From positions 16,434 to 80,433 of the forward strand of contig JALVOC010000172.1 of the NCBI GenBank assembly GCA_027032075.1: a stretch of 64,000 bases of DNA. Reading direction: 5' to 3'. Source of the DNA: Chromatiales bacterium (GTDB lineage: Bacteria > Pseudomonadota > Gammaproteobacteria > UBA6429 > Thiohalophilaceae). The notes under the pieces are model-generated. The model made no database searches and was not told the DNA's origin. It saw nothing but the letters and a program-made list of their open reading frames with translations. The translations under genes and the position numbers were made by a program. Every line of letters begins with the position of its first letter. Within the stretch, counting starts at the first letter, position 1. Positions 1-64,000 of this stretch are shown piece by piece.

Positions 1-187
1 GATGACGTTCAATATACGGTACATGGGGGTGAAGCTTATAGAAGTTGTTGCTATTAATCAAAAGATATTGACGCGCTATTACCCTATTTCCTGCATGGCT
101 TTTTACCAGCGATTCTCCAGAAAGGAAAATCACAGCAACAGTGGGCAATAGCGCGGCTTTGTGCAGAAACAGCCAAAAACGCGGGTC

Positions 188-613
188 TCAAACGCCGCAG
201 GTACCGGTATCCCAACCAAAGTAGCGGCTGTGCGCCTTTTTGTACAGCCAGACGCCAATGAAAATACCGATTGCAGTGGCAATCGCCGGCAGGGCGCCAT
301 GGCCCAGTTGAATAAACACCAGGCTGGGGCAGGCGCCGGTGATTGCCCAGCCAAAACCGAAGAGCATACTGCCGGGAACCGTGCCGGGTTGCAGGATTTT
401 ATGCTGTTTGGGAATGCGTTTGTTGAGGACGAAATACACTGCCATGCTCAACGCCACGGCACCGGCAAAGGTATAGAGCATGCGCAGATCCGTGAGGATA
501 AACATCTTGTGGAGTTCATCGTAATCGGCAAAACCGATGCGGGTGAGGACCCCACCAAAAATGAGACCAACGACACTATAGGCGAGGTGCTGCTTGAGGC
601 GGAAGGATTTCAT
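188..613 (-). CDS. YeeE/YedE-family (DUF395) sulfur-compound transport membrane protein, short partner
   Basis: ORF 188..733 trimmed to the ATG at 613 (MKSFRLKQ...), which overlaps the upstream stop by 4 nt (ATGA). Polytopic hydrophobic protein with a GWAITGACPS-type motif. Confidence 0.75.
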   Translation of the reverse strand: MKSFRLKQHLAYSVVGLIFGGVLTRIGFADYDELHKMFILTDLRMLYTFAGAVALSMAVYFVLNKRIPKQHKILQPGTVPGSMLFGFGWAITGACPSLVFIQLGHGALPAIATAIGIFIGVWLYKKAHSRYFGWDTGTCGV

Positions 614-1242
614 CGGATCATCACCTCCATCAACATCGAAAGAAAAATGGCGCTGAGCATAAATACCAGCGTGGCGAGAAAACTGGCGGGGATCAGTCTG
701 GCGCAACCGCTCAGTCCATGACCCGAGGTACAACCACCCGCCATCTGCGTGCCAAATCCAACCATCATGCCGCCAAACAGCATGGCGAGCCAGACTTCCC
801 AGGTGTCACCAAATATCCGGCTGTGCACGTCGCTGAGATCCAAGCGCAGTTCGAATTGCCCGTTATACCAGGCAACGACAAAAGCCCCTGCAAATATACT
901 CAGCAGAAATGTCAGGTGGGCGGTCCAGGGTGTGGTGGCTTCAAGATCCTCAACCGCAACGGTGGCTTCCTGCTGATCCGCTTCGGGATAGCTGCCCTGC
1001 AATTCCTTGACAGCGTCCTCCCCGAATTCGGCCAGGGTTTCCGCCATAAAAGCATTTTCCATCGCTGCGGTATCTTCCACCAGCGCTCTGTTGGCCTTGA
1101 GTGTCTCCCGATTCTCCTTCCAGGCCACCACCTTGGCCCAGCTGCCGGATACACCAAGTAAACGGCCTATTAATAACAGGTAGATGATGCCGACTCCGCC
1201 GAGTCCAAGCGCCCCCAACCACCAGGGCCAATACTCAATCAC
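610..1242 (-). CDS. YeeE/YedE-family (DUF395) sulfur-compound transport membrane protein
   Basis: 210-aa ORF with hydrophobic ends, a GTQMAGGCTSGHGLSG motif typical of the family and an acidic soluble insert. Translationally coupled to 188..613. Confidence 0.8.
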   Translation of the reverse strand: MIEYWPWWLGALGLGGVGIIYLLLIGRLLGVSGSWAKVVAWKENRETLKANRALVEDTAAMENAFMAETLAEFGEDAVKELQGSYPEADQQEATVAVEDLEATTPWTAHLTFLLSIFAGAFVVAWYNGQFELRLDLSDVHSRIFGDTWEVWLAMLFGGMMVGFGTQMAGGCTSGHGLSGCARLIPASFLATLVFMLSAIFLSMLMEVMIR

Positions 1243-1258
1243 CTCTAATTACCTCTCG

Positions 1259-1858
1259 TCAACTTTCTGCATCTGCATGACTTTTGAAGGGGTTCAGTTT
1301 TTTCAGAAAACCCACGATGCTCGAACGGGCCTCTTCCTCATCATCCACCTTCACTTCAGTATAATCAGCTGGTTCAGAAGTGGCCAGCTTCCGCTTCAGC
1401 ACAGCAACACACTCATGGTGTTCAAATCGTGTGGCGATACTCAGGGCGGTCTCCCCCACCCTGTTTTTGCGAAACGGATTGGCATTGTGTTGCAGCAATA
1501 GATTGATAATCTCGGCATTGCCCACACTGGCGGCCGCCATCAGGGGGGTGGTACCGTCACTGGTGGTGGCCTCCGTCTGCGCAACACCGGTCTTGAACAT
1601 GGACCTGATCAGCGGCAGCCGCCCTTTCTGGATGGCATTGAACAATGCCGCTGCGTTGATTTCTTTCTTGCTGCGAGGCGCCAGCTGTTTGCCGTTGGGC
1701 AACAGTGTCAGCGGCACCGCTTTGCCATTGAGCGCCAACCTGTAGCGGGCGCATTTTTCATATCCGCCTTCACAATAATGCTGCTTCCATAATTTAAGCG
1801 CCGGCTCCATGGCAAGCAGGGGATATAGTTCACATGATGTTGAATGACTGCAAGCCAT
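1259..1858 (-). CDS. Ankyrin-repeat protein with Cys-rich N-terminal module
   Basis: ORF 1259..1942 trimmed to the ATG at 1858 (MACSHSTSCELYP...). The C-terminal half has ankyrin-like repeats (DGTTPLMAAASVGNAEIINLLLQHNANP, GETALSIATRFEHHECVAVL). Confidence 0.7.
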   Translation of the reverse strand: MACSHSTSCELYPLLAMEPALKLWKQHYCEGGYEKCARYRLALNGKAVPLTLLPNGKQLAPRSKKEINAAALFNAIQKGRLPLIRSMFKTGVAQTEATTSDGTTPLMAAASVGNAEIINLLLQHNANPFRKNRVGETALSIATRFEHHECVAVLKRKLATSEPADYTEVKVDDEEEARSSIVGFLKKLNPFKSHADAES

Positions 1859-2339
1859 AATATCTACCTGTCTGTTAATTATAATAATAGTGGTTATCGA
1901 TAACGGGACGCGCCACGAAGGCATCCCGACCAAACACATCACAATCGCTTGCCGATTGTCAAAAATTACACCGATTTCCCTGGCTTACTGTAATTTTATC
2001 GGCAAAACCCTGAATAACTTTAAGCGAATTTTATGATTTTATTTCAGGGATGGTCGCTGTTATATATCTTTTGTCACATAGGCGCATTAACTCCATACAA
2101 AAAACCGATTATATTACTAAAGAATAAAAAGCCGGTGCGCAGACCCTTGTCCCCGTTGTTTCGCGCCAAGAGTCAAGGTGGCCCGATTGATTAGAAAGAA
2201 TCTAAAATTCTGCCGGTTTACAAAAATTTACAATTTGATTGACAAAAAGAGCCGCGCGGTGAGCTGCTGAAAATTATTTGCCTCCCGCTGAACCTCTGAG
2301 CAGAGAAACCTCGGCACGAGACGTGGTGAGTGCATCCTT

Positions 2340-2558
2340 GCAGGGCCGGCAACCTCAACTGGCCGCCAGGGATGGCGGTCAGATGCGGCTGTCGAGCTTA
2401 GCTGGACGATGTAGAGAATGTACGCGTGCCGTGGAGCACATGGATGTGCGGGAACGACGGTATTTACTGCGTGGCATGTAAAATACCCCTGCCCCTGATG
2501 CGAAACCGGAATCTGCCAATACTGTTAAATGATCTGGTATTCGGAACACTTATTTTAG
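2340..2558 (+). repeat. Structured intergenic repeat, type-1, 5'-truncated copy (F1-a)
   Basis: 2363..2558 aligns to 15706..15900 at roughly 85-90% identity by eye. It ends in the terminal motif ctggtattcggaacacttattttag (2534..2558). The left arm and left terminal repeat are absent. Confidence 0.8.
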
Positions 2559-2711
2559 CGGCCGGCGGTCAGGTCGAAGGCCTCCCGCCCTGATGCTCCA
2601 TGGCCTGTCTGGCGTGGTGTTCGAAACACATATGCAGGTCTTTGCTACGGCAACGTGGTATTTTCTGCTTCCAGTAAAGGCTATGCGCATGAGGGGATTA
2701 ACTCACACGAT

Positions 2712-3242
2712 TCATTCTTTTGCGAATTCACTAAACATGGAACGAACGGCATAATCGAGACGTTTTTGCATTTCCTCGGTTGAGCGTTCCTGGTTGACAT
2801 TGGCAACAGCCGAACCAACCCATACAGGGTACAGTGTGTTACTGTCAATGAGTAATACGACCAGTGCCCCTTTGGGGGTATTCTTCAACACCATCATCCT
2901 GGATTCGGGATCCTTTTTTATTCCCAGTACAGACATGTCAACCCCGGCAACGAAACCAACGAGCAGATCAGGCTGATTGGTGGTCTGGGTAAGTTTCTTT
3001 CCCCGTAATTCACGGTCGATTAAAAACCGAAGCTCGGAATCGAGATCGACCTTACCCGGTTCCCACTGTCCCATCGGATCGTTGAGCAATTGTGCCGTAC
3101 CCACCCAGGCATAGGTCTTGTAACCTTGCAGGTTGACTTTGGGATCGGTTTCAGTCGTGACCTCGATATCACCGGTCGGAACTGTGGCACAACCAATGAG
3201 CAGTGACAATAATCCGGCAATCAAAAATGTGTGTGGTTTCAT
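2712..3242 (-). CDS. DUF4136-like lipoprotein
   Basis: ORF trimmed to MKPHTFLIAGLLSLLIGC (lipobox LIGC). The family call comes from memory of similar small lipoproteins. Confidence 0.65.
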   Translation of the reverse strand: MKPHTFLIAGLLSLLIGCATVPTGDIEVTTETDPKVNLQGYKTYAWVGTAQLLNDPMGQWEPGKVDLDSELRFLIDRELRGKKLTQTTNQPDLLVGFVAGVDMSVLGIKKDPESRMMVLKNTPKGALVVLLIDSNTLYPVWVGSAVANVNQERSTEEMQKRLDYAVRSMFSEFAKE

Positions 3243-3666
3243 TTTTCTTCCCTGAAGCAATTAAAGTAAGGGTCTGTTTATCGATTTTATACAAAAATAA
3301 CTTTAACAGATAATTTTGCAGTTTAGTGGAACCAGTTCCTGAATCACATCATACCTGTGTCTGATTGTTGATGGGTTCCGATTCTATACAAAACAGGATC
3401 GTGCAACGTCTTCCCTCACATCCACCCTGCCAGATGGATCATGGACAGGAAGGGAAAGTGATCGGTTACGTCAACGCGGTATTCGCCTTCTCACAAACAG
3501 CCCCAATCTTCCGCTCTACCCACTTCAGCTGCCATTCCTGTTTTCAGGGACAAGTGATTGGCGCCGCCTGACAACGATTAATTGCAGCATCCCTGCCGGT
3601 GAACTGTCTCATGTTACAGACGGCAACAGACGTAATAACTGCATCAACAGGAATTCAAAACCGCGC

Positions 3667-4692
3667 ATGGGAGTCACGATGAACGACTGGGAAAACGCCA
3701 ATTCACCGCAATTTGAAAAAACCCTGTGCAAAGCAATCTCGTTTATCGGGGTTGGCCTGCATAGCGGTAAAAATGTAGCGATAAAAATCAAGCCACTCAT
3801 GCCCGGGAGCGGGATCCTCTTCCTGCGCAAGGATGTGCCTTGCGGCCAGGGCATGATTTCCGCTCGTTGGTACAATGTTACTGAAACCCGTTTATCCACT
3901 ACGCTGGGAAATGAACATGGTGTGACGGTGGCAACGGTGGAACATCTGCTGGCGGCACTGCACGGATGTGGTGTCGACAACGCCCTTATCGAGCTGGATG
4001 GTCCGGAAGTTCCGATTATGGATGGCAGCTCGGATCCCTTTGTCTCCACCATCGAACAAATCGGCACGGTAGCGCAACCACAGAAGCGAAACATTATCTG
4101 GATCCAGCGGCCGATTGAAGTACGCGAAGGTGACAAATACGCCATCCTCATGCCCTATAATTCATCGCGCATCACGGTTGAGATCGATTTTCCCGATTCA
4201 GCGATACGATCACAGACGCTCTCGGTTGAACTGGTCAACGAGGCTTTCAGAAATGATGTGGCAAGGGCGCGGACATTCGGCTTTTCACAACAAGTGGCTT
4301 GTCTGAAAAAACAGGGTCTGGCGCGAGGTAGCTCCCTCAACAATGCAATACTGATAGATGGCAACCGCATCGTCAATGAGGAAGGCCTGCGCTACAACGA
4401 TGAATTTGTGCGTCACAAAATCCTTGACTGCCTGGGTGATCTTGCGCTGGCGGGTGTTCCCATCATGGGACATCTGTATGCCTATAAACCCGGGCATTCA
4501 TTAAACAATCGGTTAATGCACAAGCTATTCGATGACCGAAGCAACTGGTCCTACCTATCTATGGATGAATTCCTGATGTTGACAGGCACAAGGCCTGCAA
4601 AATCGAATGATGCAACATCAAATCCGCTGGAGGAAAAAATCAGCTGCGGCCAGACGACATTTCACAAACGAAGACGTAGCAAGAACGCTTGA
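3667..4692 (+). CDS. lpxC: UDP-3-O-acyl-N-acetylglucosamine deacetylase (LpxC) homologue with ~35-aa C-terminal extension
   Basis: Collinear with E. coli LpxC: GVGLHSG, TVEHLLAAL, PIMDGSS, ARTFGF, DEFVRHKILDCLGDL and YKPGHSLNN motifs. Confidence 0.9.
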   Translation: MGVTMNDWENANSPQFEKTLCKAISFIGVGLHSGKNVAIKIKPLMPGSGILFLRKDVPCGQGMISARWYNVTETRLSTTLGNEHGVTVATVEHLLAALHGCGVDNALIELDGPEVPIMDGSSDPFVSTIEQIGTVAQPQKRNIIWIQRPIEVREGDKYAILMPYNSSRITVEIDFPDSAIRSQTLSVELVNEAFRNDVARARTFGFSQQVACLKKQGLARGSSLNNAILIDGNRIVNEEGLRYNDEFVRHKILDCLGDLALAGVPIMGHLYAYKPGHSLNNRLMHKLFDDRSNWSYLSMDEFLMLTGTRPAKSNDATSNPLEEKISCGQTTFHKRRRSKNA

Positions 4693-4793
4693 ACGGCTGT
4701 GCATGGAAGGAACCCACCTCGCCACGCCTTGTTCCTGTGAATCGGGCTGGCTTGCCACCAAGCTGCTGTCAATCCCCCACAGTTGCGGCAACG

Positions 4794-4821
4794 CCTCACT
4801 CCAGTGGCTGCTGGAGTGAGG
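4794..4821. terminator. 11-bp perfect hairpin between convergent lpxC and AraC genes
   Basis: cctcactccag / ctggagtgagg with a 6-nt loop. No clear U-tract on either strand. Confidence 0.3.
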
Positions 4822-4934
4822 AAACAGCTTGTACTGGTTTCTCTAATCCCGCTTGCACCTGCATGATGATAATTGCCTGGCCATCTTTCTTTGCGCACAA
4901 AACAGCAGATTGATATGGTTCTCAAAATAAACAC

Positions 4935-5960
4935 TTAATCAGAAGCAACATTGTTACGGTAATCAGATGGTGAATACCCCGTCCAACGTTTAAACGCGCG
5001 GGTAAAATTACTTGGCTCTGAAAAACCGAGCATGTAGGTTATTTCTGAAATAGAATGACGATGCTCTTTCATATATTGCAGTGCCAGTTCCCGCCGTGTT
5101 TCTTCCAGCAGCGCACGGTAACTTGTATTTTCCTCTTTCAGTTTTCTTTGCATTTTACGCAAACTGATGGAAATCGAATCGGCAATTTGCGCCGGATCAG
5201 GCATGCCGGTGGGGAGTTGTTCAATGATGCGGGAACGGACCTGCACAACGATATCTTGCCGATCAAAACGAGCCAGATAGCGGATAACTGTTTCATCGTT
5301 CAAGCGTGCCAGTTCCGGGTTTGCCATTTGCAGCGGTTTATCGATTTCCGTCTTGTCGAAGACAAGTTTGTTTACTCCACTTTCAAAATAGAGCGGCGCA
5401 GAAAAGTAGGCTTTGTAGGGTTCGGAATTTGCGGGTTCAGGCCGGATCATATATACCGCTTTCGGGTGCAGATCTTCTTCTACCACGGTGATACGGCACA
5501 TCCGCAGAAAAATCGCAAAAGCTGCATCTGACGCAACGTAGGCAAAATCGGGCCACTTTTCCAGCCCGCAGGAGACAAGACAGAAATCATCGGCCGTTTC
5601 TTCAATTTTATAATTTATCAAGGTGTTGAGCAGGCGCGAAAATCGCACCAAGCGCAGCAGTGCGTCACGCAGTGTATCGCTTGACAGCCAGGCAAACCCC
5701 AGTCCATGTAGTGCGGCGGGTTGCATTTGCTTTGCCACTGTCAGACCAAAACTTTCATCACCCGTTCTGTCCACGCACAGTCGCCACAGTTTTTGCAGCT
5801 TTGCCATTGGAAAGCGGCTGTAGGGATCATTGAATTGCTCAAGTTCAATACCGGCTTCCCGAAACAGCGGCTCAGGATCTATCCTGTAGCTCAACAATCC
5901 CTGATAGATCAGCTTTGCGGCACTGCCAATGGTCGAGATTTCTTCCTTAAATATAACCAT
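4935..5960 (-). CDS. AraC-family transcriptional regulator (N-terminal ligand-binding-like domain)
   Basis: ORF 4935..6110 trimmed to the ATG at 5960. C-terminal HTH: ISEITYMLGFSEPSNFTRAFKRWTGYSPSDYR. Confidence 0.85.
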   Translation of the reverse strand: MVIFKEEISTIGSAAKLIYQGLLSYRIDPEPLFREAGIELEQFNDPYSRFPMAKLQKLWRLCVDRTGDESFGLTVAKQMQPAALHGLGFAWLSSDTLRDALLRLVRFSRLLNTLINYKIEETADDFCLVSCGLEKWPDFAYVASDAAFAIFLRMCRITVVEEDLHPKAVYMIRPEPANSEPYKAYFSAPLYFESGVNKLVFDKTEIDKPLQMANPELARLNDETVIRYLARFDRQDIVVQVRSRIIEQLPTGMPDPAQIADSISISLRKMQRKLKEENTSYRALLEETRRELALQYMKEHRHSISEITYMLGFSEPSNFTRAFKRWTGYSPSDYRNNVASD

Positions 5961-6357
5961 ATCCTGATGATAACACGCTACCGGAGAAGAAGAATAAAGG
6001 CCCTTTACCCTGAAGTTTGCATGACACACTGTGACAGAAACCGCAGTGAACACGAGAAGGGAAAAATAATTAAAAGAAGCTTTTTCCGTTCCTGCCGTTT
6101 GTATCATCAAACCGGTGAGCCTTCGATATTGTCATGAGGATCCTGCCATCTCTCACCATATGCACAAGCATGAATTTTTTGTCCAGTGGCACAAATCTGC
6201 AAATTTTGGTGGTATTTCAGGTGATGTTGCGGTTACACTGCCGGATAATTACATCTTGTCTTGGTTGTTTCAGAGTACCTTGTGTTTTTCTCCTGTAAAT
6301 TGCCTTGTATGATTTGTAAGAACAGAACTAATTTATTGATTTATCGAGGTAATTTAC

Positions 6358-6564
6358 ATGGCTACAGGTGTCGTCAAGTGGTTTAACGAATCCAAGGGTT
6401 ACGGCTTTATTTCCCCATCGGATGGCAGCGCAGATGTGTTCGTACATTTTTCCGCAATTGTCAGCGACGGTTTTCGCACTTTGAACGAAGGTCAAACGGT
6501 GAACTACGAAGTGGAAAACGGCCCCAAAGGACCACAAGCATCGAAAGTAACCGTGCAAAGCTAG
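6358..6564 (+). CDS. cspA: Cold-shock protein, CspA family
   Basis: 68 aa, [18 protein letters not shown]...VFVHFSAI (RNP1/RNP2 motifs). GAGG Shine-Dalgarno upstream. Confidence 0.95.
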
Positions 6565-6597
6565 TTTTGCCCCCTGTTTTTATCTGAGTCCATCGCG

Positions 6598-6626
6598 CCC
6601 CGCAGCCTGCTGCGGGGTTCGGCTTC
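6598..6626 (+). terminator. Possible terminator after cspA
   Basis: ccccgcag-cctg-ctgcgggg hairpin 34 nt after the stop, followed by a weak ttcggcttc tract. Confidence 0.4.
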
Positions 6627-6923
6627 AACCAGCCATTCCCAGCCTGGTGACCGCATCTTTACGCATGGTGGTCTCTCTGCCGATGGATTTTTTCCGGGTT
6701 GCCCAAGGCTGCCGGCTTGATAAAACGAAACGAGACGGCAGCAAAATACCACGCAAACTATGTGTGATTTATGCCTGTTTCATTCCCACCTTCCAAAACC
6801 GGAAGGCACGCCTCCCCACACGATGTTTCTAATACTTTTTTCTGGCAACTAATTCAACTATTCTAGTGAGTATTATTCTGGCGAACATGCAGTTTGGCCG
6901 GTGAATCACTAGCTGAGTTTAAG

Positions 6924-8765
6924 ATGCCTCAACACCCACCGCCGTTGAATGAGCTTATCGGGCTCATATACGAAACCGCCGAAGATCCGGAGCTATGGCC
7001 GATGTTGCTGGCGGGTATGGCCGAAGCCGTTGAGGAAGCCAGCCAGGATCCGGCGGCCGGCTTGCTGGAAAATGTGTCTATCGAGCAGCAGGCCGTCCAT
7101 CCCGGTGGGGCCAGCGTGGAGAGATTTTCCAACAATCGTCCACCGCAGCTGAATGAAACCCATTTGGTGGAGCAACTCATTCCCCATTTTCAAAGAGCCC
7201 TGCGCATCAACCGCAAATTGTCCGAATCAAACCAGCAACAGACGCTGGCACTGGGCATTCTTGACCATTTACCACTGGGGGTCATGCTCGTTGACGCCAA
7301 TCTCAAGGTATGTGCCATGAACCGGCAGCTGGAGGACATCATTGCACACCGCATCGGTTTACGGCTCCATGAAGATCGCCTCGTGACCGAATCCCTGACC
7401 GACACCCTTGCCTTACGTACACTGGTGCAACAGGCCATAAACGATACCGATGCAGGAGTGGAATCCCTGTTACTCAACGGCCAGTCATCCCTGTCACTGC
7501 TGGTAATCCCGAACCGCGGCAAACTGGAAAACACCACTATAAATCACTGCTGCACCCTGTTTGTTGCCGCTCATGAGCTGGGGCACCGTGTTTCCCAGCC
7601 GCTGCTCCGATCCCTCTTCGGGCTGAGTCCAGCTGAAGCGCGTCTTGCCTCCCTGCTGGTGGCCGGAAAGTCACTGGAAAACGCGGCGAAAGAACTGAAC
7701 ATCAGCCGCCACACGGCACGCGCCCAGCTCAAATCGATTTTCGCCCGGACCGGCACCAACCGCCAACCGGATCTGGTACAACGCGTGCTCACCAGTCCCG
7801 CGATGATCAATCCCCGTCAGCCGGACGAATCGGCGGCCGACAACAAGGTGGAAAAGCCGCGTCCACGGGGGCGGGAAGGTTATCTGCGTCTTGCCTGCGG
7901 TCGCCGCCTGCACTATGCGGAATATGGCGATCCGGCCGGCACCCCGGTGTTCTTTTTTCACAGTATCGTTGGCTCGCACCTGCAGATCCATCCCGACCCG
8001 CTGTTGATCGATTCCCTTGGCCTGCGCTGGATCGTGCCAGAACGGCCCGGCTTCGGGGATTCCGATCCCCAACCGAAACGCCGCCTGCTGGACTGGGCGG
8101 AAGACATCCGGCAACTGGCGGATCACCTGAAACTGGAACGCTACTACCTCGCGGGCTATTCGGCTGGCGGCGTCCATGCTGCTGCCTGCGCCTGGCAACA
8201 TCCTGAACGGGTGATCCGCACCGCCCTGATCAGCACCATGGCACCCTTCACGTCACTCTCGGCCCTGGCGGGCATGCCGCCAACCAACCGCATGCTCATG
8301 GGCATGGCGCGCTACACACCCGCCCTGCTCGGCCCCTTCATGCGGGTGATGCTTCATGGCCTCGAACGTAATCCGGAACAGATCACCAGTCGTCACGTCG
8401 AGTTATGGCCGGAAGCCGATCGGCAAACGCTGGACCTGCCCGGCATGCGGGAATTTATGGTGGAGGTGTTCCGCCAGTCCATCAAACAGGGACCGGACGC
8501 CATCGTCTCGGAGCAGATCCTGCTCGCCCATCCCTGGGGCTTTGATCCGGCTGAGATCAAAACCGAAACCCACATCTGGCATGGCGACGCGGATATTCAT
8601 GTCCCCATCAGCATGCTGACGCCCATCACCCGTATTCCCGACCACACCCTCTACACCATCCCGGGAATGGGCCATTACCTGATCCTGGCTCACTGGCAGG
8701 AGATTTTTGAAACACTGGTGAGTGACACTGTCACAACTGAAAAAGCCCCGCCGAAGCGGGGCTGA
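6924..8765 (+). CDS. LuxR-type HTH regulator fused to a C-terminal alpha/beta-hydrolase domain
   Basis: ATG at 6924 (the track ORF starts at a TTG at 6894). Mid-protein LuxR HTH: LSPAEARLASLLVAGKSLENAAKELNISRHTARAQLKSIF. Then a hydrolase fold: FFFHS, nucleophile elbow GYSAGG, HGDAD, GMGHY. Confidence 0.8.
   Translation: MPQHPPPLNELIGLIYETAEDPELWPMLLAGMAEAVEEASQDPAAGLLENVSIEQQAVHPGGASVERFSNNRPPQLNETHLVEQLIPHFQRALRINRKLSESNQQQTLALGILDHLPLGVMLVDANLKVCAMNRQLEDIIAHRIGLRLHEDRLVTESLTDTLALRTLVQQAINDTDAGVESLLLNGQSSLSLLVIPNRGKLENTTINHCCTLFVAAHELGHRVSQPLLRSLFGLSPAEARLASLLVAGKSLENAAKELNISRHTARAQLKSIFARTGTNRQPDLVQRVLTSPAMINPRQPDESAADNKVEKPRPRGREGYLRLACGRRLHYAEYGDPAGTPVFFFHSIVGSHLQIHPDPLLIDSLGLRWIVPERPGFGDSDPQPKRRLLDWAEDIRQLADHLKLERYYLAGYSAGGVHAAACAWQHPERVIRTALISTMAPFTSLSALAGMPPTNRMLMGMARYTPALLGPFMRVMLHGLERNPEQITSRHVELWPEADRQTLDLPGMREFMVEVFRQSIKQGPDAIVSEQILLAHPWGFDPAEIKTETHIWHGDADIHVPISMLTPITRIPDHTLYTIPGMGHYLILAHWQEIFETLVSDTVTTEKAPPKRG
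8740..8762 (-). terminator. Rho-independent terminator for the 8796..11276 gene, embedded in the last codons of the convergent gene
   Basis: On the - strand: gccccgc-ttcg-gcggggc followed by ttttt. A 7-bp GC stem with a UUCG loop. Confidence 0.65.
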
Positions 8766-8795
8766 TCCACAGATATTGCCCTGATACCGATGGGA

Positions 8796-11276
8796 TCACC
8801 CACAGGTATCGTCACCATCGAAATAATTCAACGTGGTGGTGGCACCCGCAGTGATCACGATGTTGTCACAATTACCCCCGGACGTCGCATCACGCATTTT
8901 CACCCGCTCGTAAGTCCCCGCCGGCAGGGTGAGCACATAGCTGCCGTCACCCCGCGTCGGGAGACGGATAAACCGGTTTGTACTGGCCGTGCCGCCATCA
9001 CGCACCTCGATGGAGAAATTCCCAATGGGTGTGGATGTATCACCATTATTGCCCGCATACACTGTACCACGCAGAATGCCACCGTCGGGCAGAGTAATGG
9101 TGCCAAGTGAGACGTTACTGCCTGCCGCCGCTACGTTAACCGCCGTGGCGTTGGCAAGCTGGGTTTGCCCACTGTAAATCGAACTGCCGGCACCAGTCTC
9201 ACGATCGATCCTGAATTTGACCCGATGATCACCGGTTTGATCAGTGTGCATGGTCACCGAACCATCACTGTTGCTGATCTCGAAGCCCAGAAAAGTGTTA
9301 GCCGTATCGTACAACCTGAGCTTGGCCTGGCTGACGGGATTACCACCGGAATCCTGCAAGATTGCGGAGATCGCGCTCACGGTAGCGGAAAAATCCACAG
9401 TCTGGTTACCGGTGGTGAGATCGACATTCGTGTTGCGCTGGCCATAGGCATAGACTTTATACACCGCGGGCTTGAGCCAGATACGGTATTTGCCCTGCTT
9501 GTTGGTACGCAGACGATCAGCAGGACCACCCGGATTGCTGTTGTTAATCATCACCCGCATGCCGGTAACCGGCTGGCCGGTGGCACCGTCGGTAATGGTG
9601 CCACTCAGTTTGGCACCTGACTCCAGATCAAAATCGATCGTTTTGATCTGACCTGCCATGCTGGTCACATCCACCGGTAAGCCCAGATTACGGTTGCTGG
9701 TGCCCGTACTTCCGTCATAAATCTCGGAGGCGTAGGGCTTCATCGTCCGGTTACGCGCCACCACGAGATACTTGCCGGGAATGACATTCACACGGTAACT
9801 GCCATCCGCCTTGACCCTGGCTTTTACCAGAACCGTACGGTTGTCAAAATCACGAATCACGACCTGAACACCCTCCATCGCAGCCTGGGTGTCACCCGCC
9901 TTTACGCTGCCCGTGATCCGCACACCGGGTTCCAGCTGGAAATCCTTGCCCGTCACCGGTGTGGTGCTGGTCACTGAGATCTTTTCCGCGTCGAACGTGT
10001 TATAGGCCGTACCACTGGTGGACCACCATTCGCTGGCATGCCTACCCGGATCATTGCTGTCGCCAGTACGGTTGAAGGCTCCCACGATGTACTCCCCGGT
10101 GAAGGTTCCGCCATCAGGGTTTGTATCGCCCTGCACCGGAACATTGAAACAATAGTCCCCATTGGCATCGGTCTTGGTCTTGGCACGTGTGACCCAGTTG
10201 CCAAAATCACGGGCCACAATACGGATATTGGCAAGGGGGTTACTGCTGCTGTCGGTCACGTTGCCACAGATTTGACCGCCGCTGGCCGTACTGTAGACCA
10301 CGTTTTTCGTCTCCTCATCCGTCTTGGCCTCGGTATTCAAGGCGGTGGAAAGTGTGCTGGCGGTAACGCTGCTCGTATCAATATCAGTCACCAGTTCACT
10401 GACCGCATCCTGAATCTCCTGGATCTCGCCAACAGTGATGGTGCTCAGATCAGTCGAGATCTCCGCGACCAGCTTGCTGGTTGCGTCTGTGGCCGGATCA
10501 ACAGCCGCACTGGTGTCACTGATCCGGCCATCAAGTGTGCCGCTGGTGCCGGTGGCACGGACGATATACTGGCTCGCCGGTGCGTCCAGCGGTGCTGCCA
10601 GAGTGTAAGTACCGTTACCGTCCGTGGTGCCGGTGGTAATCGGGCCACCCACCGTGTTGCCATCCGCATCCACCCGATAAACCTCCACCGTGGCGCCCGA
10701 AACGGGGGAGACAATGTCACTGAGGCCTGCCTGAACAGGGCTGCCGAACACCGCGGCAAACATGCGCTGCAAAATGCCGGGACCGTTGAAGGCGATATCA
10801 CCGTTGGGCGCTGAAACGACACCGCTAATGGCCACCGAATCATTATCGGTAATGGTTATGGTCTTTGAGACTGGCGTATCAAGTGAATCACCACTCAGAG
10901 TCAGGGTCAGATCCTCACTGAGTTCCACGTCGGAATCATCGGTAATCGCCACGTCACATGTCTTGTCCGCCGTATCACCATCAGCCCAGCTGACGGTGAC
11001 GCTGGTTGCCGTGTAATCACTACCAGCAACTGCCGTACCATCAGTGGTCCCACAGGTCACGGAAACGGCGCCGTTTGAGCCACCGGAGCGTGTCAGCGTA
11101 AAGGAGGCCGTACCGCTATTTTCATCAATCGTGTAACTGTTACCGCTACCGAAATCAATCGTGCCAGCCGACGAAGAGGTTCCCCCGCCACCACTGCAGG
11201 CAGCCACACCCACCATCATCGTTATACCCAAGGCATTGCGTACCGCTTGCCAGGCCCGCTTCTTACAATCACTCAT
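8796..11276 (-). CDS. Large surface lipoprotein: Calx-beta domain plus multiple carboxypeptidase-regulatory-like beta-sandwich repeats
   Basis: Trimmed to MSDCKKRAW...MMVGVAACSGGGG (lipobox). Calx-beta signature: AVAGSDYTATSVTVSWADGDTADKTCDVAITDD. Recurrent G-x-V/I-x-D...G-x-P-[VL]-x-x-[AM]-x-V units. Confidence 0.8.
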   Translation of the reverse strand: MSDCKKRAWQAVRNALGITMMVGVAACSGGGGTSSSAGTIDFGSGNSYTIDENSGTASFTLTRSGGSNGAVSVTCGTTDGTAVAGSDYTATSVTVSWADGDTADKTCDVAITDDSDVELSEDLTLTLSGDSLDTPVSKTITITDNDSVAISGVVSAPNGDIAFNGPGILQRMFAAVFGSPVQAGLSDIVSPVSGATVEVYRVDADGNTVGGPITTGTTDGNGTYTLAAPLDAPASQYIVRATGTSGTLDGRISDTSAAVDPATDATSKLVAEISTDLSTITVGEIQEIQDAVSELVTDIDTSSVTASTLSTALNTEAKTDEETKNVVYSTASGGQICGNVTDSSSNPLANIRIVARDFGNWVTRAKTKTDANGDYCFNVPVQGDTNPDGGTFTGEYIVGAFNRTGDSNDPGRHASEWWSTSGTAYNTFDAEKISVTSTTPVTGKDFQLEPGVRITGSVKAGDTQAAMEGVQVVIRDFDNRTVLVKARVKADGSYRVNVIPGKYLVVARNRTMKPYASEIYDGSTGTSNRNLGLPVDVTSMAGQIKTIDFDLESGAKLSGTITDGATGQPVTGMRVMINNSNPGGPADRLRTNKQGKYRIWLKPAVYKVYAYGQRNTNVDLTTGNQTVDFSATVSAISAILQDSGGNPVSQAKLRLYDTANTFLGFEISNSDGSVTMHTDQTGDHRVKFRIDRETGAGSSIYSGQTQLANATAVNVAAAGSNVSLGTITLPDGGILRGTVYAGNNGDTSTPIGNFSIEVRDGGTASTNRFIRLPTRGDGSYVLTLPAGTYERVKMRDATSGGNCDNIVITAGATTTLNYFDGDDTCG

Positions 11277-11777
11277 AAACTCCCCCTTCACTGTACTGGT
11301 TTCTGCCGTATCCGGTATCCGGGACATACCACGTTCAACATCGGGGTATTACCCCGGTGCTCAAGACTGGCGGGTCAGGCTTTTTTATTAATCACTCATA
11401 TGGGGTAAATATTCCCTTACAGAGAATATTGTAATTCTGCTAACTGATTGATATTAAAATATTTAAGATATTGCTTATATTTGAACAGTGTGATCGATTT
11501 CACACCTTGTCATGTCTTCCCGGCACCACGCCCTGAAAACACACCCGGCAAGGAACCCCCCGAACGCCATGGCAAGATTGCCGGGCATTTCGGTTAATGC
11601 TCTGCCATTGGATAGAAAAACCGCGGGATCCCTGCCGGATTTTTTGCCCCCTTTACCCCAAATGAGGGATGAAAGGCATTATCTAGATTGCCGAGAATAG
11701 ATTATCTTAACGGTCGGTTTATGGGCCTGGCTTCAGGCGCATTGTTTTATAACCATATTTTCACAGGGGTATTGATA

Positions 11778-13508
11778 ATGACCAAGTGGATGCGTGATTT
11801 ATCATGGGGAGTGTCTTTCACCGTTGTTTTCACTTTTCTGGCTCTCGGGATCACCGCCTGTGGGGGCAGTAGTGGTGGTGGGAGTAGTAGTGGGGGGAGT
11901 AGTAGTGGCAGTGGTTCAACCACCGTTTTGTCCATATCTCCCCAGGACAATGAGTTGTATGTTTCTCCTGATACAACGATATCGATAACAGTTGACAGAG
12001 ATATCAGCAGTGTCGTCCTGAATGGCTCAGAATTTAATATCGAAGCAAATGGAAATCGGGTGGATGGCGTAGTTACAAAGAATACCGCAACGAATACATT
12101 TGAGTTTACACCGGCAAACCCTCTGGAGCTGGCGGGTAAATATAATGTCATCATCAATAATCTTGCCGGCATAACGAGCTATAACTGGAGCTTTACGATT
12201 CGCGAAGGTATCTGGACAGGCCCGGAACTGGTCGCGCAAGAAGGCTATGATCTCAATAGTGACGTATCACATGATGGTACTGGTTTTGCAACATGGGATA
12301 GCACAAGGCATGCTGATATGCAGGCATATGCCAATGTTTACACACCGGGCGTTGGCTGGGGCTTGCCTCATCGATTGTATATACACCCAACGCTCAGTAC
12401 TTGTCCGGTCGTTGATCCTTCCTCCTGCTATTACACAGGCTCTACCCGGGTCAAGGCAGGCAGTAACGGCAAAGCAATCGTATTATTCGTTTCCATTGAA
12501 ATAGACAGTAGCGGCAATGAAGCAATAAGAAATTTAATGGCATCGACCTATTCACCGGATGCCGGATGGTCTTCAGCTGTACGACTCAACACAAACACTA
12601 TAGTTGGTGCTTTTAGTGGCTATACCTTGTCTCTGACATGGGATCCTGACGGTAACCGTGCGCTGATCGCCTGGGTCGAGGTTGGGTCTGGTGGTCAATA
12701 TATACGAAAGGCTGCACTGTACGACAGTACCCAGGGGTTTTCGGTCTCTGACATTTATGTTACCACCACCCCTGCTGCTGCCGATGAATATATTGAAGGC
12801 GCCCTCTTCTCCAATGGTGATGCATTGGTCGTCTGGCCTGAATACAATGAAGGTGTTATCAGAGAGAGTCGTTACAACAATGGAGTATGGCAGGCATCTC
12901 AAGTCATCAATACAGGTCCTGGCGTAATCACAAATAATCCGATTCGTGTTGCCTCCAATGCCGACTCTGCAAGAATCATTTACCCTTCGAGAGATGCAGT
13001 AACAAATGAGAACAGTCTCTGGTCGATGAAATATACTGTTGATGGCGGCTGGGGCATCCCGGAGTCAATTGAAACAACATTATCTGATACGCTGGGCGCA
13101 ACTCTTCCGTCCATCTGCATGAATTCTTCCGGACAGGCAGTGGCGGTTTGGAATGTATATGGCGGTATCGTATTTGATGTTTGGGGGAACACCTTTAATC
13201 CGGGAACGGGGTGGGGAACTGAACAAAAAATCGAGAACATAACTGCCACCGGTGCATGGAATGGATATCATAATTGTTACATAACGGAACACGGCAATTT
13301 CGGTGCCGTATGGGTGGAAAGAAATGCGGCAAACAACGGTAATCTAAGCAGTCGCGTAACACTCGGCTCCATCGATGACGGCTGGGGTATACCAGTCAAA
13401 ATACACGATGATACTTCTTATCGCATCGGTGCAAGCAAATCCCGGCAAATGATGGTGATTTACAATGCACCGATTACCGCATCTGTTTATTCCTATAGAT
13501 ATGAGTAA
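11778..13508 (+). CDS. Lipoprotein with N-terminal Ig-like domain and seven-fold GW repeat region (probable beta-propeller)
   Basis: Trimmed to MTKWMRDLS...LGITACGGSSGG (lipobox, Gly/Ser linker). Seven units of type Y-x-x-x-x-G-W-G-x-P-x-x-I, spaced about 50-60 aa apart. Confidence 0.7.
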   Translation: MTKWMRDLSWGVSFTVVFTFLALGITACGGSSGGGSSSGGSSSGSGSTTVLSISPQDNELYVSPDTTISITVDRDISSVVLNGSEFNIEANGNRVDGVVTKNTATNTFEFTPANPLELAGKYNVIINNLAGITSYNWSFTIREGIWTGPELVAQEGYDLNSDVSHDGTGFATWDSTRHADMQAYANVYTPGVGWGLPHRLYIHPTLSTCPVVDPSSCYYTGSTRVKAGSNGKAIVLFVSIEIDSSGNEAIRNLMASTYSPDAGWSSAVRLNTNTIVGAFSGYTLSLTWDPDGNRALIAWVEVGSGGQYIRKAALYDSTQGFSVSDIYVTTTPAAADEYIEGALFSNGDALVVWPEYNEGVIRESRYNNGVWQASQVINTGPGVITNNPIRVASNADSARIIYPSRDAVTNENSLWSMKYTVDGGWGIPESIETTLSDTLGATLPSICMNSSGQAVAVWNVYGGIVFDVWGNTFNPGTGWGTEQKIENITATGAWNGYHNCYITEHGNFGAVWVERNAANNGNLSSRVTLGSIDDGWGIPVKIHDDTSYRIGASKSRQMMVIYNAPITASVYSYRYE

Positions 13509-13635
13509 ATTCTAATTCATGGTTAAGGGAACTTGCCCTCTGAAAATCATCCGTATCCGAAATGCAGGGATCTTCCCCATTTCAGTTAGCGGATGAATTT
13601 CGGGGGGCAACCCTTTGACAGCCCCCTGAAGACAG

Positions 13636-13687
13636 GTGTTTTGAATACCAGTTCATTTAACATTATTGACGGATTCCAGTTCCGCAT
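13636..13687 (-). repeat. Isolated long-arm module of the structured repeat family
   Basis: 43/52 identical by eye to the reverse complement of the right arm of the 15.6-kb element (15846..15897). Confidence 0.6.
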
Positions 13688-14174
13688 CTGCGGTCGAAGT
13701 AAATACAACGGCAGCAGATTCCTTCTTACTCTTGCATTCTCCCTCAAACATCTTTATACCAGCAAATCACTGCTGTCCCGTTAACTCCCACTCCCCCGGG
13801 AGAGGGTTGGGGTAAGGGGTGCTTAACGGGATAACTCATTTGTTTTTTTACCCACTCATCCTGGCCTTCTCCCGGGGGGGAATGAATCGCGCCAATTTCA
13901 GCGTTGCATGATCCCCTCTCCTCCATGGCTTCGATCAGGCAAGGTGTATACTGGGTCAGAGATTTACCAGGTTTTCAGCTAATGTTAACGGCACAGTAAT
14001 GCAGGCAAATTTAAAATGGATCCCCTATACTGAATAACAGAATAATCAGTCAATTTACAATCAGGCAGGTATATCGTTTTTCAACATGTCACCTTTGAAT
14101 AAATCAGGATCACAATAATCTATACGATATAAAATAAACCGGATTTCAGGAAAACAACGAAGCGGAACAATTAC

Positions 14175-15566
14175 ATGCACATCGAATTCCATGGCGCCGA
14201 TCGTGGCGTCACCGGCTCGTGCCATCTGATTGAATGCGCCGGCAAACGCCTGCTGATCGATTGCGGTCTTTACCAGGGTGGACGCGAACTGGAAGAGGAG
14301 AATGCCACCGACTTTGGCTTTGATCCGGGAAGTATCGATTATCTGCTGCTGACCCACGCTCATCTGGATCACTGCGGGCGCATCCCCCTGCTGGTGAAAC
14401 GCGGGTTTAAAGGTGAGATCATCACCACTGCGGCGTCGCGTGAACTGGCGCGATTGGTGATGCTGGATGCCGCTTATCTTAATGAGGAGGAAGCGGAATA
14501 CAAGTCACGCAAGGCTGCACGCCATGGCCGCAAGCGACATGCGATCGAGCCGCTTTACACCACGCTGGACGCACTCAACAGCCTGGATTTCTTCGGGCGC
14601 AGTGCGGATTACGGCGGGATGATTGAGCTGGCGCCCGGTATCCGCGCCACCTTCCTGGATGCCGGCCATATCCTCGGCTCTGCAAGCATTCTGCTGGAAC
14701 TCAACGAAACAGGACACAACAGGCGGGTTTTGTTTTCCGGCGATCTTGGCTACAGCGGCCGTCCGATACTGCGCGATCCGACTCCGCCGCCACCGGTCGA
14801 TGTGGTGATCATGGAGACGACCTACGGCGATCGCTGCCATAAACAACTCGCCCCTTCGGTTGAAGAATTGTATGCCGCCATTGAAGATACCTTCCGCCTT
14901 GGCGGGAATGTGATCATTCCCACTTTCGCCCTGGAGCGTGCCCAGGAGATCCTCTACTTCCTGCGCGAGGGGGTTGATGACGGGCGTCTGCCGCGCGGCA
15001 TGCAGGTGTTTCTCGATTCACCCATGGCGATTTCGGCCACGCAAATCTTCAAGCGCCATCCCGAATGTTACGACACCGAAACCATGACGATCTTCAGTGA
15101 AGGTCGCGATCCTTTTGACCTGCCGGGCCTGCATTTTACCCGCGAGACAGCCCAGTCCATCGCCTTGAACCAGGTTGTCAGTGGCGCCGTGATCCTGGCA
15201 GGCTCCGGCATGTGTACCGGCGGGCGGGTGCGCCACCACCTGAAACACAACCTCTGGCGCCATGACAGCAGCGTGATATTTGTTGGGTACGCGGCACACG
15301 GCACCCTCGCACGGCATATCATTGATGGCGCGGAAAGTGTCCGGATCTTTGGCGAGGAGATCCCGGTGCACGCGTCGATCTATACCATCGGTGGTTTTTC
15401 CGCCCATGCCGATCGTGACGAACTGCTGGCCTGGCACCGTCATACCGATCATCCCGGAATAACGTACCTGGTGCACGGTGATGAGGAAGCAATGCAGCAT
15501 TTCGCCCGGCGATTAAAGGGCAACACCGTGGAAATGCCGAGCCTGCATCAGACATTTACCCTTTAA
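14175..15566 (+). CDS. MBL-fold beta-CASP family hydrolase (RNA-metabolising type)
   Basis: HAHLDHCG motif. Size (463 aa) and C-terminal GGFSAHADRDEL...HGD motifs are typical of beta-CASP proteins. Confidence 0.85.
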   Translation: MHIEFHGADRGVTGSCHLIECAGKRLLIDCGLYQGGRELEEENATDFGFDPGSIDYLLLTHAHLDHCGRIPLLVKRGFKGEIITTAASRELARLVMLDAAYLNEEEAEYKSRKAARHGRKRHAIEPLYTTLDALNSLDFFGRSADYGGMIELAPGIRATFLDAGHILGSASILLELNETGHNRRVLFSGDLGYSGRPILRDPTPPPPVDVVIMETTYGDRCHKQLAPSVEELYAAIEDTFRLGGNVIIPTFALERAQEILYFLREGVDDGRLPRGMQVFLDSPMAISATQIFKRHPECYDTETMTIFSEGRDPFDLPGLHFTRETAQSIALNQVVSGAVILAGSGMCTGGRVRHHLKHNLWRHDSSVIFVGYAAHGTLARHIIDGAESVRIFGEEIPVHASIYTIGGFSAHADRDELLAWHRHTDHPGITYLVHGDEEAMQHFARRLKGNTVEMPSLHQTFTL

Positions 15567-15588
15567 AAGTATTCCGAATACCACTCCA

Positions 15589-15901
15589 CCTAAATAGGCG
15601 TTCCGAATACCAGTACACTTGGGAAATGGAGCATTAGGACCAGAGGTCTTTTACATGACCGTCAGCCGCAGGGCATGGATTGTTCCTGACAATCCTTATG
15701 CATTTCCGCCATCCCTGGCGGTCAGATGCGGCTGTCGTGCGTACCTGGACGATGTACAGGATGTACAAGTGTCGTGGAGCACATGGATGTGCGGGAACGA
15801 CTGTATTTACAGCGTGTCATGTAAAAGACCTCTGGTCCTAATGCGAAACCAGAATCTGCCAATAATGTTAAATGATCTGGCATTCGGAACACTTATTTAG
15901 G
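15589..15901 (+). repeat. Full-length structured intergenic repeat, type-1 (F1-b; MITE-like, non-autonomous)
   Basis: Terminal inverted repeats cctaaataggcgttccgaataccag (15589..15613) and ctggcattcggaacacttatttagg (15877..15901). Perfect 28-bp inner stem 15632..15659 / 15816..15843. No ORF with protein-like properties. Confidence 0.85.
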
Positions 15902-16012
15902 CCACGGAGCAACAGGGGCAACAAAGATGAACCCGAATAACGGAGTGATATCAATAATCAGGCGGGATAATTATTCTGCCTTCCGCTTCTGCAAACCTGG
16001 CCGCGTTCTTTT

Positions 16013-16333
16013 TCAGTATTCCGGCTCCCACCGCCGTAAACGGGAACGCAGGGTTTCAATCTCATCCATCAAATCCAGCACCAAGGCGGCACCGGCAAGA
16101 TTGATATCCAACTCCTGCTGTAAACGCAGTGCCGCACGCGCCCGGCGCAAACTCCCGCCGGGAAACTGCCATTGACTTACCTCGGCACCGGAAGGTTCCA
16201 GTAACCCCTCCTGCACCAGTGCGATAATCCACTCCGCATGCACATCACAGGCACGGCTGAGTTCGCCCAGCGTGAACGTCACCTCTTCGTCCAGTATCAA
16301 TCCGGTCAATACCGGCAGATTTTCTTTTTTCAT
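16013..16333 (-). CDS. cbpM: Chaperone modulatory protein CbpM (MerR-like)
   Basis: 106 aa, 6 nt downstream of cbpA. The TLGELSRACDV...WIIALVQEGLLEP motif is typical of CbpM. Confidence 0.8.
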   Translation of the reverse strand: MKKENLPVLTGLILDEEVTFTLGELSRACDVHAEWIIALVQEGLLEPSGAEVSQWQFPGGSLRRARAALRLQQELDINLAGAALVLDLMDEIETLRSRLRRWEPEY

Positions 16334-16339
16334 CGTCAG

Positions 16340-17284
16340 TTACACCCCGAGACGGGCGCGTGGATTAAACGCCATCTGCTGTTCCATCTTCCTGTATAAC
16401 GCCCTGTCCTCTTCAGTTTTTGCCGGTGGCAGGGCAATTTGCAGCACCACATAAAAATCACCGGGAGGGTTGCCCGGGATCCCCCGCCCTTTCAGGCGCA
16501 ACTTGCGCCCCTGGCGGGATCCTGCCGGAACCTTCAAATCCACGATACCGCCGGGCGTCGGAACTTTAACCGTCGCTCCCAGAGCGGCCTCCCATGGCGC
16601 CACCGGCAAATCGAGATAGAGATCCCTGCCATCCACACGATAGAAAGGATGAGGCTTGAATTCCACCTCGAGATAGAGATCACCCGCCTTGCCTTCACCC
16701 ATACCGGGGGCACCCTGTCCTGCCAGACGAATGCTCTGCCCCTGTTTGACCCCCTTGGGAATACGCACATTCAGGGTCCGCTCCCGTGTCTGCACACGCC
16801 CCTGCTCATCCAGCTCCGGCCGGCGCAGGGTCACAGCACGGGTTGTCCCGTGGTAGGCATCTTCAAGATCGATCAATATCTTGGCATGGTGGTCTTCACC
16901 CCGGGCGTGAAAACGGGCGCGCCGGCCCCCTGCTTGCCGGAACTCACGGCCGAAAAGGGATTCAAAAAAATCACTGTAGGCAGAAGCGTCACCTGCAGTA
17001 AACCCCCCGCCACTGAACTCGAAACCCGCATCCCACTCCGGTGGCGGATGGAATTCCTGCCCCGCTTTCCAGTTGGCGCCAAGCTGATCATAGGCTGCGC
17101 GTTTTTCCGGATCCTTGAGAACCTCGTATGCTTCGCCCACTTCCTTGAAACGCGCCTCTGCATCCGCTTCCTTGCTCACATCCGGATGATACTTGCGCGC
17201 CAACTTGCGATAAGCACGCTTGATTTCATCCTGGGTGGCATCGTGCTTCACCCCCAAAATCTGATAATAGTCTTTGTATTTCAT
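16340..17284 (-). CDS. cbpA: Curved-DNA-binding DnaJ-like co-chaperone CbpA
   Basis: J-domain: DYYQILGV...[12 protein letters not shown]. No zinc-finger region. DnaJ C-terminal domains, 314 aa. Confidence 0.9.
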
Positions 17285-17548
17285 ATTCTCTATTACTATG
17301 TCCTGCTGCTGAAACTTTAAACCCCTCCCCTGGCGGATTCAAAATCATTTCATGCGGCGAACAACCCACCCATTGAATCGGTTATCATAACTTTGTGCTG
17401 CAGTTCCTTACAATCTGCCGGACAACCCCTTAAATAATGTACTAAAATCCAAACAAGAGTTCCTAATACCAGGCCATCTTAAAACAGGGAGCCGCAAAGC
17501 TGTTACTCGGGAAATCATAATCAATAATGACAACAGGGTGGAAAGGAA

Positions 17549-18091
17549 ATGGCATCAAGGAGTCTGGACGATCTTATCCCCGAAGTCAGGGAAAAAGCAC
17601 AAATTGTTCAACAGGCCTGTCAGGAGGCTGGCGGTTTTGACATCCTGATTTACTGTACGCTTCGGCCACTGGAAGAGCAGGCACGATTATACCGCCAATC
17701 CCGCTCACGCAGGGAAATAAACCGGAAAAAACTGAAACTCCAGAACCGGGGTTTTGATTTTCTTGCAGAAATCCTGGAAAACGTTGGTCCCTGCTATGGC
17801 AGGCACGTCACCAATGCCGGCCCGGGTGAGTCCTGGCACAATTATGGCCAGGCGTGGGACGCGGTACCCCTGATCGGCGGCAAACCTGCTTGGAATTATC
17901 TCGAAGCCCGAGATTACTGGGACGCCTACGGCGAAGCCGTGCGCCAGGCCGGGATGCAATGGGCCGGTGACTGGACACGTTTTCGTGAATACCCCCATGC
18001 CCAGCTGAAACCCGGTGGGAATCCGCTGAAGACGCAAACGCCAGAGGAAATCCGCCTCGCTCTGGTGAAACACAATCTGCTGGTTGCCTGA
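17549..18091 (+). CDS. M15-family zinc peptidoglycan peptidase (endolysin-like), no signal peptide
   Basis: SWHNYGQAWD (SxHxxGxAxD zinc motif) and DWTRFREYPHAQL (D..H), as in VanY/phage L-Ala-D-Glu peptidases. Confidence 0.85.
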   Translation: MASRSLDDLIPEVREKAQIVQQACQEAGGFDILIYCTLRPLEEQARLYRQSRSRREINRKKLKLQNRGFDFLAEILENVGPCYGRHVTNAGPGESWHNYGQAWDAVPLIGGKPAWNYLEARDYWDAYGEAVRQAGMQWAGDWTRFREYPHAQLKPGGNPLKTQTPEEIRLALVKHNLLVA

Positions 18092-18114
18092 ACAGGTACA
18101 AGGAGGATACTTCA

Positions 18115-18888
18115 ATGCTACAACTGCTTGCCGCCATACCCACCATTCTTACCGCCATTTCCAAGGTCAGCGAACTTTTTCAGAAAGGCCGGGACGTTGT
18201 CGAGGAAGTCACCAACCAGCCATCACAGGCTTCCACTCCCGACGAACTCCGTAGCGAGGTCGAACAACTCACACCGGAACAACAAAACCGCTGGGCGGAA
18301 ATCATGTCCAAGGAAGTCGACAAATATGTCGCACAAAACGAGCGTCTGGCGACTGAAATCGGCCTGGTGGATGCCAATATCACGGGTAAACTCTCTGAGG
18401 ATGCGGCCTCGAAAGTCGCCATCATGCGCATGACCACCCGCCCCTGGGCAGTACGCTGGATGGTGTTCTATATCCTCTTTCCTTTTTTCCTCGTGATCAT
18501 CGACATGGCGCAGGAACTCCTGCTGACCTGGCTGCCCTTTCTCTCCAACTGGATATCCCCATACAGTACCTTTGAACATTTTTTTGGGGTAATGAATTTT
18601 CCGGATGTCTCCGATGCAAAATTCATTGAAAAAGTTACCGCATTATTCTCCAGCACAAAGGGGCCAACCACGTTTGCCGGTTACCTTTACATGGAATCCC
18701 TTCCCTGGGTTGTTTCGATTATTCTCAGCTACATGGGATTACGTGAAATCGGCAAATGGAGAAACCCCAATGACATACCCGGGCAAGGCAGCGCTGCCAG
18801 TCAACCTTCCACTGTAAGTGTTGTCCGCAAGACCCTGACAGAAGGCGCAAATCTTGTGTCCAGTGTATCGAAGTGGTTCAAAAAATAG
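18115..18888 (+). CDS. Membrane protein, possible holin-like partner (resembles 3-TM GTA/phage holins)
   Basis: Starts 23 nt after the peptidase, behind an AAGGAGGA Shine-Dalgarno. Soluble charged N-terminal half, then hydrophobic segments (TRPWAVRWMVFYILFPFFLVII..., LPWVVSIILSYMGL). The functional call is tentative. Confidence 0.45.
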   Translation: MLQLLAAIPTILTAISKVSELFQKGRDVVEEVTNQPSQASTPDELRSEVEQLTPEQQNRWAEIMSKEVDKYVAQNERLATEIGLVDANITGKLSEDAASKVAIMRMTTRPWAVRWMVFYILFPFFLVIIDMAQELLLTWLPFLSNWISPYSTFEHFFGVMNFPDVSDAKFIEKVTALFSSTKGPTTFAGYLYMESLPWVVSIILSYMGLREIGKWRNPNDIPGQGSAASQPSTVSVVRKTLTEGANLVSSVSKWFKK

Positions 18889-19020
18889 GTGCTGTGCCAA
18901 CGAGATCTGCACAAAACCCGCAACGGATAATTCACCAGAGTTTGCCAGCCCCTGCAAGCAAGAGAGGGGATATACATTTGTTTGTCTAAACAGGCGTTCC
19001 GAAGAGAAAAGATCAACTGT

Positions 19021-20268
19021 TTATTTTGGCCGCTGAAAGTTGGCGAGTAAAATTTCATTGAGTTTTGCAATGAAAACATTTTTCTCCAGAATGCCGGCAT
19101 GCGAGGCATTGAAGCCGTAAATTCTGACCGCTTCTGATTGCAGTTTCAGTGGTATCTGGCTTTGCAGGGTAACGACACCATCACCGCCTTTGCCACTTTC
19201 ATATGAAAACACAAGATAATAGGGGATCTCGCCCGGCCACTGCCAGGCATTGAGTTTCTGCAGGAAGCTGCTGCCTGTGGCCACGTCACGCCATGAGGGA
19301 ACCACGATAGGGGAATTCCGGACGCCGTTTGCTGCGCTGTGCATCCCTTTCATCGGGGTGTTGATGGTTACCAGCAGGTGAATGCTTTTTGCTGCATGAG
19401 GGTAGCGCTTGCGGTATTTCATCACGAAGGAACGTGCCACCAGGCCACCCATGCTATGGGCAATGATAAACAGTTGCCTGAAGCCATAGCTGCTTTGCAG
19501 TTGAGAGACCGAACGCGTGAGAAAGTCGCTCACCATATCCAGCCTGAGCCCGCTGGGATAATAAAACAGGAAAGGTTGAAATCGTGTGCGGTCCAGTTTT
19601 TCAACGATTTTCATCCAGTCATTCGCCCCGCCATTGGCGCCATGAATGAAAAGCACCGGGATTCTATTGTCCTGGTACTGCTGCAAAAGAAACAATCCTC
19701 CTCCAATTTTTTCGAGAAAGTCAACAGGTTTCCACAAACCCATGGACTCATTGTCTTCATTGAAAAGCGGTGTATGCATGGAGACCACACGGCCAATGTT
19801 CTTTACCGCCAGGGGAGTATTATCTATGGACTTGTATTTATGGTTAATTGCCAGTTTTCCCTTGATATACAGGACTGGCAACGTAACAGTTTGCTTTGCC
19901 CCTACCTTGACAGCCGTTGGTTTTCCATAATAACTGGCGTATTCATCCGGCTGATATTTGCCATCATTATTGCTGTCGACGAATGCTGCAATATAATAGG
20001 TGTCTGGCGTGAGGTGAAAGAGATAACCGCCCTCCGGCGTGGCCATCATGTGATTTTCGAGTATGAAAAATCCTTTCTCGTTCCGATACAAACCAACGAT
20101 AATATTTCCCGTTTGTTTTTCAGGCGGTTTGATTTTACCGGTGATAACTCCGGTATTGTCTGCAATCCTGGTTTGTTCCTCAATCTCCACCAGGGCACAG
20201 CCGCCAAGTGCCAGCAGGCAGCAGAATAACATCGGCGACGCATATAACAGGAATCTGAAGTGTTTCAT
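19021..20268 (-). CDS. Alpha/beta-hydrolase (lipase/esterase-like) lipoprotein
   Basis: Signal plus lipobox: LLALGGC. Nucleophile elbow: AHSMGG. Confidence 0.8.
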   Translation of the reverse strand: MKHFRFLLYASPMLFCCLLALGGCALVEIEEQTRIADNTGVITGKIKPPEKQTGNIIVGLYRNEKGFFILENHMMATPEGGYLFHLTPDTYYIAAFVDSNNDGKYQPDEYASYYGKPTAVKVGAKQTVTLPVLYIKGKLAINHKYKSIDNTPLAVKNIGRVVSMHTPLFNEDNESMGLWKPVDFLEKIGGGLFLLQQYQDNRIPVLFIHGANGGANDWMKIVEKLDRTRFQPFLFYYPSGLRLDMVSDFLTRSVSQLQSSYGFRQLFIIAHSMGGLVARSFVMKYRKRYPHAAKSIHLLVTINTPMKGMHSAANGVRNSPIVVPSWRDVATGSSFLQKLNAWQWPGEIPYYLVFSYESGKGGDGVVTLQSQIPLKLQSEAVRIYGFNASHAGILEKNVFIAKLNEILLANFQRPK

Positions 20269-20352
20269 CTATCCATTCCATTAAATTGGTTTTTATTGTC
20301 CCAGGCAAATTCGTATTATGGAGTTAACACCAATACAGGATAACCTGTAAAT

Positions 20353-23040
20353 TCAGAAACGCAAACGAAGGTATTTATGAAGTTCCATTACCATCAGCAC
20401 CAGCAGCGCCAGGCCAAGCAATTGTATCCAGTGCTGTGGCGATATTGGCTGGATGCGTAATACATCACTGATCCACGGTGTGTACATCGCGCCAATATGG
20501 ATCAGTTGTGCCGCGATGGTACCAAACAGAAGTACCGGATTGCGCAAGGGGCTATGTTGAAATACCGAACGCGTTTCCGAACGGCTGTTGAAAACATGGA
20601 CATTCTCAAACAACACCATCAACAGCAGCGTACCGTTTCGCGCTTCATCCAGGGTATAACCCTGTCCCAACAACCACTGAAAAAGCAGGAATGAAACGGT
20701 GCCGATGACCAGCGCAGACAAGATAACCCGTTCTATCATTATCCGGTTGAAAACGGATTCTTCCGGTGAGCGCGGTGGCCGCTTGAGTTCGTTTCCTTCT
20801 GCCGGTTCAAACGCAAGGGCAACATCCTGGATACCGTTGGTTACCAGGTTCAACCACAACAACTGTACCGCCAACAACGGCAGGGGCAAAGCGGTAAACA
20901 AGGCCAGCGTAAACAGCACCAGTTCCGCCGCACCGGTGGAAATCAGCAGAAAAATCACCTTGCGCACATTGCTGTAAGCAATGCGGCCTTCCTCCACACC
21001 TGCGACAATCGAAGCGAAATTATCGTCTGTAAGAATAATATCCGCAGATTCCCGTGCCACATCGGTCCCTCCCTTTCCCATGGCCACTCCCACCTGGGCG
21101 GCACGCAAGGCCGGGGCATCATTGGCACCATCTCCGGTAACGGCGACAAAATGGCCGTTACGTTGCAATGACTGCACGATATCCAGTTTGTGCTGCGGTT
21201 CCACACGTGCGAACACCAATGCACGGCGGGTAAGCTCGTCAAAGGCCGGGGTATCTTTCAGTTGTTTTATTTCACTGGCGGTGACCACCTGCTCTGACCG
21301 CTGTGCCAGCTCCAGCTCACGGGCGATCGCCAGGGCGGTGGCGGGGTGGTCTCCTGTCAGCATCGCAACCTTGATCCCCGCCTTGCGGCAGGCGGATACT
21401 GCCGCTTTCGCTTCCTTGCGCAGGGGGTCAATCATACCAACCAGGCCGATAAAGGTTAGCCCCGTAAGATGCTCTTCGGAAAAACAGTCGTCTTCATCCA
21501 GTGGAATTTCACCAGCCGCAAACGCCAATACGCGGTATCCCTGTTGTGCCAGAATCTCGGCCTTTTTCTCGATCAAACCGGGGTCGATCGGGATATCCTC
21601 CTGGGGTGTCGCCATACGGCTGCACATCGGCAATACCCTTTCCAGGGCGCCTTTTACCGAGGCATACTTCGTTTCACCCACTCTATTCAGACTGGCGGAA
21701 AACTGGTATTCCGACTCAAACGGAATAATCGCCAACTCCGGACAGGCATTGTTTGTTTCCTCCTTGACAATGCCGGCCTTACGCGCCATGACCAGCAAGG
21801 CCACGTCCATGGCATCACCATGATAACTCCAGTCGTTGTCACGGTGAGCAAGGAAACCGTCGTTGGCAAGCACTGCCACCTGGCACAACCGTTCCAGCAA
21901 GGCCTCCTCTTCTGCCGCAGGTGTGCCGCTTGGTGAAAGAATGGTCCCTTCGGGACTCACTCCCTCGCCCGTCACCTCCCAGAAATCCCTGTCGGCGAAG
22001 GCAATGCGGCGGACGGTCAGCTGGTTTACGGTAAGTGTGCCGGTCTTGTCGGTGGCGATATAGGTACAGGACCCCAGAGCTTCAACGGCGATCAATCGCC
22101 GTACGATGACATTCCGCTTGGCCATACGCCGCATGCCGATGGCAAGCGCCACGGTTAACGCCACGGGCAAACCTTCAGGAATCGCCGACACCGCCAGAGC
22201 CACCGCCAGCAGGAACACTTCAACCAACGGAATACCCTGCATCACGGTCACTGCCGCCATGATGATCGCCGCAACACCCACGAAGATCGCCACCCTGTGA
22301 GTGAATTTCTCCATGCGTATCAACAGGGGTGCTTTTGCCGAAGGTTTGCCAAGTACCGCAGCAGCGATCCGGCCCAGTTCCGTATTCAACGCTGTTGCCA
22401 CCACTACCGCATGTGCCCGCCCCTTGTTCACCAGACTGCCGGCGTAGGCCATATTGCGCCGATCACCGAGCGGCGTATCCTGCGGCAACACCAGATCCGC
22501 ATCTTTTACAACGGCAAACGACTCGCCGGTAAGCAGGGACTCGTCGATTTGCAGATCGTGACAGCTAAGCAGACGTACATCCGCAGGGACCCTGTCCCCC
22601 GACTCAAGCAGGATGATGTCACCGGGAACCAGCTCTTCTGCATCAATTTCGTAACTGTCCCCTTCCCGCAGTACCCGCGTGTGTGTTGTGACCAGTTTCT
22701 GCAGGACGAGAGCGGCACGTTGAGCGGAATATTCCTGGATGGTGCCAATAATGGCGTTGATGAAGAGTACTGCGAAGATAAAACCGGCATCGGACCACTC
22801 CCGGATAACCAGCGACAACAGTGCGGCGGCAAGCAGGACATAAATCAAGGGACTGGCAAACTGGCGGAGGAACACACTGCCGATCCCTGGCGGCCTGGCG
22901 CTGGGCAGGGTATTCCGACCATAGCGATCCAGCCGCGCTGCCGCCTCTCCAAGACCAAGACCATGTGGCGAGGCATTTAACCGCGCAAGTACTTTTTCAG
23001 CGCTTTCGGTATATGGCGGCGAGATCAGATCATCCACCAT
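20353..23040 (-). CDS. Cation-transporting P-type ATPase (P2/P3-like, Ca2+/Mg2+-type architecture)
   Basis: DKTGTLT phosphorylation site, TGES, MLTGDH, VTGDGANDAPAL, and an N-terminal Cation_ATPase_N-like segment. 895 aa. Confidence 0.92.
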   Translation of the reverse strand: MVDDLISPPYTESAEKVLARLNASPHGLGLGEAAARLDRYGRNTLPSARPPGIGSVFLRQFASPLIYVLLAAALLSLVIREWSDAGFIFAVLFINAIIGTIQEYSAQRAALVLQKLVTTHTRVLREGDSYEIDAEELVPGDIILLESGDRVPADVRLLSCHDLQIDESLLTGESFAVVKDADLVLPQDTPLGDRRNMAYAGSLVNKGRAHAVVVATALNTELGRIAAAVLGKPSAKAPLLIRMEKFTHRVAIFVGVAAIIMAAVTVMQGIPLVEVFLLAVALAVSAIPEGLPVALTVALAIGMRRMAKRNVIVRRLIAVEALGSCTYIATDKTGTLTVNQLTVRRIAFADRDFWEVTGEGVSPEGTILSPSGTPAAEEEALLERLCQVAVLANDGFLAHRDNDWSYHGDAMDVALLVMARKAGIVKEETNNACPELAIIPFESEYQFSASLNRVGETKYASVKGALERVLPMCSRMATPQEDIPIDPGLIEKKAEILAQQGYRVLAFAAGEIPLDEDDCFSEEHLTGLTFIGLVGMIDPLRKEAKAAVSACRKAGIKVAMLTGDHPATALAIARELELAQRSEQVVTASEIKQLKDTPAFDELTRRALVFARVEPQHKLDIVQSLQRNGHFVAVTGDGANDAPALRAAQVGVAMGKGGTDVARESADIILTDDNFASIVAGVEEGRIAYSNVRKVIFLLISTGAAELVLFTLALFTALPLPLLAVQLLWLNLVTNGIQDVALAFEPAEGNELKRPPRSPEESVFNRIMIERVILSALVIGTVSFLLFQWLLGQGYTLDEARNGTLLLMVLFENVHVFNSRSETRSVFQHSPLRNPVLLFGTIAAQLIHIGAMYTPWISDVLRIQPISPQHWIQLLGLALLVLMVMELHKYLRLRF

Positions 23041-23455
23041 GAGATTGCCTCGGCAAAAGCATTTGGGTTATATCCTCATTATTCCTGCGGCTCATTCCAG
23101 CCATCCCCCGGTTGCGAATCGCTTGATAATACGCCTGTCGTGAAACGCGGGTAACCTTTTGGAGGCGGATGTTCCTTGATGTAGCGGTATTTCTGCCATT
23201 TATGACTTTATGATCCCCCGGTGCTTCATCAAAAGCGATGGAGAAACAAGTTCAAGCTTAACCAATCCAGCCTGCCATAACCATACTTAAACTAGCCGTT
23301 TGTTCAGTCTCTCATTATTCGCCAATAACACTACACCCAGTATCACCATGTCATGGGCTATCCCCTGTGAGCATCGTCATACACGGCAAAAAACCGCTAA
23401 CCGTATAAGATTGTTAAAATATATTAAATTTCCACCACTTGCAGGAGCAGTCCAC

Positions 23456-23482
23456 TACAATTTCCCCCGTGTCAGCCGATAA
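23456..23482 (+). promoter_or_regulatory. Sigma-28 (FliA)-type promoter candidate for the chemoreceptor gene
   Basis: TACAATTT-N11-GCCGATAA versus the consensus TAAAGTTT-N11-GCCGATAA. The -10 element ends 38 nt before the ATG at 23521. Confidence 0.6.
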
Positions 23483-23520
23483 CAAATTACGAGCGCAATA
23501 GTAATCAAGGAGTTATTGCA

Positions 23521-25515
23521 ATGCCCCTGCAAAAGAACCTGTTTTCCAGTCTATCCATCCGCGGCCGCTTCAATCTCCTGCAGCTAATGGTATTTGCCAT
23601 TCTGCTCATCTCCACCGGCGCCATTTATCTGCAAATCGCGCCTATCAAAGCGCAATGGGCGCAGTACCACGAAGAAGTGGCCAAACGCCATACCTTGTTA
23701 TTGGATATAAGATCACAATTTGGTTATGGCGGGATCATTCACAATTTCAAGAACTATGTATTGCGTGGCACGGCAAAATATCAGCAACGCTTGCACAACA
23801 ATTTCAGCAAGCTGAACAGGGTACTGGATGAATACCGGAAGCTGAATGGCCTCTCTGCAGAAGAACGACGTGCGCTGGAAAAAATCGCAACGGTAATGGG
23901 CAAATACCAGGGCACGATTGACAAAGTAAACCAGATGCACAAACAACATACCCCACGGGAAATCGACACCGCGGTAAAAATCGACGACAGCCCTGCATTT
24001 GAGGGCTTTAAGGTGCTGGACGCGCGTTATCGGCAGCTGACAGAAAAACATACGCAGACACTCGAAGAACATATTGACTCTGCACTCTCAACCTCGTTCT
24101 GGGGGGCAATCATCACTTTTTTCCTGATCGCGGTTGTCATCTGGTTCCTGGCTCGCGCCCTGGTGCGGCGCATCGAACAGATGCGCTCCCTGGTAACGAA
24201 AGTCGAACAGGACAACGATCTCACGATTCGACTGCCAGTTATGGGTAAGAATGAATTATGCGATCTGGCACATTCCTTCAACACCATGCTGGAACGGTTT
24301 GAAACAATTGTCTCCCTGGTGGTGAAAAGCACCCTGGATGCCGTGGCGGAAAGCAGCCGTGTCGGCTCTGCGGCGGAACACACGGCCAAGAGCGTACAAA
24401 AGCAGCATGTCCAGATTGACATGATCACCACGGCAATGACTGAAATGTCGGCGACAGTACATGAAGTCGCCAAACACGCTGCGGATGCCGCCCATTCCGC
24501 GGAGAATGCCAAAAACATAGCCGATGACGGACGGCAGGTGGTAAGCCGCACCGTCAGCACTATTGATACGCTCACCCAGCAGATTGAATCAGCCGGTGAG
24601 GTAATTGAAAAACTGGAAGACGGCAGCCAGGAGATCGGCCAGGTGCTGGAAGTGATCAAGGGTATAGCGGAACAGACCAATCTGTTGGCGCTAAACGCCG
24701 CCATCGAAGCCGCCCGCGCGGGTGAGCAAGGACGTGGCTTTGCCGTCGTCGCAGACGAGGTACGGGCGCTTGCGGCACGCACGCAGGAATCCACCGAAGA
24801 GATCCGCAATATGATAGAAAGCCTGCAGAAACAGGCGGGCGAAGCCGTTAGCGCCATGCAGAAAGGTCGTGAACAGGCCCAGCACGGCTCCGAGCAGGCC
24901 AACGAGGCAGGCGAAGCGCTCGAAGGAATCGTGCAGGCCGTAAACATGATTACCGACATGAACACACAAATTGCCACTGCCGCCGAAGAACAGAGCACGG
25001 TCAGTAACGAAATAAACGAAAATGTCACGGATGTTGCCCGACTGGCGGAACAGAGCACCCGTTCGGCAGAAGAAAGTCTTGACGCGATAAACATGATTTC
25101 CGTCAAGATGGAGGAGTTACGAACCCAGGTAACACGTTTCCGCACCGGCATTGACAAGGGACTGGATCTCTCCAAGGCGAAAGAGGCGCACCTCGCCTGG
25201 AAGAGCCGGCTTCGCAATTACCTGGATGATGAGGGCGGCCTCACCCGGGACCAGGCGGTTTCACACCATCATTGTGTCCTGGGCAAATGGTATTACGGTG
25301 AAGGATTGGCCAATTACAGTGAAATCAAGGAAATGCAGGAACTGGAGAAACCTCATGAGGAATTGCACGCACTCATACATCTGATCATTGATCTGAAGGA
25401 AGCCGAACGGCTGGAGGAAGCCGAAGAGGCGTTCAAACAGGTTGAGCCGCTCTCGAAGCGCATTATCGGATTGCTCGACACCATCGAACAGAAAGTTTTG
25501 GAGAAAGCCGCCTGA
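23521..25515 (+). CDS. Methyl-accepting chemotaxis protein with C-terminal CZB (chemoreceptor zinc-binding) domain
   Basis: HAMP plus the MA signalling domain ([35 protein letters not shown]). C-terminus: HLAWKSRL...[14 protein letters not shown]...HEELH. Confidence 0.9.
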
Positions 25516-25651
25516 TCATACCGGCGACAGGCATATTTGAAACTGGCCCGTTACCACAAATCTGCCGGCATGGTTAGCCGGAAAATCCAAGTGGTATTGT
25601 AGCCATCCAATCTCGTTCGTACTTAAACCGGTTCTCACTAAATCACTGTGC

Positions 25652-25685
25652 AAAAAACATCACCCTGGGTTCAATCCCAGGGTGA
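25652..25685 (-). terminator. Rho-independent terminator downstream of the Cys-rich protein gene
   Basis: On the - strand: tcaccctggg-attgaa-cccagggtga followed by tgttttttg. Confidence 0.6.
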
Positions 25686-25757
25686 CGTCTTCATCTTTAG
25701 AATGGATATTCAGAACAACAGTTTATTCTGAAGTTGTTTCCATATTCCGATTTTGAT

Positions 25758-26249
25758 TCATGCAATTATTTTCTTGCATTCCTTGATGCATTGTTTGCAC
25801 GAATCCGCACAGGCCTTGCATTCAGCGTGCTTATCCGCATGTTTACGGCATTCTTTTTCACAATCCTTGCACACTTCGAGGCAAACTCTGGCCAAATCCT
25901 TCAGGTGATGTGAACGATATGACGCCATGCGGGAGAGAGCGGTACACATTGCCAGCATTTCATTCACAGTATCAGCGCATTCCGCCACCGAGGTGTCACC
26001 CCCTTTAAAAAGTTCAATACAATGGTCAAGGCATGCCTCTCCCGTTTTCACACAATCCAGTGCAGAATCAATGACAGCTTGTTGTTTATTGGCAGCATGA
26101 TGTGCATGTTCCGGGTTCATTCCGGCAAAAGCCAGACCGCTGCCCGTAGTAGCCATTACCGCAAGCATGCCCTGCAGGGCTTTGCGCCTGTTTATCAAGT
26201 TGCCTTCATAATTCATTTTGTTTTTTTCAAGCCCGGCTTTATCAGACAT
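25758..26249 (-). CDS. Tat-exported Cys-rich four-helix-bundle protein (DUF326/Csp-like, putative copper binding)
   Basis: Twin-arginine signal: NRRKALQGMLAVMATTGSGLAFA. About 14 Cys in CxxxC/CxxC heptad-like spacing. Strong AAGGAG Shine-Dalgarno. Confidence 0.8.
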   Translation of the reverse strand: MSDKAGLEKNKMNYEGNLINRRKALQGMLAVMATTGSGLAFAGMNPEHAHHAANKQQAVIDSALDCVKTGEACLDHCIELFKGGDTSVAECADTVNEMLAMCTALSRMASYRSHHLKDLARVCLEVCKDCEKECRKHADKHAECKACADSCKQCIKECKKIIA

Positions 26250-26324
26250 ATTATCTCCTTATTTTGAGGATTGATTACATAATAAACAGTTTTTGGTATA
26301 TGCAGCTTTACTACACTCAACAGA

Positions 26325-26568
26325 CGTTCCGAATACCGGATCATTTTGTATTGTTGCCGGATTCTAAATGAGTGTGCGAAAAAGGTGTCCAGTTTGTTAT
26401 TTGACAAGCCAGCTCTCCGGTACCCCATGGCAAGACTCTCGGCAGCAGGGATGCTGCCGTGAAGCTTACAGGGATGTATTCACAGCGTGTCTCGCCATGG
26501 GGTACCGGAGAGCTGGCCTCTCGATACACGGAATTATCCCCTATCAATGTGGACACCTTTTTCGCACA
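26325..26568 (+). repeat. Structured intergenic repeat, type-2 copy A
   Basis: Long-arm module 26325..26365. Nested palindromes: outer 17-bp stem 26374..26390 / 26551..26567, inner 20-bp perfect stem 26409..26428 / 26497..26516, 68-nt core 26429..26496. Confidence 0.85.
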
Positions 26569-26650
26569 GCTATCTGATTTCGCAACAGGGCCAAAGGAAC
26601 AAACAGCTTCACACCCTTTATTTTCTTGCCCGCATATAACTGAATATTTG

Positions 26651-26735
26651 TTCAGCATAGCAGATCATTTTAATATTGTATCCGGCATCGATACTCAAAG
26701 CCAGAATCAGACTTGTATGCGGAACGCAGGTTTAA
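26651..26735. repeat. Degenerate arm and terminal-repeat remnants of the same family
   Basis: cagatcattttaatattgtatccgg resembles the long arm. ccagaatcag...gtatgcggaacgcaggtttaaac resembles a deleted right arm plus terminal repeat. It abuts the chemoreceptor stop codon (26732). Confidence 0.45.
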
Positions 26736-29050
26736 ACCTTAAACTGTGCAACCAGGGACTGCAACTGTACCGACAATTTTGCAAGTTCATCACTGGCCGT
26801 TGTCGTCTGCTGAGAAGCAGATGCGGTTTCTTCCGATACCTGACTGATGGTGATGATGTTTCTGTTCATCTCCTCTGTCACGGCACTCTGCTCCTCTGCC
26901 GCACTGGCGATTTGCGTATTCATCTCACTGATGGTCGTTACCGCCCGGGTAATCGCCTCAAGGGACGAGGCCGCTTCCACCGCAAGCTCCACACCTTGTT
27001 TTGCCTGCATACGCCCTTTTTCCATTGCCTCAACAGCGCGTTGCGCCCCTGTCTGCAGGCGCTCGATCATTTCTTCGATTTCCGCAGTGGATTCCTGTGT
27101 GCGGCTGGCCAGGGTGCGCACTTCGTCGGCAACAACCGCAAATCCCCTGCCCTGCTCACCTGCACGAGCTGCTTCAATCGCGGCATTGAGCGCCAGCAGA
27201 TTGGTCTGTTCCGCAATCCCTTTAATCACATCCAGCACGGTTCCGATGTTTTCGCTGTCATGTTCGACCTGCTGAATCACATCGGCTGCGCTTTCTATAT
27301 CACCTGCCAGTTTCTCTATTTCATTCGTGGTCTGCTGTACCACGGACTTGCCGTTGTTCGCTTCGGTATCACCTTCTTGGGCAGCAGTCGCAGCAGCAGC
27401 GGCATTATTGGCGACTTCCTGTACCGTTGCAGACATTTCATTCATCGCGGTGGCGACCTGATCCGTTTCGGATCTTTGTTTTTCCACCCGCACTCCGCTT
27501 TCCTTCGCTACTGTCGACACCTCCTCGGCAGTGGATGCAAGTTGATTGGTGGCGCTGTGTACCTGCTGGATCAGAGCTTCGAATTTCTCCAGCATTTTGT
27601 TGAAAGCGCCTGCCATCATGCCAATTTCGTCTTTAGAGCTGATGCCGGCACGCACGGAAAGATCGTTGTTGTTCTCAACCTCCTCCATGACACCCCGAAG
27701 CTGAATGATCGGTCTGGTGAGATTGACCGCGAAAAACAGCCCGATACCACACGCCACGAGTGCAACTATCACACTGATTATCAACATGGTCACCAGATTG
27801 TTTCGTGTCATTTCCTTGACAACACGAAATGCCTCATCTTCATCCACTTCACTCAACAACCCCCAGTTCAGACCGGGAATGGACAGCGCCGTGTATGCGG
27901 ACAGCACGGGAATGCCACGATAATCCGGGATAATGTTAAAGCCGGTTTGCCCTGCGACCGCGGCTTTGGCCGAATCAGACTCGACCTTTTGCAGACCTAT
28001 GCTGGTTTCCTTGGCGTTGATTTCCGCAAGCACCTCTGGTGCCACGCCGTTGTTTCGCAAGGCTTCGAGATAACCCGCCTTGTCCTCTATCAGAAACCGG
28101 CTCATGCTGCGCATTTTCAGATCTCCGCCTACCAGATAGGTCTCACCTGAATCCCCCAAGCCATGTTCTTTCCATTGCTGCTCGCTGGTCATGATCTCGT
28201 TAATCCGCCCGATAGGCATCTGAAAGATCAGCACCCCGATTTTTTTATCCCCATCGAATATCGGTGATGCAATAAAGGATGCTGGCGCTTCATAAGAGGG
28301 TGTGTACGGCGCAAAATCAACCAGGGCGACAGCATCGGCATTCGCAGCGCTATTGGCCATGCGAAACACCTTGCCAATGCCGCTATTGGCATACGGTCCA
28401 TTTATCAATGATGTAGTGTAATCCAGCTCCTTGAAAACGGTATAGACGATATCACCTGTTTCCGGATCGACAAGAAAAATATCATAATATTCAAACTTGT
28501 TGAGAAAATCGCGGATATGCGGATGGTATTTTTTGTGCAAAGTTGCGTAGCGCGAATCATCGCCAGGATCATTCAGTTTGTCTTTTGTTCCCAACGGGTT
28601 CGGATTCGCCTGGATGAAACGGTACTGTAATACCACCGACTCGTCATCCAGACTGGAGAGCAAAGGATTGACATCAACGCTTTTACCCGCATTCTGTTTC
28701 TTGTATTCCTCAAGAAAATCCTTGTGGTAATAGTTGCCAAGCTCATTACGCAATCTTTCTACATCCTGCCCCTCCGCCACCTGCCGAAAGGCTTTTTTGA
28801 ACTCCCGCATCGCATCGATAATCATTACATCATTGGAAAAAGTCTGAATCTGGCCACGCAGGGTTTTGAAATAATCCTCAATCTGTGTCTTTTTCGCATC
28901 CCGCACCGCAATCAACTGTTTTTCCACTGCTTCCTCCATTGCCCCGGCGGTGGTGGTGCTGGATATTTTGTAGATAATCCCCGTGCCAATCACGAGCGGC
29001 AGGACGGCCAGACCAATGGAGGTAAAAATCAATTTCTTCTTTAAATTCAT
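26732..29050 (-). CDS. Methyl-accepting chemotaxis protein with periplasmic double-Cache-like sensor
   Basis: N-terminal TM, ~370-aa periplasmic region, second TM, HAMP, and the MA domain ([35 protein letters not shown]). Confidence 0.9.
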
Positions 29051-29222
29051 GGAAACAACCCTTCACTATCCAGATTCGTCAGAGAGGAACAGCGATTCAA
29101 CCCTGAATACCGGTTTTATTACAAAAACAGCGCAAAGTTATAATGACTTAACCTTAACCTGGTTAAGAGTACTGGGCTACTGACGAGCAAAAGGCCCATC
29201 GGAGGTGACCCAGCTTGAATAA

Positions 29223-29249
29223 ATATCGGAATAAACCTGAATAACTTAA
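29223..29249 (-). promoter_or_regulatory. Weaker sigma-28-type promoter candidate for the Cache chemoreceptor gene
   Basis: On the - strand: TTAAGTTA-N11-TCCGATAT, about 175 nt upstream of the start at 29050. Confidence 0.35.
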
Positions 29250-29385
29250 GGAATCGGACAATATTTTTCCGCTGATTTATCAGGAAAAATTATTTTGCAA
29301 ACGGGTATTTCGGATTCCGCTCCCCTTACAATTGGTATAAACCCGGCGATCGCTCACCTGCTTGCAGTTTTCCGGGCGGCTAGAT

Positions 29386-29589
29386 AGCTGTGCGAAAAAG
29401 GTGTCCAATTCAAATGACAGTGATTTCCATAAAATGGAGGGGCCGTTTCTCCAGTAGCTGCTGGCAAGACACGCTGTGAATACATCCCTGTAAGCTTCAC
29501 GGCAGCATCCCTGCTGCCGAGAGTCTTGCCAGCAGCTACTGAAGAAACGGCTTACCAATTTTTAAAGTGGACACCTTTTTCGCACGGCT
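29386..29589 (-). repeat. Structured intergenic repeat, type-2 copy B (inverted relative to copy A)
   Basis: Outer stem 29386..29406 / 29569..29589. Inner 20-bp stem 29443..29462 / 29531..29550 (one mismatch). The core 29463..29530 is the reverse complement of the copy A core, 67/68 identical. Confidence 0.85.
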
Positions 29590-29719
29590 ATTTAGACGCG
29601 GCACTAAACACAAGGAATACAGAAGGGGGGTTTGACATGGTATCTTGAGAAAATTCCGGCTTTGATGCCGGCACAGAATCTGAAAAACACCTTTTAAATA
29701 AACCACCCTCCAGAACGCA

Positions 29720-29756
29720 TAAAAAAGCCCGGCGTTCTGGATAAAACGCCGGGCTT
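29720..29756 (-). terminator. Rho-independent terminator of the 29782..31164 gene
   Basis: On the - strand: agcccggcgtt-ttatccag-aacgccgggct followed by tttttt. Confidence 0.75.
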
Positions 29757-29781
29757 TCCGGACTCAGCCGGATTTCAATAC

Positions 29782-31164
29782 TCAGAAGGAAGGCGTAAAG
29801 ACAAAATCAAATGCGCCTGTCCAGTCCACACCATTTGGATAAACCGTGGTGAGATAAGCGGGATCCGCGATTGCCTCACTCCGCCAATCCTGCGGATCGG
29901 TCCCCTGGTTCGGTTCCTGCCCGGCAAATCCGTCGACAAACACCGCATTCAACAAATCGGTGCAGTCATCACCAACGTCAGCACATAAACTGCCGGTAAA
30001 ATAGGCGGGGTCCAGTGCCAATTCAGTTATGATCAAGTCCAGCGACGGATCAAATGGAATCCAGGTTCCGCCTGTTGCCGGAGTAGTGCGACCACCACGG
30101 TATTCCGCTGCGGTAATCGTCTTGTTTACATAATCCCAATCCTCATCATCCTCGAAGAAATACACGTCGGTTTTGGTAAAGAGGTAATTCCCCAGATGAT
30201 TGTTGGTATTGGCATTCAACTCCAGCGGCAAAGACAAATCCCGGAATTCGGCGATTGCCGCACCGTTACCAAAACTGTCAGATACCGTATACATCTGCAC
30301 AGTGGGGATTTCCGTAATACCGTCTGCCGGTAAAAACTGCGCTTTCATCTCAATCATGCCGCGTGCCAGAAAGACTTTGCGCAGTGGGTTTGCGTTCAGA
30401 TCTTTGTCGACCTGGATACGGAAACCTTCCGCCCACTGGTTGCCATCGTCAAAGCGTAAAAACATATCGGCCGTTTTCTCGCTGCCATCGTCATTGAAAT
30501 CCATGCGCATCATCGTGGGATCCTCGGGGTCACGGCGATCCGGATTGACACCCATGCCGTCGATGATCAGGCGACCCTCGATATTTCCGTCAGCGGCTTC
30601 GTTCCAGGAAATAAAGAACTGCGGATCATCTCCCACCTGTGGCGGCGCAGAGCGGTCATAACCGTAATACAGACGAATCGTGGTTTGCGTATCCGAATCA
30701 TCCGTTACGCTGTAATGGGTAGGGTTTTCCGGATCATAATTATCGGACGCCTTGTCATTGTCCGTTTCATGAATGATCCCGTCATGCGCTATCCAGTCTG
30801 CCACATCGATTAAAACATCCGCAACACAGGTCCAGGTGGCGACCGCAGATACCATGAATTTCGTCATTTGATAGCCGTTACGGAAGGGATTATCGTCATC
30901 CACACCCTGAAAAGCGCAAGGACCGCTGGACGCCGATGCGGCGGCAAGCGCCAACTGCCCGCGAACCGCCGTTGATTGTGTTCCGCCCGTGAGACTGTCC
31001 GGCAGGTTCATATCCAGAGACAGTTTATCGCCTGACTGCTGCCCGCCATTATCATTGGAAGTATCCTCCACCCCACCGCCACAACCGGCGAGAATGGTCA
31101 GACTCACAACCAAGGCAGGCACCAGCAACTTTTCTCTGAAGATTGTTCCGATGTTTCCAAGCAT
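29782..31164 (-). CDS. Hypothetical lipoprotein (no domain recognised)
   Basis: 460-aa ORF. Signal plus lipobox: LTILAGCGGG. Asp/Gly/Thr-rich secreted-protein composition. Confidence 0.65.
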   Translation of the reverse strand: MLGNIGTIFREKLLVPALVVSLTILAGCGGGVEDTSNDNGGQQSGDKLSLDMNLPDSLTGGTQSTAVRGQLALAAASASSGPCAFQGVDDDNPFRNGYQMTKFMVSAVATWTCVADVLIDVADWIAHDGIIHETDNDKASDNYDPENPTHYSVTDDSDTQTTIRLYYGYDRSAPPQVGDDPQFFISWNEAADGNIEGRLIIDGMGVNPDRRDPEDPTMMRMDFNDDGSEKTADMFLRFDDGNQWAEGFRIQVDKDLNANPLRKVFLARGMIEMKAQFLPADGITEIPTVQMYTVSDSFGNGAAIAEFRDLSLPLELNANTNNHLGNYLFTKTDVYFFEDDEDWDYVNKTITAAEYRGGRTTPATGGTWIPFDPSLDLIITELALDPAYFTGSLCADVGDDCTDLLNAVFVDGFAGQEPNQGTDPQDWRSEAIADPAYLTTVYPNGVDWTGAFDFVFTPSF

Positions 31165-31528
31165 GTTATTTCTCCTGTTTTCCTGGTTCTCTTTGTCTTT
31201 AAAAATACAGACGTATGTAAAATTAAAGTGTGATGGTTATTTTGCTTTCATAAAAAAAGAGACAAAAAACCCGGATATATTTGAATAATCATTACCCCAC
31301 CTGCCAAATCGTGCATAAAATCATTTAATATTGGTGGCTTGGCCTGCTCAGACGAACAACGGGCAGAGGCTGTTGCAAATAATATTTTTCAAAAATTTGC
31401 TGTTTTATTGTCTTGTTATTTAAGGAATAATCAGCGGCGAAGAGACGATGTGCAACCACTATTCTCGAAAATCAGGGGCAACGGTGACATTTAACCTCAA
31501 AACCCAAAAGATTCCGACAGCCAGCCTG

Positions 31529-33430
31529 ATGGACATCCCGGGTCATATTACCAAAGGCGTATTGGTCTTCCTGTGCATCCTCAGCATGCAACCCGCCTGG
31601 GGCAAACCACTGGCGCCACCCGACGATCCGACACAGTCCATTACCTATTGGAAGCCTCATACCATTCCGGCGGAAAAGGATCCGCTGGTGGCACAAACTC
31701 AGGCGGTATTCAGCGTATTGTTGCGGGCCTGGGACAGCTCTCGCCCTGAACCCAGCCTGTATGTGGTTGATTCCGCAGCAGGTCCCTGGGCCGCCTCGTT
31801 GGCGGATGGCAACATCTTGCTCAGTCGCGCCGCAATCGAAACATGCATGCGTTTTGGCAAGGACCGGGCAGAACACTTGTTGGCCTTTGTGCTGGCACAT
31901 GAACTGGCCCATCAACGTTCCGATGATCTCTGGCACCAACGTTTCTTTCGTCTCATCGGCAACCAAACCCCGGAAATAAAAAATAAAATGCTAAGAGGAC
32001 TGCAACTGAACAACAAACTCTGGGCAAATGTTGCACAAAAAGAAGCACAAGCCGATCATGACAGTCTCATCCTGATGTCCAGTGTAGGCTACGATCCCTA
32101 CCAGATTCTGGACAAAAAGGATTTTTTCACCATTTGGGTGGAAAACATCTGGCAAAATTCCTGCAAGCTAAGCCAGACCAACTCACCTGTGGCACAGGCC
32201 TGCAGACAGGCGCAGAGCCGCGCCTTGCGTGCCCGCACGCAGTTAACCAATGTGGCAACACAAGCCATGCTGTATGAATTGGGGATCCAGGCGTTTATCG
32301 CAGGCCGCTACCGCCAGGCACGGCGTTATTTCACCGCCTACGGGCGCAACTACCCAGGCCGTGCGGTGTTATCCGCGCTGGGCTTGAGCCATTTTGCCGA
32401 AGCATTGAATATCAACCGGCAGCTGATAGAAAAACACGGAATGAAACGTCCCGCTTTTTACTATCCGCTGTTGCTGGATGCCACCGCCAGTATCACTCCG
32501 TGGTATCCAAAATCACTCGATGCGATAAAGCGATCCGACACGGCATCCGTGTTCGAACAGCAACAGCAAAAGATGCGAAACAGCATCGAAAACAGTATCA
32601 ACAATTTTGAAAAAGCGATCCGGCTCGAACCCGATCACGCAAAATCCTATCTGCTGCTGGCTTTTTCCTATTTACTCAATGGCAATACCTATATGGCCAG
32701 GGGAGTCGTGCAGGGGAAATATATACCCAAATTTGGCAGCGATGCCGCTTCAGATCTGCTGTTGGCAATGACCAGTGCCCTTGAAGGCGATAAAACCAGG
32801 GCAAGCAGGGCATTTGCACGGCTCATTCGCCAACTTGAAAAACCTCCGGCAAAACCGGTCATTCCCGCTGATTTGCTGGTTTACAGCGCCTACTATAACA
32901 GTGCCGCCTATGCCGAATATCTGGGAGAACAGGCCAGAGCGGATAAACTGTGGAAGGATCTGGCAGTACGGGCAAAATCCAGCGGCAACAGTTTACTCTT
33001 CCGCCTGGCACTGAATCATATCACCCCCCTTGCACCGGCAATCCACCCGTTGACAAGCGCACCGAATATCAACGGTATGCGCCTGGGTGACAGGTTTTCA
33101 CCCGAATCACTGAGTAGCCAGCCACATCGGATCAATGACCTGTGGATAGAAGGCGAGCTATACCATGTTTACCGTCTGGACAACGGCAGCCGCTATATCA
33201 TCGGACCGGACCAGAAGATTATCAGCGCCTGGCAGGATGCCGGTGAAGTCAGTTTGAATAACACGATCATGCTGGGTGACAGCGCAGATCGCCCGCTGAA
33301 AACGCTGGGGGTCCCTGACCGCAGGCTCCACATGATGTCAGGTGAATATCTGGCCTATGACAACTATGGCGTGGCATTGCACATCGTCCGGAACAAAATT
33401 GCAGGATGGTTTCTTTACAATGCCAACTAA
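31529..33430 (+). CDS. Exported M48-family zinc metalloprotease with TPR-like region (BepA-like) and extra C-terminal domain
   Basis: Trimmed to MDIPGHITKGVLVFLCILSMQPAWG (signal peptide). HELAH zinc motif plus the downstream EAQADHDSLILMSSVGYDP. Helical repeat region (FEKAIRLEPDHAKSYLLLAFSYL). Confidence 0.8.
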   Translation: MDIPGHITKGVLVFLCILSMQPAWGKPLAPPDDPTQSITYWKPHTIPAEKDPLVAQTQAVFSVLLRAWDSSRPEPSLYVVDSAAGPWAASLADGNILLSRAAIETCMRFGKDRAEHLLAFVLAHELAHQRSDDLWHQRFFRLIGNQTPEIKNKMLRGLQLNNKLWANVAQKEAQADHDSLILMSSVGYDPYQILDKKDFFTIWVENIWQNSCKLSQTNSPVAQACRQAQSRALRARTQLTNVATQAMLYELGIQAFIAGRYRQARRYFTAYGRNYPGRAVLSALGLSHFAEALNINRQLIEKHGMKRPAFYYPLLLDATASITPWYPKSLDAIKRSDTASVFEQQQQKMRNSIENSINNFEKAIRLEPDHAKSYLLLAFSYLLNGNTYMARGVVQGKYIPKFGSDAASDLLLAMTSALEGDKTRASRAFARLIRQLEKPPAKPVIPADLLVYSAYYNSAAYAEYLGEQARADKLWKDLAVRAKSSGNSLLFRLALNHITPLAPAIHPLTSAPNINGMRLGDRFSPESLSSQPHRINDLWIEGELYHVYRLDNGSRYIIGPDQKIISAWQDAGEVSLNNTIMLGDSADRPLKTLGVPDRRLHMMSGEYLAYDNYGVALHIVRNKIAGWFLYNAN

Positions 33431-33494
33431 ACCACTACAAACTGACCAGATTTTCTGATAATAGCTATACTTGTTGTTACCCTCACAGCTGTTA

Positions 33495-34454
33495 ATGAAC
33501 GACATGAGCACTTCGCATAATCAGCCAGACATTACGCAGACTGAATCCGACACGGATGAGGAACAATTGCAGCTGGCACGCCTTGCAGCCGATGGGGATG
33601 AAACAGCCCGGCGCACGATCAATCAACTGATCCACCCCGTTATCAGTTACCAGACCAGCCGTTTCTGTAAACGTTTTTGCAGGGAAAACCAGTATCGCTA
33701 TGCCTGCACACTGCAGACAGCATGGGGCTCGCCCCCAGCAGATGCAGTGTTATGTGAATGGGGTAATGCCAGTTATGCCTGGATGTTGAATGATCTCACC
33801 AACCGCAAGCGCCTGTTACAGTTTGAAGGAAAAAACGGCGCGCGCATCAATGATTATCTGTACCACATTGCCAATTCCCTGCCGTTCTATGAACGCTGGA
33901 AAGACTGGCGTTTTGGCCGCAAGATCCATGTACCCACCTATATACAGGATCTGAACCCCGATGCCGCAAAAGTATTCCTCGCCCTGCGCAATGGCGAGAC
34001 GGTCCCCGCCATTGCACAGAAACTTGGCAAATCCCAGCAACAAACCGAAGTCCTGTGCCGGCAAATCATTATCACGCTCACACGGAGAAAACGCCTGCAT
34101 CTGCTGGACCCGCCAACAACAATATCACTTACGAAAGCTGCTGGTGGCGAGGTACATGACAATGACGGTGGTGGCAGTGAAACCGAGATCGCCTCCTATG
34201 ACGAGACACCGGAATCCCGGGAAGCAAAAGAAAAGCTGCTGCAGGCCTGGAGCAAACTTTCAACAGTGGAGCAATTTGTACTGGAGGCCATGCTGATCGA
34301 GGAACAGGATGCCAGCGATGTATTACAGGCATTGAAAAAACTGAATATCAGCATCAAGCAGGGAGTGGCGGCAGAAGATACGAGCCGGCAGCAATTGTAT
34401 TATTTCCGCCGTAAAACCCTTGCCAAACTGGCAGATTTAATCAAGGAGTCATGA
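33495..34454 (+). CDS. Divergent sigma-70/ECF-like protein with Cys-rich insert and two region-4-like HTH segments
   Basis: Region-2-like: INDYLYHIANSLPFYERW. HTH-like: AKVFLALRNGETVPAIAQKLGKSQQQTEVLCRQI and EQFVLEAMLIEEQDASDVLQAL. Lies directly upstream of a zf-HC2 anti-sigma-like gene. The assignment is by pattern only. Confidence 0.5.
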   Translation: MNDMSTSHNQPDITQTESDTDEEQLQLARLAADGDETARRTINQLIHPVISYQTSRFCKRFCRENQYRYACTLQTAWGSPPADAVLCEWGNASYAWMLNDLTNRKRLLQFEGKNGARINDYLYHIANSLPFYERWKDWRFGRKIHVPTYIQDLNPDAAKVFLALRNGETVPAIAQKLGKSQQQTEVLCRQIIITLTRRKRLHLLDPPTTISLTKAAGGEVHDNDGGGSETEIASYDETPESREAKEKLLQAWSKLSTVEQFVLEAMLIEEQDASDVLQALKKLNISIKQGVAAEDTSRQQLYYFRRKTLAKLADLIKES

Positions 34455-34528
34455 ATTTTTCTGTTTTTGTTTAAATCATGCCGATGTTGGCGTCTCGTTA
34501 TTCATAAACTGACTGGCAGAATGTAACC

Positions 34529-35470
34529 ATGAACACGACAACCCATCCAAATACTGAAGCGCTGGCGGCTTTTCTGGCGGATCCGCAAGCTGCGGAATTC
34601 GAGGAACTCAGCCTGCACCTGGCGAGCTGCGGCGATTGCCGCTCCCAGGTAAAAGTGCTGTCCGCCTTACGGGAGAACCCGGCCATTATTGATTCTGCCT
34701 ATCGGCAAACTGCTGCCGGGGACACCGCCGATCTTGAGCAGGCCATGCAACAGCAGCAGATTGAGTATTATGTAGATGGCCGACTGCAGGGTGAGGAAAA
34801 ACAGCGCACTGCAACACTGCTGCAAGACAATCCTCTGGCTTTGAAAGCGGCCTTGCATTATGCCTGCCACAGTTCGGCGATGCGCGGAAAAACGGCAGGC
34901 TCCCTCAATGGCTCAACCTCGGGGCAGCGCAGCAAAAACCGGCGAGAGCACTTGGCATTCATGACTGCCGTCAGACACTGGCTGAGACTGCGCACTCCCG
35001 TGTGGCTGGCAGTGCCAACCACGGCAATCGTGACCGTGACGCTGCTCCTGGTGTTGTTACCGCGCACGCCACACTATGCCGGTGATTTCACCATTGCCAG
35101 CTACCAGGACAATGCGGTCATCCAGTTCCAGAAAAAAAATCAATCACCAGGCATTGGTTTTTTCAGTAATGCACACAAGACCATCAAGCCCTATAATAAT
35201 ATGCAGGTAAAACTTGTGAGCGGGCATTCAATCGCGCTATTCTGGCCTGCGGTTGAGAAGGCGAAATCTTACACCCTGCGACTGCAAATGTTCAAAAACG
35301 GACAGAAAATCACCCTGGGAGAGGTTACCACCACAACCACCCATGCGGAATTCACGAATATCGACACCAATGCCGACCTCCGCTATGAATGGGTGTTATC
35401 CGGAGAAACAACCGACAAAAAAACCTTTTACACCTCAGGAGGTTTCGTAATCAATCATCATGATAACTGA
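34529..35470 (+). CDS. Membrane-anchored anti-sigma-factor-like protein (zf-HC2 N-terminus, periplasmic beta-sandwich-like C-terminus)
   Basis: H-x3-C-x2-C motif (LHLASCGDC). Single TM (VWLAVPTTAIVTVTLLLVLL). About 140-aa periplasmic domain. Confidence 0.65.
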   Translation: MNTTTHPNTEALAAFLADPQAAEFEELSLHLASCGDCRSQVKVLSALRENPAIIDSAYRQTAAGDTADLEQAMQQQQIEYYVDGRLQGEEKQRTATLLQDNPLALKAALHYACHSSAMRGKTAGSLNGSTSGQRSKNRREHLAFMTAVRHWLRLRTPVWLAVPTTAIVTVTLLLVLLPRTPHYAGDFTIASYQDNAVIQFQKKNQSPGIGFFSNAHKTIKPYNNMQVKLVSGHSIALFWPAVEKAKSYTLRLQMFKNGQKITLGEVTTTTTHAEFTNIDTNADLRYEWVLSGETTDKKTFYTSGGFVINHHDN

Positions 35471-36533
35471 TGTGAGGTTTGACATGTTTTTTACCATAAA
35501 TTTTTCCAGGCACAACCGCGGTAATTTACACCGCTTGGCAGCAGTGCTGTTGTTTTGCCTGTATACCGTCGTGGTTTCGGCGGAATCCAGGGGGATCACC
35601 ATAGAAACCACGACACACAACAACAATATCACCTTCCTCAACGGTACCTACCGCGCCTTGATTATCGGCAACAATGATTACCGGGACAGCGAAGGTCGCT
35701 GGCCGCCGCTGAAAACCGCTCTCACGGATGCCCGCGCATTAAAACAGATCCTCGAGGATGATTATGGCTTCACCGATATACAGCTTCTTGAAAATGCCAC
35801 ACGCAGAGACGTATTGATCGCACTACAGGAGTTGTCAAAACGTGTCATGGCCAATGACAATGTGCTGGTGTACTATGCAGGCCATGGTTATTTCGATGCA
35901 GACACAAAAAAAGGCTATTGGGTACCGGTAGACGCAAAAGGAACGGATCAAACCACTTTTTTGCGCAATTCAACCATTCGTGACGAATTAAGCATCATCG
36001 CATCCCGCAGCAGGCATACACTTCTCATCTCTGATTCCTGCTTCAGCGGTACTTTATTACGCAGCAATACCCGCAGTATACGACCCGAAATGTATACTGA
36101 TCTGTATTACCGCAAGGTGGCCACGAAAAAAAGTGTCCAAATCATGTCTTCAGGCGGCATCGAGTATGTAGATGATGACTACAATACTTCCGGCCATTCA
36201 CCTTTTACCTATTTTCTGCTGAATGAACTGAAATACAATGACCGCAAAATGCTCACCCTCAGTGAACTATCCACCAATGTGGAAAAAGCGGTGGCAAACA
36301 ATGTATCGCAGGTACCGGAAAGCGGTGTCCTGCAGGGCGCCGGGGATGAACTGGGTGAATTTATTTTTATTAAACTAAACGTTTCCGTTGATGGTGTTCC
36401 CAAAGACAAGGTAAAGGTACAAGTCAATGTTGTACCGGCTGAGGCGCAAAGTTCAAACCGGGAACCAGAAGCCGTAACACCCAGGAAACAGGACAAGATG
36501 GAGCGCCTCGTGGCCCCCATACCGACTCTTTAA
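35460..36533 (+). CDS. Exported caspase-family (peptidase C14) orthocaspase
   Basis: YRALIIGNNDY start of the p20-like fold. Catalytic His in VYYAGHG and Cys in ISDSCFSG. N-terminal hydrophobic signal/anchor. The first ATG overlaps the upstream stop by 11 nt (alternative ATG at 35484). Confidence 0.85.
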   Translation: MITDVRFDMFFTINFSRHNRGNLHRLAAVLLFCLYTVVVSAESRGITIETTTHNNNITFLNGTYRALIIGNNDYRDSEGRWPPLKTALTDARALKQILEDDYGFTDIQLLENATRRDVLIALQELSKRVMANDNVLVYYAGHGYFDADTKKGYWVPVDAKGTDQTTFLRNSTIRDELSIIASRSRHTLLISDSCFSGTLLRSNTRSIRPEMYTDLYYRKVATKKSVQIMSSGGIEYVDDDYNTSGHSPFTYFLLNELKYNDRKMLTLSELSTNVEKAVANNVSQVPESGVLQGAGDELGEFIFIKLNVSVDGVPKDKVKVQVNVVPAEAQSSNREPEAVTPRKQDKMERLVAPIPTL

Positions 36534-36553
36534 GCTGAAATGGTATAGCAACA

Positions 36554-37273
36554 ATGAAAATTACCAAAACATATCTGATACTCCTGCTGGGCAGCATCTT
36601 TTTGTATTCACTCAATGCCCAGGCAGACGGTGATTTGAGCCTGAGCCTGGGGGTGAAATTGCTCGGAGCCAACTGGAGCGGGCATAATCAGAACAGCGAC
36701 ACGGATTTCAGCGCCGGCGGCACCCAATTTGGCCTGAATGCGGCATTGCAAAAAGGCAGATTTTATACAGGACTCAATTTGCAAAGTGGCGAATACACTT
36801 TTGACGACAACGCCCCTGATCAGGTTTCCAAGTCAGGAAGTCAAAGTTATTCGAACGTTAAAATCAAACATAGCGAAGTGGATCTCATTGCCGGCTATTT
36901 TTTCTGGAAACATATCTCCCTCTTCCTGGATATAAAAGGTTTCGGCAACCAGTGGGACAATAATGACTACAAATTGGGATTTTCCGGTATTGGTTTAGGC
37001 GCCTCCGGCATGTGGCCCCTGAGCAAGCGCTGGTCTTTATATGGATCTTTCGGCTTTGTCCCTTCCGGCAAACTGGAAGCAAACAATGAAAAGATCGGCA
37101 GCGGTAGCAGCGCAGCCATCGAATTTGGCAGCATTTTCAGCTTCAATGCGAGTAATCGCCTGACACTGGGATTAAAACAACAATCACGCACCTATAAATT
37201 CGATTCAGGCGACCAGCAGGAACACAAAATGAATGGCATATTTTTGGGATATAGTCACTTGTTCCTTTACTGA
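36554..37273 (+). CDS. Small outer-membrane beta-barrel protein
   Basis: Signal peptide: MKITKTYLILLLGSIFLYSLNAQA. Alternating amphipathic strands. C-terminal aromatic ending ...GYSHLFLY. Confidence 0.7.
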   Translation: MKITKTYLILLLGSIFLYSLNAQADGDLSLSLGVKLLGANWSGHNQNSDTDFSAGGTQFGLNAALQKGRFYTGLNLQSGEYTFDDNAPDQVSKSGSQSYSNVKIKHSEVDLIAGYFFWKHISLFLDIKGFGNQWDNNDYKLGFSGIGLGASGMWPLSKRWSLYGSFGFVPSGKLEANNEKIGSGSSAAIEFGSIFSFNASNRLTLGLKQQSRTYKFDSGDQQEHKMNGIFLGYSHLFLY

Positions 37274-37304
37274 GACGACAATTTACTGATCCTGGTAATA
37301 GAAT

Positions 37305-37895
37305 TTGTCTGCACCCCGGCACGAGACAAGGCAGCACAACACACAAAAACCGCATGGCAGGAATGCTGTGGCCACTGCTGTTGTCTCCTTGCTTTTGTTT
37401 ACGCTGCTCACGGTTAACCATGCCGCTGAACCTGACACAAATAATCCCGTCCCGGCCATCACCCCCATCAAGCTGGAGATCACGACACACCTGGGTGACC
37501 GGCAAACATTTGTGGAGGGCGATACGCTCTCGTTTCTGCTCAGTCTGGATAGTGATGCCTATCTGTTGATTATCTATGAGGATGCTGCCAGCAATCTGAT
37601 CCAGTTGCTGCCAAACAGCAGAATGGGCAACAATCTTCAGCATGCCGGGGTTTTCCTCACTATCCCGCCAGCAAATGCCGGTTTCCGTTTCAAGGTGCGG
37701 GCCCCCTTTGGCGCTGAAACCTTATGGGCATTTGCTTCCGATGTGCCCTTTCCGGAATTGAAGGGCAAAAGATTGAACAACGGTCTGAAACTTCTTGACT
37801 CTGATATTCCTGCAATCCAGAAACAATTGCTTGCTCTTCCCCGTACCGCATTCGGCAGGGCAAAATTATCGATTTTCACCAAAAGCCGGGATTGA
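37305..37895 (+). CDS. Exported DUF4384-like protein
   Basis: Signal-like: AVVSLLLFTLLTVNHA. The block EGDTLSFLLSLDSDAYLLIIYEDAASNLIQLLPN is typical of DUF4384. Start uncertain (TTG at 37305 or GTG at 37368). Confidence 0.65.
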   Translation: MSAPRHETRQHNTQKPHGRNAVATAVVSLLLFTLLTVNHAAEPDTNNPVPAITPIKLEITTHLGDRQTFVEGDTLSFLLSLDSDAYLLIIYEDAASNLIQLLPNSRMGNNLQHAGVFLTIPPANAGFRFKVRAPFGAETLWAFASDVPFPELKGKRLNNGLKLLDSDIPAIQKQLLALPRTAFGRAKLSIFTKSRD

Positions 37896-37905
37896 ATTCC
37901 GCCGG

Positions 37906-38595
37906 TTATTTGCCATTTTCCTGCTCTTGCGATTTTTCTTCCTGTAAGGGAACAAAAGCGACCGCAAGAATATCATGCGTGCTGGTTTTGCCATTTTCAT
38001 CTTTTTCGAGCAACATAAGTTCCTGGTGCATATAGGGCAGGCCGACGGGGATAACCATTCTGCCACCGGGTTTGAGTTGTTCGACAAGCGCTGGCGGGAT
38101 ATGCGTGGCGGCAGCGGTAACGATAACGGCATCATAGGGAGCATGTTCCGGCCAGCCCTCATAGCCATTGGCGATGCGCATTTCAAAATTGGTGTAATTC
38201 AATTTTCGCAAGCGTTCTGCCGCTGCTTCACCCAGTTCCCGGATATACTCCACGGTAAAAACCTTTTTTACCAGTTGTGTGAGGATCGCCGTCTGATAAC
38301 CCGAGCCCGTGCCGATCTCCAGCACGATATCCTCAGGTTCGAGCTGTAGCAGATCGGTCATCAACGCCACGATATAGGGTTGCGATATGGTCTGACCGTT
38401 ACCGATGGGCAAAGGGCCGTTATCATAGGCAAACGGTTTTAATTCTGCCGGTACGAACTTCTCACGCGGCACCGCACGCATCGCCGCCATCACTCGCGGA
38501 TCAAATGCCTTTTTACCGATCTGCCGCTGGGTGAACTCTACCTCACGTTCTATCTCGGCTATCATGCGATCGATGTTTTTTTTCATCGGATTCAA
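37906..38595 (-). CDS. pcm: Protein-L-isoaspartate O-methyltransferase
   Basis: GQTISQPYIVALM and SAM motif EIGTGSGYQTAIL. 229 aa. Confidence 0.9.
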   Translation of the reverse strand: MNPMKKNIDRMIAEIEREVEFTQRQIGKKAFDPRVMAAMRAVPREKFVPAELKPFAYDNGPLPIGNGQTISQPYIVALMTDLLQLEPEDIVLEIGTGSGYQTAILTQLVKKVFTVEYIRELGEAAAERLRKLNYTNFEMRIANGYEGWPEHAPYDAVIVTAAATHIPPALVEQLKPGGRMVIPVGLPYMHQELMLLEKDENGKTSTHDILAVAFVPLQEEKSQEQENGK

Positions 38596-38606
38596 ATACA
38601 GGCTGT

Positions 38607-39872
38607 TCAGGTTCCTTCCTGCCAGGAGGCAAGATAACGGGCCTGTTCCTCGGTGAGTTCGTCAATCCGCATTCCCATCGCGGCAAGTTTCAGCTGCGCC
38701 ACTTCCTGGTCAATTTCAACGGGCACATTGTGAACGCCGTTATCCAGCTTTTTATGCTGCCCCGCCAGATAAACGGCAGACAACACCTGGTTGGCAAAAC
38801 TCATGTCCATGACTGCCGATGGATGACCCTCTGCCGCAGCGAGGTTAACCAGGCGGCCTTCCGCCAGCAAGCGCAGCCTGCGGCCGTCGCCGAGAATATA
38901 CTCATCGACAGAAGGGCGCGGCCGGTGTCGTTTCACGCTCATTTTCTCCAGTGCCGGGATGTTGATTTCCACATTAAAGTGTCCCGAATTGGCGAGGACA
39001 CAGCCGTCCTTCATGACCTCCAGATGTTTTTTGTCCACCACGTGCTTGTCTCCCGTGGCAGTGACAATAAAATCCGATTGTGCGGCTGCTTCGCTGAGCG
39101 GCATCACACGGTAACCCTCCATCGCGGCCTCCAGCGCACGCAACGGCTCGACCTCGGTGACAATGACCTTGGCGCCGTGCCCCTTGGCGCGCATCGCAAT
39201 GCCGCGCCCGCACCAGCCGTACCCCACTACCGTAAAGGTTTTGCCAGCGAGCAGGATATTGGTGGCGCGGATCACGCCATCCAGGGTGCTTTGACCGGTG
39301 CCATAGCGGTTGTCGAACAAATGCTTGGTCATGGCATCGTTGACAGCGATAATCGGGTACTTGAGCGCTCCTTCCTTTGCCATGGCTCGCAGGCGTATCA
39401 CCCCGGTGGTGGTTTCCTCCGTACCGCCGATCATCGCAGCCAGCAATTCGCTGCGGTTCCTGTGCATTTCGCTGACGAGATCAGCGCCATCATCCATGGT
39501 TATCTGCGGCCGATGATCCAGTGCCGCATCGATATGTTGATAATACGCCTCGGTGGATTCCCCGCGTATCGCATAAACCGGTATGGCATAGTGTTCCACC
39601 AGTGCTGCGGCCACGTCATCCTGGGTGCTCAGCGGATTGCTGGCACACAGAACCAGCTCGGCACCCGCGTTTTTAAGGGTGCGTGCCAGGTTGGCCGTTT
39701 CGGTGGTGATATGCAGGCAGCCACTCATACGAACGCCCTGCAGTGGCCTGAGCCTGCCGAAACGATCGGCGAGTTCGGCTAATACCGGCATTTCCTGCCA
39801 CGCCCACTCGATACGTTGCCGACCGGCATCGGCCAGGCCGGGATCCTTGATATCACAACCGATCCGATTCAT
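38607..39872 (-). CDS. ahcY: Adenosylhomocysteinase, short (~421 aa) form
   Basis: ORF 38607..40070 trimmed to the ATG at 39872, which overlaps the upstream stop (ATGA). Motifs: NAD-binding [36 protein letters not shown]. Confidence 0.92.
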
Positions 39873-40477
39873 TGTAGCCGTCCCATAAAGGTATAAACAT
39901 CCTTGAGGCGCTGCCTGGATATTTTTATATTGAAATGCTCGGCAAGTTTCTGCCGTGCAGCGTCCATTGTCGCCGGTTTTGGCGACAAACGCTGCAAAAA
40001 GCCGGATATATCTTCTGTCACTGCCCAGGGATATATCAACCAGCGCCATTTGATGATCTTCCTGGCACAATAATCCACGGCATAGTGAGTGGTGGTTTTG
40101 TGGTGCATCACGGCCGTACGAATTTCAGCAGGCGCAAAAGACTGCAAGTGGCGGCCGGCCACCTCCAGCGTGTCACCACTGTCGTTTACATCATCGACGA
40201 GAAGTACGCGTTTGTCCGTGACATCGATGCAAAGAGGATAGCGTATCACTGCCTGCGCCTGGCGGTCTGCGCCAGAGAGATAATGTTCTATCTTGATACT
40301 GGTCAATGCCATGATATCCAGACAGTCACAAACCAGCCGCGCCGGCACATAACCTCCCCGCCCAATGGCAACGACCACCTCCGGACGGTAACCGGATGCC
40401 CTGATCAACAGCGCCAGCCGCTGGCACAATCGTTGTACTTCAGACCATGAGATCAGTTCACAACGCATCCTCACCAT
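39869..40477 (-). CDS. Phosphoribosyltransferase (purine PRTase-like)
   Basis: PRPP-binding motif [14 protein letters not shown]. 202 aa. Translationally coupled to ahcY. Confidence 0.8.
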
Positions 40478-40536
40478 CCTCTGTCCCTGATGCTCCCTTT
40501 GCCCAAGTGTACTGGTATTCGGAACGCCTATTTAGG
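40478..40536 (-). repeat. Truncated left end of a type-1 structured repeat, abutting the PRTase start codon
   Basis: 40502..40536 is 35/35 identical to the reverse complement of 15589..15623. Weaker similarity continues to 40478, immediately before the ATG at 40477. Confidence 0.8.
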
Positions 40537-40711
40537 GGTATGACAGATTGAAAAACCCTTTATTATCTGTATAGCACAAAAACCCGTGGATCTGTGGAAT
40601 CCTGGCAGGCAGCGCACACGATGACGTTTATCGGATGGATGATGATCCCGGCAGCTCGGGAAGAAGGCAGATATGATGATGCAGCAGCAAATAAAAGATC
40701 GATAGACGGCA

Positions 40712-40749
40712 CCGGATCATCAGGGAAACAGGCTTCCCCGATGATCCGG
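40712..40749 (-). terminator. Long hairpin downstream of ttrA-like gene (possible terminator)
   Basis: ccggatcatc...gatgatccgg with an inner gggaa/ttccc stem. The U-tract is not adjacent. Confidence 0.4.
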
Positions 40750-40770
40750 CAAAACATATTTCGTTTTATC

Positions 40771-43700
40771 CTACACTTTTTCCACTTTGGCGGGTAACCC
40801 CTGCCGGGCCACGCTGCCGACCACAAAGTCGGCCAGCACATTCAATCCCTTGCGGACCGGATCGGCGAAACCAAGATCATTGATGTTCACCCCTTTTTTC
40901 GCCAGGGCCGAACCGGGCTGCCAGTGTTCGCCAATACGGTGGCGTCTGGCACCGAGTTCATGATGCCCGAAGCCATGCTCGATTGCCAGCACACCGGGCT
41001 GGATGCCTTCGCGCACCTGGACGACGGTCTCCAGGCTTGCGCCCGGGGTGGTGATACGAATACGATCCCCTGAACGGACGCCTAACGACTCTGCATCACG
41101 CCGGTGCATGGAAACCGGATTGAGCGGATGGATCTGCTGCATGCTTGCCGTGCCAATCGTATGCGAGGACTGGTACTGCGATTTGGTGCTGATCACCTTG
41201 AAAGGCCATTTCCCGGCAGGGAAAGCCGCTTCCAGTGGTGAACCGTCGGCCAGCACCGGCGGCACCCAGGTCGGTGTACCTGGATAACGTTTGCCACTCA
41301 GGGTGTTGCGTGCCGTACCGAGGGACTCATCATAAATCTGCATCGGCTTCTTGTAGCGGCGTGCCAGCATTTCACCCTTGTAGGCCTTGGTCGCATCGGC
41401 AAACCGCCCGCCCCTGGCATAGACGTAGGCCACCTTGCGCCATTCCTCCGGTTTGAGGACTCGTTTGAGCTGTGCTGCGATGCGCTCGACACCGCCAAGC
41501 CGGATTTCTTCATCGGACGCGTCCGGCACCGCACCTCCATCGAAAGCGACATTGGCAGCGGCGCGCAAATAGAAATCCTCCGCGGTGTTGAGTGGATGCA
41601 TGCTGCCCTCCCGATCCTTGATCGCCTTGTCACCGAAACCGGGCAGCCCCATACGCCTGGCCACCTCGATGAAAAACCATTCCATGCATACGGTCCGGCC
41701 TTTGACATCCTTTACCTGTGCCGGCTCCACTACCGGCCACCGGGCGGTACTCACCTTGGTCAGATGAGCACCCCAGGCACTGGCCCAACCCCAGCTCTCA
41801 TACAAGACAGAATCCGGCACAATGTAATCTGCATAGGCATTGGATTCATTGATAAAAGGATCGATGGAAATGAGCAAGGGCAGCGCTTTGGGATCTTTCA
41901 GCTTTGATTCGATCTGTTCTTTCAGCCCCGCAATGCCGTAGAGCGGATTCGAACTCCAGAGGATCAGCGCCTTCAGGGGGTAGGGATAACCATTGAGCGC
42001 TGCGGTCAGAAACTCCGAAGACATGGCTGGAGAAAGCGGATACCAGGGTTCCCGGGACGGATAGGGCTGTTTTCCTGCCGCCTGTTTTTTTCTGAACTCA
42101 CTGCTCTTCTCGTAGGGAAACCGTTGACGTCCCAGGCCGAGCCCTTTGGGTTTGACGGCACCGGGAAATTTTTTCAGATTGTAACGCGGACCCGGTGCCA
42201 GATCCTTGAAGCGTCCACCACCCACACTGGTGCCACCCTTGCGGTTAAGATTGCCCACCAGTGCATTGAGCATGACAATGGCATAGGCAGTATAAAAACC
42301 GTTACTCCCCATCGTCCCGCCGTGGCAATCGGCTGCGGCGCGTTTGCCATGGCTGGTGAATTCCTCTGCGAGCGCGATGATGGTTTCGACTGGAATGCCA
42401 CAGAATCCGGCATATTCCTCCATCTGGTATTTATTCGCCTCATCCCGCAACAGGGTAAAACTGGTTTTTACCCTGAGGCTTTCCCCTTTGACTGTTGTGA
42501 TGCGGCCCTCGTAGAACAATTCAGCAGCACCGGCGCTGGCCTGGGAAACGGGCTTGCCGCTGGCAGCTTCGATAACAACATGAGGGGATTTTTTTGCCTC
42601 ACCGCCTGCCAGACCCAGCTGGCTGGCGCGCAGGAAGCGCCCATGCTGCGGGTGTTCCGGTTCCACGATGACGAGGTGAGTGGCATTGGAAAAAGCCGCC
42701 TCACCCGCAGCCGCGGCCGCGCGGGAATTGGGTTGTCGCAAAAAACGGGCATCATAACGATCATTTTCCAGGATCCAGCGGATCATGCCCATCACCAGTG
42801 CACCGTCGGTGTTGGGACGAATAGGTATCCAGCGGCTGCGGCTGTTGGCAGCCTGAGTGACGGAGTTGGTCAATACCGGGTCGACCACGACATATTTCAG
42901 TTTGCCCGTGCTTCGTCCGCGTGCCAGAAGCTGTCCCTGGCGTTTGAAAGGATTGCCCGCATTCCCCGGCGCGGTACCGATGAACAGCAAAAACTCCGAG
43001 TTGTTGTAATCCGGTTTGAGGTGCGGTTGTTTTTTCCAGTCCCCCAGGAGGGCAGCGTAGCCGGAACGCATGGAAAGGCCGCAATAGGAACGGTGGCCGG
43101 TAAAATTAACGGTACCAAAACTTTTTTTCGCAAAGCGGGCAGCAAAACGCAGGCGGCCGTCTTTAAAGGGCGGCATTACCGCCAGTTGGTTGGCCTTAGG
43201 TCCGAATTCGGGGTTGTCTGGATCAATGGGGGTCTTGAGATCACGGATTGCGCGCAAGCCGTCGACGTGGCCTTCACCAAACAAATCACCGCCTTCCACC
43301 ACTTCTTGCAGCAGTTGTTCCGGGGAAATCGGTGCCCATTGACCGCTGCCCCGTGGGCCAACCCGTTTCAACGGTACCTTGACGCGGTTGGGATCATCCA
43401 GTTTTTCCAGGACCGCATTGCCGCGGGCGCAGGTGGTGGAACGCCCCGACAATCCCCTTTCCTGAAACCGGCTGAGGGATCTGAAACTGTCACGCAGCGG
43501 CGTATTGAAAGGGATGTGAGGATCAGCTGATAACGGATGATAGGGATTGCCGGTTACCCGCATGACTTTTTGTGTGTTGCGATCGATACGCACCCGCACA
43601 CCGCAAACGGTGGTGCAACCCATACACATGGTGTAGGAAACGACCTGATCGGGATTCGGTGTCAGTTTTCCTGTTATCGGGTCGACCGTAAATTCCGGTG

Positions 43701-43854
43701 CCGCGGCATTACCGCTAATGGGATCATTCGGCTTTTCCGCAGCGATGACACCTTTCAGAATTTTATGTGCGGTATTGCTGTAACCAAATCCGAATGCGGC
43801 CAAAGCACCTGTAATGGTGGCACTCTTGAGAAACTTGCGGCGTGAGGTGGACAT
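40771..43854 (-). CDS. ttrA: Molybdopterin oxidoreductase catalytic subunit, tetrathionate-reductase TtrA-like
   Basis: Trimmed to MSTSRRKFLKSATITGALAAFG (Tat signal) behind an AAGGAG Shine-Dalgarno. CMGCTTVCG FeS motif. The ~1027-aa size matches TtrA rather than PsrA/PhsA. The operon context is ttrBCA plus ttrSR-like. Confidence 0.7.
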   Translation of the reverse strand: MSTSRRKFLKSATITGALAAFGFGYSNTAHKILKGVIAAEKPNDPISGNAAAPEFTVDPITGKLTPNPDQVVSYTMCMGCTTVCGVRVRIDRNTQKVMRVTGNPYHPLSADPHIPFNTPLRDSFRSLSRFQERGLSGRSTTCARGNAVLEKLDDPNRVKVPLKRVGPRGSGQWAPISPEQLLQEVVEGGDLFGEGHVDGLRAIRDLKTPIDPDNPEFGPKANQLAVMPPFKDGRLRFAARFAKKSFGTVNFTGHRSYCGLSMRSGYAALLGDWKKQPHLKPDYNNSEFLLFIGTAPGNAGNPFKRQGQLLARGRSTGKLKYVVVDPVLTNSVTQAANSRSRWIPIRPNTDGALVMGMIRWILENDRYDARFLRQPNSRAAAAAGEAAFSNATHLVIVEPEHPQHGRFLRASQLGLAGGEAKKSPHVVIEAASGKPVSQASAGAAELFYEGRITTVKGESLRVKTSFTLLRDEANKYQMEEYAGFCGIPVETIIALAEEFTSHGKRAAADCHGGTMGSNGFYTAYAIVMLNALVGNLNRKGGTSVGGGRFKDLAPGPRYNLKKFPGAVKPKGLGLGRQRFPYEKSSEFRKKQAAGKQPYPSREPWYPLSPAMSSEFLTAALNGYPYPLKALILWSSNPLYGIAGLKEQIESKLKDPKALPLLISIDPFINESNAYADYIVPDSVLYESWGWASAWGAHLTKVSTARWPVVEPAQVKDVKGRTVCMEWFFIEVARRMGLPGFGDKAIKDREGSMHPLNTAEDFYLRAAANVAFDGGAVPDASDEEIRLGGVERIAAQLKRVLKPEEWRKVAYVYARGGRFADATKAYKGEMLARRYKKPMQIYDESLGTARNTLSGKRYPGTPTWVPPVLADGSPLEAAFPAGKWPFKVISTKSQYQSSHTIGTASMQQIHPLNPVSMHRRDAESLGVRSGDRIRITTPGASLETVVQVREGIQPGVLAIEHGFGHHELGARRHRIGEHWQPGSALAKKGVNINDLGFADPVRKGLNVLADFVVGSVARQGLPAKVEKV

Positions 43855-43886
43855 AGTGAAATCTCCTTTGTCGAAAACTTGACGAT

Positions 43887-44903
43887 TCAGGCTTGTGTCT
43901 TGCGTTTCTGCAAAGGCAGAAAACGGATGATCAGAAGCAGCAGAACAACCCACAGTCCCAGAGAACCGATGATGCCCAGAACGTCTTCTGTGCCAAACGT
44001 GAGTTCATCAAAATAAAAACCCGCAGCGTTTTTCGGGATCCCCTGTCCGCCGATGAACATGTTCCAGCGAAACATCCAGGCACCGAAGACTGCGAGGAAA
44101 CCCGCCAGCCAGGCATAACCCGACTTGCCTGCGCTCAAGCCGAGGGGAACAATCCCGCCGAGAAAAAGGCCGAAGAAAAGCATGTCAAGCGGCAGATATT
44201 CCTCACCCAGTCTCATCAATTGCTCGCCGGATTGTGACAAGCCCATGAGACCGGCAAACATCCATGTCAGCTGCAGCACGATGCCAAGCAGCAGATAAAT
44301 GAACATATAGCGTTTCAGCTTAAGCGCAGTAAACTCGTCGTTTCCAAGAAAACGATTCAACAACAAACCCATGCCGGCGGCACCACTCATCGCGGTGATC
44401 AGGAAAAGCACGCCTAACCAGGCGGTGTTCCAGAGAGGCCGGCTGATGAGGATACCCATCTCACTGCCGGTATACAGCGCCACCAGCAAACCGGTGAGCA
44501 GCGTAATTCCTCCCAGCATACGTATCACAGCCTGTTCCCGGTCGGCGGCGGCACGGTAGACAGAGAAGGCATAAGCCAGCAGCGACAACAGATAGGCTGG
44601 CAAAAAGAAGGACCCCCACGACATCCAGGAGGAAGGAGTGAAATGCAAATAAAACTGGTAAAAACGTGCCGGTTGATGCAGATCCGAGACCAGCGCCACC
44701 GGTGCCACCAGCCCGGTGCTCAAGGCAACGACAAGCCCGATACGGCCCATGCTTTCAAGTTCCCGGCGGCGGAACACAAACGCCGGCATGCTCAGCAACA
44801 TGCCACCGATACTGATCCCGATGAGGAAAAAATATTGTACCGCCCAGGAGTTCCAGGTGATCTCACGGCTGACATTGATCATTTCGATAATTTGCGTATT
44901 CAT
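43887..44903 (-). CDS. ttrC: NrfD/PsrC-type integral membrane quinol-interacting subunit, TtrC-like
   Basis: Trimmed to the ATG at 44903, which overlaps the ttrB stop (ATGA). About 338 aa, polytopic. Confidence 0.7.
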   Translation of the reverse strand: MNTQIIEMINVSREITWNSWAVQYFFLIGISIGGMLLSMPAFVFRRRELESMGRIGLVVALSTGLVAPVALVSDLHQPARFYQFYLHFTPSSWMSWGSFFLPAYLLSLLAYAFSVYRAAADREQAVIRMLGGITLLTGLLVALYTGSEMGILISRPLWNTAWLGVLFLITAMSGAAGMGLLLNRFLGNDEFTALKLKRYMFIYLLLGIVLQLTWMFAGLMGLSQSGEQLMRLGEEYLPLDMLFFGLFLGGIVPLGLSAGKSGYAWLAGFLAVFGAWMFRWNMFIGGQGIPKNAAGFYFDELTFGTEDVLGIIGSLGLWVVLLLLIIRFLPLQKRKTQA

Positions 44904-45631
44904 GCCGGTTGCTCCTCTGCCAATGCATCCTTTCTGTTCCACAGGGCGGGCTGCCCTTCGACTTTACCCTTGAGACTGCCGTCAAGACCGATGTAATAAA
45001 CATGGGGTTTTGTACCCAACTCCTGTTTGAGAACATCCGTTCCTGCTTCCCTGAGCAAGCGCGAGACATGGCTGGCCGGATCTTTCAAATCCCCGAATAT
45101 GCGCGCCCCTCCCACACAGGTTTCCACACAGGCAGGCAACAGGCCGGCTTCCACGCGGTGAACACAAAAAGTGCATTTGTCTGCCGTCTGTGTTTCCGGA
45201 TTGATAAAACGCGCATCGTAGGGGCATGCCTGAACGCAGTAGGAACAACCAACACAACGGCTATTGTCCACAACCACAATGCCATCATGCCGTTGATACG
45301 TTGCCTTTACCGGGCAAACAGGAACACAGGGAGGATTGTCACAATGGTTACACAGGCGCGGTAACATCGCGGAACTCACCTCGCCATTCTTTTTCAGCTC
45401 ATAGGTGGAAACAATGGTGCGAAAATGTCCCATTGGCACCGCGTTTTCGTGGATACAGGCTACCGTGCAAGCCTGGCAACCAATACACTTCCGCAGATCC
45501 ACCACCATCGCCCAGCGGTGGTCTTTGCTGCCCATCGGCCGGTTTTCACCGGCCTTGACCTCACCGCTCAGTGCCGTCGTGCCAACGACAGCCGCCACAC
45601 CTTTGAAAAATGTTCTTCGTGATTTATCCAT
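44900..45631 (-). CDS. ttrB: 4Fe-4S ferredoxin-type electron-transfer subunit, TtrB-like
   Basis: Tat signal SRRTFFKG. Four Cys clusters: CIGCQACTVAC, CNHCDNPPCVPVCP, CVGCSYCVQACP, CTFC. Confidence 0.78.
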   Translation of the reverse strand: MDKSRRTFFKGVAAVVGTTALSGEVKAGENRPMGSKDHRWAMVVDLRKCIGCQACTVACIHENAVPMGHFRTIVSTYELKKNGEVSSAMLPRLCNHCDNPPCVPVCPVKATYQRHDGIVVVDNSRCVGCSYCVQACPYDARFINPETQTADKCTFCVHRVEAGLLPACVETCVGGARIFGDLKDPASHVSRLLREAGTDVLKQELGTKPHVYYIGLDGSLKGKVEGQPALWNRKDALAEEQPA

Positions 45632-45761
45632 CGATCTACCCCTTGATTACCGGTGCTTGTAAACACATGCCGCCGGTGGTACACGCGTAAATACTTGCTG
45701 TACCTAAAAGGTAGGCCGGAAGCGGGAGACTGGATATTGTGGAAAACCGATATATTACTGA

Positions 45762-46385
45762 CTACGTTACCGGGATTTTATCGGCAATCTGCAGATGACT
45801 GTAAATGAGCTCCGCCACCGATTTGGCAGCCATTTTCTCCATCACGCGGTGACGATGCACTTCCACCGTCCGCAGGCTGATCCCCAGATCGAACGCCATG
45901 ACTTTATTCGCCTTTCCGGCAACGATCATCTCCATGATCTGGCGTTCACGCGGGGTAAGTGTCTGGTAGCGCGAGAGGACCTCCGCTTCACTGGTCTTTT
46001 CCTGCCACAATTCGCGGCTTTTGCTGATCGCGGCATTGATCCGTTCGAGCAGCTGAGGCCCGTTGAACGGTTTTTGCAGAAAATCAAACGCACCGTTCGC
46101 CATGGCGCGTACCGCCATCGGCACGTCGCCGTGACCGGTAAGAATAATGACCGGCAAGATCATGGCACGTGCCATGAGTGCCTCCTGCAGTTCCAGACCG
46201 CTCATTCCCGGCATGCGCACATCCAGAATCAAACAACCGATACGATCGATTCCGACCTGCTGCAAAAATTCTTCCGCCGAGGCAAAGGCTTCCACATTCA
46301 GTTTTACTGACTCCAGCAGCCAGGACAAGGAATGGCGGATTGAAGGATCATCGTCAACAATAAAAACGGTGGCGTCATCACTCAT
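45762..46385 (-). CDS. ttrR: FixJ/LuxR-family response regulator, TtrR-like
   Basis: Trimmed to MSDDATVFIVDDD. Receiver domain (LILDVRMPGMSG) plus LuxR HTH (LTPRERQIMEMIVAGKANKVMAFDLGISLRTVEVHR). Overlaps the kinase stop by 8 nt. Confidence 0.72.
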   Translation of the reverse strand: MSDDATVFIVDDDPSIRHSLSWLLESVKLNVEAFASAEEFLQQVGIDRIGCLILDVRMPGMSGLELQEALMARAMILPVIILTGHGDVPMAVRAMANGAFDFLQKPFNGPQLLERINAAISKSRELWQEKTSEAEVLSRYQTLTPRERQIMEMIVAGKANKVMAFDLGISLRTVEVHRHRVMEKMAAKSVAELIYSHLQIADKIPVT

Positions 46386-48270
46386 CCGGCGCTTCCCCTT
46401 TATAGACTGGCAACGAAATCCGCAAGGTGACACCTTGCGCATCATGGCGGACTAACTCAATCCTCCCCCCATGCGACTCGATGATGGAGCGGCTGATGGA
46501 CAGGCCAAGACCAAGCCCGTCCGGCCTGGTGGTGAAAAACGGATCGAAAATGTGCCTTGCAGTCTCTTCGCTCATACCCGGTCCATGATCACGGATTTCG
46601 ATCACAACAGTTTCATCCTCAGCGACGAAGGTCGTGATCTCGAGTATGCGCTCATACGGCTCTGTTTCCTGCATTGCCTCGGCGGCATTACGCATGAGAT
46701 TGAGAATAACCTGCTCCACCTGGATCATTTCCGCACAGACAGGGGGCAGGCGTTTCGCCAGCGCAAGTTCGATGCGGATATCACGCTTGCGCGCTTCACT
46801 GGAGAAGAGTTCCAGCGCCTCTTCCACTGCCTTATTCAGATCCACATCGGTACAACTCACGCCCTGCTTGCGCAAAAAGCCACGAAAACGCTGGATGATG
46901 GTGCCGGCGCGTTCCGCCTGCGTCACGATATGCTGATGGACGTCGATGAGTTCCTGGGGACCGATTTCACCGCTCTCCAGCCGCAAGGCACAGCCCTGTG
47001 CATAGCTGTTAATCGCGGAAAGGGGCTGGTTCAGTTCATGCGCCATGCCGCTGGCCAACTCGCCTACCGCACTGACACGTGAGACGTGAGCCAGTTCGGC
47101 CTGATGCAGGTGGGCCTGCTCTTCAGCCCTTTTGCGCTCATCCATCTCAATCTTGAGTTTGCGATTGGCATCGGAAAGCTGTTGGGTACGCAACGTTACC
47201 AGATGTTCCACCCGGGCCATGTGCCACAAACCCCAGAGCAGTGCGAACACAAAAATCACGATCCACTGCCAGTAACGGTCCCACAGTTGTTGCCAGGTTG
47301 TTTCCCGCATCCAGCGATAAGGCCCTATTTGCAATTCCCGGAACAGTTCATGCACGGGCTGGTAATCCATGGGGATGGTCCAGCCTCGGTAACCGTTGAT
47401 GGGATCGGTTCCGCTCTGGGCGGGCATCGCCAACAGTGCCTTGGCAACATTCTTGGCCAATGTATTGGACGTGGAACGCAGTTTGGCCAAAGGCCAGTTG
47501 GGATAAAGGCGGGTACTGGCCTGACAGGAAAAACCATCATGATACTGCCGGTTCAGCACCCGGAAAGCTTCCAGTTTGATTTTACCCTCCTGCGCCATCC
47601 CCTCCAGCAGGCACGCCCGCAACACCCCTGCGTCCACCTGACCGTTAAAGACCGCATAGGCGATATCGTCCTGGGGAAAGCCGTTAAAAAGCAGGCGATC
47701 CAGATCCGTAAATGGATCGATTCCCTGTAATTTCAATTCGCGCCATGCCACCTGAAAACCGCCAAAGGCATGCTCGGAAACCGCCATCAGGGATTTGCCG
47801 CGCAGATCGGCGAGTGTTTTCAAATCCAGCCGGTCACGCCGTACTACAATGGCCGAACCGATGCCGCTTTCCGGTCCCAGGGAACTGCCTGGTTCCAGTG
47901 TGACAATACGGCTCACCCCGAAGTCCGCCTCCAGTTCAACATAATTGCCCGGATTGGTAATAATGAAAGCAAGTGAGCCTGTTTCGATTGCTCGACGCAT
48001 TTGCGGCAGGCTCAGCGGCTGCATGCGAAATCTGTTCTTTGTTAAAGCCGTGTTCAGGTAATCAATCGTGGGTTTCCACATCAATCTGGCGTGCTGCTCG
48101 CCACGATAGGCCAGCACACCGATTGTGATTGTCGAAGCAGCGCTGTCGCTGGCAACGCGCCCGGGGGGCAAAGCCGCTGTTTCTGCAGAGGCAGAGGGGT
48201 GAGCAAAAACCGGCAGGAACAAACCGGGCGCCAAAAAAAACCACAGCAACAAAAACAAACCAATTCGCAT
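46378..48270 (-). CDS. ttrS: Sensor histidine kinase with periplasmic PhnD-like solute-binding domain, TtrS-like
   Basis: Signal peptide, ~300-aa periplasmic PBP-like domain, TM, H-box (MAHELNQPLSAI), and ATPase motifs (DHGPGM, GLGLGLSISR). Confidence 0.72.
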   Translation of the reverse strand: MRIGLFLLLWFFLAPGLFLPVFAHPSASAETAALPPGRVASDSAASTITIGVLAYRGEQHARLMWKPTIDYLNTALTKNRFRMQPLSLPQMRRAIETGSLAFIITNPGNYVELEADFGVSRIVTLEPGSSLGPESGIGSAIVVRRDRLDLKTLADLRGKSLMAVSEHAFGGFQVAWRELKLQGIDPFTDLDRLLFNGFPQDDIAYAVFNGQVDAGVLRACLLEGMAQEGKIKLEAFRVLNRQYHDGFSCQASTRLYPNWPLAKLRSTSNTLAKNVAKALLAMPAQSGTDPINGYRGWTIPMDYQPVHELFRELQIGPYRWMRETTWQQLWDRYWQWIVIFVFALLWGLWHMARVEHLVTLRTQQLSDANRKLKIEMDERKRAEEQAHLHQAELAHVSRVSAVGELASGMAHELNQPLSAINSYAQGCALRLESGEIGPQELIDVHQHIVTQAERAGTIIQRFRGFLRKQGVSCTDVDLNKAVEEALELFSSEARKRDIRIELALAKRLPPVCAEMIQVEQVILNLMRNAAEAMQETEPYERILEITTFVAEDETVVIEIRDHGPGMSEETARHIFDPFFTTRPDGLGLGLSISRSIIESHGGRIELVRHDAQGVTLRISLPVYKGEAPDE

Positions 48271-48405
48271 TTTGTCTTTTTACGTGAAAATTCGCCGCGG
48301 GTACAGTTTTTTATAAACACTTTTGCTATATGCACTTTCCCTTGAGCTTGCGCTCCTTATTAGACGTTCAGGGAGGGACGGATCCGGCCGGTGTAATGAA
48401 AAAAG

Positions 48406-50178
48406 TCAGGCAAGACGGTCAGAATTGGCTGCCTGTGCAGCAGGCGAATCAACATACAGCCCGCCCAGCACCAGGCCATCGAGCCTGGCCTGCACGGCAG
48501 CGCTGAGCGATTCCCCGGCGGTGCGGACGATGGGCTCTTCGTGCATGTTAAAGGAGGTGTTGATAACCGCGGGAATACCGGTCTTCTCGTAGTAACGACA
48601 AAGGATGGCATGCATCTGAGGATTGTCCTGTTTGTATACCACCTGCGGGCGGGCAGTGCCATCGATATGAATCGCGGCGGGGATCTCCTTTTTTGCCCGT
48701 TCGCTGGCATTATAGGTAATGGTCATAAAACGCGCCGCATAGTGATCATCACGATAGTCGGGAAAATACTCGCGCGCATGTTCGGCCATGACCATCGGTG
48801 CAAACGGCATGAATTCTGAACGCTGCAGCTGATCGTTAAGCCACTGGTTGATAGTGGGATCATCGGCACGCGCAAGAATGCTGCGGTTTCCCAATGCCCG
48901 CGGACCGTATTCCATGCCGCCGTCCGCACGTGCCAGCACTTTACCCTCTGCCAGGGCGGTGGCGATTCGTTCCACCAGATCTGTCTCACGCAGATCTTCA
49001 TAAGCAAACCCTGCCTGCGCACACGCCTGCCTGGCCGCTTCACGTTCGATCTTCGTTCCCAGATAGACATGGGGAAGATATCTCGGTTTCCAATCGCCGC
49101 GGCTTTTCGCATCGGCATACAAGGCGGCACCGGTACACAGGCCGGCATCCCCCATATTCTGGTGAATATAAATGTTACTGACTTCCGGCAATTCGAGAAT
49201 GCGCTGGTTCAGTTTGACATTGGCAAACAAACCACCTGCCAGCACCAGCGGCAAACCGGCCCAATCAGGATGGTCACGGTAGATACGTTGCACTTTTTTG
49301 CAGATCAGTTCTTCGACAAAATCCTGCAGCGCAGCGGCAACCGCTTCGCGCGATTCGCCTTTGAACAACTTATCCAGGTGAGGATGTTTCTTGCGCGACA
49401 CGTCCATGACAAAACCGGGGATATCCCACCAACCGGTACGTTCATTCCAGTAACCGTTGGCATCGAAGCGTGACCGCAATTTTGCCGGATCGTCAAACGC
49501 CGCCAGTCCGAGCACTTTGCCTTCGTGGCGTAATGCCTTGAAACCAAGCAGCTCGGTGATACGGCCATAGAGTAAAGCCAGGGAATGGGTCTCCGCTGTG
49601 GATTCAACGAAATACATGCCCTTGTCCGCTTCCCCGATACCGACAAGCCCGGCACCACCGGCCGAATCAGAGCCGTCAAGACTCAGAATCACGGCCCGTT
49701 CGAAAGGCGAACACAAATAGGCAGTGGCGGCATGGCTGTGATGATGTGCCACCCAGTGTACGGGACACCGCTGTAACGGTTTGGGCGGTACACGCCTGTG
49801 ATGAAACCTGGAGGCCAGAATGGGGGAGGAACGGCGCAGAAACTGGTAGCTTCGGCCAAACATACTGACACGGGTCGAAATATGATTTCCCGGCCGGATA
49901 ACTTCCTGCCAGCAGGTCCGTGCCTTGCCCCGCATCTCGATTGTTGCCGGTTGACCGGCAAAGGCTACCTGATCGATATCGGCGTAATCGATCGCGGCAA
50001 TTGCAAGAATTTCTTCAATTGCCCCGAACGGAAAACCATTGTCGATCTTGACCCGGCTGATGCGTTCTTCATTGATTGCCGCCAGCAATTGCCCGTCTTT
50101 TACCAGCGCCGCACCGGTATCGTGGAAGGTCACTTTCGGCCGATCAGCAGAAAACCCCCAAAGACCCAGTGTATACAT
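48406..50178 (-). CDS. Carbamoyltransferase, NodU/CmcH family
   Basis: N-terminus LGLWGF...FHDTGAALVKDGQLLAAINEERISRVK and C-terminus SFNMHEEPIV are typical of the family. 590 aa. Confidence 0.85.
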   Translation of the reverse strand: MYTLGLWGFSADRPKVTFHDTGAALVKDGQLLAAINEERISRVKIDNGFPFGAIEEILAIAAIDYADIDQVAFAGQPATIEMRGKARTCWQEVIRPGNHISTRVSMFGRSYQFLRRSSPILASRFHHRRVPPKPLQRCPVHWVAHHHSHAATAYLCSPFERAVILSLDGSDSAGGAGLVGIGEADKGMYFVESTAETHSLALLYGRITELLGFKALRHEGKVLGLAAFDDPAKLRSRFDANGYWNERTGWWDIPGFVMDVSRKKHPHLDKLFKGESREAVAAALQDFVEELICKKVQRIYRDHPDWAGLPLVLAGGLFANVKLNQRILELPEVSNIYIHQNMGDAGLCTGAALYADAKSRGDWKPRYLPHVYLGTKIEREAARQACAQAGFAYEDLRETDLVERIATALAEGKVLARADGGMEYGPRALGNRSILARADDPTINQWLNDQLQRSEFMPFAPMVMAEHAREYFPDYRDDHYAARFMTITYNASERAKKEIPAAIHIDGTARPQVVYKQDNPQMHAILCRYYEKTGIPAVINTSFNMHEEPIVRTAGESLSAAVQARLDGLVLGGLYVDSPAAQAANSDRLA

Positions 50179-50264
50179 CCCTGTTCCCCATTTTAATTTA
50201 CAAATACCTTGTTCTTTTTTTATACAACAATATCGATTCCCATCGTAATTCGAACAAACCGGAT

Positions 50265-52780
<2,516 letters not shown>

Positions 52781-52808
52781 GATTGCGGAAATATAAAGGT
52801 TGGTAACT

Positions 52809-52997
52809 TCAGGAACTGAAGATGTAAATCAAGATTGCGCCGGTCGCCATACTGATCAATCCCCACATACGTAAAAAGCGATCATCCATATTACTCAATG
52901 TTTGCATTGTTTTTCGATAACCCCGTGGATTCAAAGCTGGCAACAGCCCTTCTATCACCAACAACAGGGCAAATGCCAGCAGAAACACCTTCCACAT
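52809..52997 (-). CDS. DUF2065 small membrane protein (YjeT-like)
   Basis: 62 aa, two hydrophobic helices. Conserved position just downstream of hflC, as for E. coli yjeT. Confidence 0.75.
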   Translation of the reverse strand: MWKVFLLAFALLLVIEGLLPALNPRGYRKTMQTLSNMDDRFLRMWGLISMATGAILIYIFSS

Positions 52998-53043
52998 AAA
53001 CTATAACCGTTTCAGAAAAACCGGATTCAGCCCGCCACGGATA

Positions 53044-53919
53044 TCACTTGCGCGCGGGGTTGGACTTCTTGAAATATTCAAAAAATTCTGAATCCGGTTC
53101 AATAATCAAGACATCGCCTTTTGACTGAAATGAAGACCGATAAGCAGACAGACTGCGATAAAAAGAAAAGAATTCCGGATTTAGCTTATACGCCCTCGCA
53201 TAAATTTCCGAAGCCTTGGCATCGCCATCACCACGGGTTTCCTGTGCCTGTTTGTATGCCTTGGCCAGTATCACCGTACGCTGGCGATCGGCATTTGCAC
53301 GAATTTTTTCCGCCGCCTCTGCACCACGGGAACGTAAATCCTTGGCAACCCTAGTGCGTTCCGCTTCCATCCGTTGGTAGACAGATTCGCTGATGGTTTC
53401 AGTAAAATCGATCCGCTTGACCCGCACATCCACCACCTCGATACCAAAACGGTTGAGTTGTGCATTGGCAATTTTGGTCATGTTATCCATGATGTGGCGA
53501 CGCTCGCCGGAAATGACTTCCTGAATACTGCGGTTACTGAATTCACCACGCAAGCCATCGTTGATGGTGGTGTAAATACGATCTGCCGCGGTACGCTCAT
53601 TACCAGACATGGATGTGTAATAAGCACTCACATCCTTGATACGCCATTTTACAAAAAAGTCGACATTGACGTTTTTCTTTTCTTTCGTCAGATAGTTGGC
53701 AGGCCGCGCATCCAGTGTGAGAATACGTGCATCAAATTTCCGCACGTTATTCACCAACGGCATTTTTACATGGATCCCTGGTTTGTAATCCGCCTTGACG
53801 ATTTCACCCAGACGGAACTTGATCGCCAGCTCACGCTCACTGACTGTAAAAACGGATGCAAATCCGATAAACAGCACCAGGGCGGCTATCACAATACCTA
53901 TAATTTTACTTGTGCTCAT
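53044..53919 (-). CDS. hflC: FtsH protease modulator HflC
   Basis: SPFH/band-7 protein with an N-terminal TM, directly after hflK. Confidence 0.92.
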   Translation of the reverse strand: MSTSKIIGIVIAALVLFIGFASVFTVSERELAIKFRLGEIVKADYKPGIHVKMPLVNNVRKFDARILTLDARPANYLTKEKKNVNVDFFVKWRIKDVSAYYTSMSGNERTAADRIYTTINDGLRGEFSNRSIQEVISGERRHIMDNMTKIANAQLNRFGIEVVDVRVKRIDFTETISESVYQRMEAERTRVAKDLRSRGAEAAEKIRANADRQRTVILAKAYKQAQETRGDGDAKASEIYARAYKLNPEFFSFYRSLSAYRSSFQSKGDVLIIEPDSEFFEYFKKSNPARK

Positions 53920-55089
53920 TTAACGTACCTCCCTTGTGCGCAACCGCTCGCGCTCGCGCTGGCGCAACGTTTCCGGTGGTGTCCGGGGTGAAGACACTGT
54001 TCCGGCGGAAGATTCAAAATTTTGATAATCCTGCGGATGGCTTTCACCCCGCATCAATTTATCCACCGGCAAATACATCAGGCTGTTTCCCTTTTCGACA
54101 TCCACCATTACCTTGTTGGATTTGCTGAATACTTCCTCCATGGTTTCCAGGTACAAACGCTCACGCGTCACTTTGGGTGCCTTGTTATATGCCTTCAACA
54201 CTTTTATGAAACGGTTGGTTTCACCCTCTGCCCTGCTAACCACTTCTTCACGATAGGCTTCCGCTTCCTGGATCATGCGCGCCGCTTTACCGCGGGCTTT
54301 CGGTAACACATCATTGGCATAGGCTTCCGCTTCGTTAGTTATGCGCTGTTTGTCTTCCCGCGCCTTGATTGCATCATCAAAGGCTGCCTGCACCTGGTGT
54401 GGTGCCTGCGCGTTCTGCATATTCAGTTTCACCACCTGGATACCCACCTTGTAGCCGTCCAGAATTTCCTGAATCAGCCTTTCGGCTTTGGCGGCGACCT
54501 CTACCCGCCCTTCGGTAATAACGAAATCAAGTTTGCTCTTGCCCACGATTTCACGCACGGCGCTTTCCGTCGCCTGGCGCAGGGTGGCATCGGGATCACG
54601 TACCTCGAACAGGAAGTCACGGGCATCCTTTACCTTGTATTGCACCGTAAACTTGATATCAATGATATTTTCGTCCTCAGTCAACATCAGGGATTCATCC
54701 GCGACCCGGCCCAGATTGACACTGCGCACACGGTCGACATCCACAATATAGACAGTCTGGATAAAACGCGGATACCAGTGAGGGCCCGGATCCGTGATGG
54801 TTTTAAAGGCACCGAACTGCAACACCACCCCTTGCTTGCCCTGATCCACGATATAGATTCCGGACAACGCCCAGATTGCCAGGAGAATGGCAATGACAAA
54901 AAGCAGGCCGAAACCACTCCCGCCACGGTCTGCGCCACCACCCTTACCTCTGCCTCTACCACCAAACAACCCGGCAAAACGATTTTGCAATTTACGGATC
55001 ACCTCATCCAGGTCAGGCGGACCCTGCTCGTTTTTTCGGGGTCCCCAGGGATCCTTGTCCCCTGAACCACCAGGTTCGTTCCAAGCCAT
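53920..55089 (-). CDS. hflK: FtsH protease modulator HflK
   Basis: Trimmed to MAWNEPGGSGDKDPWG (canonical HflK N-terminus). SPFH domain. Confidence 0.92.
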   Translation of the reverse strand: MAWNEPGGSGDKDPWGPRKNEQGPPDLDEVIRKLQNRFAGLFGGRGRGKGGGADRGGSGFGLLFVIAILLAIWALSGIYIVDQGKQGVVLQFGAFKTITDPGPHWYPRFIQTVYIVDVDRVRSVNLGRVADESLMLTEDENIIDIKFTVQYKVKDARDFLFEVRDPDATLRQATESAVREIVGKSKLDFVITEGRVEVAAKAERLIQEILDGYKVGIQVVKLNMQNAQAPHQVQAAFDDAIKAREDKQRITNEAEAYANDVLPKARGKAARMIQEAEAYREEVVSRAEGETNRFIKVLKAYNKAPKVTRERLYLETMEEVFSKSNKVMVDVEKGNSLMYLPVDKLMRGESHPQDYQNFESSAGTVSSPRTPPETLRQRERERLRTREVR

Positions 55090-55164
55090 TGAGTTCTCCA
55101 CGGATTGTTAAATTGAAAGATTGTTGTTGAATGAGTTGTTGTTCGACTTCGCAAAGCTTCAATT

Positions 55165-56487
55165 CTATGGGGCTTCACTCCCTACCGCAAGACGTGAATG
55201 TGTCTTTGGGGTGAGAATATACTGCTGCAGCGCATCCCGCTTGTTTAACGCATGCCAGTCGCTCTTGCGCAACTCGACCTGCATGCGCCATCCACCCTGC
55301 GCATCGCATTCATCCTTCAGTACCGTGCCACACTGGTGCAATCTGGCATGCAAGCGCCCCGCCTCGGGTGGCAGATACAAACTGTATTGCCGGATGTCAT
55401 GATGGATAATTTCAGCAATGGCACCAAGGAGCGCCTCAATCCCCGCGCCGGTTTTCGCCGAAATCCACACCCGTTGCGGACGGCCGGACTCATCCCGTTC
55501 CACACGGGGTTCGGCCCGTTCCACCAAATCCAGTTTGTTATATACCACCAGCTGGGGGCGGTTGTCGGCATCAATTGCCTTTAAAACCTGATTCACCTGC
55601 TCAATATTGGCTTCCCGTTGCTCGCTGGAGGTCTCCACGATGTGCAGCAGCAGATCCGCATCGCGGGTTTCCTGCAAGGTCGAGCGAAACGCCGCCACCA
55701 GATCGTGGGGGAGATGGCGGATAAATCCGACCGTATCCACCAGCACCATCGGAAACCCTCCAGGCAGATCCACCCGGCGCAGAGTGGGGTCCAGGGTGGC
55801 GAACAGTTTGTCGGCCGCCAGCACCCCGGCCTCGGTCAAACGGTTAAACAGGGTGGATTTTCCGGCATTGGTATAACCGACCAGTGAGACTGTCGGCATT
55901 GACGCCCGCTTGCGGGCACGCCGGCCCTGATCGCGCTGACGCCCGACTTTTTCCAGCCGGCGCTTCAACAGGCGAATGCGATCGTTGATGAGACGGCGAT
56001 CGGTTTCCAGCTGGGTTTCCCCCGGACCGCGCAGACCGATCCCCCCTTTCTGCCGCTCCAGATGGGTCCAGCCACGCACCAGGCGGGTGGAAAGATGCCG
56101 CAGCTGCGCCAGTTCGACCTGCAGCTTGCCTTCATGGGTGCGGGCCCGCTGGGCAAAAATGTCCAGGATCAGACCGGTGCGATCCAGTACCCGGCATTTC
56201 AGCAGCCGCTCCAGATTGCGTTCCTGAACCGGGCTCAGGGTATGGTTGAACAGCACCAGTTCCGCGCCGCTTTGGTTCACCGCCTCGCGGATCTCCTCAG
56301 CCTTGCCGGAACCGACAAAGTAGCGGGAATGGGGTGCATGACGGGAACCCGTTATCGTGGCAACAGGAATGGCGCCCGCGGAGACAACCAGGTCCCGGAA
56401 CTCGGGCAGCTGCTCACTCTCTGCTTCAGCGGGTAACTCAAGGTGTACAAGAACAGCCCGTTCACCACCTTGTGGGCGTTCAAACAA
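55165..56487 (-). CDS. hflX: Ribosome-associated GTPase HflX
   Basis: G1 motif GYTNAGKSTLFN, DTVGF, NKLD. Position between hfq and hflK. Confidence 0.93.
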   Translation of the reverse strand: MFERPQGGERAVLVHLELPAEAESEQLPEFRDLVVSAGAIPVATITGSRHAPHSRYFVGSGKAEEIREAVNQSGAELVLFNHTLSPVQERNLERLLKCRVLDRTGLILDIFAQRARTHEGKLQVELAQLRHLSTRLVRGWTHLERQKGGIGLRGPGETQLETDRRLINDRIRLLKRRLEKVGRQRDQGRRARKRASMPTVSLVGYTNAGKSTLFNRLTEAGVLAADKLFATLDPTLRRVDLPGGFPMVLVDTVGFIRHLPHDLVAAFRSTLQETRDADLLLHIVETSSEQREANIEQVNQVLKAIDADNRPQLVVYNKLDLVERAEPRVERDESGRPQRVWISAKTGAGIEALLGAIAEIIHHDIRQYSLYLPPEAGRLHARLHQCGTVLKDECDAQGGWRMQVELRKSDWHALNKRDALQQYILTPKTHSRLAVGSEAP

Positions 56488-56534
56488 TCGGTACCACCCT
56501 CGGTACTTCCAGTTGCGTCATCTTGCCTGCTAAC

Positions 56535-56780
56535 TCAGATATTGCCTTTGGTGATTTCATCAGCCATTGGCAGTTTGACGTTGCGTGCCGGGACCACAGT
56601 CGAAATGGCGTGTTTGTAGACCATCTGGCTGACGGTGTTTCTCAGCAATACCACGAACTGATCAAAAGATTCGATTTGTCCCTGAAGCTTGATTCCGTTT
56701 ACTAAAAAGATCGAAACGGGAACGCGCTCTTTCCGCAGCGCATTAAGAAATGGGTCCTGTAAGGATTGCCCTTTACTCAT
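56535..56780 (-). CDS. hfq: RNA chaperone Hfq
   Basis: [46 protein letters not shown] (Sm1/Sm2 motifs). Confidence 0.97.
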
Positions 56781-56860
56781 AATTATTATCTCCGCAAAGT
56801 ATTGTTTTCGCGTCGGCGTAATGTAAGTGTAACTTACTGACCGTTATTAAAAAACTCCAA

Positions 56861-57841
56861 TCATCCTGGAAACTGCTCCCCGGGATTGTCCTGCTTGTAT
56901 AAGGCCTGTTTAACATAATTCAAGGCCTTCCCAACCAATCCCTTTTCCAGACTGTCCAGGTGGGACACCCCAACTTCCGCCCTTAACCAGGTCAGCTGCC
57001 GCTTGGCGAGCTGCCGGGTGGCAATTATCCCCCTTTCCACCATTTCATTATAGTTCATCGCCCCGCTGAGATACGCCCAAACCTGCCGGTAACCCACGGC
57101 CCGCAAGGCCGGCAAGGCCGCATGGAGATCCCCGCGGCGCATCAGCCCCTCCACTTCCTCGATGAACCCCTCTTCCAGCATGGCGCGAAACCGCATGGCA
57201 ATCCGCTCATGCAGCACAGAACGTTCAGAGGGCATCACAGCAAGTTTGATCACCCGGTAGGGCAAGGCTGGTGACGCAGGTGCCTGGTGTAATTCGCTTA
57301 ATGTCATTCCGGTTATTTCAAACACTTCCAGGGCACGCTGAATACGCTGCGGATCGTTGGGATGGATGCGTTCGGCGGAAACGGGATCAACGGCCTGCAA
57401 CCGCCGGTGCATCGCGCTCCAGCCCGCTTCGGCCGCCTCCTCCTCGAGACGGGCACGGATTTCCGCATCGGCGGAAGGCAAGGTGGACAGGCCGCTCAAG
57501 AGGGCGCGGTAATAGAGCATCGTTCCCCCAACCAGAAGAGGGATACGCCCCGCAGCGGTGATTTCCGCCATCTCACGCAAGGCATCATCCCGAAAGCGGG
57601 CAGCCGAATAGGCCTCGGCGGGATCCAGGATATCAATCAGCCGGTGCGGCGCACGCGCCAGTGTCTCCGCATCTGGCTTTGCCGAACCGATATCCATGCC
57701 ACGGTAGATCATCACCGAATCGACACTCACAATCTCCACGGGCAAGGCGTCCACCAGAGCCACCGCCAAATCCGTCTTGCCCGCCGCCGTCGGCCCCATC
57801 AGGCAAATTGCCGGAGGGAATGCTGCTTCAGGTTCACTCAT
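56861..57841 (-). CDS. miaA: tRNA dimethylallyltransferase
   Basis: Trimmed to the ATG at 57841. P-loop [11 protein letters not shown]. Upstream of hfq. Confidence 0.93.
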
Positions 57842-57872
57842 GATTAAATCCGCCAAATTCCACCGGCCGGTG

Positions 57873-59639
57873 TCAGGAAAAGAGCCTGCGCAGCTCTGCT
57901 TCCCCCAGGAGGCGCACAAACGGCTGCTTAAACGGGGTACCGTGACTGAAGCTGTCGAGCCAGTCGAATAACGGCGGCATCTCCGCCAACTGCCATGCTT
58001 CGCTACGAAACTTCACTGTCAGGCGGCTTAAACTTGCCACCACATCGTCATCAGGCATGTCGCTCAGTTGCGCCAGCTCGCCCAAGAATGCCGGGATCAA
58101 TTGTTCCAGCTTCGTTTGCCGCAATGGGGGCGGCATCTGCCGCAGCATCACTGTGACCGCACCACTGCGCTCCAGTTCCAGGCCAACCCGGAGTAACCAC
58201 TCACAACGGGCCTCGACCCACTCCGCCAATACTTCCCCCACCGGCAGATTTTCCGGGATCAATAGAGGCTGGCTGACAACCCGCCCATCCCGGCTGATTT
58301 CCTCCTGCCACTGGCAGCTCAGCCACTTCTGCTGCATGGCGGGGATATCCACCACTCCCAGTCCGTTAGGGTGTTCGAACAGCAGGTAGCGGTCATGGAT
58401 GATTCCCAGCATCCGGCCAAGAGCCGGTGACGGCTCCTGCGCAGCCGCGGGCGTCCGACGGCGATAGGCGGGAGAAATATCCCCTAAGCGGTTCACCCCT
58501 GTTTGGGGGGGGCTATCCCCGCTTGAACCCTGCATGCGCCGGGGAACCTGAGAGGGGGCGGGTTGATGCCAGGCCAGTTCCTGCCGCGCATAGGGCAATG
58601 ATGTCACTTCACCCCTGCTGCCCAGCGCCTCCCGCAGACTGCGGGTGAGAAAATCGTGCACCAGCCTGCCCTGCTGAAAACGCACCTCATGTTTGGTGGG
58701 ATGAACATTGACATCCAGCTCTTCCGCGGCCACCTGCAGGTAGAGTACGTAAGCAGGATGGCGGCCGGGATGAAGCATGTCAGCAAACGCCTGGCGCAGC
58801 GCGTGACTCACCAGGCGGTCACGGATGATGCGGCCGTTGACAAAAAAGTACTGCAGATCAGCCTGGGGACGCGCCGCCTGCGGCAATCCAACCCAGCCGG
58901 TCAGCAACAGGCCGCTGGCACGGCAGGACAATTCCACCGCCTGCTCCGCAAAGGTGCGGCCACACAGTTTTTGCAAGCGTTGTGCCCTCACCGCCGCATC
59001 GCTTGCCTGCGGGAGGTTAAAAACCGTGCGTTGATTGTGTTTAAGGGTGAATGCCACATCAAAGCGGCTTAACGCGATGCGCCGCACCACATCCTCACAA
59101 TGCTGAAATTCAGTCCGTTCACTGCGTAAAAAATGGCGTCTTGCCGGGGTGTTGAAGAACAGCTCCTGCACATTCACGCTGGTGCCCGGCGGATGGGCAA
59201 CCGGCACCGGAGGTTCCGGCTCATGCCCATGACTGCCGCAGAGACTCCAGGCGGAATCGGCCCCGGCATGGCGGGAGATGAGCTGCAACCGCGAAACCGA
59301 GGCAATACTCGCCAGGGCCTCACCGCGAAATCCCATGCTGGAAATGGCCGTGAGATCCTCCATCCTCCGGATCTTGCTGGTGGCATGGGGCGCCAGGGCC
59401 AGCAGCAACTCATCCGCCGGAATACCGCTGCCATCGTCCTGCACCCGGATCAGCTGCATGCCGCCTTTGGCCAGGGTGACGGTGATACGGCCGGCGCCCG
59501 CATCCAGGCTGTTCTCCAGGAGTTCCTTGACGATGGAAGCCGGCCGCTCGACCACTTCCCCGGCAGCAATCTGGTTGGCCAGATGTTCGGGCAGAGGGCG
59601 AATGGGCTGTCGGCGGGATTCAAGGTTGGGTTGCGGCAT
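57873..59639 (-). CDS. mutL: DNA mismatch repair protein MutL
   Basis: GHKL ATPase N-terminus: [26 protein letters not shown]. 588 aa. Confidence 0.93.
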
Positions 59640-59772
59640 GGAACTAGCTTAACCAAAACCCCTTCGGCCGCAAAGGGAGAGCGGGTGTTAAATCAAACAG
59701 GGGTGAAAAGCGTGTTTTCAGGCAGGCCGAGGCGGGGAAACAGGAACCCCCCAGGCGCGGTGAACAAGGCAA

Positions 59773-61083
59773 TCAGCTATAGGGGATACGCAGCACCTTG
59801 CCCACTTTCAGGCGATCACTGCGCAAACCGTTATGCCGACGCAGCGCGCTGACACTGACACGATAGCGGACCGCAATGGCCGACAAGGTATCGCCCCGGG
59901 AAATGACGTGGCGGCGAGGGGCTGCCGCCAACAGGGTGCCGGGCGGTGGATTTGCACGGAAATAACTGCGTATGCCTTTAAGAATGGCTCTTGCCAGCGC
60001 CTGTTGATGTCGCCGCGAACGCAGTTTGCGTTCTTCTGCCGGATTGGAGATAAATGCGGTTTCAACCAGGATGGAAGGCACATCGGGCGCCTTGAGTACG
60101 CGGAAGGCGGCCTGCTCAACTCTTTTCTTGTGCAGGGTATTCACACGGCGAAGATCCCGTAACACCCTGGCGGCGACATCGTGACTCTCTTCCACGGTGG
60201 CGTTCTTTACCATGTCCACCAGAACCAGTTTGAGCAGATCATCCTTGTCCTCCAGGCTCACACCACCAATCAAATCGGCGTTGTTTTCACTTTCTGCCAG
60301 AAAACGGGCCGCCTCACTGCTGCTGGCCCCCCGATCCGACAGGACGAATACCGAGGAGCCTTGCGCGTGGCTGTTTTTGAAGGCGTCCGCATGGATGGAG
60401 ACGAAGAGATCGGCACGTTGCAGGCGCGCTTTTTTTACCCGATCGCGCAGACTGACATAGTAATCACCTTTTCGGATCATCACCGGCCGCATACCCGGCT
60501 CCTTACGCACCAGGGCGGCCAGCTTGCGGGCGATCGCCAGCACCACATCTTTCTCCTTGGTGCCACGGCGGCCGCTGGCACCGGGATCCTCCCCGCCATG
60601 GCCGGCATCGATGGCAATAATGATATCGCGCGGCCGGCTGGAGTTTGCAGGAACCTGCGGACGGGGCTTGGCCACCGGCCGTTTGTTATTGTCATACAGA
60701 TCGATCACCAGGCGATGCCCGTATTCACCATGGGGTTTGAGGATGAAGCTCTTGGGACGCACGTGGTTACGCAAATCGAGGACGAAACGCAGGCCGTTAC
60801 CGTCCCGCTGGGCATAACGTATGTTTCGCACGATCGATTTACTGAAATCAAAGCGAGGCAGATTACTGGGGAAACGGCTGTTCTTCAGATCGATTACAAT
60901 GCGATCGGGCGCTTTCAGCGTGAACAGGTTGTGTTCAACCGGCGCGCTGAGATCGAATACCAGGCGGGTGTTATCCGGCGCCGTCCACATGCGCACCCCC
61001 TGTACCTGAACGGCTGCCTGGGCCTGTGTCGCCAAAACGGACACGAGCCACAGCCAGATAATCCGTTTACCCAAAGCCAACAT
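59773..61083 (-). CDS. amiB: N-acetylmuramoyl-L-alanine amidase (AMIN + Amidase_3 + LysM)
   Basis: Signal peptide, AIDAGHGGEDPGA motif and a C-terminal LysM (ISRGDTLSAIAVRYRVSVSALRRHNGL). The symbol is assigned by tsaE-amiB-mutL synteny. Confidence 0.88.
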   Translation of the reverse strand: MLALGKRIIWLWLVSVLATQAQAAVQVQGVRMWTAPDNTRLVFDLSAPVEHNLFTLKAPDRIVIDLKNSRFPSNLPRFDFSKSIVRNIRYAQRDGNGLRFVLDLRNHVRPKSFILKPHGEYGHRLVIDLYDNNKRPVAKPRPQVPANSSRPRDIIIAIDAGHGGEDPGASGRRGTKEKDVVLAIARKLAALVRKEPGMRPVMIRKGDYYVSLRDRVKKARLQRADLFVSIHADAFKNSHAQGSSVFVLSDRGASSSEAARFLAESENNADLIGGVSLEDKDDLLKLVLVDMVKNATVEESHDVAARVLRDLRRVNTLHKKRVEQAAFRVLKAPDVPSILVETAFISNPAEERKLRSRRHQQALARAILKGIRSYFRANPPPGTLLAAAPRRHVISRGDTLSAIAVRYRVSVSALRRHNGLRSDRLKVGKVLRIPYS

Positions 61084-61281
61084 AGAGATTCCTCTTGATT
61101 CTTGCTGTTTTTAAATTCGCTTCGAACGGAACGCCACCCCCGGGGTGGGCCCTCCGCCCGGATTTTGGGATCCCTTGCTTTTTTAATGTGGCACGGGGAA
61201 CCAGAAATTGCAAGTAAATTTCTATAAAAGTTAATGGGATAGAGGGTTTTTCTAGAGACAATTCTAGGAAATGGAGCACAT

Positions 61282-61764
61282 TTATGAGGCGTCGGGCAGC
61301 AGCGGTTTCAAGGCTTCGAGAACTGCTTCACCGCAGGGGCTGCTGGCCAGCAGCCTTGCCTGTCGACCCGCCCCGGACGGTTGCAGACTGACAACCAGAT
61401 CGGCCGGCGGTAACCAGCCCGCACCTTTTTCCGGCCACTCAATCAGGCAGACAGACTCACTGGAGAAATAATCCCGGCCACCGAGGTATTCCAGTTCCTC
61501 AGGATCGGCCAGACGATAGAGGTCGAAATGAAACACCGCACAGGGCGTACCGGCGATATCGAGTTCATAGGGTTCAACCAGGGCGTAGGTCGGGCTTTTC
61601 ACCGCGCCTTTATGTCCCAATGCCTGTAAAAAACCGCGTACCAGGGTGGTTTTACCTGCGCCCAGATCCCCTTTCAGGAAAATGACCATGCCGGGCGTGA
61701 TCTGCGCCGCCAGCCGGGAACCCAGCACCAGCGTGGCTGTTTCATCTGGCAGAAAACATTCCAT
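61282..61764 (-). CDS. tsaE: tRNA t6A biosynthesis ATPase TsaE
   Basis: Walker A: GDLGAGKTTLVRG. 160 aa. Confidence 0.88.
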   Translation of the reverse strand: MECFLPDETATLVLGSRLAAQITPGMVIFLKGDLGAGKTTLVRGFLQALGHKGAVKSPTYALVEPYELDIAGTPCAVFHFDLYRLADPEELEYLGGRDYFSSESVCLIEWPEKGAGWLPPADLVVSLQPSGAGRQARLLASSPCGEAVLEALKPLLPDAS

Positions 61765-61779
61765 CAGGAGGGGTACCGC

Positions 61780-63261
61780 TTATGGATTCACCAGGCGCCG
61801 CAGAGGGCTCATGATGTCCCCGGCCAGCAAACCCCGCACCCCGATACCGCGGATGGCCAAATCGCCTGCTTCCGCATGCAGGCACACACCCAGCCGGGCT
61901 GCCTCCGCCTGCCCCATTCCCTGTGCCACCAAAGCGGCGATGACACCCGTGAGAACATCCCCCATCCCGGCACTGGCCATGCCGGGATTACCGGCAGTGC
62001 AAAGCCCCGGCTTCTCACCAGGATGTTTCACCAAGGAACCCGCTCCCTTGAGCACAACGGTGGCATCATATTTCTCCACCAGTTTCGATACGGCGGCAAA
62101 ACGATCCTGCTGTACCTCTGCGGTACCGGTATGCAGCAGATGGGCGGCTTCACCGGGATGTGGGGTCAGAATCCAGTCCTTGCGCTCAATCTCGATCTTG
62201 GCCAGCAACTTCAATGCATCGGCATCCACGACCAGCGGCAGATTACGCGCCATGGCGATCGACAACATTTCCCGCGCCCAGTCATCCTGCCCCAAACCGG
62301 GACCGATGGCGATCACCGTCGCCCGGGCGGAGAGGGCCTTGAGTGCATCGCCTGATTCTATGCCGTGGCACATCAGTTCCGGCCGGGTGGCGCTCAACTG
62401 CGCGGCATGTTTCCGCCGGGTAGCGATACTCACCAGGCCCGCACCACTGCGCAGCGCCGCCTCACCTGCAAGACGGGCCGCGCCTGACATTCCTTTGTTG
62501 CCCCCCACGATCAGCACATGACCAAAATCCCCTTTGTGGGCGGTACGCTCGCGCGGCTTGAGGTGATGTTTCAGCTCATCGTAGGCCAGCAGGGTGGCGG
62601 CAGGTTCGAGCCGCTCGAAAACAGCGGCCGGCAGGTTGAGATCGTCAAACAGGATTTTGCCGCAATAATCGGGACCCTTGCCGATCATCATTCCCTGTTT
62701 AAGCCCGATAAAGCTCACGGTGCAATCGGCCCTGACCGCCAGACCGCAAGGCATCCCCGTATCGGCATTCAGGCCGGAGGGGATATCAACCGCCAGCACA
62801 GGCGCAGGACTGGCGTTGATCGCCTCAATCGCCTGACGGAACGGCGCACGCACTTCCCCGCTCAGGCCCGTACCCAACAAGGCATCGACAATCACGTCAT
62901 AGTCGTCCAGGGATTGCTCTGTGTATGCCACCGGCGACAAATCCACGCCCTGCATCCGCTGCAGGGCGGCCAGTGCATCACCCTGGATGCGCACCGGCTC
63001 CCCCACCTGGTAGACAGTGACATTCAGCCCTTGCTCGTATGCCAGACGGGCAATCACGAAACCATCCCCGCCGTTATTCCCGCTTCCGCACATCACGGCG
63101 ATACGGCTGGCGTCCGGCCAGGTCTGGCGTAATATATTGAACGCGGCATCACCCGCCCGTTCCATCAGGATATTGGCGGAAATACCAAACTCCTCGATCG
63201 CCAGACGATCCAGCTCCCGCGTCTGTTCCGCACGATAGAGGTTAGGGGGTAATTGCTTCAT
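61780..63261 (-). CDS. nnr: Bifunctional NAD(P)H-hydrate epimerase/dehydratase
   Basis: YjeF N-terminal domain (GSGNNGGDG) plus a carbohydrate-kinase-like C-terminal domain (GGNKGMSGAARL, GNPGMASAGMGDVLTG). Confidence 0.9.
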   Translation of the reverse strand: MKQLPPNLYRAEQTRELDRLAIEEFGISANILMERAGDAAFNILRQTWPDASRIAVMCGSGNNGGDGFVIARLAYEQGLNVTVYQVGEPVRIQGDALAALQRMQGVDLSPVAYTEQSLDDYDVIVDALLGTGLSGEVRAPFRQAIEAINASPAPVLAVDIPSGLNADTGMPCGLAVRADCTVSFIGLKQGMMIGKGPDYCGKILFDDLNLPAAVFERLEPAATLLAYDELKHHLKPRERTAHKGDFGHVLIVGGNKGMSGAARLAGEAALRSGAGLVSIATRRKHAAQLSATRPELMCHGIESGDALKALSARATVIAIGPGLGQDDWAREMLSIAMARNLPLVVDADALKLLAKIEIERKDWILTPHPGEAAHLLHTGTAEVQQDRFAAVSKLVEKYDATVVLKGAGSLVKHPGEKPGLCTAGNPGMASAGMGDVLTGVIAALVAQGMGQAEAARLGVCLHAEAGDLAIRGIGVRGLLAGDIMSPLRRLVNP

Positions 63262-63298
63262 GGCGTTATGATAACGTTTTATGCGGGTGTCTCAATAC

Positions 63299-64000
63299 AT
63301 GTCTTCTCAATTAAACCCACAGCAATTGAATAAACTCGCGGCTCAGATCAAACGCTGGAGCCGGGATCTGGGTTTTCAGCATGCGGGAATTACCGATACC
63401 GACTTGTCCGGGGCGGAGCGCAAACTGTCAGACTGGCTCGATCGTGGTTATCACGGTGAGATGGACTGGATGGCCCGCCATGGCAGCCTGCGCAGCCGGC
63501 CGGCTGAATTACTCCCCGGCACGCAGCGTATTATCAGTGTACGCATGGATTATTTGCCCAAAGAAAGCAGTGATGCCAAAAGCGTATTACACAACGATCA
63601 ACTTGGATATATTTCCCGTTATGCCCTTGGACGGGATTACCACAAAATCATGCGGCGGCGACTGCAAAAACTCGCCGAACTTATTCGTGAAGCGGTGGGT
63701 CCTTTTGATTATCGCGCCTTCGTTGACAGTGCCCCCGTACTGGAAAAGCCTCTGGCGCAAAAAGCCGGTCTGGGCTGGATTGGCAAACACACCAATGTGT
63801 TAAGCCGGGAGGCAGGCTCCTGGTTTTTCCTGGGTGAGTTGTACACCAACCTGCCCTTGCCCGTGGATCAACCGGTGAGCAATCATTGCGGCAGCTGCGA
63901 AGCGTGTATCACCACCTGCCCGACCGGAGCAATCGTATCGCCTTACTGTGTTGACGCCCGCCTGTGTATTTCCTATCTGACAATCGAACACAAAGGCAGC
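63299..64000 (+). CDS. queG: Epoxyqueuosine reductase (5' part; runs off the window)
   Basis: Open frame from the ATG at 63299 to the window end, so it is not in the ORF track (no stop). MSSQLNPQQL...GYHGEMDWMARH...GLGWIGKHTNV...NHCGSCEACITTCPTGAI. Confidence 0.88.
   Translation, partial: MSSQLNPQQLNKLAAQIKRWSRDLGFQHAGITDTDLSGAERKLSDWLDRGYHGEMDWMARHGSLRSRPAELLPGTQRIISVRMDYLPKESSDAKSVLHNDQLGYISRYALGRDYHKIMRRRLQKLAELIREAVGPFDYRAFVDSAPVLEKPLAQKAGLGWIGKHTNVLSREAGSWFFLGELYTNLPLPVDQPVSNHCGSCEACITTCPTGAIVSPYCVDARLCISYLTIEHKGS

What the first reader, a model, noticed from the sequence alone, without database searches (positions are those of the whole stretch)
15589..15901. Complete 313-bp MITE-like element directly after a beta-CASP hydrolase gene
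The element has 25-nt terminal inverted repeats (cctaaataggcgttccgaataccag / ctggcattcggaacacttatttagg). These enclose a perfect 28-bp stem (cattaggaccagaggtcttttacatgac / its complement) and a ~156-nt interior.

An extra partial terminal motif (attccgaatacc, 15571..15582) sits 5 nt after the upstream stop.

The interior shares blocks with the type-2 core: a hairpin with a 4-nt GGGA/TCCC loop, gagcttag/gaagcttac, and gtatt[tc]ac[at]gcgtg. Type-2 therefore looks like an internal-deletion derivative with different flanks.

No transposase is present anywhere in the window.
Basis: seen in the sequence. Interest (0 to 1): 0.6.

Follow-up and report, generated by a model that had tools for sequence, protein, structure and literature searches.

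The report
IS630-derived MITE with nested hairpin cargo
This is a genuine small non-coding transposon (a MITE) derived from the two ends of an IS630-family insertion sequence, present at more than 100 sites in an uncultured Thiohalophilus-like bacterium; it is an ordinary kind of selfish repeat, but it carries an unusually modular hairpin interior that is kept symmetrical.

Summary
A 311-bp element (window 15590-15900) has 24-nt terminal inverted repeats and a perfect 29-bp inner stem. It begins 23 nt after the stop codon of a beta-CASP gene.

It belongs to a family covering about 0.65% of this 3.68-Mb genome, with size classes of about 90-100, 207, 258 and 311 bp.

I found the parent. It is a 1,165-bp IS630-family insertion sequence (344-aa transposase) present in related genomes and metagenomes. 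Its left and right ends match the element's two distinguishable ends (right end 26 of 30). Parent copies and nested MITE insertions show duplication of TA inside a CTAG-like target.

This genome keeps only a 191-bp fragment of the parent, so the copies may now be immobile.

The window copy is itself inserted into an older, decayed mini-copy.

The interior is modular: a two-hairpin core plus two optional blocks of about 55 nt that also occur alone in other genera. Its palindromes show compensated changes, a flipped loop and inverted cores with no strand bias. That points to DNA-level processes, not an RNA gene.

Verdict: a new member of a known kind, of modest interest.

The parts
15590..15900 (.). 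Complete 311-bp type-1 MITE copy, counted from the flanking C to the flanking G (C-TA-[305-bp element]-TA-G)
   Evidence: Boundaries from the alignment of 10 full-length copies with unrelated flanks. Base conservation drops to background outside the C at -4.
15591..15592 (.). Left copy of the inferred TA target-site duplication
   Evidence: Nested insertions and a shared-TA junction. Parent IS copies are flanked by TA inside CTAG.
15898..15899 (.). Right copy of the inferred TA target-site duplication
   Evidence: Same as the left copy.
15593..15620 (+). 'A' terminus (AATAGGCGTTCCGAATACCAGTACACTT), equivalent to the right end of the parent IS
   Evidence: 26/30 identical, counting the TA, to the right end of the IS630-family element in L095.
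15870..15897 (-). 'B' terminus (family consensus AATAAGTGTTCCGAATACCAGATCATTT; this copy reads ...GAATGCCAG...), equivalent to the left end of the parent IS
   Evidence: Resembles the L095 left end AATAACTGTTCCAAATAGCAGATCAC. The identical terminus is found in Thiohalophilus thiocyanatoxydans MITEs.
15631..15659 (.). Left arm of the perfect 29-bp inner palindrome
   Evidence: Across 38 copies pairing is 97.4% Watson-Crick, with 31 compensated and 29 one-sided departures.
15816..15844 (.). Right arm of the 29-bp inner palindrome
15665..15732 (.). Core hairpin 1 (GCCGC...GCGGC) carrying optional module 1 (15674-15727). Module 1 is two hairpins, GGATTGT-TCCTG-ACAATCC and CCGCCA-TCCC-TGGCGG.
   Evidence: Present in 18 of 50 type-1 cores. 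In short copies it is replaced by the loop AGGGAG. It occurs alone at 85-93% identity in other genera and once alone in this genome.
15745..15802 (.). Optional module 2: two hairpins with GGA loops (GTACA-GGA-TGTAC and GCACA-TGGA-TGTGC). It takes the place of the loop of core hairpin 2.
   Evidence: Present in 20 of 50 type-1 cores. It occurs alone in at least 8 other genera.
15803..15815 (.). Conserved 3' block of the core (GTATTTACAGCGT), shared with the type-2 family
15561..15589 (+). Left remnant of an older, degenerate mini-MITE (CTTTAAAAGTATTCCGAATACCACTCCAC) into which the 311-bp copy inserted. It contains the stop codon of the beta-CASP gene.
   Evidence: Nine uninterrupted paralogues read ...GTTCCGAATACCACTCCAC-TTAA(or a variant)-GCCACGG....
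15901..15919 (+). Continuation of the older mini-MITE to the right of the insertion (GCCACGGAGCAACAGGGGC); further right it is too decayed to trace
   Evidence: paralogues C159:82209, C21:5257, C124:146 and others.
14175..15566 (+). Upstream beta-CASP / metallo-beta-lactamase RNA-specificity hydrolase gene (463 aa)
   Evidence: Pfam Beta-Casp 1.1e-38, Lactamase_B, RMMBL. ORF.

Best explanation
The element is a non-autonomous DNA transposon (MITE) derived from both ends of an IS630-family (IS630/Tc1-mariner) insertion sequence. It encodes nothing.

Inferred mechanism: a transposase supplied in trans (344 aa, N-terminal helix-turn-helix domains plus a DDE_3 catalytic domain) would bind the terminal repeats of about 24-28 nt, excise the element, and insert it at a TA inside a CTAG-like target, duplicating the TA.

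This copy landed in the TTAA/CTAG-like centre of an older mini-copy lying at the 3' end of a beta-CASP gene, between convergent genes.

The termini are the conserved mobile chassis. The interior is cargo that differs between species. In this genome the cargo is a two-hairpin core closed by a 29-bp palindrome, with two optional hairpin blocks of about 55 nt, giving the 207, 258 and 311-bp classes. Copies of 89 and 102 bp look like deletions between short direct repeats (GAAAC, ACCAGA).

The palindromes appear to be maintained and rearranged at the DNA level, through arm-to-arm correction, loop flips and inversion of the whole interior.

Shown here: family membership, boundaries, matching parent termini, the TA/CTAG signature, absence at two orthologous sites in a congener, and lack of an intact parent in this assembly.

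Inferred: trans-mobilisation, current inactivity, and the DNA-level upkeep mechanism.
For: Copy number and size classes:
- 122 blastn loci.
- 57 convergent terminus pairs: 21 of 63-134 bp, 16 of 198-217, 7 of 257-260, 12 of 302-313, plus one false pair of 678 bp.
- Type-1 and type-2 together cover 172 loci, 23.8 kb (0.65%); 169 of 172 lie outside long ORFs and 26 sit at contig ends.

Parent element:
- G019 carries a 344-aa transposase with DDE_3 and HTH_23/28/29/32/33. NCBIfam names it IS630 family at 243.6 bits against a cut-off of 100.
- Complete copies of about 1,165 bp are in L088, L089 and L091; L092, L093, L095 and L096 give both ends of related copies.
- L095 right end TAAATAAGCGATCCAAATACCAGTCCACTT matches the MITE 'A' end TAAATAGGCGTTCCGAATACCAGTACACTT at 26/30.
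- L095 left end AATAACTGTTCCAAATAGCAGATCAC resembles the MITE 'B' end AATAAGTGTTCCGAATACCAGATCAT.
- The L096 right end carries the CCACTCCACT variant found in the older host copy in the window.
- G001 (same genus) has a terminus followed directly by the DDE half of the transposase, which is an internal-deletion intermediate.

Target signature:
- 13 of 14 IS ends read C-TA; the exception reads T-TA, so the C comes from the target.
- Nested case C237:50741: empty paralogues read GACC-CAG-TGTACA; the occupied site reads GACC-TA-[element]-TA-GTGTACA.
- In four nested cases a 4-nt host segment stands where CTAA...TTAG stands in the occupied site.
- Two abutting elements share a single TA at C19:170936.
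- Flank conservation stops exactly at the C.

Mobility: G001 lacks the element at two orthologous sites.

Cargo exchange: the same termini carry unrelated interiors in Thiohalophilus thiocyanatoxydans and other MAGs.
Against: - No intact parent IS is in this assembly. There is only a 191-bp fragment at C21:45851-46041, 97.9% identical to the L091 IS.
- The five IS630-type ORFs that are present have unrelated termini.
- No base-exact empty site was recovered for any copy. The two orthologous empty sites in G001 are too diverged.
- For the window copy itself, uninterrupted paralogues read TTAA where the model needs CTAG. Either this host copy had two substitutions, or the outer C and G belong to the element.
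Confidence: 0.88

Rival explanations
1. The chassis is an IS630 MITE, but the interior blocks (the core, module 1, module 2) are a separate class of small mobile hairpin elements. They spread by their own mechanism, such as insertion into hairpin loops by template switching or single-strand transposition. On this view the 311-bp element is a chimera of two mobile systems.
For: - Copies exist with neither module, either one, or both: 24, 6, 8 and 12 of 50.
- Each module sits exactly where a hairpin loop (AGGGAG) stands in short copies.
- The modules occur without these termini at 85-93% identity in at least 13 genomes of other genera.
- In G011 module 2 interrupts an Rhs-type reading frame.
- A solo, diverged module 1 lies at C71:9680-9758 in this genome.
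- The same core sits in two different chassis (type-1 and type-2) and within three different long palindromes.
Against: - No insertion signature, enzyme or empty/filled pair was defined for the modules.
- The four combinations could equally arise from independent deletions of an ancestral long form.
- Solo modules in other genera could be remnants of decayed MITEs whose termini I did not recognise.
Confidence: 0.3
2. The element, or its core, is a structured regulatory RNA. For example, it could be a decoy or binding platform for CsrA/RsmA, because many of its hairpins carry (A)GGGA or GGA loops flanked by CA...UG. That resembles the CsrA/RsmE binding consensus (recalled from my own knowledge, not tested).
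For: - Loops are conserved while stems change between families and species: GCCGC/GCGGC, GGCAGCA/TGCTGCC, GGCCACA/TGTGGCC, all with GGGA loops.
- csrA is present in the genome.
- The fold is very stable.
Against: - Core orientation in co-directional gene contexts is 16 sense to 28 antisense, so there is no sense bias.
- Module 1 and module 2 carry their GGA loops on opposite strands of the same element.
- In the 29-bp stem G.T and A.C mismatches are equal, 8 and 8.
- A loop is flipped in place in another copy, and the whole interior is inverted in 5 of 27 copies.
- There is no Rfam match.
- The same termini carry unrelated cargo elsewhere.
Confidence: 0.05
3. It is a REP/REPIN-type element mobilised by a REP-associated tyrosine transposase (RAYT), as the first reader suggested as an alternative.
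For: - The genome has a RAYT-like gene at C21:46409-47464, with an HUH-type NHYHVIL motif and an NCBIfam REP_Tyr_transpos hit at 42 bits, below the cut-off of 80.
- The element is rich in hairpins.
Against: - The element has long terminal inverted repeats that match IS630 ends and a TA/CTAG signature.
- The repeats next to the RAYT-like gene are a different sequence, ATTTTAAAGTATGGATGTCCYGGTTTTC.
Confidence: 0.02
4. The 29-bp stem serves as the transcription terminator or 3'-end stabiliser of the beta-CASP gene, so the copy is retained for that function.
For: - The element starts 23 nt after the stop codon, between convergent genes.
- It forms a hairpin of about -149 kcal/mol if transcribed.
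- No other terminator-like site lies between the gene and the element.
Against: - No U-tract follows the stem on the + strand, so it does not meet the intrinsic-terminator pattern.
- Copies lie in every gene context and orientation.
- No expression data could be obtained.
Confidence: 0.15

Closest known systems
RUP of Streptococcus pneumoniae (an IS630-Spn1-related MITE) and other IS630/Tc1-mariner-derived bacterial MITEs (from my own knowledge)
   Same: Short and non-coding, with terminal repeats matching an IS630-family element. It has a TA target duplication, many intergenic copies, and presumed trans-mobilisation.
   Different: This family is larger (up to 311 bp) and strongly modular. Its two ends remain distinguishable as the left and right ends of the parent. 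No intact parent is in the same genome. The target looks strictly CTAG-like.
Correia elements (NEMIS) of Neisseria (from my own knowledge)
   Same: A TA duplication, inverted repeats of about 25 nt, long and short size variants differing by an internal block, often co-transcribed with neighbouring genes, folding into long hairpins.
   Different: Unrelated sequence and host. For Correia elements no parent transposase is established as far as I know, whereas here the parent IS lineage is identified. Promoter, IHF-site or RNase III effects were not tested here.
ERIC/IRU elements and BIMEs of enterobacteria (mosaic intergenic repeats; from my own knowledge)
   Same: Imperfect palindromes with variant forms created by extra internal blocks at fixed positions, and a mosaic of reusable sequence modules.
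   Different: The modules here sit in hairpin loops of a core carried inside a defined IS630 chassis. BIMEs are REP-based and RAYT-associated, which this element is not.
IS630 of Shigella sonnei (family prototype; from my own knowledge it inserts at CTAG and duplicates the TA)
   Same: The same transposase family (NF033545) and the same target signature at the parent copies.
   Different: IS630 is autonomous and has different terminal sequences. The element studied is a derivative of about 0.3 kb without a gene.

Membership tests
MITE (miniature inverted-repeat transposable element) | Small size with no coding capacity for a transposase | tested here: met
   The element is 311 bp. The only internal ORFs are of 93 aa or less and lie within repeat sequence.
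MITE (miniature inverted-repeat transposable element) | Terminal inverted repeats | tested here: met
   A 24-nt consensus repeat; 32 nt at 81% in this copy.
MITE (miniature inverted-repeat transposable element) | Many dispersed copies with unrelated flanks | tested here: met
   122 loci and 57 complete pairs. 172 loci counting the sister family.
MITE (miniature inverted-repeat transposable element) | Target-site duplication | tested here: met
   A TA duplication is inferred from nested insertions, a shared-TA junction and the parent IS flanks. No base-exact orthologous empty site was obtained.
MITE (miniature inverted-repeat transposable element) | Presence/absence differences between related genomes | tested here: met
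   The same-genus genome G001 lacks the element at two orthologous sites.
IS630-family derivative | Termini match those of a transposase-encoding IS630-family element | tested here: met
   The L095 right end matches the 'A' end at 26/30, and the L095 left end resembles the 'B' end. The transposase is IS630 family at 243.6 bits.
IS630-family derivative | Insertion at TA (often within CTAG) with TA duplication | tested here: met
IS630-family derivative | Autonomous partner in the same genome able to mobilise it | tested here: not met
   Only a 191-bp fragment remains. The assembly has 241 contigs, so an unassembled copy is not excluded.
IS630-family derivative | Transposase binds and moves the element | not testable with these tools
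   This needs a transposition or binding assay.
REP/REPIN (RAYT-mobilised) | Short palindromic units associated with, and flanking, a RAYT gene | tested here: not met
   The RAYT-like gene on C21 is flanked by different repeats.
Intrinsic (Rho-independent) terminator | GC-rich stem followed by a U-tract on the transcribed strand | tested here: not met
   No U-tract follows the 29-bp stem on the + strand.
Known non-coding RNA family (Rfam) | Match to a curated covariance model | tested here: not met
   No match at E <= 1 in window 15000-16500.
CsrB/RsmZ-type CsrA-sequestering RNA | Multiple GGA loops on one transcribed strand, expressed as a discrete RNA | tested here: inconclusive
   GGA loops are present but on both strands. 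Orientation is unbiased (16:28) and G.T equals A.C. Expression could not be tested.

The most novel reading that the evidence does not exclude
The hairpin cargo (a two-hairpin GGGA-loop core plus modules 1 and 2) is an independent, family-wide class of very small structured modules. They move or are copied into hairpin loops and other sites by a mechanism unrelated to IS630, and they hitch-hike on at least two MITE chassis. Their conserved GGGA/GGA loops with covarying stems could reflect recognition by a host or mobile-element protein acting on folded single-stranded DNA or RNA.
Probability: 0.2. Interest if true: 0.6.

Novelty: new member of a known kind. Interest (0 to 1): 0.3.

Why it matters
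- **Annotation.** The result explains many contig breaks in this assembly (26 family loci sit at contig ends). It also accounts for about 0.65% of the genome and flags spurious small ORFs inside the repeats.
- **MITE origin.** It is a clean example of how a MITE arises. Both ends of an IS630-family element are kept and remain distinguishable, an internal-deletion intermediate survives in a congener, and the parent has been lost from this genome.
- **Open question.** The interior may be more than filler. Reusable hairpin modules with conserved loops occur across genera, and the palindromes are actively kept symmetrical. If these modules prove independently mobile or protein-bound, the family would be a convenient system for studying the upkeep of DNA hairpins in bacteria.

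Tried and rejected
So I had no population reads for exact empty sites and no RNA evidence.
2. An exact-protein look-up of the beta-CASP gene in other assemblies found nothing on record.
3. I searched the joined flanks of 54 insertions against the same-genus genome. Only two sites aligned across the junction, and both were too diverged to read the duplication.
4. A 3.1-kb pair of termini in L051 looked like a possible autonomous element. It is two separate MITEs around adk and another gene.
5. Five IS630-type transposase ORFs sit on short contigs of this genome. Their termini are unrelated, and C192 is cut at both ends with no overlaps.
6. The CsrA-binding RNA idea for the GGA-loop hairpins was not supported by orientation, by mismatch asymmetry, or by the strand distribution of the loops.
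7. A 4-bp duplication (IS5-like YTAR) was rejected because the left CTAA and right TTAG are inverted repeats, not direct repeats, in nearly all young copies.
8. Two literature searches found no description of these repeats in Thiohalophilus.

Full report
**Observation**

The sequence is as described.
- A perfect 29-bp inverted repeat lies at 15631-15659 and 15816-15844, enclosing 156 nt.
- Terminal inverted repeats lie at 15589-15620 and 15870-15901 (32 nt, 81%).
- I aligned ten full-length genomic copies with 40-nt flanks. Similarity starts and stops at CTAAATAGG...CCTATTTAG. The element therefore spans window 15590-15900, which is 311 bp.
- It begins 23 nt after the TAA stop (15564-15566) of a 463-aa beta-CASP/RMMBL hydrolase gene.
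- The genes downstream are on the opposite strand, so the element lies between convergent genes.
- Rfam has no match.

**Copy number and size classes**

- The window is part of contig C172 of a 3.68-Mb, 241-contig genome.
- blastn finds 122 loci.
- The 24-nt terminus occurs 200 times at 5 or fewer mismatches, forming 57 convergent pairs:

| Size (bp) | Number of pairs |
|---|---|
| 63-134 | 21 |
| 198-217 | 16 |
| 257-260 | 7 |
| 302-313 | 12 |
| 678 | 1 (false pair) |

- Together with the sister family, the repeats cover 172 loci and 23.8 kb (0.65%). Of these, 169 lie outside long ORFs and 26 touch contig ends.
- Other copies in the window lie at 2373-2555, 13636-13687 and 40478-40535. Type-2 copies lie at 26364-26577 and 29382-29585.

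**Anatomy**

Reading the classes side by side shows a modular build.
- The outer chassis has two distinguishable ends: 'A' (...CCAGTACACTTGGGAAAC) and 'B' (...CCAGATCATTTAACATTATTGG).
- Inside is a 29-bp palindrome enclosing a 53-nt core, CGTC-[GCCGC AGGGAG GCGGC]-TGTCGAGC-[TTAC AGGGAG GTA]-TTTACAGCGTG. This gives the 207-bp form.
- In the 258-bp and 311-bp forms, one or both AGGGAG loops are replaced by hairpin blocks of about 55 nt (modules 1 and 2).
- Among 50 type-1 cores, 24 have no module, 6 have module 1 only, 8 have module 2 only, and 12 have both.
- The 89-bp and 102-bp forms look like deletions between short direct repeats (GAAAC, ACCAGA), judged by inspection.

**Organism and distribution**

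- The terminus pattern occurs only in *Thiohalophilus thiocyanatoxydans* DSM 16326, other *Thiohalophilus* MAGs and a few unclassified gammaproteobacterial MAGs.
- G005 of the relatives appears to be that strain. L039 (from a 189,205-bp contig) and L048 (from the 189,205-bp record NZ_SOQX01000006.1) are the same 162-bp element with identical flanks.
- In those genomes the same termini enclose unrelated interiors of 137-198 bp. One of them (L051) carries a homologue of the short core with changed stems but the same GGGA loops.
- So the termini are the conserved mobile part and the interior is exchangeable cargo.

**Parent element**

- Pfam DDE_3 hits in this genome lie on five short contigs. 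Their inverted repeats are unrelated to the MITE.
- In the same-genus genome G001, a type-2-like terminus (TAAATAACTGTTCCAAAAAGGTGTCCA) is followed about 50 nt inward by the DDE half of a transposase. This is an internal-deletion copy.
- Its full-length relative in G019 is 88% identical over that fragment. It has 344 aa with HTH_23/28/29/32/33 and DDE_3 domains. NCBIfam names it an IS630 family transposase at 243.6 bits, with a cut-off of 100. It has more than 1,300 relatives in public data.
- Contigs carrying close relatives show complete elements of about 1,165 bp (L088, L089, L091) and both ends of further related copies (L092-L096).
- The ends of the L095 element match the two ends of the window element:

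| IS end (L095) | Sequence | MITE end | Sequence |
|---|---|---|---|
| Left | TA-AATAACTGTTCCAAATAGCAGATCAC | 'B' | TA-AATAAGTGTTCCGAATACCAGATCAT |
| Right | TA-AATAAGCGATCCAAATACCAGTCCACTT | 'A' | TA-AATAGGCGTTCCGAATACCAGTACACTT (26/30) |

- The L096 right end carries the ...CCACTCCACT variant seen in the older copy in the window.
- The type-2 terminus is closest to the left end of the L088/L089/L091 subgroup (22/26).
- This genome keeps only a 191-bp internal fragment of the IS, at C21:45851-46041, 97.9% identical to L091.

**Target signature**

- Thirteen of 14 parent IS ends read C-TA. The one exception reads T-TA, so the C is target sequence.
- At MITE termini, base conservation drops to background immediately outside that C. 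C is at 75% and T is the next most frequent base.
- Nested insertions give empty-site proxies:
  - A mini-copy at C237:50741 lies in another repeat. Uninterrupted copies of that repeat read GACC-CAG-TGTACA, and the occupied copy reads GACC-TA-[element]-TA-GTGTACA.
  - The same site is hit in the opposite orientation at C228:13824.
  - A type-2 copy sits in a type-1 'B' end at GATT-CTGG/CTAG-TTTCGC.
  - The window copy sits where nine paralogues read CCACTCCAC-TTAA (or a variant)-GCCACGG.
- In each case a 4-nt host segment stands where CTAA...TTAG stands in the occupied site. That is the length expected for a 2-bp duplication plus ends AAT...ATT.
- Two abutting elements share a single TA.
- For the window copy, the paralogues' TTAA predicts T...A rather than the observed C...G. 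This is a small unresolved discrepancy.
- G001 lacks the element at two orthologous sites, but the surrounding intergenic DNA is too diverged to read the junction.

**Type-2**

- Its termini (CTAAATAGCCGTGCGAAAAAGGTGTCCA) share only the outer 10 nt or so with type-1.
- Its long palindrome is different.
- Its core has the same layout with other stems: GGCAGCA-GGGA-TGCTGCC and TTACA-GGGA-TGTA.
- It is a sister family carrying the module-less core, not a deletion product of the 311-bp element.

**RNA or DNA?**

The element folds to about -149 kcal/mol on either strand, with z of -11 and -12.5. No U-tract follows the stem on the + strand. Many loops are GGGA or GGA within CA...UG. This resembles CsrA/RsmE sites (my recollection), and csrA is present. 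The tests, however, argue against a strand-specific RNA:
- Core orientation in co-directional gene contexts is 16 sense to 28 antisense. By my normal approximation p is about 0.1, and the lean is the wrong way.
- Modules 1 and 2 bear their GGA loops on opposite strands.
- In the 29-bp stem of 38 copies, pairing is 97.4% Watson-Crick and G.T equals A.C, at 8 each.

The palindrome is nevertheless actively kept. There are 31 compensated against 29 one-sided departures at about 5% divergence. One hairpin loop is flipped in place between window 2361-2376 and 15706-15721. The whole interior is inverted relative to the A and B ends in 5 of 27 copies. Arm-to-arm correction and recombination across inverted repeats explain these observations without an RNA.

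**Modules elsewhere**

- Modules 1 and 2 occur at 85-93% identity, without these termini, in at least 13 genomes of other genera.
- G012 has several copies and the same module-2/linker/module-1 arrangement.
- G013 keeps the GCTGTCGAG linker.
- In G011, module 2 interrupts an Rhs-type reading frame.
- A diverged solo module 1 lies at C71:9680-9758 in this genome.
- Whether the modules are independently mobile, or are remnants of other decayed elements, is open. This is the most novel reading left standing.

**Verdict**

This is a real, well-defined MITE family derived from an IS630-family element: a new member of a known kind. Its modular, self-correcting hairpin cargo adds some interest.

**Limits**

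- No base-exact empty site was recovered.
- No intact parent is present in this draft assembly.

Noticed in passing
G000:C21:45550-47464 (outside the window): A 351-aa HUH/Y1 RAYT-like gene (NHYHVIL motif; NCBIfam REP_Tyr_transpos at 42 bits, below the cut-off). It is followed by short direct repeats ATTTTAAAGTATGGATGTCCYGGTTTTC. Among those repeats lies the 191-bp fragment of the parent IS630-family element (97.9% identical to L091).
   Followed up: partly
window 15561-15566: The last codon and the TAA stop of the beta-CASP gene lie inside the degenerate left terminus of the older mini-MITE (CTTTAAAAGTATTCC...). That old insertion may therefore have reshaped the gene's 3' end.
   Followed up: no
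window 2361-2376 versus 15706-15721: The hairpin CCGCCA-GGGA-TGGCGG in the truncated copy is CCGCCA-TCCC-TGGCGG in the full copy. The loop is inverted in place while both flanks stay collinear.
   Followed up: yes
L036 1500-1553 (G011:C32): A 54-nt copy of module 2 interrupts an Rhs/YD-repeat-type reading frame (...VYEHV | module | FPFGETW...YYYGARYYDPRTSVW) and shifts the frame.
   Followed up: partly
L076 1-430 (G001:C33): An internal-deletion derivative of the parent IS: a terminus followed about 50 nt later by the DDE domain, with the DNA-binding half missing. It looks like a snapshot of an IS on its way to becoming a MITE.
   Followed up: partly
G000:C237:50741, C228:13824; a related copy at window about 13906-13999 (C172:30339-30432): A further repeat family (TGCCGTCCCGTTAACATTACC...GGTAAGTCTCAGACC-CAG-TGTACACTTTGCC) was hit twice by type-1 MITEs at the same internal CCAG/CTGG site, in opposite orientations.
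   Followed up: no
G000 contigs C62, C127, C139, C84, C192: Five other IS630-family transposase ORFs sit on contigs of 1.1-1.7 kb, with termini unrelated to the MITE. C84 is flanked by a (TA)n run. They may be collapsed repeats or binning contaminants.
   Followed up: partly
L091 about 420-486; L095 about 490-600: The parent IS carries an inverted repeat of about 10-22 bp between its left end and the transposase start codon (for example CTTCGATGCC...GGCATCGAAG ending at the ATG). It might occlude translation initiation on read-through transcripts.
   Followed up: no

What the first reader, a model, noticed from the sequence alone, without database searches (positions are those of the whole stretch)
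26409..26516. Compensatory change in a 20-bp stem around a near-identical 68-nt core (copy A vs copy B)
Copy A is ccagctctccggtaccccat-[68-nt core]-atggggtaccggagagctgg.

Copy B (29443..29550, read as the reverse complement) is ccgtttcttcagtagctgct-[core]-agcagctactggagaaacgg.

The cores are 67/68 identical and the outer 17-bp stems (gtgcgaaaaaggtgtcc / ggacacctttttcgcac) are 17/17 identical.

The 20-nt arms differ at 9 positions. Eight of these are matched by a complementary change in the partner arm, leaving a single mismatch in B.

The spacer segments between the stems are only about 55% similar. Conservation of pairing rather than sequence is the signature of a selected RNA or ssDNA structure. 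It is not expected from neutral decay of a repeat.

The core contains a GGCAGCA-GGGA-TGCTGCC hairpin.
Basis: seen in the sequence. Interest (0 to 1): 0.75.

Follow-up and report, generated by a model that had tools for sequence, protein, structure and literature searches.

The report
Nested-hairpin mobile repeat, not an RNA gene
The two look-alike hairpin sequences are copies of a small, previously undescribed mobile repeat (MITE-like) in an uncultured gammaproteobacterium, and their matched stem changes are most simply explained by DNA-level upkeep of inverted repeats, with no need for a selected RNA.

Summary
Copy A (26364-26576, +) and copy B (29380-29595, -) share a 67/68 identical core and identical 17-nt outer arms. 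Their 20-nt inner arms differ at 8 fully compensated pairs.

They are not a unique RNA locus. A metagenome scan found at least five more copies at unrelated intergenic sites in the same species. All carry either the A or the B arm version, so the 8 covarying pairs are one split, not replicated covariation.

B-type copies occur as three inversion isomers. In one the 52-nt core loop is flipped; in another the whole interior between the outer arms is flipped. A sister family in the window (15590-15900) shows a flipped 4-nt loop and a symmetrised 85-nt arm.

At two loci, strains more than 99% identical carry different families at the same junction. Ends are TA-flanked, and three of five rebuilt targets are CTAG, the rarest tetramer here. 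The terminus matches the Tc1 end at 19/25.

Best reading: an IS630/Tc1-type MITE-like element whose arms stay complementary through template switching or arm conversion. An RNA role is neither needed nor excluded. Rfam, plasmid and phage searches found nothing. This is a new member of a known kind, of modest interest.

The parts
26364..26576 (+). Copy A, complete A-type family-1 element: CTAAATGAGT - outer arm - spacer 1 - inner arm - core - inner arm' - spacer 2 - outer arm' - AGCTATCTG.
   Evidence: The identical copy is at the same locus in ENA and JGI contigs L006 and L008.
26374..26390 (+). Copy A outer arm O, GTGCGAAAAAGGTGTCC. Its partner O' is at 26551-26567.
   Evidence: four exact copies in the window, against 0.15 expected by chance.
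26409..26428 (+). Copy A variable inner arm (A version), CCAGCTCTCCGGTACCCCAT. Its partner is at 26497-26516.
   Evidence: The pairing is 20/20 Watson-Crick.
26429..26496 (+). Copy A 68-nt core. It consists of the closing stem GGCAAGAC / GTCTCGCC and a 52-nt loop (26437-26488) holding two CA-GGGA-TG hairpins 22 nt apart.
29380..29595 (-). Copy B, complete B-type family-1 element. It lies 330 nt upstream of the MCP start and 186 nt downstream of the 460-aa gene.
   Evidence: In three other samples a family-2 element sits at the same left junction.
29463..29530 (-). Copy B 68-nt core, flanked by the B-version inner arms at 29531-29550 and 29443-29462.
26732..29050 (-). Methyl-accepting chemotaxis protein gene (772 aa) lying between the two inverted copies. 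It is a neighbour, not shown to be part of the element.
15590..15900 (+). Sister family-2 element. It has the same CTAAATAG... terminus, outer arms GTTCCGAATACCAG, perfect 29-bp mid arms and a 156-nt core ending TATTTACAGCGT (family 1 ends TATTCACAGCGT).
26326..26363 (+). Fragment of a family-2 arm (GTTCCGAATACCGGATCATTTTGTATTGTTGCCGGATTC) directly abutting copy A. The sequence after copy A (GATTTCGCAAC...) continues the same arm, so copy A appears to be inserted inside an older family-2 arm.
2362..2555 (+). Truncated family-2 copy. Its small hairpin loop reads CCGCCA-GGGA-TGGCGG where other copies read CCGCCA-TCCC-TGGCGG, so the 4-nt loop is flipped.

Best explanation
Copies A and B belong to two subfamilies of a roughly 215-nt non-coding mobile repeat, best described as MITE-like. 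The host is an uncultured gammaproteobacterium.

Anatomy: the element is a nested palindrome. From outside to inside it has a TA-flanked imperfect terminal inverted repeat of 25-27 nt (which includes the invariant 17-nt arm), two unequal spacers, a 28-bp inner inverted repeat, and a 52-nt asymmetric loop.

Shown here:
- The element is multi-copy and intergenic.
- Occupancy of a site differs between near-identical strains.
- The segments enclosed by each pair of arms occur in both orientations among copies.

Inferred:
1. It is, or recently was, moved in trans by an IS630/Tc1-mariner-type transposase. That enzyme would bind the terminal repeats and insert at TA, preferably within CTAG. CTAG is so rare in this genome that sites get re-used.
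2. The arms stay perfectly complementary because each pair of arms corrects itself at the DNA level. The likely route is intramolecular template switching, or conversion across the hairpin during replication or repair. This copies a change from one arm into the other and occasionally flips the enclosed segment.

On this reading the 8 'compensatory' differences between A and B are the accumulated outcome of arm homogenisation in two lineages. They are not stepwise compensation under selection for an RNA fold.
For: Multi-copy and dispersed:
- A 24-nt core pattern found six metagenome contigs, five of them new loci (L010, L011, L013, L014, L015). They lie next to unrelated housekeeping genes such as pyrF, the ccm operon, cytochromes and a nitroreductase.
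- Short-read contigs from several samples stop about 30 nt into the element, as expected for a repeat assembled at k = 31.

Only two arm versions:
- Every copy carries either the A or the B inner arms, each with its own spacers.

Inversion isomers, with the ends held in one orientation:
- L013 and window copy B share one form.
- L014 is identical to them except that the 52-nt loop is the exact reverse complement (52/52).
- L011 has the whole interior between the outer arms reversed (88/91).
- The sister family shows a flipped 4-nt loop, TCCC against GGGA.
- The sister family also has a copy whose arms have been made symmetric over 85 nt at 93%.
- It has one further compensated T:A to C:G change in its mid arm.

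Mobility:
- At the copy-B junction, the window and L017 carry family-1 type B. L017 has 0 mismatches to the window over 7.5 kb. L016, L018 and L019 are 99.4-99.9% identical in the flank but carry family 2 at that junction.
- At the pyrF stop codon the pattern is reversed. L013 has family-1 type B, while L022 and L023 have family 2.

Ends:
- TA flanks both ends in 4 of 5 complete copies, and the rebuilt target is CTAG in 3 of 5.
- CTAG is the rarest tetramer in the window, 10 observed against 247 expected.
- The family-1 terminus aligns to the Tc1 terminus TACAGTGCTGGCCAAAAAGATATCC (primer sequence in PMC3680223) at 19/25, and 0 of 20,000 shuffles score as well.
- IS630 inserts at TA within CTAG (Tenzen & Ohtsubo 1991, cited in PMC2170065).

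Literature on the mechanism:
- Template switching between inverted-repeat arms homogenises the arms and inverts the spacer (PMC8604942).
- It operates at quasipalindromes in E. coli (PMC7202029).
- Compensatory changes in hairpins of mobile palindromic repeats are already described for REPINs (PMC3116915).

Individual copies decay without compensation: L015 and L010 carry T>A in the core hairpin, and window B, L015 and L010 each have a single C>T in an arm.
Against: - No empty site was recovered, so the TA duplication and the exact element boundaries are inferred, not shown.
- Copy A ends in TG rather than TA.
- No transposase was found. None of the 40 window ORFs scanned is a transposase or recombinase, and the rest of the genome could not be searched.
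- The Tc1 comparison was chosen after the fact, and family 2 does not share that similarity.
- Inversion was seen only between copies at different loci, never at one locus in two strains. In-place flipping is therefore inferred.
- The core is 98.5% identical between subfamilies whose arms and spacers are only 55-60% identical. Arm homogenisation does not explain that contrast. It points to constraint on the core, or to recent exchange of the core between subfamilies.
- Core conservation among the new copies is partly built in, because the search required 24 exact core bases.
Confidence: 0.68

Rival explanations
1. The element is a selected structured RNA, either an sRNA or a cis-regulatory element. 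It would be transcribed, the conserved core would be the functional part, and the long stems would be kept by compensatory evolution.
For: - The pattern of a conserved core with variable but paired stems is what functional RNAs show.
- The core holds two GGGA (GNRA-type) tetraloop hairpins.
- A partly similar hairpin and core end occur in the sister family.
- All three single-sided arm changes are C>T and leave G.U on the core's plus strand.
Against: - No Rfam family reaches its gathering score. The only weak hits are generic long-hairpin miRNA models, and they match both strands equally.
- The core is found in both orientations relative to the rest of the element.
- The two window copies face opposite ways relative to the surrounding genes, which are all on the minus strand.
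- Stems of 20-28 perfect Watson-Crick pairs with no G.U in either consensus, and four transversion double changes, fit DNA symmetry better than RNA evolution.
- Individual copies carry uncompensated hits in the core hairpin (L015, L010).
- Sites are occupied by different families in strains that are about 99.5% identical.
Confidence: 0.1
2. The element is REPIN-like and moves as single-stranded DNA. A Y1 (RAYT / IS200-IS605-type) transposase would recognise the folded hairpin, so the pairing would be selected because the ssDNA hairpin is the transposition substrate.
For: - It is a long hairpin made of inverted arms with a less conserved spacer.
- Compensatory changes are reported as common in REPINs (PMC3116915).
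- Fold energy as DNA is extreme, z = -14.
- Copies occur in clusters and nested next to one another (L011), as in higher-order REP arrays.
Against: - The arms are not short REP-type palindromes, and neither arm version shares a conserved 5' tetranucleotide.
- The ends look like classical TA-flanked terminal inverted repeats and resemble Tc1.
- No Y1 transposase was found among the 40 window ORFs scanned.
Confidence: 0.12
3. The arms covary because both are binding sites for the same protein. Each subfamily would descend from a different parent insertion sequence with long terminal repeats, so left and right arms change together by selection on double-stranded DNA recognition, not on pairing.
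For: - This is the standard behaviour of terminal inverted repeats.
- The outer arms are invariant across both subfamilies, as expected for a shared transposase site.
Against: - It does not explain the flipped loops and interiors, or the 85-nt symmetrised arm in the sister family.
- The inner arms of A and B bear no resemblance to the outer arm, so a second binding site would have to be assumed.
Confidence: 0.07
4. The inversions are programmed. The nested inverted repeats would be recombinase sites, and flipping the core would switch a function. Alternatively, the two inverted copies would form a composite transposon that carries the MCP gene.
For: - Three isomers are seen among four B-type copies.
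- The two window copies flank one gene in inverted orientation.
Against: - A 52-nt segment, and a 4-nt loop in the sister family, are too short for synapsis by known invertases.
- No promoter-like site lies inside the elements.
- No recombinase was found among the ORFs scanned.
- The part of the MCP gene next to copy A is present in other strains at the same place, while the copy-B site varies independently.
Confidence: 0.03

Closest known systems
Bacterial MITEs of the IS630/Tc1-mariner type, for example RUP of Streptococcus pneumoniae (thought to be mobilised by IS630-Spn1), and Correia/NEMIS elements of Neisseria
   Same: - Small non-coding element.
- Terminal inverted repeats of about 25 nt.
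- TA at both termini.
- Many intergenic copies, with transcripts predicted to form long stem-loops.
- Subfamilies that differ by internal segments (PMC2229807).
- IS630 targets TA within CTAG (reference cited in PMC2170065).
   Different: - About 215 nt, twice the size of RUP or Correia.
- A second, perfect 28-bp inner inverted repeat and a conserved 52-nt asymmetric loop.
- Nested inversion isomers, which the review read here does not describe for those families.
- No sequence similarity to anything in Rfam, PLSDB plasmids, phage records or GTDB representative genomes.
- The cognate transposase is unknown.
REPINs (REP doublets forming hairpins, mobilised by RAYT transposases)
   Same: - Inverted arms plus a spacer form a long hairpin.
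- Compensatory changes across the hairpin are common (PMC3116915).
- Copies cluster in arrays.
   Different: - The arms here are not REP palindromes.
- The termini are TA-flanked inverted repeats that resemble Tc1.
- No RAYT gene was seen.
Quasipalindrome template-switch mutagenesis and hairpin-loop inversions
   Same: - One event both makes the arms more alike and inverts the spacer (PMC8604942, PMC7202029).
- This matches the flipped 4-nt loop, the flipped 52-nt core, the flipped interior of about 160 nt and the symmetrised 85-nt arm seen here.
   Different: - It is a mutational process, not an element family.
- Here it is inferred from comparing copies and was not observed directly.
ERIC/IRU elements of enterobacteria
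   Same: - Imperfect palindromes in intergenic regions.
- Co-transcribed with neighbouring genes, with orientation-dependent effects on mRNA stability (PMC2229807).
   Different: - No sequence similarity.
- ERIC is 127 bp with short terminal repeats.
- No transcript data exist for the present element.

Membership tests
Bacterial MITE (IS630/Tc1-mariner type) | Terminal inverted repeats | tested here: met
   A 17-nt perfect repeat sits within a 25-27-nt imperfect one: TA-AATAGCCGTGCGAAAAAGGTGTCCA against TA-GATAGCTGTGCGAAAAAGGTGTCCA.
Bacterial MITE (IS630/Tc1-mariner type) | Small size with no coding capacity | tested here: met
   The element is 213-218 nt. The only ORF spanning it is 69 aa (26368-26577) in copy A, and copy B has no start codon at that position.
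Bacterial MITE (IS630/Tc1-mariner type) | Multiple dispersed copies in one genome | tested here: met
   Two copies in the window plus five other loci in metagenome Ga0256830, next to unrelated genes. Total copy number is unknown.
Bacterial MITE (IS630/Tc1-mariner type) | TA target-site duplication, with the IS630 preference for CTAG | tested here: inconclusive
   TA lies at both ends in 4 of 5 complete copies, and the rebuilt target is CTAG in 3 of 5. Copy A ends in TG. CTAG has an observed/expected ratio of 0.04. No empty site was found, so C-TA...TA-G could instead be part of the element.
Bacterial MITE (IS630/Tc1-mariner type) | Insertion polymorphism between related strains | tested here: inconclusive
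   At two loci, strains with 99.4-100% identical flanks carry different families at the same junction. This shows turnover, but no filled-versus-empty pair was seen.
Bacterial MITE (IS630/Tc1-mariner type) | Termini match those of a transposase-encoding element | tested here: inconclusive
   19/25 identity to the Tc1 terminus, with 0 of 20,000 shuffles scoring as well (Tc1 sequence from PMC3680223). The comparison was chosen after the fact. No cognate insertion sequence from this organism is available, and none was found among the 40 window ORFs scanned.
REPIN / REP-RAYT | Arms are short REP palindromes with a conserved 5' motif, linked to a RAYT (Y1 transposase) gene | tested here: not met
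   Neither the outer arms nor the inner arms are self-palindromic REP units, and the two arm versions share no 5' tetranucleotide. No Y1 transposase was found among the ORFs scanned. The rest of the genome could not be searched.
Any Rfam RNA family | Score at or above the family's gathering threshold | tested here: not met
   There are 0 hits in the whole window. With E-value reporting, the best hits are the miRNA hairpin model mir-5882 at 35 bits (gathering score 95), matching both strands, and MIR3454 at 27 bits (gathering score 142).
Integron attC site / gene cassette | R''/R' core sites (RYYYAAC ... GTTRRRY), all sites in one orientation, an integrase nearby | tested here: not met
   The ends read CTAAAT... 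and ...ATCTAG, with no GTTRRRY. The two copies are inverted relative to each other. No integrase was found among the ORFs scanned.
Programmed invertible switch (inverton) | Inverted repeats around a promoter or coding segment, flipped by a dedicated recombinase | tested here: not met
   No promoter-like site lies in either element. The flipped segments are 4, 52 and about 160 nt long. No recombinase was found among the ORFs scanned.

The most novel reading that the evidence does not exclude
The 52-nt core is a functional module in its own right. It carries two CA-GGGA-TG hairpins 22 nt apart, stays 98.5% identical between subfamilies whose arms and spacers are only 55-60% identical, and is partly echoed in the sister family. 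It could be a cis-acting ssDNA or RNA motif needed for mobilisation, or a host-recruited regulatory RNA carried around the genome by a MITE. In that case the nested flips would change which strand presents it.
Probability: 0.1. Interest if true: 0.6.

Novelty: new member of a known kind. Interest (0 to 1): 0.33.

Why it matters
Perfectly compensated stem changes around a conserved core look like textbook evidence for a functional RNA. This case shows that they can arise in a mobile palindromic repeat whose arms correct each other as DNA. Covariation between only two repeat subfamilies should therefore not be read as RNA selection.

The element is a previously uncatalogued repeat family in an uncultured sulfur-oxidiser-like gammaproteobacterium. 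It has three unusual features:
- inversion isomers at several nested levels;
- a sister family with a similar terminus;
- re-use of the same insertion sites in a genome almost devoid of CTAG.

These features make it a candidate natural system for studying hairpin-driven template switching and target-limited transposition. It also explains why metagenome assemblies of this organism break at these sites.

Tried and rejected
- **GTDB genome scan.** The 18-nt outer arm gave only five single matches in unrelated MAGs, each lacking a partner arm. I treat these as chance.
- **Viral contigs.** Scans with the core, the outer arm and the family-2 terminus returned nothing.
- **Plasmids and phages.** blastn of the whole element returned nothing.
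- **Exact look-ups that failed.** The MCP, the beta-CASP protein and the DUF4136 protein were not on record. As a result I could not recover the right-hand junction of the copy-B site in other strains, or any empty site.
- **Host name.** The taxonomic placement rests on MCP homologues that are about 60% identical.
- **Contig breaks.** I first considered that contig ends just inside the outer arm meant both orientations coexist in the population. I rejected this because breaks about 30 nt into the element are what a repeat gives at k = 31.
- **IS5-type duplication.** A 4-nt duplication (CTAG/YTAA, as for MITEPsy1 in PMC3189936) was considered. It was rejected because three independent copies all have CTAA at one end and CTAG at the other, so the fourth base belongs to the element.
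- **Peptide.** The 69-aa ORF across copy A was rejected because it is not conserved in copy B.
- **Helix bookkeeping.** In one search the small core hairpin was entered one column off, so its 0% pairing is my error. Only the 28-pair helix result is used.

Full report
**1.

- The 68-nt cores differ at one base.
- The 17-mer GTGCGAAAAAGGTGTCC occurs four times and forms the outer stem of both copies. Shuffles give 0.15 matches even with three mismatches allowed.
- The 20-nt inner arms differ at 9 positions on the left and 8 on the right. Eight pairs change on both sides and stay Watson-Crick.
- On the 28-pair helix, 8 pairs change on both sides. With the partner column slid by 1-3 the count is 0-1.
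- The full elements are longer than reported: 26364-26576 and 29380-29595.
- They fold at -120 and -125 kcal/mol as RNA (z = -11.8 and -14.5). As DNA, copy A folds at -72 kcal/mol (z = -14.0).

**2. Anatomy**

From outside to inside, the element consists of:

- a TA-flanked terminus (TA-AATAGCC or TA-AATGAGT at one end, GGCTATC-TA read on the other);
- the invariant 17-nt outer arm;
- an 18-nt spacer on one side and a 34-36-nt spacer on the other;
- the 20-nt variable arm plus the closing stem GGCAAGAC/GTCTYGCC;
- a 52-nt asymmetric loop with two small hairpins, each CA-GGGA-TG, 22 nt apart.

The two window copies lie in inverted orientation on either side of a 772-aa methyl-accepting chemotaxis protein gene (26732-29050, - strand). 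The window is ordinary chromosome, carrying mutL, the ttr operon, ahcY, lpxC and dnaJ-like genes. The MCP's relatives are about 60% identical and come from Acidiferrobacteraceae and Thiogranum-like gammaproteobacterial MAGs.

**3. It is a repeat family, not a unique locus**

- Rfam has no match at gathering score. The relaxed search returns only generic miRNA hairpin models well below threshold, on both strands.
- The outer arm is absent from GTDB representative genomes apart from five single matches without a partner arm, which I read as chance.
- The element is absent from plasmid, phage and viral collections.
- A 24-nt core pattern hit six contigs of one JGI metagenome. One is the copy-A locus. 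Five are new loci with different flanks, next to pyrF, a ccm operon, cytochrome genes and a nitroreductase.
- Contigs from other samples stop about 30 nt into the element, which is the normal behaviour of a repeat at k = 31.

**4. Only two arm versions exist**

L010 and L015 carry the A arms with A-type spacers. L011, L013 and L014 carry the B arms with B-type spacers.

- The 8 double changes are therefore one split between two subfamilies, not eight replicated observations.
- The single G.T in window copy B is private to that copy.
- Other copies carry their own uncompensated hits. L015 and L010 have C>T in an arm and T>A in the core hairpin. L011, L014 and L015 have changes in an outer arm.
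- Four of the eight double changes are transversion pairs, which cannot pass through a G.U intermediate.
- Neither subfamily's consensus arms contain a G.U pair.

**5. The arms interact as DNA**

With the element ends held in one orientation:

- L013 and window copy B are the same form.
- L014 is identical to them (89/91 and 73/74 outside the loop), except that the 52-nt loop is the exact reverse complement (52/52).
- L011 has the entire interior between the outer arms reversed (88/91).

So three of the four possible isomers appear among four B-type copies.

A sister family (family 2) adds further cases:

- The window copy at 15590-15900 has a similar terminus (CTAAATAGGCGT against CTAAATAGCCGT in copy B), different outer arms (GTTCCGAATACCAG) and perfect 29-bp mid arms. 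Its 156-nt core ends TATTTACAGCGT, against TATTCACAGCGT in family 1.
- One family-2 copy (2362-2555) has CCGCCA-GGGA-TGGCGG where the others have CCGCCA-TCCC-TGGCGG, a flipped 4-nt loop.
- Another (L011:1855-2179) has its two unequal spacers replaced by a symmetric pair, giving 85-nt arms at 93%.
- Its mid arm shows one more compensated T:A to C:G change and one uncompensated change.

Template switching between inverted-repeat arms is documented to homogenise the arms and invert the spacer in a single event (PMC8604942). It operates at quasipalindromes in E. coli (PMC7202029). This accounts for both the compensation and the flips without any RNA.

**6. The elements turn over between near-identical strains**

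- Downstream of the 460-aa gene, the window and L017 carry family-1 type B. L017 has 0 mismatches to the window over 7.5 kb.
- L016, L018 and L019 have flanks 99.4-99.9% identical to the window, yet carry a family-2 element starting at the same junction.
- At the pyrF stop codon the reverse holds. The JGI contig L013 has family-1 type B, while L022 and L023 have family 2. L023 comes from the sample that matches the window strain.
- Both insertions at pyrF preserve an in-frame stop codon.
- In L011 a family-2 copy, a B-type copy and the start of another family-2 copy lie close together. The first two share a single TA, and 11 unique bases precede the third.
- Copy A itself appears to sit inside an old family-2 arm.

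**7. How it probably moves**

- Four of five complete copies are flanked by TA on both sides.
- Removing the element and one TA rebuilds CTAG in three of the five.
- CTAG is the rarest tetranucleotide in the window, 10 observed against 247 expected. This would explain why the same sites are used again.
- IS630 inserts at TA within CTAG (Tenzen & Ohtsubo 1991, cited in PMC2170065). IS630-family elements need only their terminal repeats of about 24-30 bp (PMC2170065).
- The family-1 terminus matches the Tc1 terminus at 19/25, and 0 of 20,000 shuffles score as well (Tc1 sequence from PMC3680223). I chose this comparison after noticing the resemblance, so it is a lead rather than a test.
- No transposase was found among the 40 window ORFs or the ten locus ORFs scanned.
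- No empty site was recovered, so this step remains an inference.

**8. What remains unexplained**

The core is 98.5% identical between subfamilies whose arms and spacers are only 55-61% identical. Arm homogenisation does not explain this. Three possibilities remain:

- constraint on the core for mobilisation;
- recent exchange of the core between subfamilies;
- a function of the core as RNA or ssDNA.

Part of the apparent invariance among the new copies is built in, because the search required 24 exact core bases.

**9. Verdict**

The inference of a selected RNA is not needed, and several features weigh against it. These are the core occurring in both orientations, the opposite orientations of the two window copies relative to transcription, the Watson-Crick-only arms, the decay of individual copies and the turnover between strains.

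The element is a new family of a known kind: a bacterial MITE-like palindromic repeat. Compensated hairpins in such repeats are already described (PMC3116915, PMC2229807). The nested inversion isomers and the site re-use in a genome with very few CTAG sites are the more interesting parts.

Noticed in passing
window 15590-15900; partial copies at 2362-2555, 2558-2636, 13631-13700, 26326-26363, 26649-26727 and 40478-40536: A second, related nested-palindrome repeat family (outer arms GTTCCGAATACCAG, 29-bp perfect mid arms, 156-nt core), with several decayed or truncated copies in intergenic regions of the window.
   Followed up: partly
whole window; CTAG at 6561, 6863, 6909, 11683, 23292, 29380, 53351, 59644, 61252 and 61264: CTAG is extremely depleted, 10 observed against 247 expected. 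It is the lowest of all 256 tetramers. CTAA (39 against 237) and TTAG (25 against 202) are also rare. One of the ten CTAG sites is the end of copy B.
   Followed up: partly
L013:1011-1238 compared with L022:10696-10750 and L023:2424-2452: At the pyrF stop codon, two different repeat families are inserted at the same TA in different strains. Each supplies the third base of the stop codon (TAG or TAA), so pyrF stays intact.
   Followed up: yes
window 14175-15566 (+): A 463-aa beta-CASP metallo-beta-lactamase protein. Its best NCBIfam match is the type VII CRISPR-associated Cas14 model at 393 bits, below the 800-bit cutoff. No CRISPR array was looked for.
   Followed up: no
window 35460-36533 (+), with unannotated neighbours at 31448-35470: A caspase-like (Peptidase_C14) protein matching the EACC1-associated caspase model at 84 bits (cutoff 140). 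It sits in a run of ORFs without family matches, which could be a conflict or defence system.
   Followed up: no
window 26368-26577 (+) and 26459-28150 (+): Two ORFs that are probably spurious. A 69-aa ORF spans the whole of copy A, starting at the ATG inside CTAAATGAGT. A 563-aa ORF lies antisense to the MCP gene. The same kind of false gene call (81 aa) appears inside the family-2 element in an ENA contig (L020:3885-4130).
   Followed up: partly
window 26732-29050 (-): The full-length MCP sequence between the two copies appears in the protein collection only from this one 220-kb contig. Its nearest relatives are about 60% identical. In other samples the gene is cut at contig ends.
   Followed up: partly
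window 40771-48270 (-): A tetrathionate respiration cluster: TtrA (1060 aa), an Fe-S subunit, a LuxR-type response regulator and a TtrS-like histidine kinase. A family-2 arm remnant lies just downstream of ttrA, at 40478-40536.
   Followed up: no

What the first reader, a model, noticed from the sequence alone, without database searches (positions are those of the whole stretch)
31529..37895. Six-gene envelope-targeted orthocaspase module with its own sigma-like/anti-sigma pair
Six co-directional genes have short gaps of 64, 74, -11, 20 and 31 nt. In order they encode:
- an exported M48-TPR (BepA-like) metalloprotease
- a divergent sigma-like protein
- a zf-HC2 membrane anti-sigma-like protein
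- an exported C14 caspase with an intact His (YYAGHG) / Cys (SDSCFSG) dyad
- a small OM beta-barrel
- an exported DUF4384-like protein

All four non-regulatory products carry signal sequences, so the proteolytic machinery sits in the envelope. The caspase ATG overlaps the anti-sigma stop, which suggests translational coupling.

By eye, not computed, the block is more AT-rich than the flanking pcm/ahcY and ttr genes, consistent with acquired DNA.

C14/DUF4384 co-occurrence is known from domain catalogues, but I know of no characterised system with this composition.

Hypothesis: a regulated-proteolysis cascade in which the caspase or the M48 protease acts as site-1 protease on the anti-sigma. 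Alternatively, it may be an envelope stress or cell-suicide module.
Basis: partly seen in the sequence, partly recalled or inferred. Interest (0 to 1): 0.8.

Follow-up and report, generated by a model that had tools for sequence, protein, structure and literature searches.

The report
Self-regulated envelope caspase and sigma-factor module
This is a real, uncharacterised seven-gene cassette, conserved in more than 60 uncultured bacterial species, in which a previously unrecognised type of sigma factor and its membrane anti-sigma appear to switch on their own set of cell-envelope proteases, including a caspase tethered to the outer membrane.

Summary
The six ORFs exist as described. The C14 caspase and DUF4384 calls are strong; the other four are weak for the window protein alone but hold up at family level.

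- A seventh gene, g0: a divergently transcribed 460-aa lipoprotein whose confident model matches no solved structure.
- A bipartite promoter-like motif, TTTCAAA-N16-GTCT, upstream of g0, g1 and g3 only. There are 123 exact matches in 797 kb of related loci against about 1.5 expected. This implies three co-regulated units, not one transcript.
- Natural fusions of the caspase to the outer-membrane (OM) barrel in three loci.

The sigma-like protein models as a sigma-70-family fold, has four invariant cysteines, and belongs to a small family with no Pfam model. A homologous sister family sits beside a related anti-sigma-like protein, an exported trypsin-like protease and an exported TPR-CHAT (caspase-fold) protein. 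A link between this sigma type and caspase-fold proteases therefore recurs.

The closest precedents are the anti-sigma/sigma pair DdvA-DdvS of Myxococcus and Craspase, the type III-E CRISPR protease complex. They make regulated proteolysis plausible here, but it is unproven.

The AT-richness and translational-coupling claims are not supported.

Verdict: a new variant of a known kind, with interest about 0.66.

The parts
29782..31164 (-). g0: 460-aa lipoprotein (lipobox LAGC, Cys28).
   Evidence: Found upstream of g1 on the opposite strand in 34 loci at 43-68% identity. No Pfam hit in any of 32 members and no PDB sequence hit. AF2 model: pLDDT 83, pTM 0.80, a long helix followed by about 12 strands. 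Foldseek against the PDB gives no significant match, best E=0.03. Four invariant Cys (C83, C113, C394, C401), which would fit periplasmic disulfides (the disulfide reading is inference).
31260..31286 (-). P_g0: promoter-like motif ATTCAAA-N16-GTCT reading towards g0.
   Evidence: Exact TTCAAA-N16-GTCT match; one mismatch to the 7-mer. The same motif with at most 1 mismatch lies within 260 nt upstream of g0 in 31 of 33 loci.
31387..31413 (+). P_g1: promoter-like motif TTTCAAA-N16-GTCT reading towards g1-g2.
   Evidence: Exact match. These are the only two exact matches in the 64-kb window, against 0.12 expected. Present with at most 1 mismatch upstream of g1 in 45 of 50 loci, and upstream of g2 in 0 of 59.
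31529..33430 (+). g1: exported 633-aa protein with an N-terminal M48-like zincin domain, TPR repeats and a conserved C-terminal domain. An alternative start at ATG 31448 would give 660 aa.
   Evidence: Weak Pfam M48 and TPR hits. Invariant HExxH and E172/A175/D176. M48 matched in 16 of 34 orthologues. The profile hits only TPR proteins in the PDB. The distance from promoter motif to start is 61 nt for ATG 31448, against a median of 65 nt in other loci.
33495..34454 (+). g2: 319-aa divergent sigma-70-family-like protein with four invariant Cys (C58, C62, C71, C87) and an invariant PFYERWKDWRF motif. The ORF opens at TTG 33471.
   Evidence: AF2 pLDDT 81. All top 50 Foldseek PDB hits are sigma factors (SigD, sigmaS, SigB, sigma32, FliA, WhiG), best E=2.6e-4 over about 300 columns. 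No Pfam model. The family is small: 133 clusters among 1.84e9 representative proteins. Invariant residues.
34469..34495 (+). P_g3: degenerate copy of the motif (GTTTAAA-N16-GTCT) starting 60 nt upstream of the g3 ATG.
   Evidence: The motif with at most 1 mismatch lies upstream of g3 in 46 of 52 loci, but upstream of g4 in 0 of 46 and g5 in 0 of 45.
34529..35470 (+). g3: 313-aa single-pass membrane protein. It has an N-terminal zinc-binding anti-sigma (ZAS) domain, one TM helix at about residues 157-177, and a conserved periplasmic domain of about 135 aa that is fn3-like.
   Evidence: Invariant H30/C34/C37 and near-invariant H6. Profile hits ChrR (E=2e-3), RslA, RsiW and DdvA. Faint zf-HC2 and fn3_2 Pfam hits. 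Most invariant residues lie in the periplasmic domain.
35460..36533 (+). g4: exported C14 caspase (orthocaspase type). It ends in a variable Lys/Pro/Ala-rich linker and a terminal motif (V/L/I)-P-x-P-(T/S)-(L/F)-COOH conserved in nearly all unfused orthologues. The likelier start is ATG 35484.
   Evidence: Pfam C14 E=3e-26. YYAGHG and SDSCFSG conserved. C-terminal motif and fusions. SD analysis.
36554..37273 (+). g5: small outer-membrane beta-barrel, the inferred anchor of the caspase.
   Evidence: OMP_b-brl matched by 20 of 33 orthologues, best E=3e-11. Fused in frame to the caspase in L010 (553 aa), L025 (545 aa) and L060 (563 aa).
37305..37895 (+). g6: exported DUF4384 protein.
   Evidence: Pfam DUF4384 E=4e-17. 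Present in 47 loci. The variant loci L041 and L062 keep a DUF4384 domain at the C-terminus of 719-757-aa lipoproteins. No PDB sequence hit.

Best explanation
This is a seven-gene, self-regulating envelope signalling and protease module.

Proposed roles:
- g2 is a divergent sigma-70-family factor. It directs RNA polymerase to three copies of its own promoter type, TTTCAAA-N16-GTCT.
- The three transcription units are g0; g1-g2; and g3-g4-g5-g6.
- g3 is a zinc-binding single-pass anti-sigma that holds g2 at the inner membrane.
- The remaining products are envelope proteins: an M48-like/TPR metalloprotease (g1), a C14 caspase (g4) held at the outer membrane by the g5 barrel through a flexible linker and a C-terminal docking motif, a DUF4384 protein (g6) and a lipoprotein with no recognisable fold (g0).

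Proposed switch:
1. An envelope signal lets one of the module's own periplasmic proteases clip the conserved periplasmic domain of g3. The outer-membrane-tethered caspase is the most likely candidate, possibly after processing by or of g1.
2. A host site-2 protease and cytoplasmic proteases finish the job.
3. Freed g2 induces all three operons. This gives positive feedback through g2 and the proteases, and negative feedback through g3.

Status of each step:
- Supported by sequence analysis: gene content, conservation, the sigma fold, the ZAS motif, the catalytic motifs, the promoter-like motif and its distribution, and the caspase-barrel fusions.
- Inferred: that g2 reads the motif, that g3 binds g2, the tethering mode, and the whole proteolytic activation step.
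- Unknown: the signal and the physiological output.
For: Conservation:
- The gene order g0(-) g1 g2 g3 g4 g5 g6(+) recurs in 63 loci from Gammaproteobacteria, Desulfobacterota and Nitrospirota. Only these seven gene families recur in the flanks.

Sigma and anti-sigma:
- The g2 model matches only sigma factors.
- The putative DNA-recognition segments of g2 (PFYERWKDWRF and QQLYYFRRK) are invariant or nearly so.
- The promoter-like motif is equally constant. There are 123 exact matches in 797 kb against about 1.5 expected. With at most 1 mismatch it lies upstream of g0 in 31/33 loci, g1 in 45/50 and g3 in 46/52. It lies upstream of g2 in 0/59, g4 in 0/46, g5 in 0/45 and g6 in 2/23, and in 10 of 400 random segments.
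- g3 carries H6/H30/C34/C37, and its profile hits ZAS anti-sigmas.

Caspase:
- The dyad motifs are conserved.
- The caspase is fused to the barrel in three loci, from at least two phyla. Nearly all unfused orthologues end in a conserved PxPTL-type motif that the fusions lack.

Link between caspase-fold proteases and this sigma type:
- Variants L061 and L062 keep g2-g3 with other C14 proteins.
- The sister sigma-like family is homologous to g2 (hhalign 99.1%).
- The sister sigma-like gene is followed by an anti-sigma-like gene whose N-terminus is related to g3 (88%).
- The sister loci also carry exported trypsin-like and TPR-CHAT proteins.

Precedents:
- DdvA has a ZAS domain plus a periplasmic TPR-CHAT domain, with a proposed site-1 self-cleavage followed by RseP (PMC11506125).
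- The Craspase protease Csx29 cleaves Csx30, which binds the sigma factor RpoE (bioRxiv 10.1101/2022.08.17.504292).
Against: - Nothing here shows proteolysis of g3, or which protease would do it.
- One variant (L041) keeps g1-g2-g3 and a DUF4384 domain, but has no C14 in 17.9 kb. The caspase is therefore not strictly required for the sigma/anti-sigma pair.
- The periplasmic domain of g3 follows its TM helix after a short linker. It lacks the long flexible linker that DdvA offers to its protease (PMC11506125).
- g2 fails all curated sigma sequence models. Its central domain is ambiguous: sigma-3-like by position, but faintly sigma-4-like by profile.
- The motif could be read by another sigma factor or bound by a transcription factor.
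- Only 64 kb of the host genome was seen, so the regulon may be larger.
- No transcript data were available.
Confidence: 0.45

Rival explanations
1. The proteases are outputs, not regulators. The module would be a dedicated envelope quality-control or remodelling regulon, working like sigmaE with BepA and DegP. The anti-sigma would be inactivated by another route: a host site-1 protease, partner binding by g6 or g0, or redox/metal chemistry at the ZAS site of g3 or the Cys4 site of g2.
For: - All non-regulatory products are envelope proteins whose genes carry the module's own promoter motif.
- The M48-plus-TPR architecture of g1 parallels BepA. From my own knowledge, BepA is a sigmaE-regulated periplasmic protease in E. 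coli.
- L041 lacks a C14 but keeps g1-g3.
- Both g2 (four invariant Cys) and g3 (H/H/C/C) carry putative metal sites that could sense signals directly.
- Conservation is high (55-70% across phyla), which is more typical of a housekeeping-like function.
Against: - A caspase-fold protease recurs with this sigma/anti-sigma type in two divergent families and in two variant loci. That points to more than a passenger role.
- Precedents link caspase-fold proteases directly to anti-sigma inactivation (PMC11506125; bioRxiv 10.1101/2022.08.17.504292).
- No BepA model is matched.
Confidence: 0.3
2. It is an anti-phage or programmed-death module. An envelope insult releases the sigma factor, and the induced periplasmic caspase and metalloprotease destroy envelope proteins in an abortive-infection-like response.
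For: - The caspase-fold precedents, DdvA-DdvS and Craspase, are defence-linked (PMC11506125; bioRxiv 10.1101/2022.08.17.504292).
- Distribution is sporadic: 63 loci found in a scan of 185,579 species-representative genomes, spread across three phyla with differing flanks, which suggests horizontal transfer.
- Positive feedback could give an all-or-none response (inference).
Against: - PADLOC matches only a generic caspase model and none of the other six proteins.
- The EACC1-type caspase model is below its cut-off, 84 against 140 bits.
- Neighbours are housekeeping or respiratory genes, not defence genes.
- There are no relatives in viral contigs or plasmids.
- Composition matches the host.
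- Protein sequences are unusually well conserved for a defence system.
Confidence: 0.15
3. g2 is not a sigma factor. It would be a helix-turn-helix transcription regulator or have some other role, and the conserved motif would be read by a host sigma factor or bound by a regulator.
For: - No curated sigma model reaches its threshold.
- Foldseek TM-scores are low (about 0.23) and E-values modest.
- Profile searches of the PDB by sequence give only a weak RcsB HTH hit.
Against: - All top 50 structural matches are sigma factors aligned over about 300 columns.
- The layout fits a sigma factor: an N-terminal domain with an aromatic/basic motif, a short linker, an HTH domain, a long acidic disordered linker and a C-terminal HTH domain.
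- The sister family shows a faint Sigma70_r4_2 hit.
- The partner is a ZAS-type anti-sigma.
- The motif is bipartite with a fixed 16-nt spacer and an ECF-like GTCT element, at a median of 61-92 nt from the start codons.
Confidence: 0.08

Closest known systems
[quoted passage not shown]
   Same: - A single-pass anti-sigma with an N-terminal zinc-binding anti-sigma domain.
- A caspase-fold protease with a His-Cys dyad and TPR repeats on the periplasmic side.
- Regulated proteolysis proposed as the release mechanism.
- The g3 profile weakly hits the DdvA N-terminal domain (E=0.29).
   Different: - Here the caspase (C14, not CHAT), the TPR (on an M48-like protein) and the anti-sigma are three separate proteins.
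- The caspase is anchored to the outer membrane, not to the anti-sigma.
- The sigma factor is a 319-aa three-domain protein of an unmodelled family, not an ECF sigma.
- The apparent regulon is the module itself, not a CBASS/CRISPR island.
- The module adds an OM barrel, a DUF4384 protein and a lipoprotein with no recognisable fold.
Type III-E CRISPR 'Craspase' accessory set: Csx29 (TPR-CHAT), Csx30, Csx31 and RpoE (bioRxiv 10.1101/2022.08.17.504292; PMC10028731)
   Same: - A caspase-fold protease with TPR, genetically linked to a sigma factor and a sigma-binding protein.
- Some Csx30 C-terminal domains are DUF4384, the domain of g6.
   Different: - Craspase is cytoplasmic, RNA-guided and dependent on Cas7-11.
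- No cas genes were seen among the ORFs examined in or beside the module, and PADLOC gave no CRISPR-Cas hit. CRISPR arrays were not specifically searched for.
- No sequence match of g0, g3 or g6 profiles to Csx30 or Csx31 appeared in the PDB searches.
- The proteases here are exported.
E. coli sigmaE-RseA with the DegS/RseP cascade and the sigmaE-regulated M48-TPR protease BepA (my own knowledge)
   Same: - An autoregulated alternative sigma factor held by a single-pass anti-sigma.
- Periplasmic proteolysis as the trigger.
- An M48-plus-TPR periplasmic protease in the regulon.
- A GTCT-type -10 element like those of ECF promoters.
   Different: - Different sigma family, anti-sigma family (ZAS, not RseA) and proteases.
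- g1 matches no BepA model.
- Sigma and anti-sigma lie in separate transcription units, each with its own promoter copy.
ChrR-sigmaE of Rhodobacter sphaeroides, the ZAS prototype (PDB 2q1z, 2z2s)
   Same: It is the best PDB sequence match of the g3 profile (E=2e-3). g3 H6/H30/C34/C37 align with the ChrR zinc ligands H6/H31/C35/C38 (the ligand identities are from my own knowledge).
   Different: ChrR is soluble and has a C-terminal cupin domain. g3 is membrane-spanning and has a periplasmic fn3-like domain.
Sister sigma-like modules found here (metagenome loci L072-L103)
   Same: - A homologous sigma-like protein (hhalign 99.1%).
- An anti-sigma-like protein with a related N-terminus directly downstream.
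- Two exported proteases, one of them caspase-fold, plus TPR repeats.
- A -10-like TCGTCT element upstream of the anti-sigma-like gene.
   Different: - The partners are a trypsin-like protease and TPR-CHAT, instead of M48-TPR and C14.
- There are no relatives of g0, g5 or g6.
- Most members lack the Cys4 motif.
- This family is also uncharacterised, so it offers no functional anchor.

Membership tests
Sigma-70 family | Sigma-2 and sigma-4 helical domain folds in the canonical order | tested here: met
   AF2 model with pLDDT 81. All top 50 Foldseek PDB hits are sigma factors, with about 300 aligned columns and best E=2.6e-4.
Sigma-70 family | Match to curated sequence models (Pfam Sigma70_r2/r4, NCBIfam sigma models) at their thresholds | tested here: not met
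   No Pfam sigma hit. TIGR02937 scores 16.8 bits against a cut-off of 42.9. A profile search of 1.84e9 representative proteins returned only 133 matches at E<=1e-3.
Sigma-70 family | A cognate bipartite promoter (-35/-10 with a fixed spacer) upstream of the regulated genes | tested here: met
   TTTCAAA-N16-GTCT lies upstream of g0, g1 and g3 in 31/33, 45/50 and 46/52 loci, against 10/400 control segments. That g2 itself reads this motif is inferred.
Sigma-70 family | Binding to core RNA polymerase and promoter-specific initiation | not testable with these tools
   Requires biochemistry.
ECF (group 4) sigma factors | A two-domain sigma-2/sigma-4 protein of about 170-220 aa with no third domain | tested here: not met
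   g2 is 319 aa, with three folded regions and a 35-aa disordered acidic linker between the second and third. The ECF model is below threshold.
ZAS (zf-HC2) anti-sigma factors | An H-x3-C-x2-C motif plus an upstream His or Cys ligand in an N-terminal helical domain | tested here: met
   H30, C34 and C37 are invariant and H6 is at least 90% conserved in 39 sequences. They align with ChrR residues H6/H31/C35/C38.
ZAS (zf-HC2) anti-sigma factors | Match to the curated model or to solved ZAS domains | tested here: inconclusive
   Pfam zf-HC2 scores 16.6 bits against a cut-off of 22.2. Profile against the PDB: ChrR E=2e-3, RslA 0.016, RsiW 0.23, DdvA 0.29.
ZAS (zf-HC2) anti-sigma factors | Direct binding and inhibition of the adjacent sigma factor | not testable with these tools
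Peptidase C14 (caspase / orthocaspase) | The p20-like domain above the curated threshold, with the catalytic His and Cys present | tested here: met
   PF00656 scores 92.9 bits against a cut-off of 21.4. YYAGHG and SDSCFSG are conserved in at least 95% of 46 sequences.
Peptidase M48 / BepA-like | HExxH plus a downstream Glu zinc ligand within an M48 domain | tested here: inconclusive
   The motif residues are invariant: H124, E125, H128, E172, A175 and D176. PF01435 scores 17.7 bits against a cut-off of 20.3, and 16 of 34 orthologues match at E<0.01. There is no PDB M48 hit by sequence.
Peptidase M48 / BepA-like | Orthology to BepA (NCBIfam or PDB match) | tested here: not met
   No BepA or M48 family appears in the NCBIfam output, and the PDB hits are TPR proteins only.
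DUF4384 | Pfam PF14326 above threshold | tested here: met
   62.5 bits against a cut-off of 27.
Outer-membrane beta-barrel (OMP_b-brl) | Match to PF13505, a signal peptide and a C-terminal aromatic residue | tested here: inconclusive
   The window protein scores 19.1 bits against a cut-off of 28.7. 20 of 33 orthologues match, best E=3e-11. The signal peptide and terminal ...LFLY were seen by eye. There is no PDB sequence hit.
DdvA-type anti-sigma | A ZAS domain and a periplasmic TPR-CHAT domain in one polypeptide (PMC11506125) | tested here: not met
   The g3 periplasmic part is about 135 aa and fn3-like. The caspase and the TPR are on separate proteins.
Type III-E Craspase accessory module | Association with Cas7-11 and Csx29 (TPR-CHAT) and a CRISPR array | tested here: not met
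   No cas-related PADLOC hit. g4 is C14; its CHAT hit is below threshold at 21.8 bits against a cut-off of 24. No cas genes were seen among the module or its conserved flanks. CRISPR arrays were not specifically searched for.
EACC1-associated caspase (NCBIfam NF047832) | Score above the curated cut-off | tested here: not met
   84.3 bits against a cut-off of 140.

The most novel reading that the evidence does not exclude
g2 and its sister family would define a previously unrecognised branch of sigma factors with no Pfam model. In g2 this branch carries an invariant Cys4 metal or redox site. The branch would be dedicated to exported two-protease modules built around a caspase-fold enzyme (C14 or TPR-CHAT). 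There would then be a general bacterial 'caspase-to-sigma' envelope signalling axis, of which DdvA-DdvS and Craspase are special cases. In this module the caspase hangs from the outer membrane while its substrate, the anti-sigma, sits in the inner membrane. The switch could therefore report on the physical state of the periplasm or on the spacing between the two membranes.
Probability: 0.3. Interest if true: 0.85.

Novelty: new variant of a known kind. Interest (0 to 1): 0.66.

Why it matters
The functions of bacterial orthocaspases are largely unknown. Only two systems, DdvA-DdvS and Craspase, link caspase-fold proteases to sigma-factor control, and both are tied to defence islands.

This module offers a compact, widely conserved and apparently self-contained circuit. 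It has a predicted sigma factor, a predicted promoter present in three copies, a predicted anti-sigma, two candidate site-1 proteases and a predicted outer-membrane anchor. Each of these can be tested directly in a heterologous host.

It also reveals a sigma-like family that current domain libraries miss, and a 460-aa lipoprotein family that no available method recognises. If the proteolytic link holds, control of transcription by caspase-type proteases across the bacterial envelope would be a general principle rather than a curiosity.

Tried and rejected
- TTTGAAA read as a sigma32-like -35 element. This was my first reading of the conserved 7-mer. I rejected it because nothing is conserved downstream in that orientation. 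Read on the other strand, it gives TTTCAAA-N16-GTCT.
- Sigma-70-type promoters and intrinsic terminators inside the module are no more frequent than in shuffled sequence.
- Rfam and tRNA scans of the window found nothing.
- PADLOC gave only a generic caspase hit.
- PDB sequence or profile searches found nothing for g0, g5 and g6. For g1 they found only TPR proteins.
- Foldseek of the g0 model found no significant match.
- 'AT-rich acquired island' is rejected on GC and GC3. There are no relatives in viral contigs or plasmids.
- 'Several paralogues in Kaarinaea lacus' is rejected. The proteins come from different assemblies.
- Two look-ups of distant sigma-like relatives gave contigs too short to be useful.
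It was repeated with a tighter alignment.
- Literature searches for DUF4384, C14 or orthocaspase together with anti-sigma found no description of this module.

Full report
OBSERVATION

On the window proteins alone only two domain calls are strong: Peptidase_C14 (E=3e-26) and DUF4384 (E=4e-17). Four are weak. M48 scores 17.7 bits against a cut-off of 20.3, zf-HC2 has E=9e-3, OMP_b-brl has E=1.6e-3, and the sigma-like protein has no Pfam hit and only a faint TIGR02937 match. I therefore tested each weak call on families of orthologues.

CONSERVATION AND TRUE EXTENT

The sigma-like protein g2 has 507 homologues, all annotated as hypothetical and without Pfam domains. The best 120 listed are 55-70% identical. 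Three contigs from different sources showed the same gene order.

A scan of species-representative genomes with the g2 alignment returned 63 loci, 62 of them MAGs plus one Olavius endosymbiont scaffold. They come from these groups:
- Gammaproteobacteria: Thiohalomonadales, Acidiferrobacteraceae, Thioalkalispiraceae, Chromatiales, Ectothiorhodospiraceae and Pseudomonadales.
- Desulfobacterota.
- Nitrospirota, including Nitrospira and Manganitrophaceae.
- The Olavius Gamma 3 symbiont.

A tblastn search of the window proteins against these loci shows the order g1-g2-g3-g4-g5-g6 almost everywhere. This is a 460-aa lipoprotein, g0 (window 29782-31164, minus strand), transcribed divergently from g1 and 43-68% identical across loci.

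Clustering all flanking ORFs confirms that only these seven families recur: g2 in 61 loci, g1 in 56, g3 in 53, C14/OMP in 47, DUF4384 in 47 and g0 in 34. The next most common flank, a two-component system, occurs in 8 loci. The module is therefore a discrete unit with varied surroundings.

THE REGULATORY PAIR

g2 has four invariant cysteines (C58, C62, C71, C87) and an invariant PFYERWKDWRF stretch. The AF2 model (pLDDT 81) has three parts:
- an N-terminal helical domain with a Cys-bearing hairpin;
- after a short linker, a helix-turn-helix domain at residues 148-197;
- after a 35-residue disordered acidic linker, a C-terminal four-helix domain.

All top 50 Foldseek PDB matches are sigma-70-family factors (SigD, sigmaS, SigB, sigma32, FliA, WhiG), aligned over about 300 columns. 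The best E-value is 2.6e-4. TM-scores are low, as expected for beads-on-a-string proteins.

An exhaustive profile search of 1.84 billion representative proteins returned only 133 matches at E<=1e-3, far too few for ordinary sigma factors to be among them. g2 is thus sigma-like by fold and layout, which resembles group 3 rather than ECF. By sequence it is a family of its own.

In g3, H30, C34 and C37 are invariant and H6 is nearly so. The g3 profile's best PDB matches are the ZAS anti-sigmas ChrR (E=2e-3), RslA, RsiW and DdvA, with the g3 residues aligned on ChrR's H6/H31/C35/C38. A TM helix follows, then a periplasmic domain of about 135 residues that holds most of the invariant positions (PGIGFF, W239, W288, GGF). 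This suggests that g3 binds a conserved partner rather than a variable ligand.

A SHARED PROMOTER-LIKE MOTIF

In the g0-g1 intergenic regions of 29 loci a 7-mer was strikingly common. Read in the correct orientation it is a bipartite element, aattTTTCAAAT-N16-GTCTCtT. One copy faces g1 and one faces g0.

The exact core TTCAAA-N16-GTCT occurs twice in the 64-kb window against 0.12 expected, and both copies lie in that intergenic region. It occurs 123 times in 797 kb of related loci, where about 1.5 would be expected at the window's rate. Of these, 39 are upstream of g1, 38 upstream of g3 and 27 upstream of g0. Most of the remaining 19 lie where a truncated or uncalled g0 or g3 would sit.

Allowing one mismatch and a spacer of 15-17 nt, the motif lies within 260 nt upstream of each gene as follows:

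| Upstream of | Loci with motif |
|---|---|
| g0 | 31/33 |
| g1 | 45/50 |
| g3 | 46/52 |
| g2 | 0/59 |
| g4 | 0/46 |
| g5 | 0/45 |
| g6 | 2/23 |
| random segments | 10/400 |

The window's g3 copy is degenerate: GTTTAAAT-N16-GTCTC at 34469-34495, starting 60 nt before the ATG.

The module is therefore organised as three units with one promoter type: g0; g1-g2; and g3-g4-g5-g6. The simplest reading is that g2 recognises this motif and autoregulates. This is inference, but it fits the near-invariance of both the motif and the putative DNA-reading helices of g2. Sigma-70-type promoters and terminators are not enriched in the module.

THE ENVELOPE PROTEINS

- g1 has invariant HExxH and E172/A175/D176. 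M48 is matched weakly by 16 of 34 orthologues, and the TPR is clear. It is M48-like with a BepA-like architecture but is not a BepA orthologue.
- g4 keeps both catalytic motifs. After the caspase domain comes a variable Lys/Pro/Ala-rich linker. It ends in a terminal (V/L/I)-P-x-P-(T/S)-(L/F) motif in nearly all unfused orthologues.
- In L010 and L025 (Desulfobacterota) and L060 (a Pseudomonadales MAG) the linker runs directly into the g5 barrel as one ORF of 545-563 aa. In these fusions the terminal motif and the barrel's signal peptide are lost. Such Rosetta-stone fusions argue that the caspase is normally docked to the barrel on the periplasmic face of the outer membrane.
- g5 is supported as an OM barrel at family level: 20 of 33 orthologues match, best E=3e-11.
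- g6 is a plain DUF4384 protein.
- g0 has no Pfam or PDB relative. Its model is confident (pTM 0.80): a long helix followed by about 12 strands. It has no significant structural neighbour.

VARIANTS AND A SISTER FAMILY

The g2-g3 pair is the constant core. The variant loci differ as follows:
- L061 follows g2-g3 with a DUF4384 protein and a different C14.
- L062 has a C14-FGE-sulfatase fusion, g1 and a 719-aa DUF4384 lipoprotein on the other strand.
- L041 has the promoter motif after g3, followed by a lipoprotein, an MltC-like transglycosylase and a 757-aa DUF4384 lipoprotein. No C14 is visible in this locus.

Distant relatives of g2 were traced to 32 metagenome loci. There the sigma-like gene is homologous to g2 (hhalign 99.1%, E=1e-18). 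In 27 of the 32 loci an anti-sigma-like gene accompanies it, directly downstream in every locus inspected. The N-terminus of this protein is related to g3 (88% probability), and some members retain HxxxCxxC. The loci also carry an exported trypsin-like protease and an exported TPR-CHAT protein. The theme 'this sigma type, plus a ZAS-like anti-sigma, plus a caspase-fold protease, plus TPR, plus a second protease' therefore recurs with components swapped. That is the best comparative argument that the proteases are functionally tied to the regulatory pair.

MECHANISM

My best reading (confidence 0.45) is an autoregulated switch.
1. g3 sequesters g2.
2. An envelope signal lets a module protease remove the periplasmic domain of g3. 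The outer-membrane-tethered caspase is the most likely candidate, possibly in a cascade with g1.
3. Host site-2 and cytoplasmic proteases free g2.
4. g2 then induces all three units.

Published precedents make this plausible. DdvA carries a periplasmic TPR-CHAT domain on a ZAS anti-sigma. Self-cleavage before RseP is proposed for it but not demonstrated (PMC11506125). Craspase's Csx29 cleaves Csx30, which binds RpoE, and some Csx30 proteins end in DUF4384 (bioRxiv 10.1101/2022.08.17.504292).

Nothing here demonstrates cleavage, and L041 shows that the pair can exist without a C14. The main rival (0.3) is that the proteases are outputs only and the pair is triggered in some other way. A defence or suicide role (0.15) lacks positive evidence. 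The possibility that g2 is not a sigma factor (0.08) is disfavoured by its fold, layout, partner and motif.

- The 11-nt overlap is probably not real. ATG 35484 has a GAGG 7 nt upstream, and in three other loci the called g3 and g4 genes do not overlap.
- The block is only slightly below the window's GC (0.501 against 0.531). 11.6% of equal-sized windows are at least as low, and GC3 is like that of its neighbours. Composition therefore gives no sign of recent acquisition, although the patchy distribution across three phyla suggests horizontal spread.
- The flanking pcm, ahcY and TtrA-like genes are confirmed.

NOVELTY

Literature searches found no description of this module. It is a new variant of a known kind, namely sigma/anti-sigma signalling coupled to a caspase-fold protease. 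It has several new parts: the sigma family, the promoter motif, the outer-membrane tether and the g0 lipoprotein.

Noticed in passing
window 33495-34454 (g2 residues C58, C62, C71, C87): Four invariant cysteines (FCKRFC...C...CEWGN) lie in and next to a hairpin inserted in the sigma-2-like domain. This could be a zinc or iron-sulfur site in a cytoplasmic sigma-like protein. Some sister-family members have a similar Cys pattern and most do not.
   Followed up: partly
L072-L103 (metagenome loci): A sister family of sigma-like proteins lies beside an anti-sigma-like gene, an exported trypsin-like protease and an exported TPR-CHAT protein. Small conserved ORFs of unknown function (clusters C4-C7) accompany them. 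A 'ttatTCGTCTa' element lies 13-42 nt upstream of the anti-sigma-like gene and of some of the small genes.
   Followed up: partly
L041:10987-15094: In this variant module the promoter motif after g3 precedes a 220-aa lipoprotein, an MltC-like lytic transglycosylase and a 757-aa lipoprotein ending in DUF4384. No caspase is present.
   Followed up: partly
L062:1943-3712 (minus strand): A C14 caspase is fused to an FGE-sulfatase domain next to g1 and a 719-aa DUF4384 lipoprotein, opposite the g2-g3 pair.
   Followed up: no
L001:5068-5817 and L071:798-1505: A DNA_alkylation-family gene (PF08713) is inserted between g0 and g1 in two loci. g0 keeps its own promoter motif in L001.
   Followed up: no
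L006:11051-12554 and L007:10699-11349: L006 has two tandem copies of the OM barrel gene. L007 has a second caspase copy after the barrel, cut by the contig end.
   Followed up: no
window 31448-31528: g1 has an upstream in-frame ATG at 31448. Using it restores the usual promoter-to-start distance of about 61-65 nt, but it adds 27 residues before the signal peptide that have no counterpart in the orthologue alignments. The alternative is an 81-nt longer 5' leader.
   Followed up: partly
L002 and L071 (records labelled Kaarinaea lacus): NCBI taxonomy places Kaarinaea in the Nostocales cyanobacteria. All other carriers are Pseudomonadota, Desulfobacterota or Nitrospirota. These contigs may come from bacteria co-assembled with the cyanobacterium. 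This was not verified.
   Followed up: no
window 26459-28150 (+): This 563-aa ORF lies almost entirely antisense to the methyl-accepting chemotaxis protein gene (26732-29050, minus strand; MCPsignal E=3e-44). It is almost certainly a shadow ORF.
   Followed up: no
window 40771-43953 (-): This molybdopterin oxidoreductase is closest to TtrA but falls below the equivalog cut-off (1259 against 1750 bits). 'Tetrathionate reductase' is therefore only a family-level label.
   Followed up: no
P0270, P0286 (697 aa) and P0152, P0181 (about 500 aa): These are longer forms of g0 and of the sigma-like protein, with extra regions that match no Pfam family. They could be further fusions or gene-calling run-ons.
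   Followed up: no
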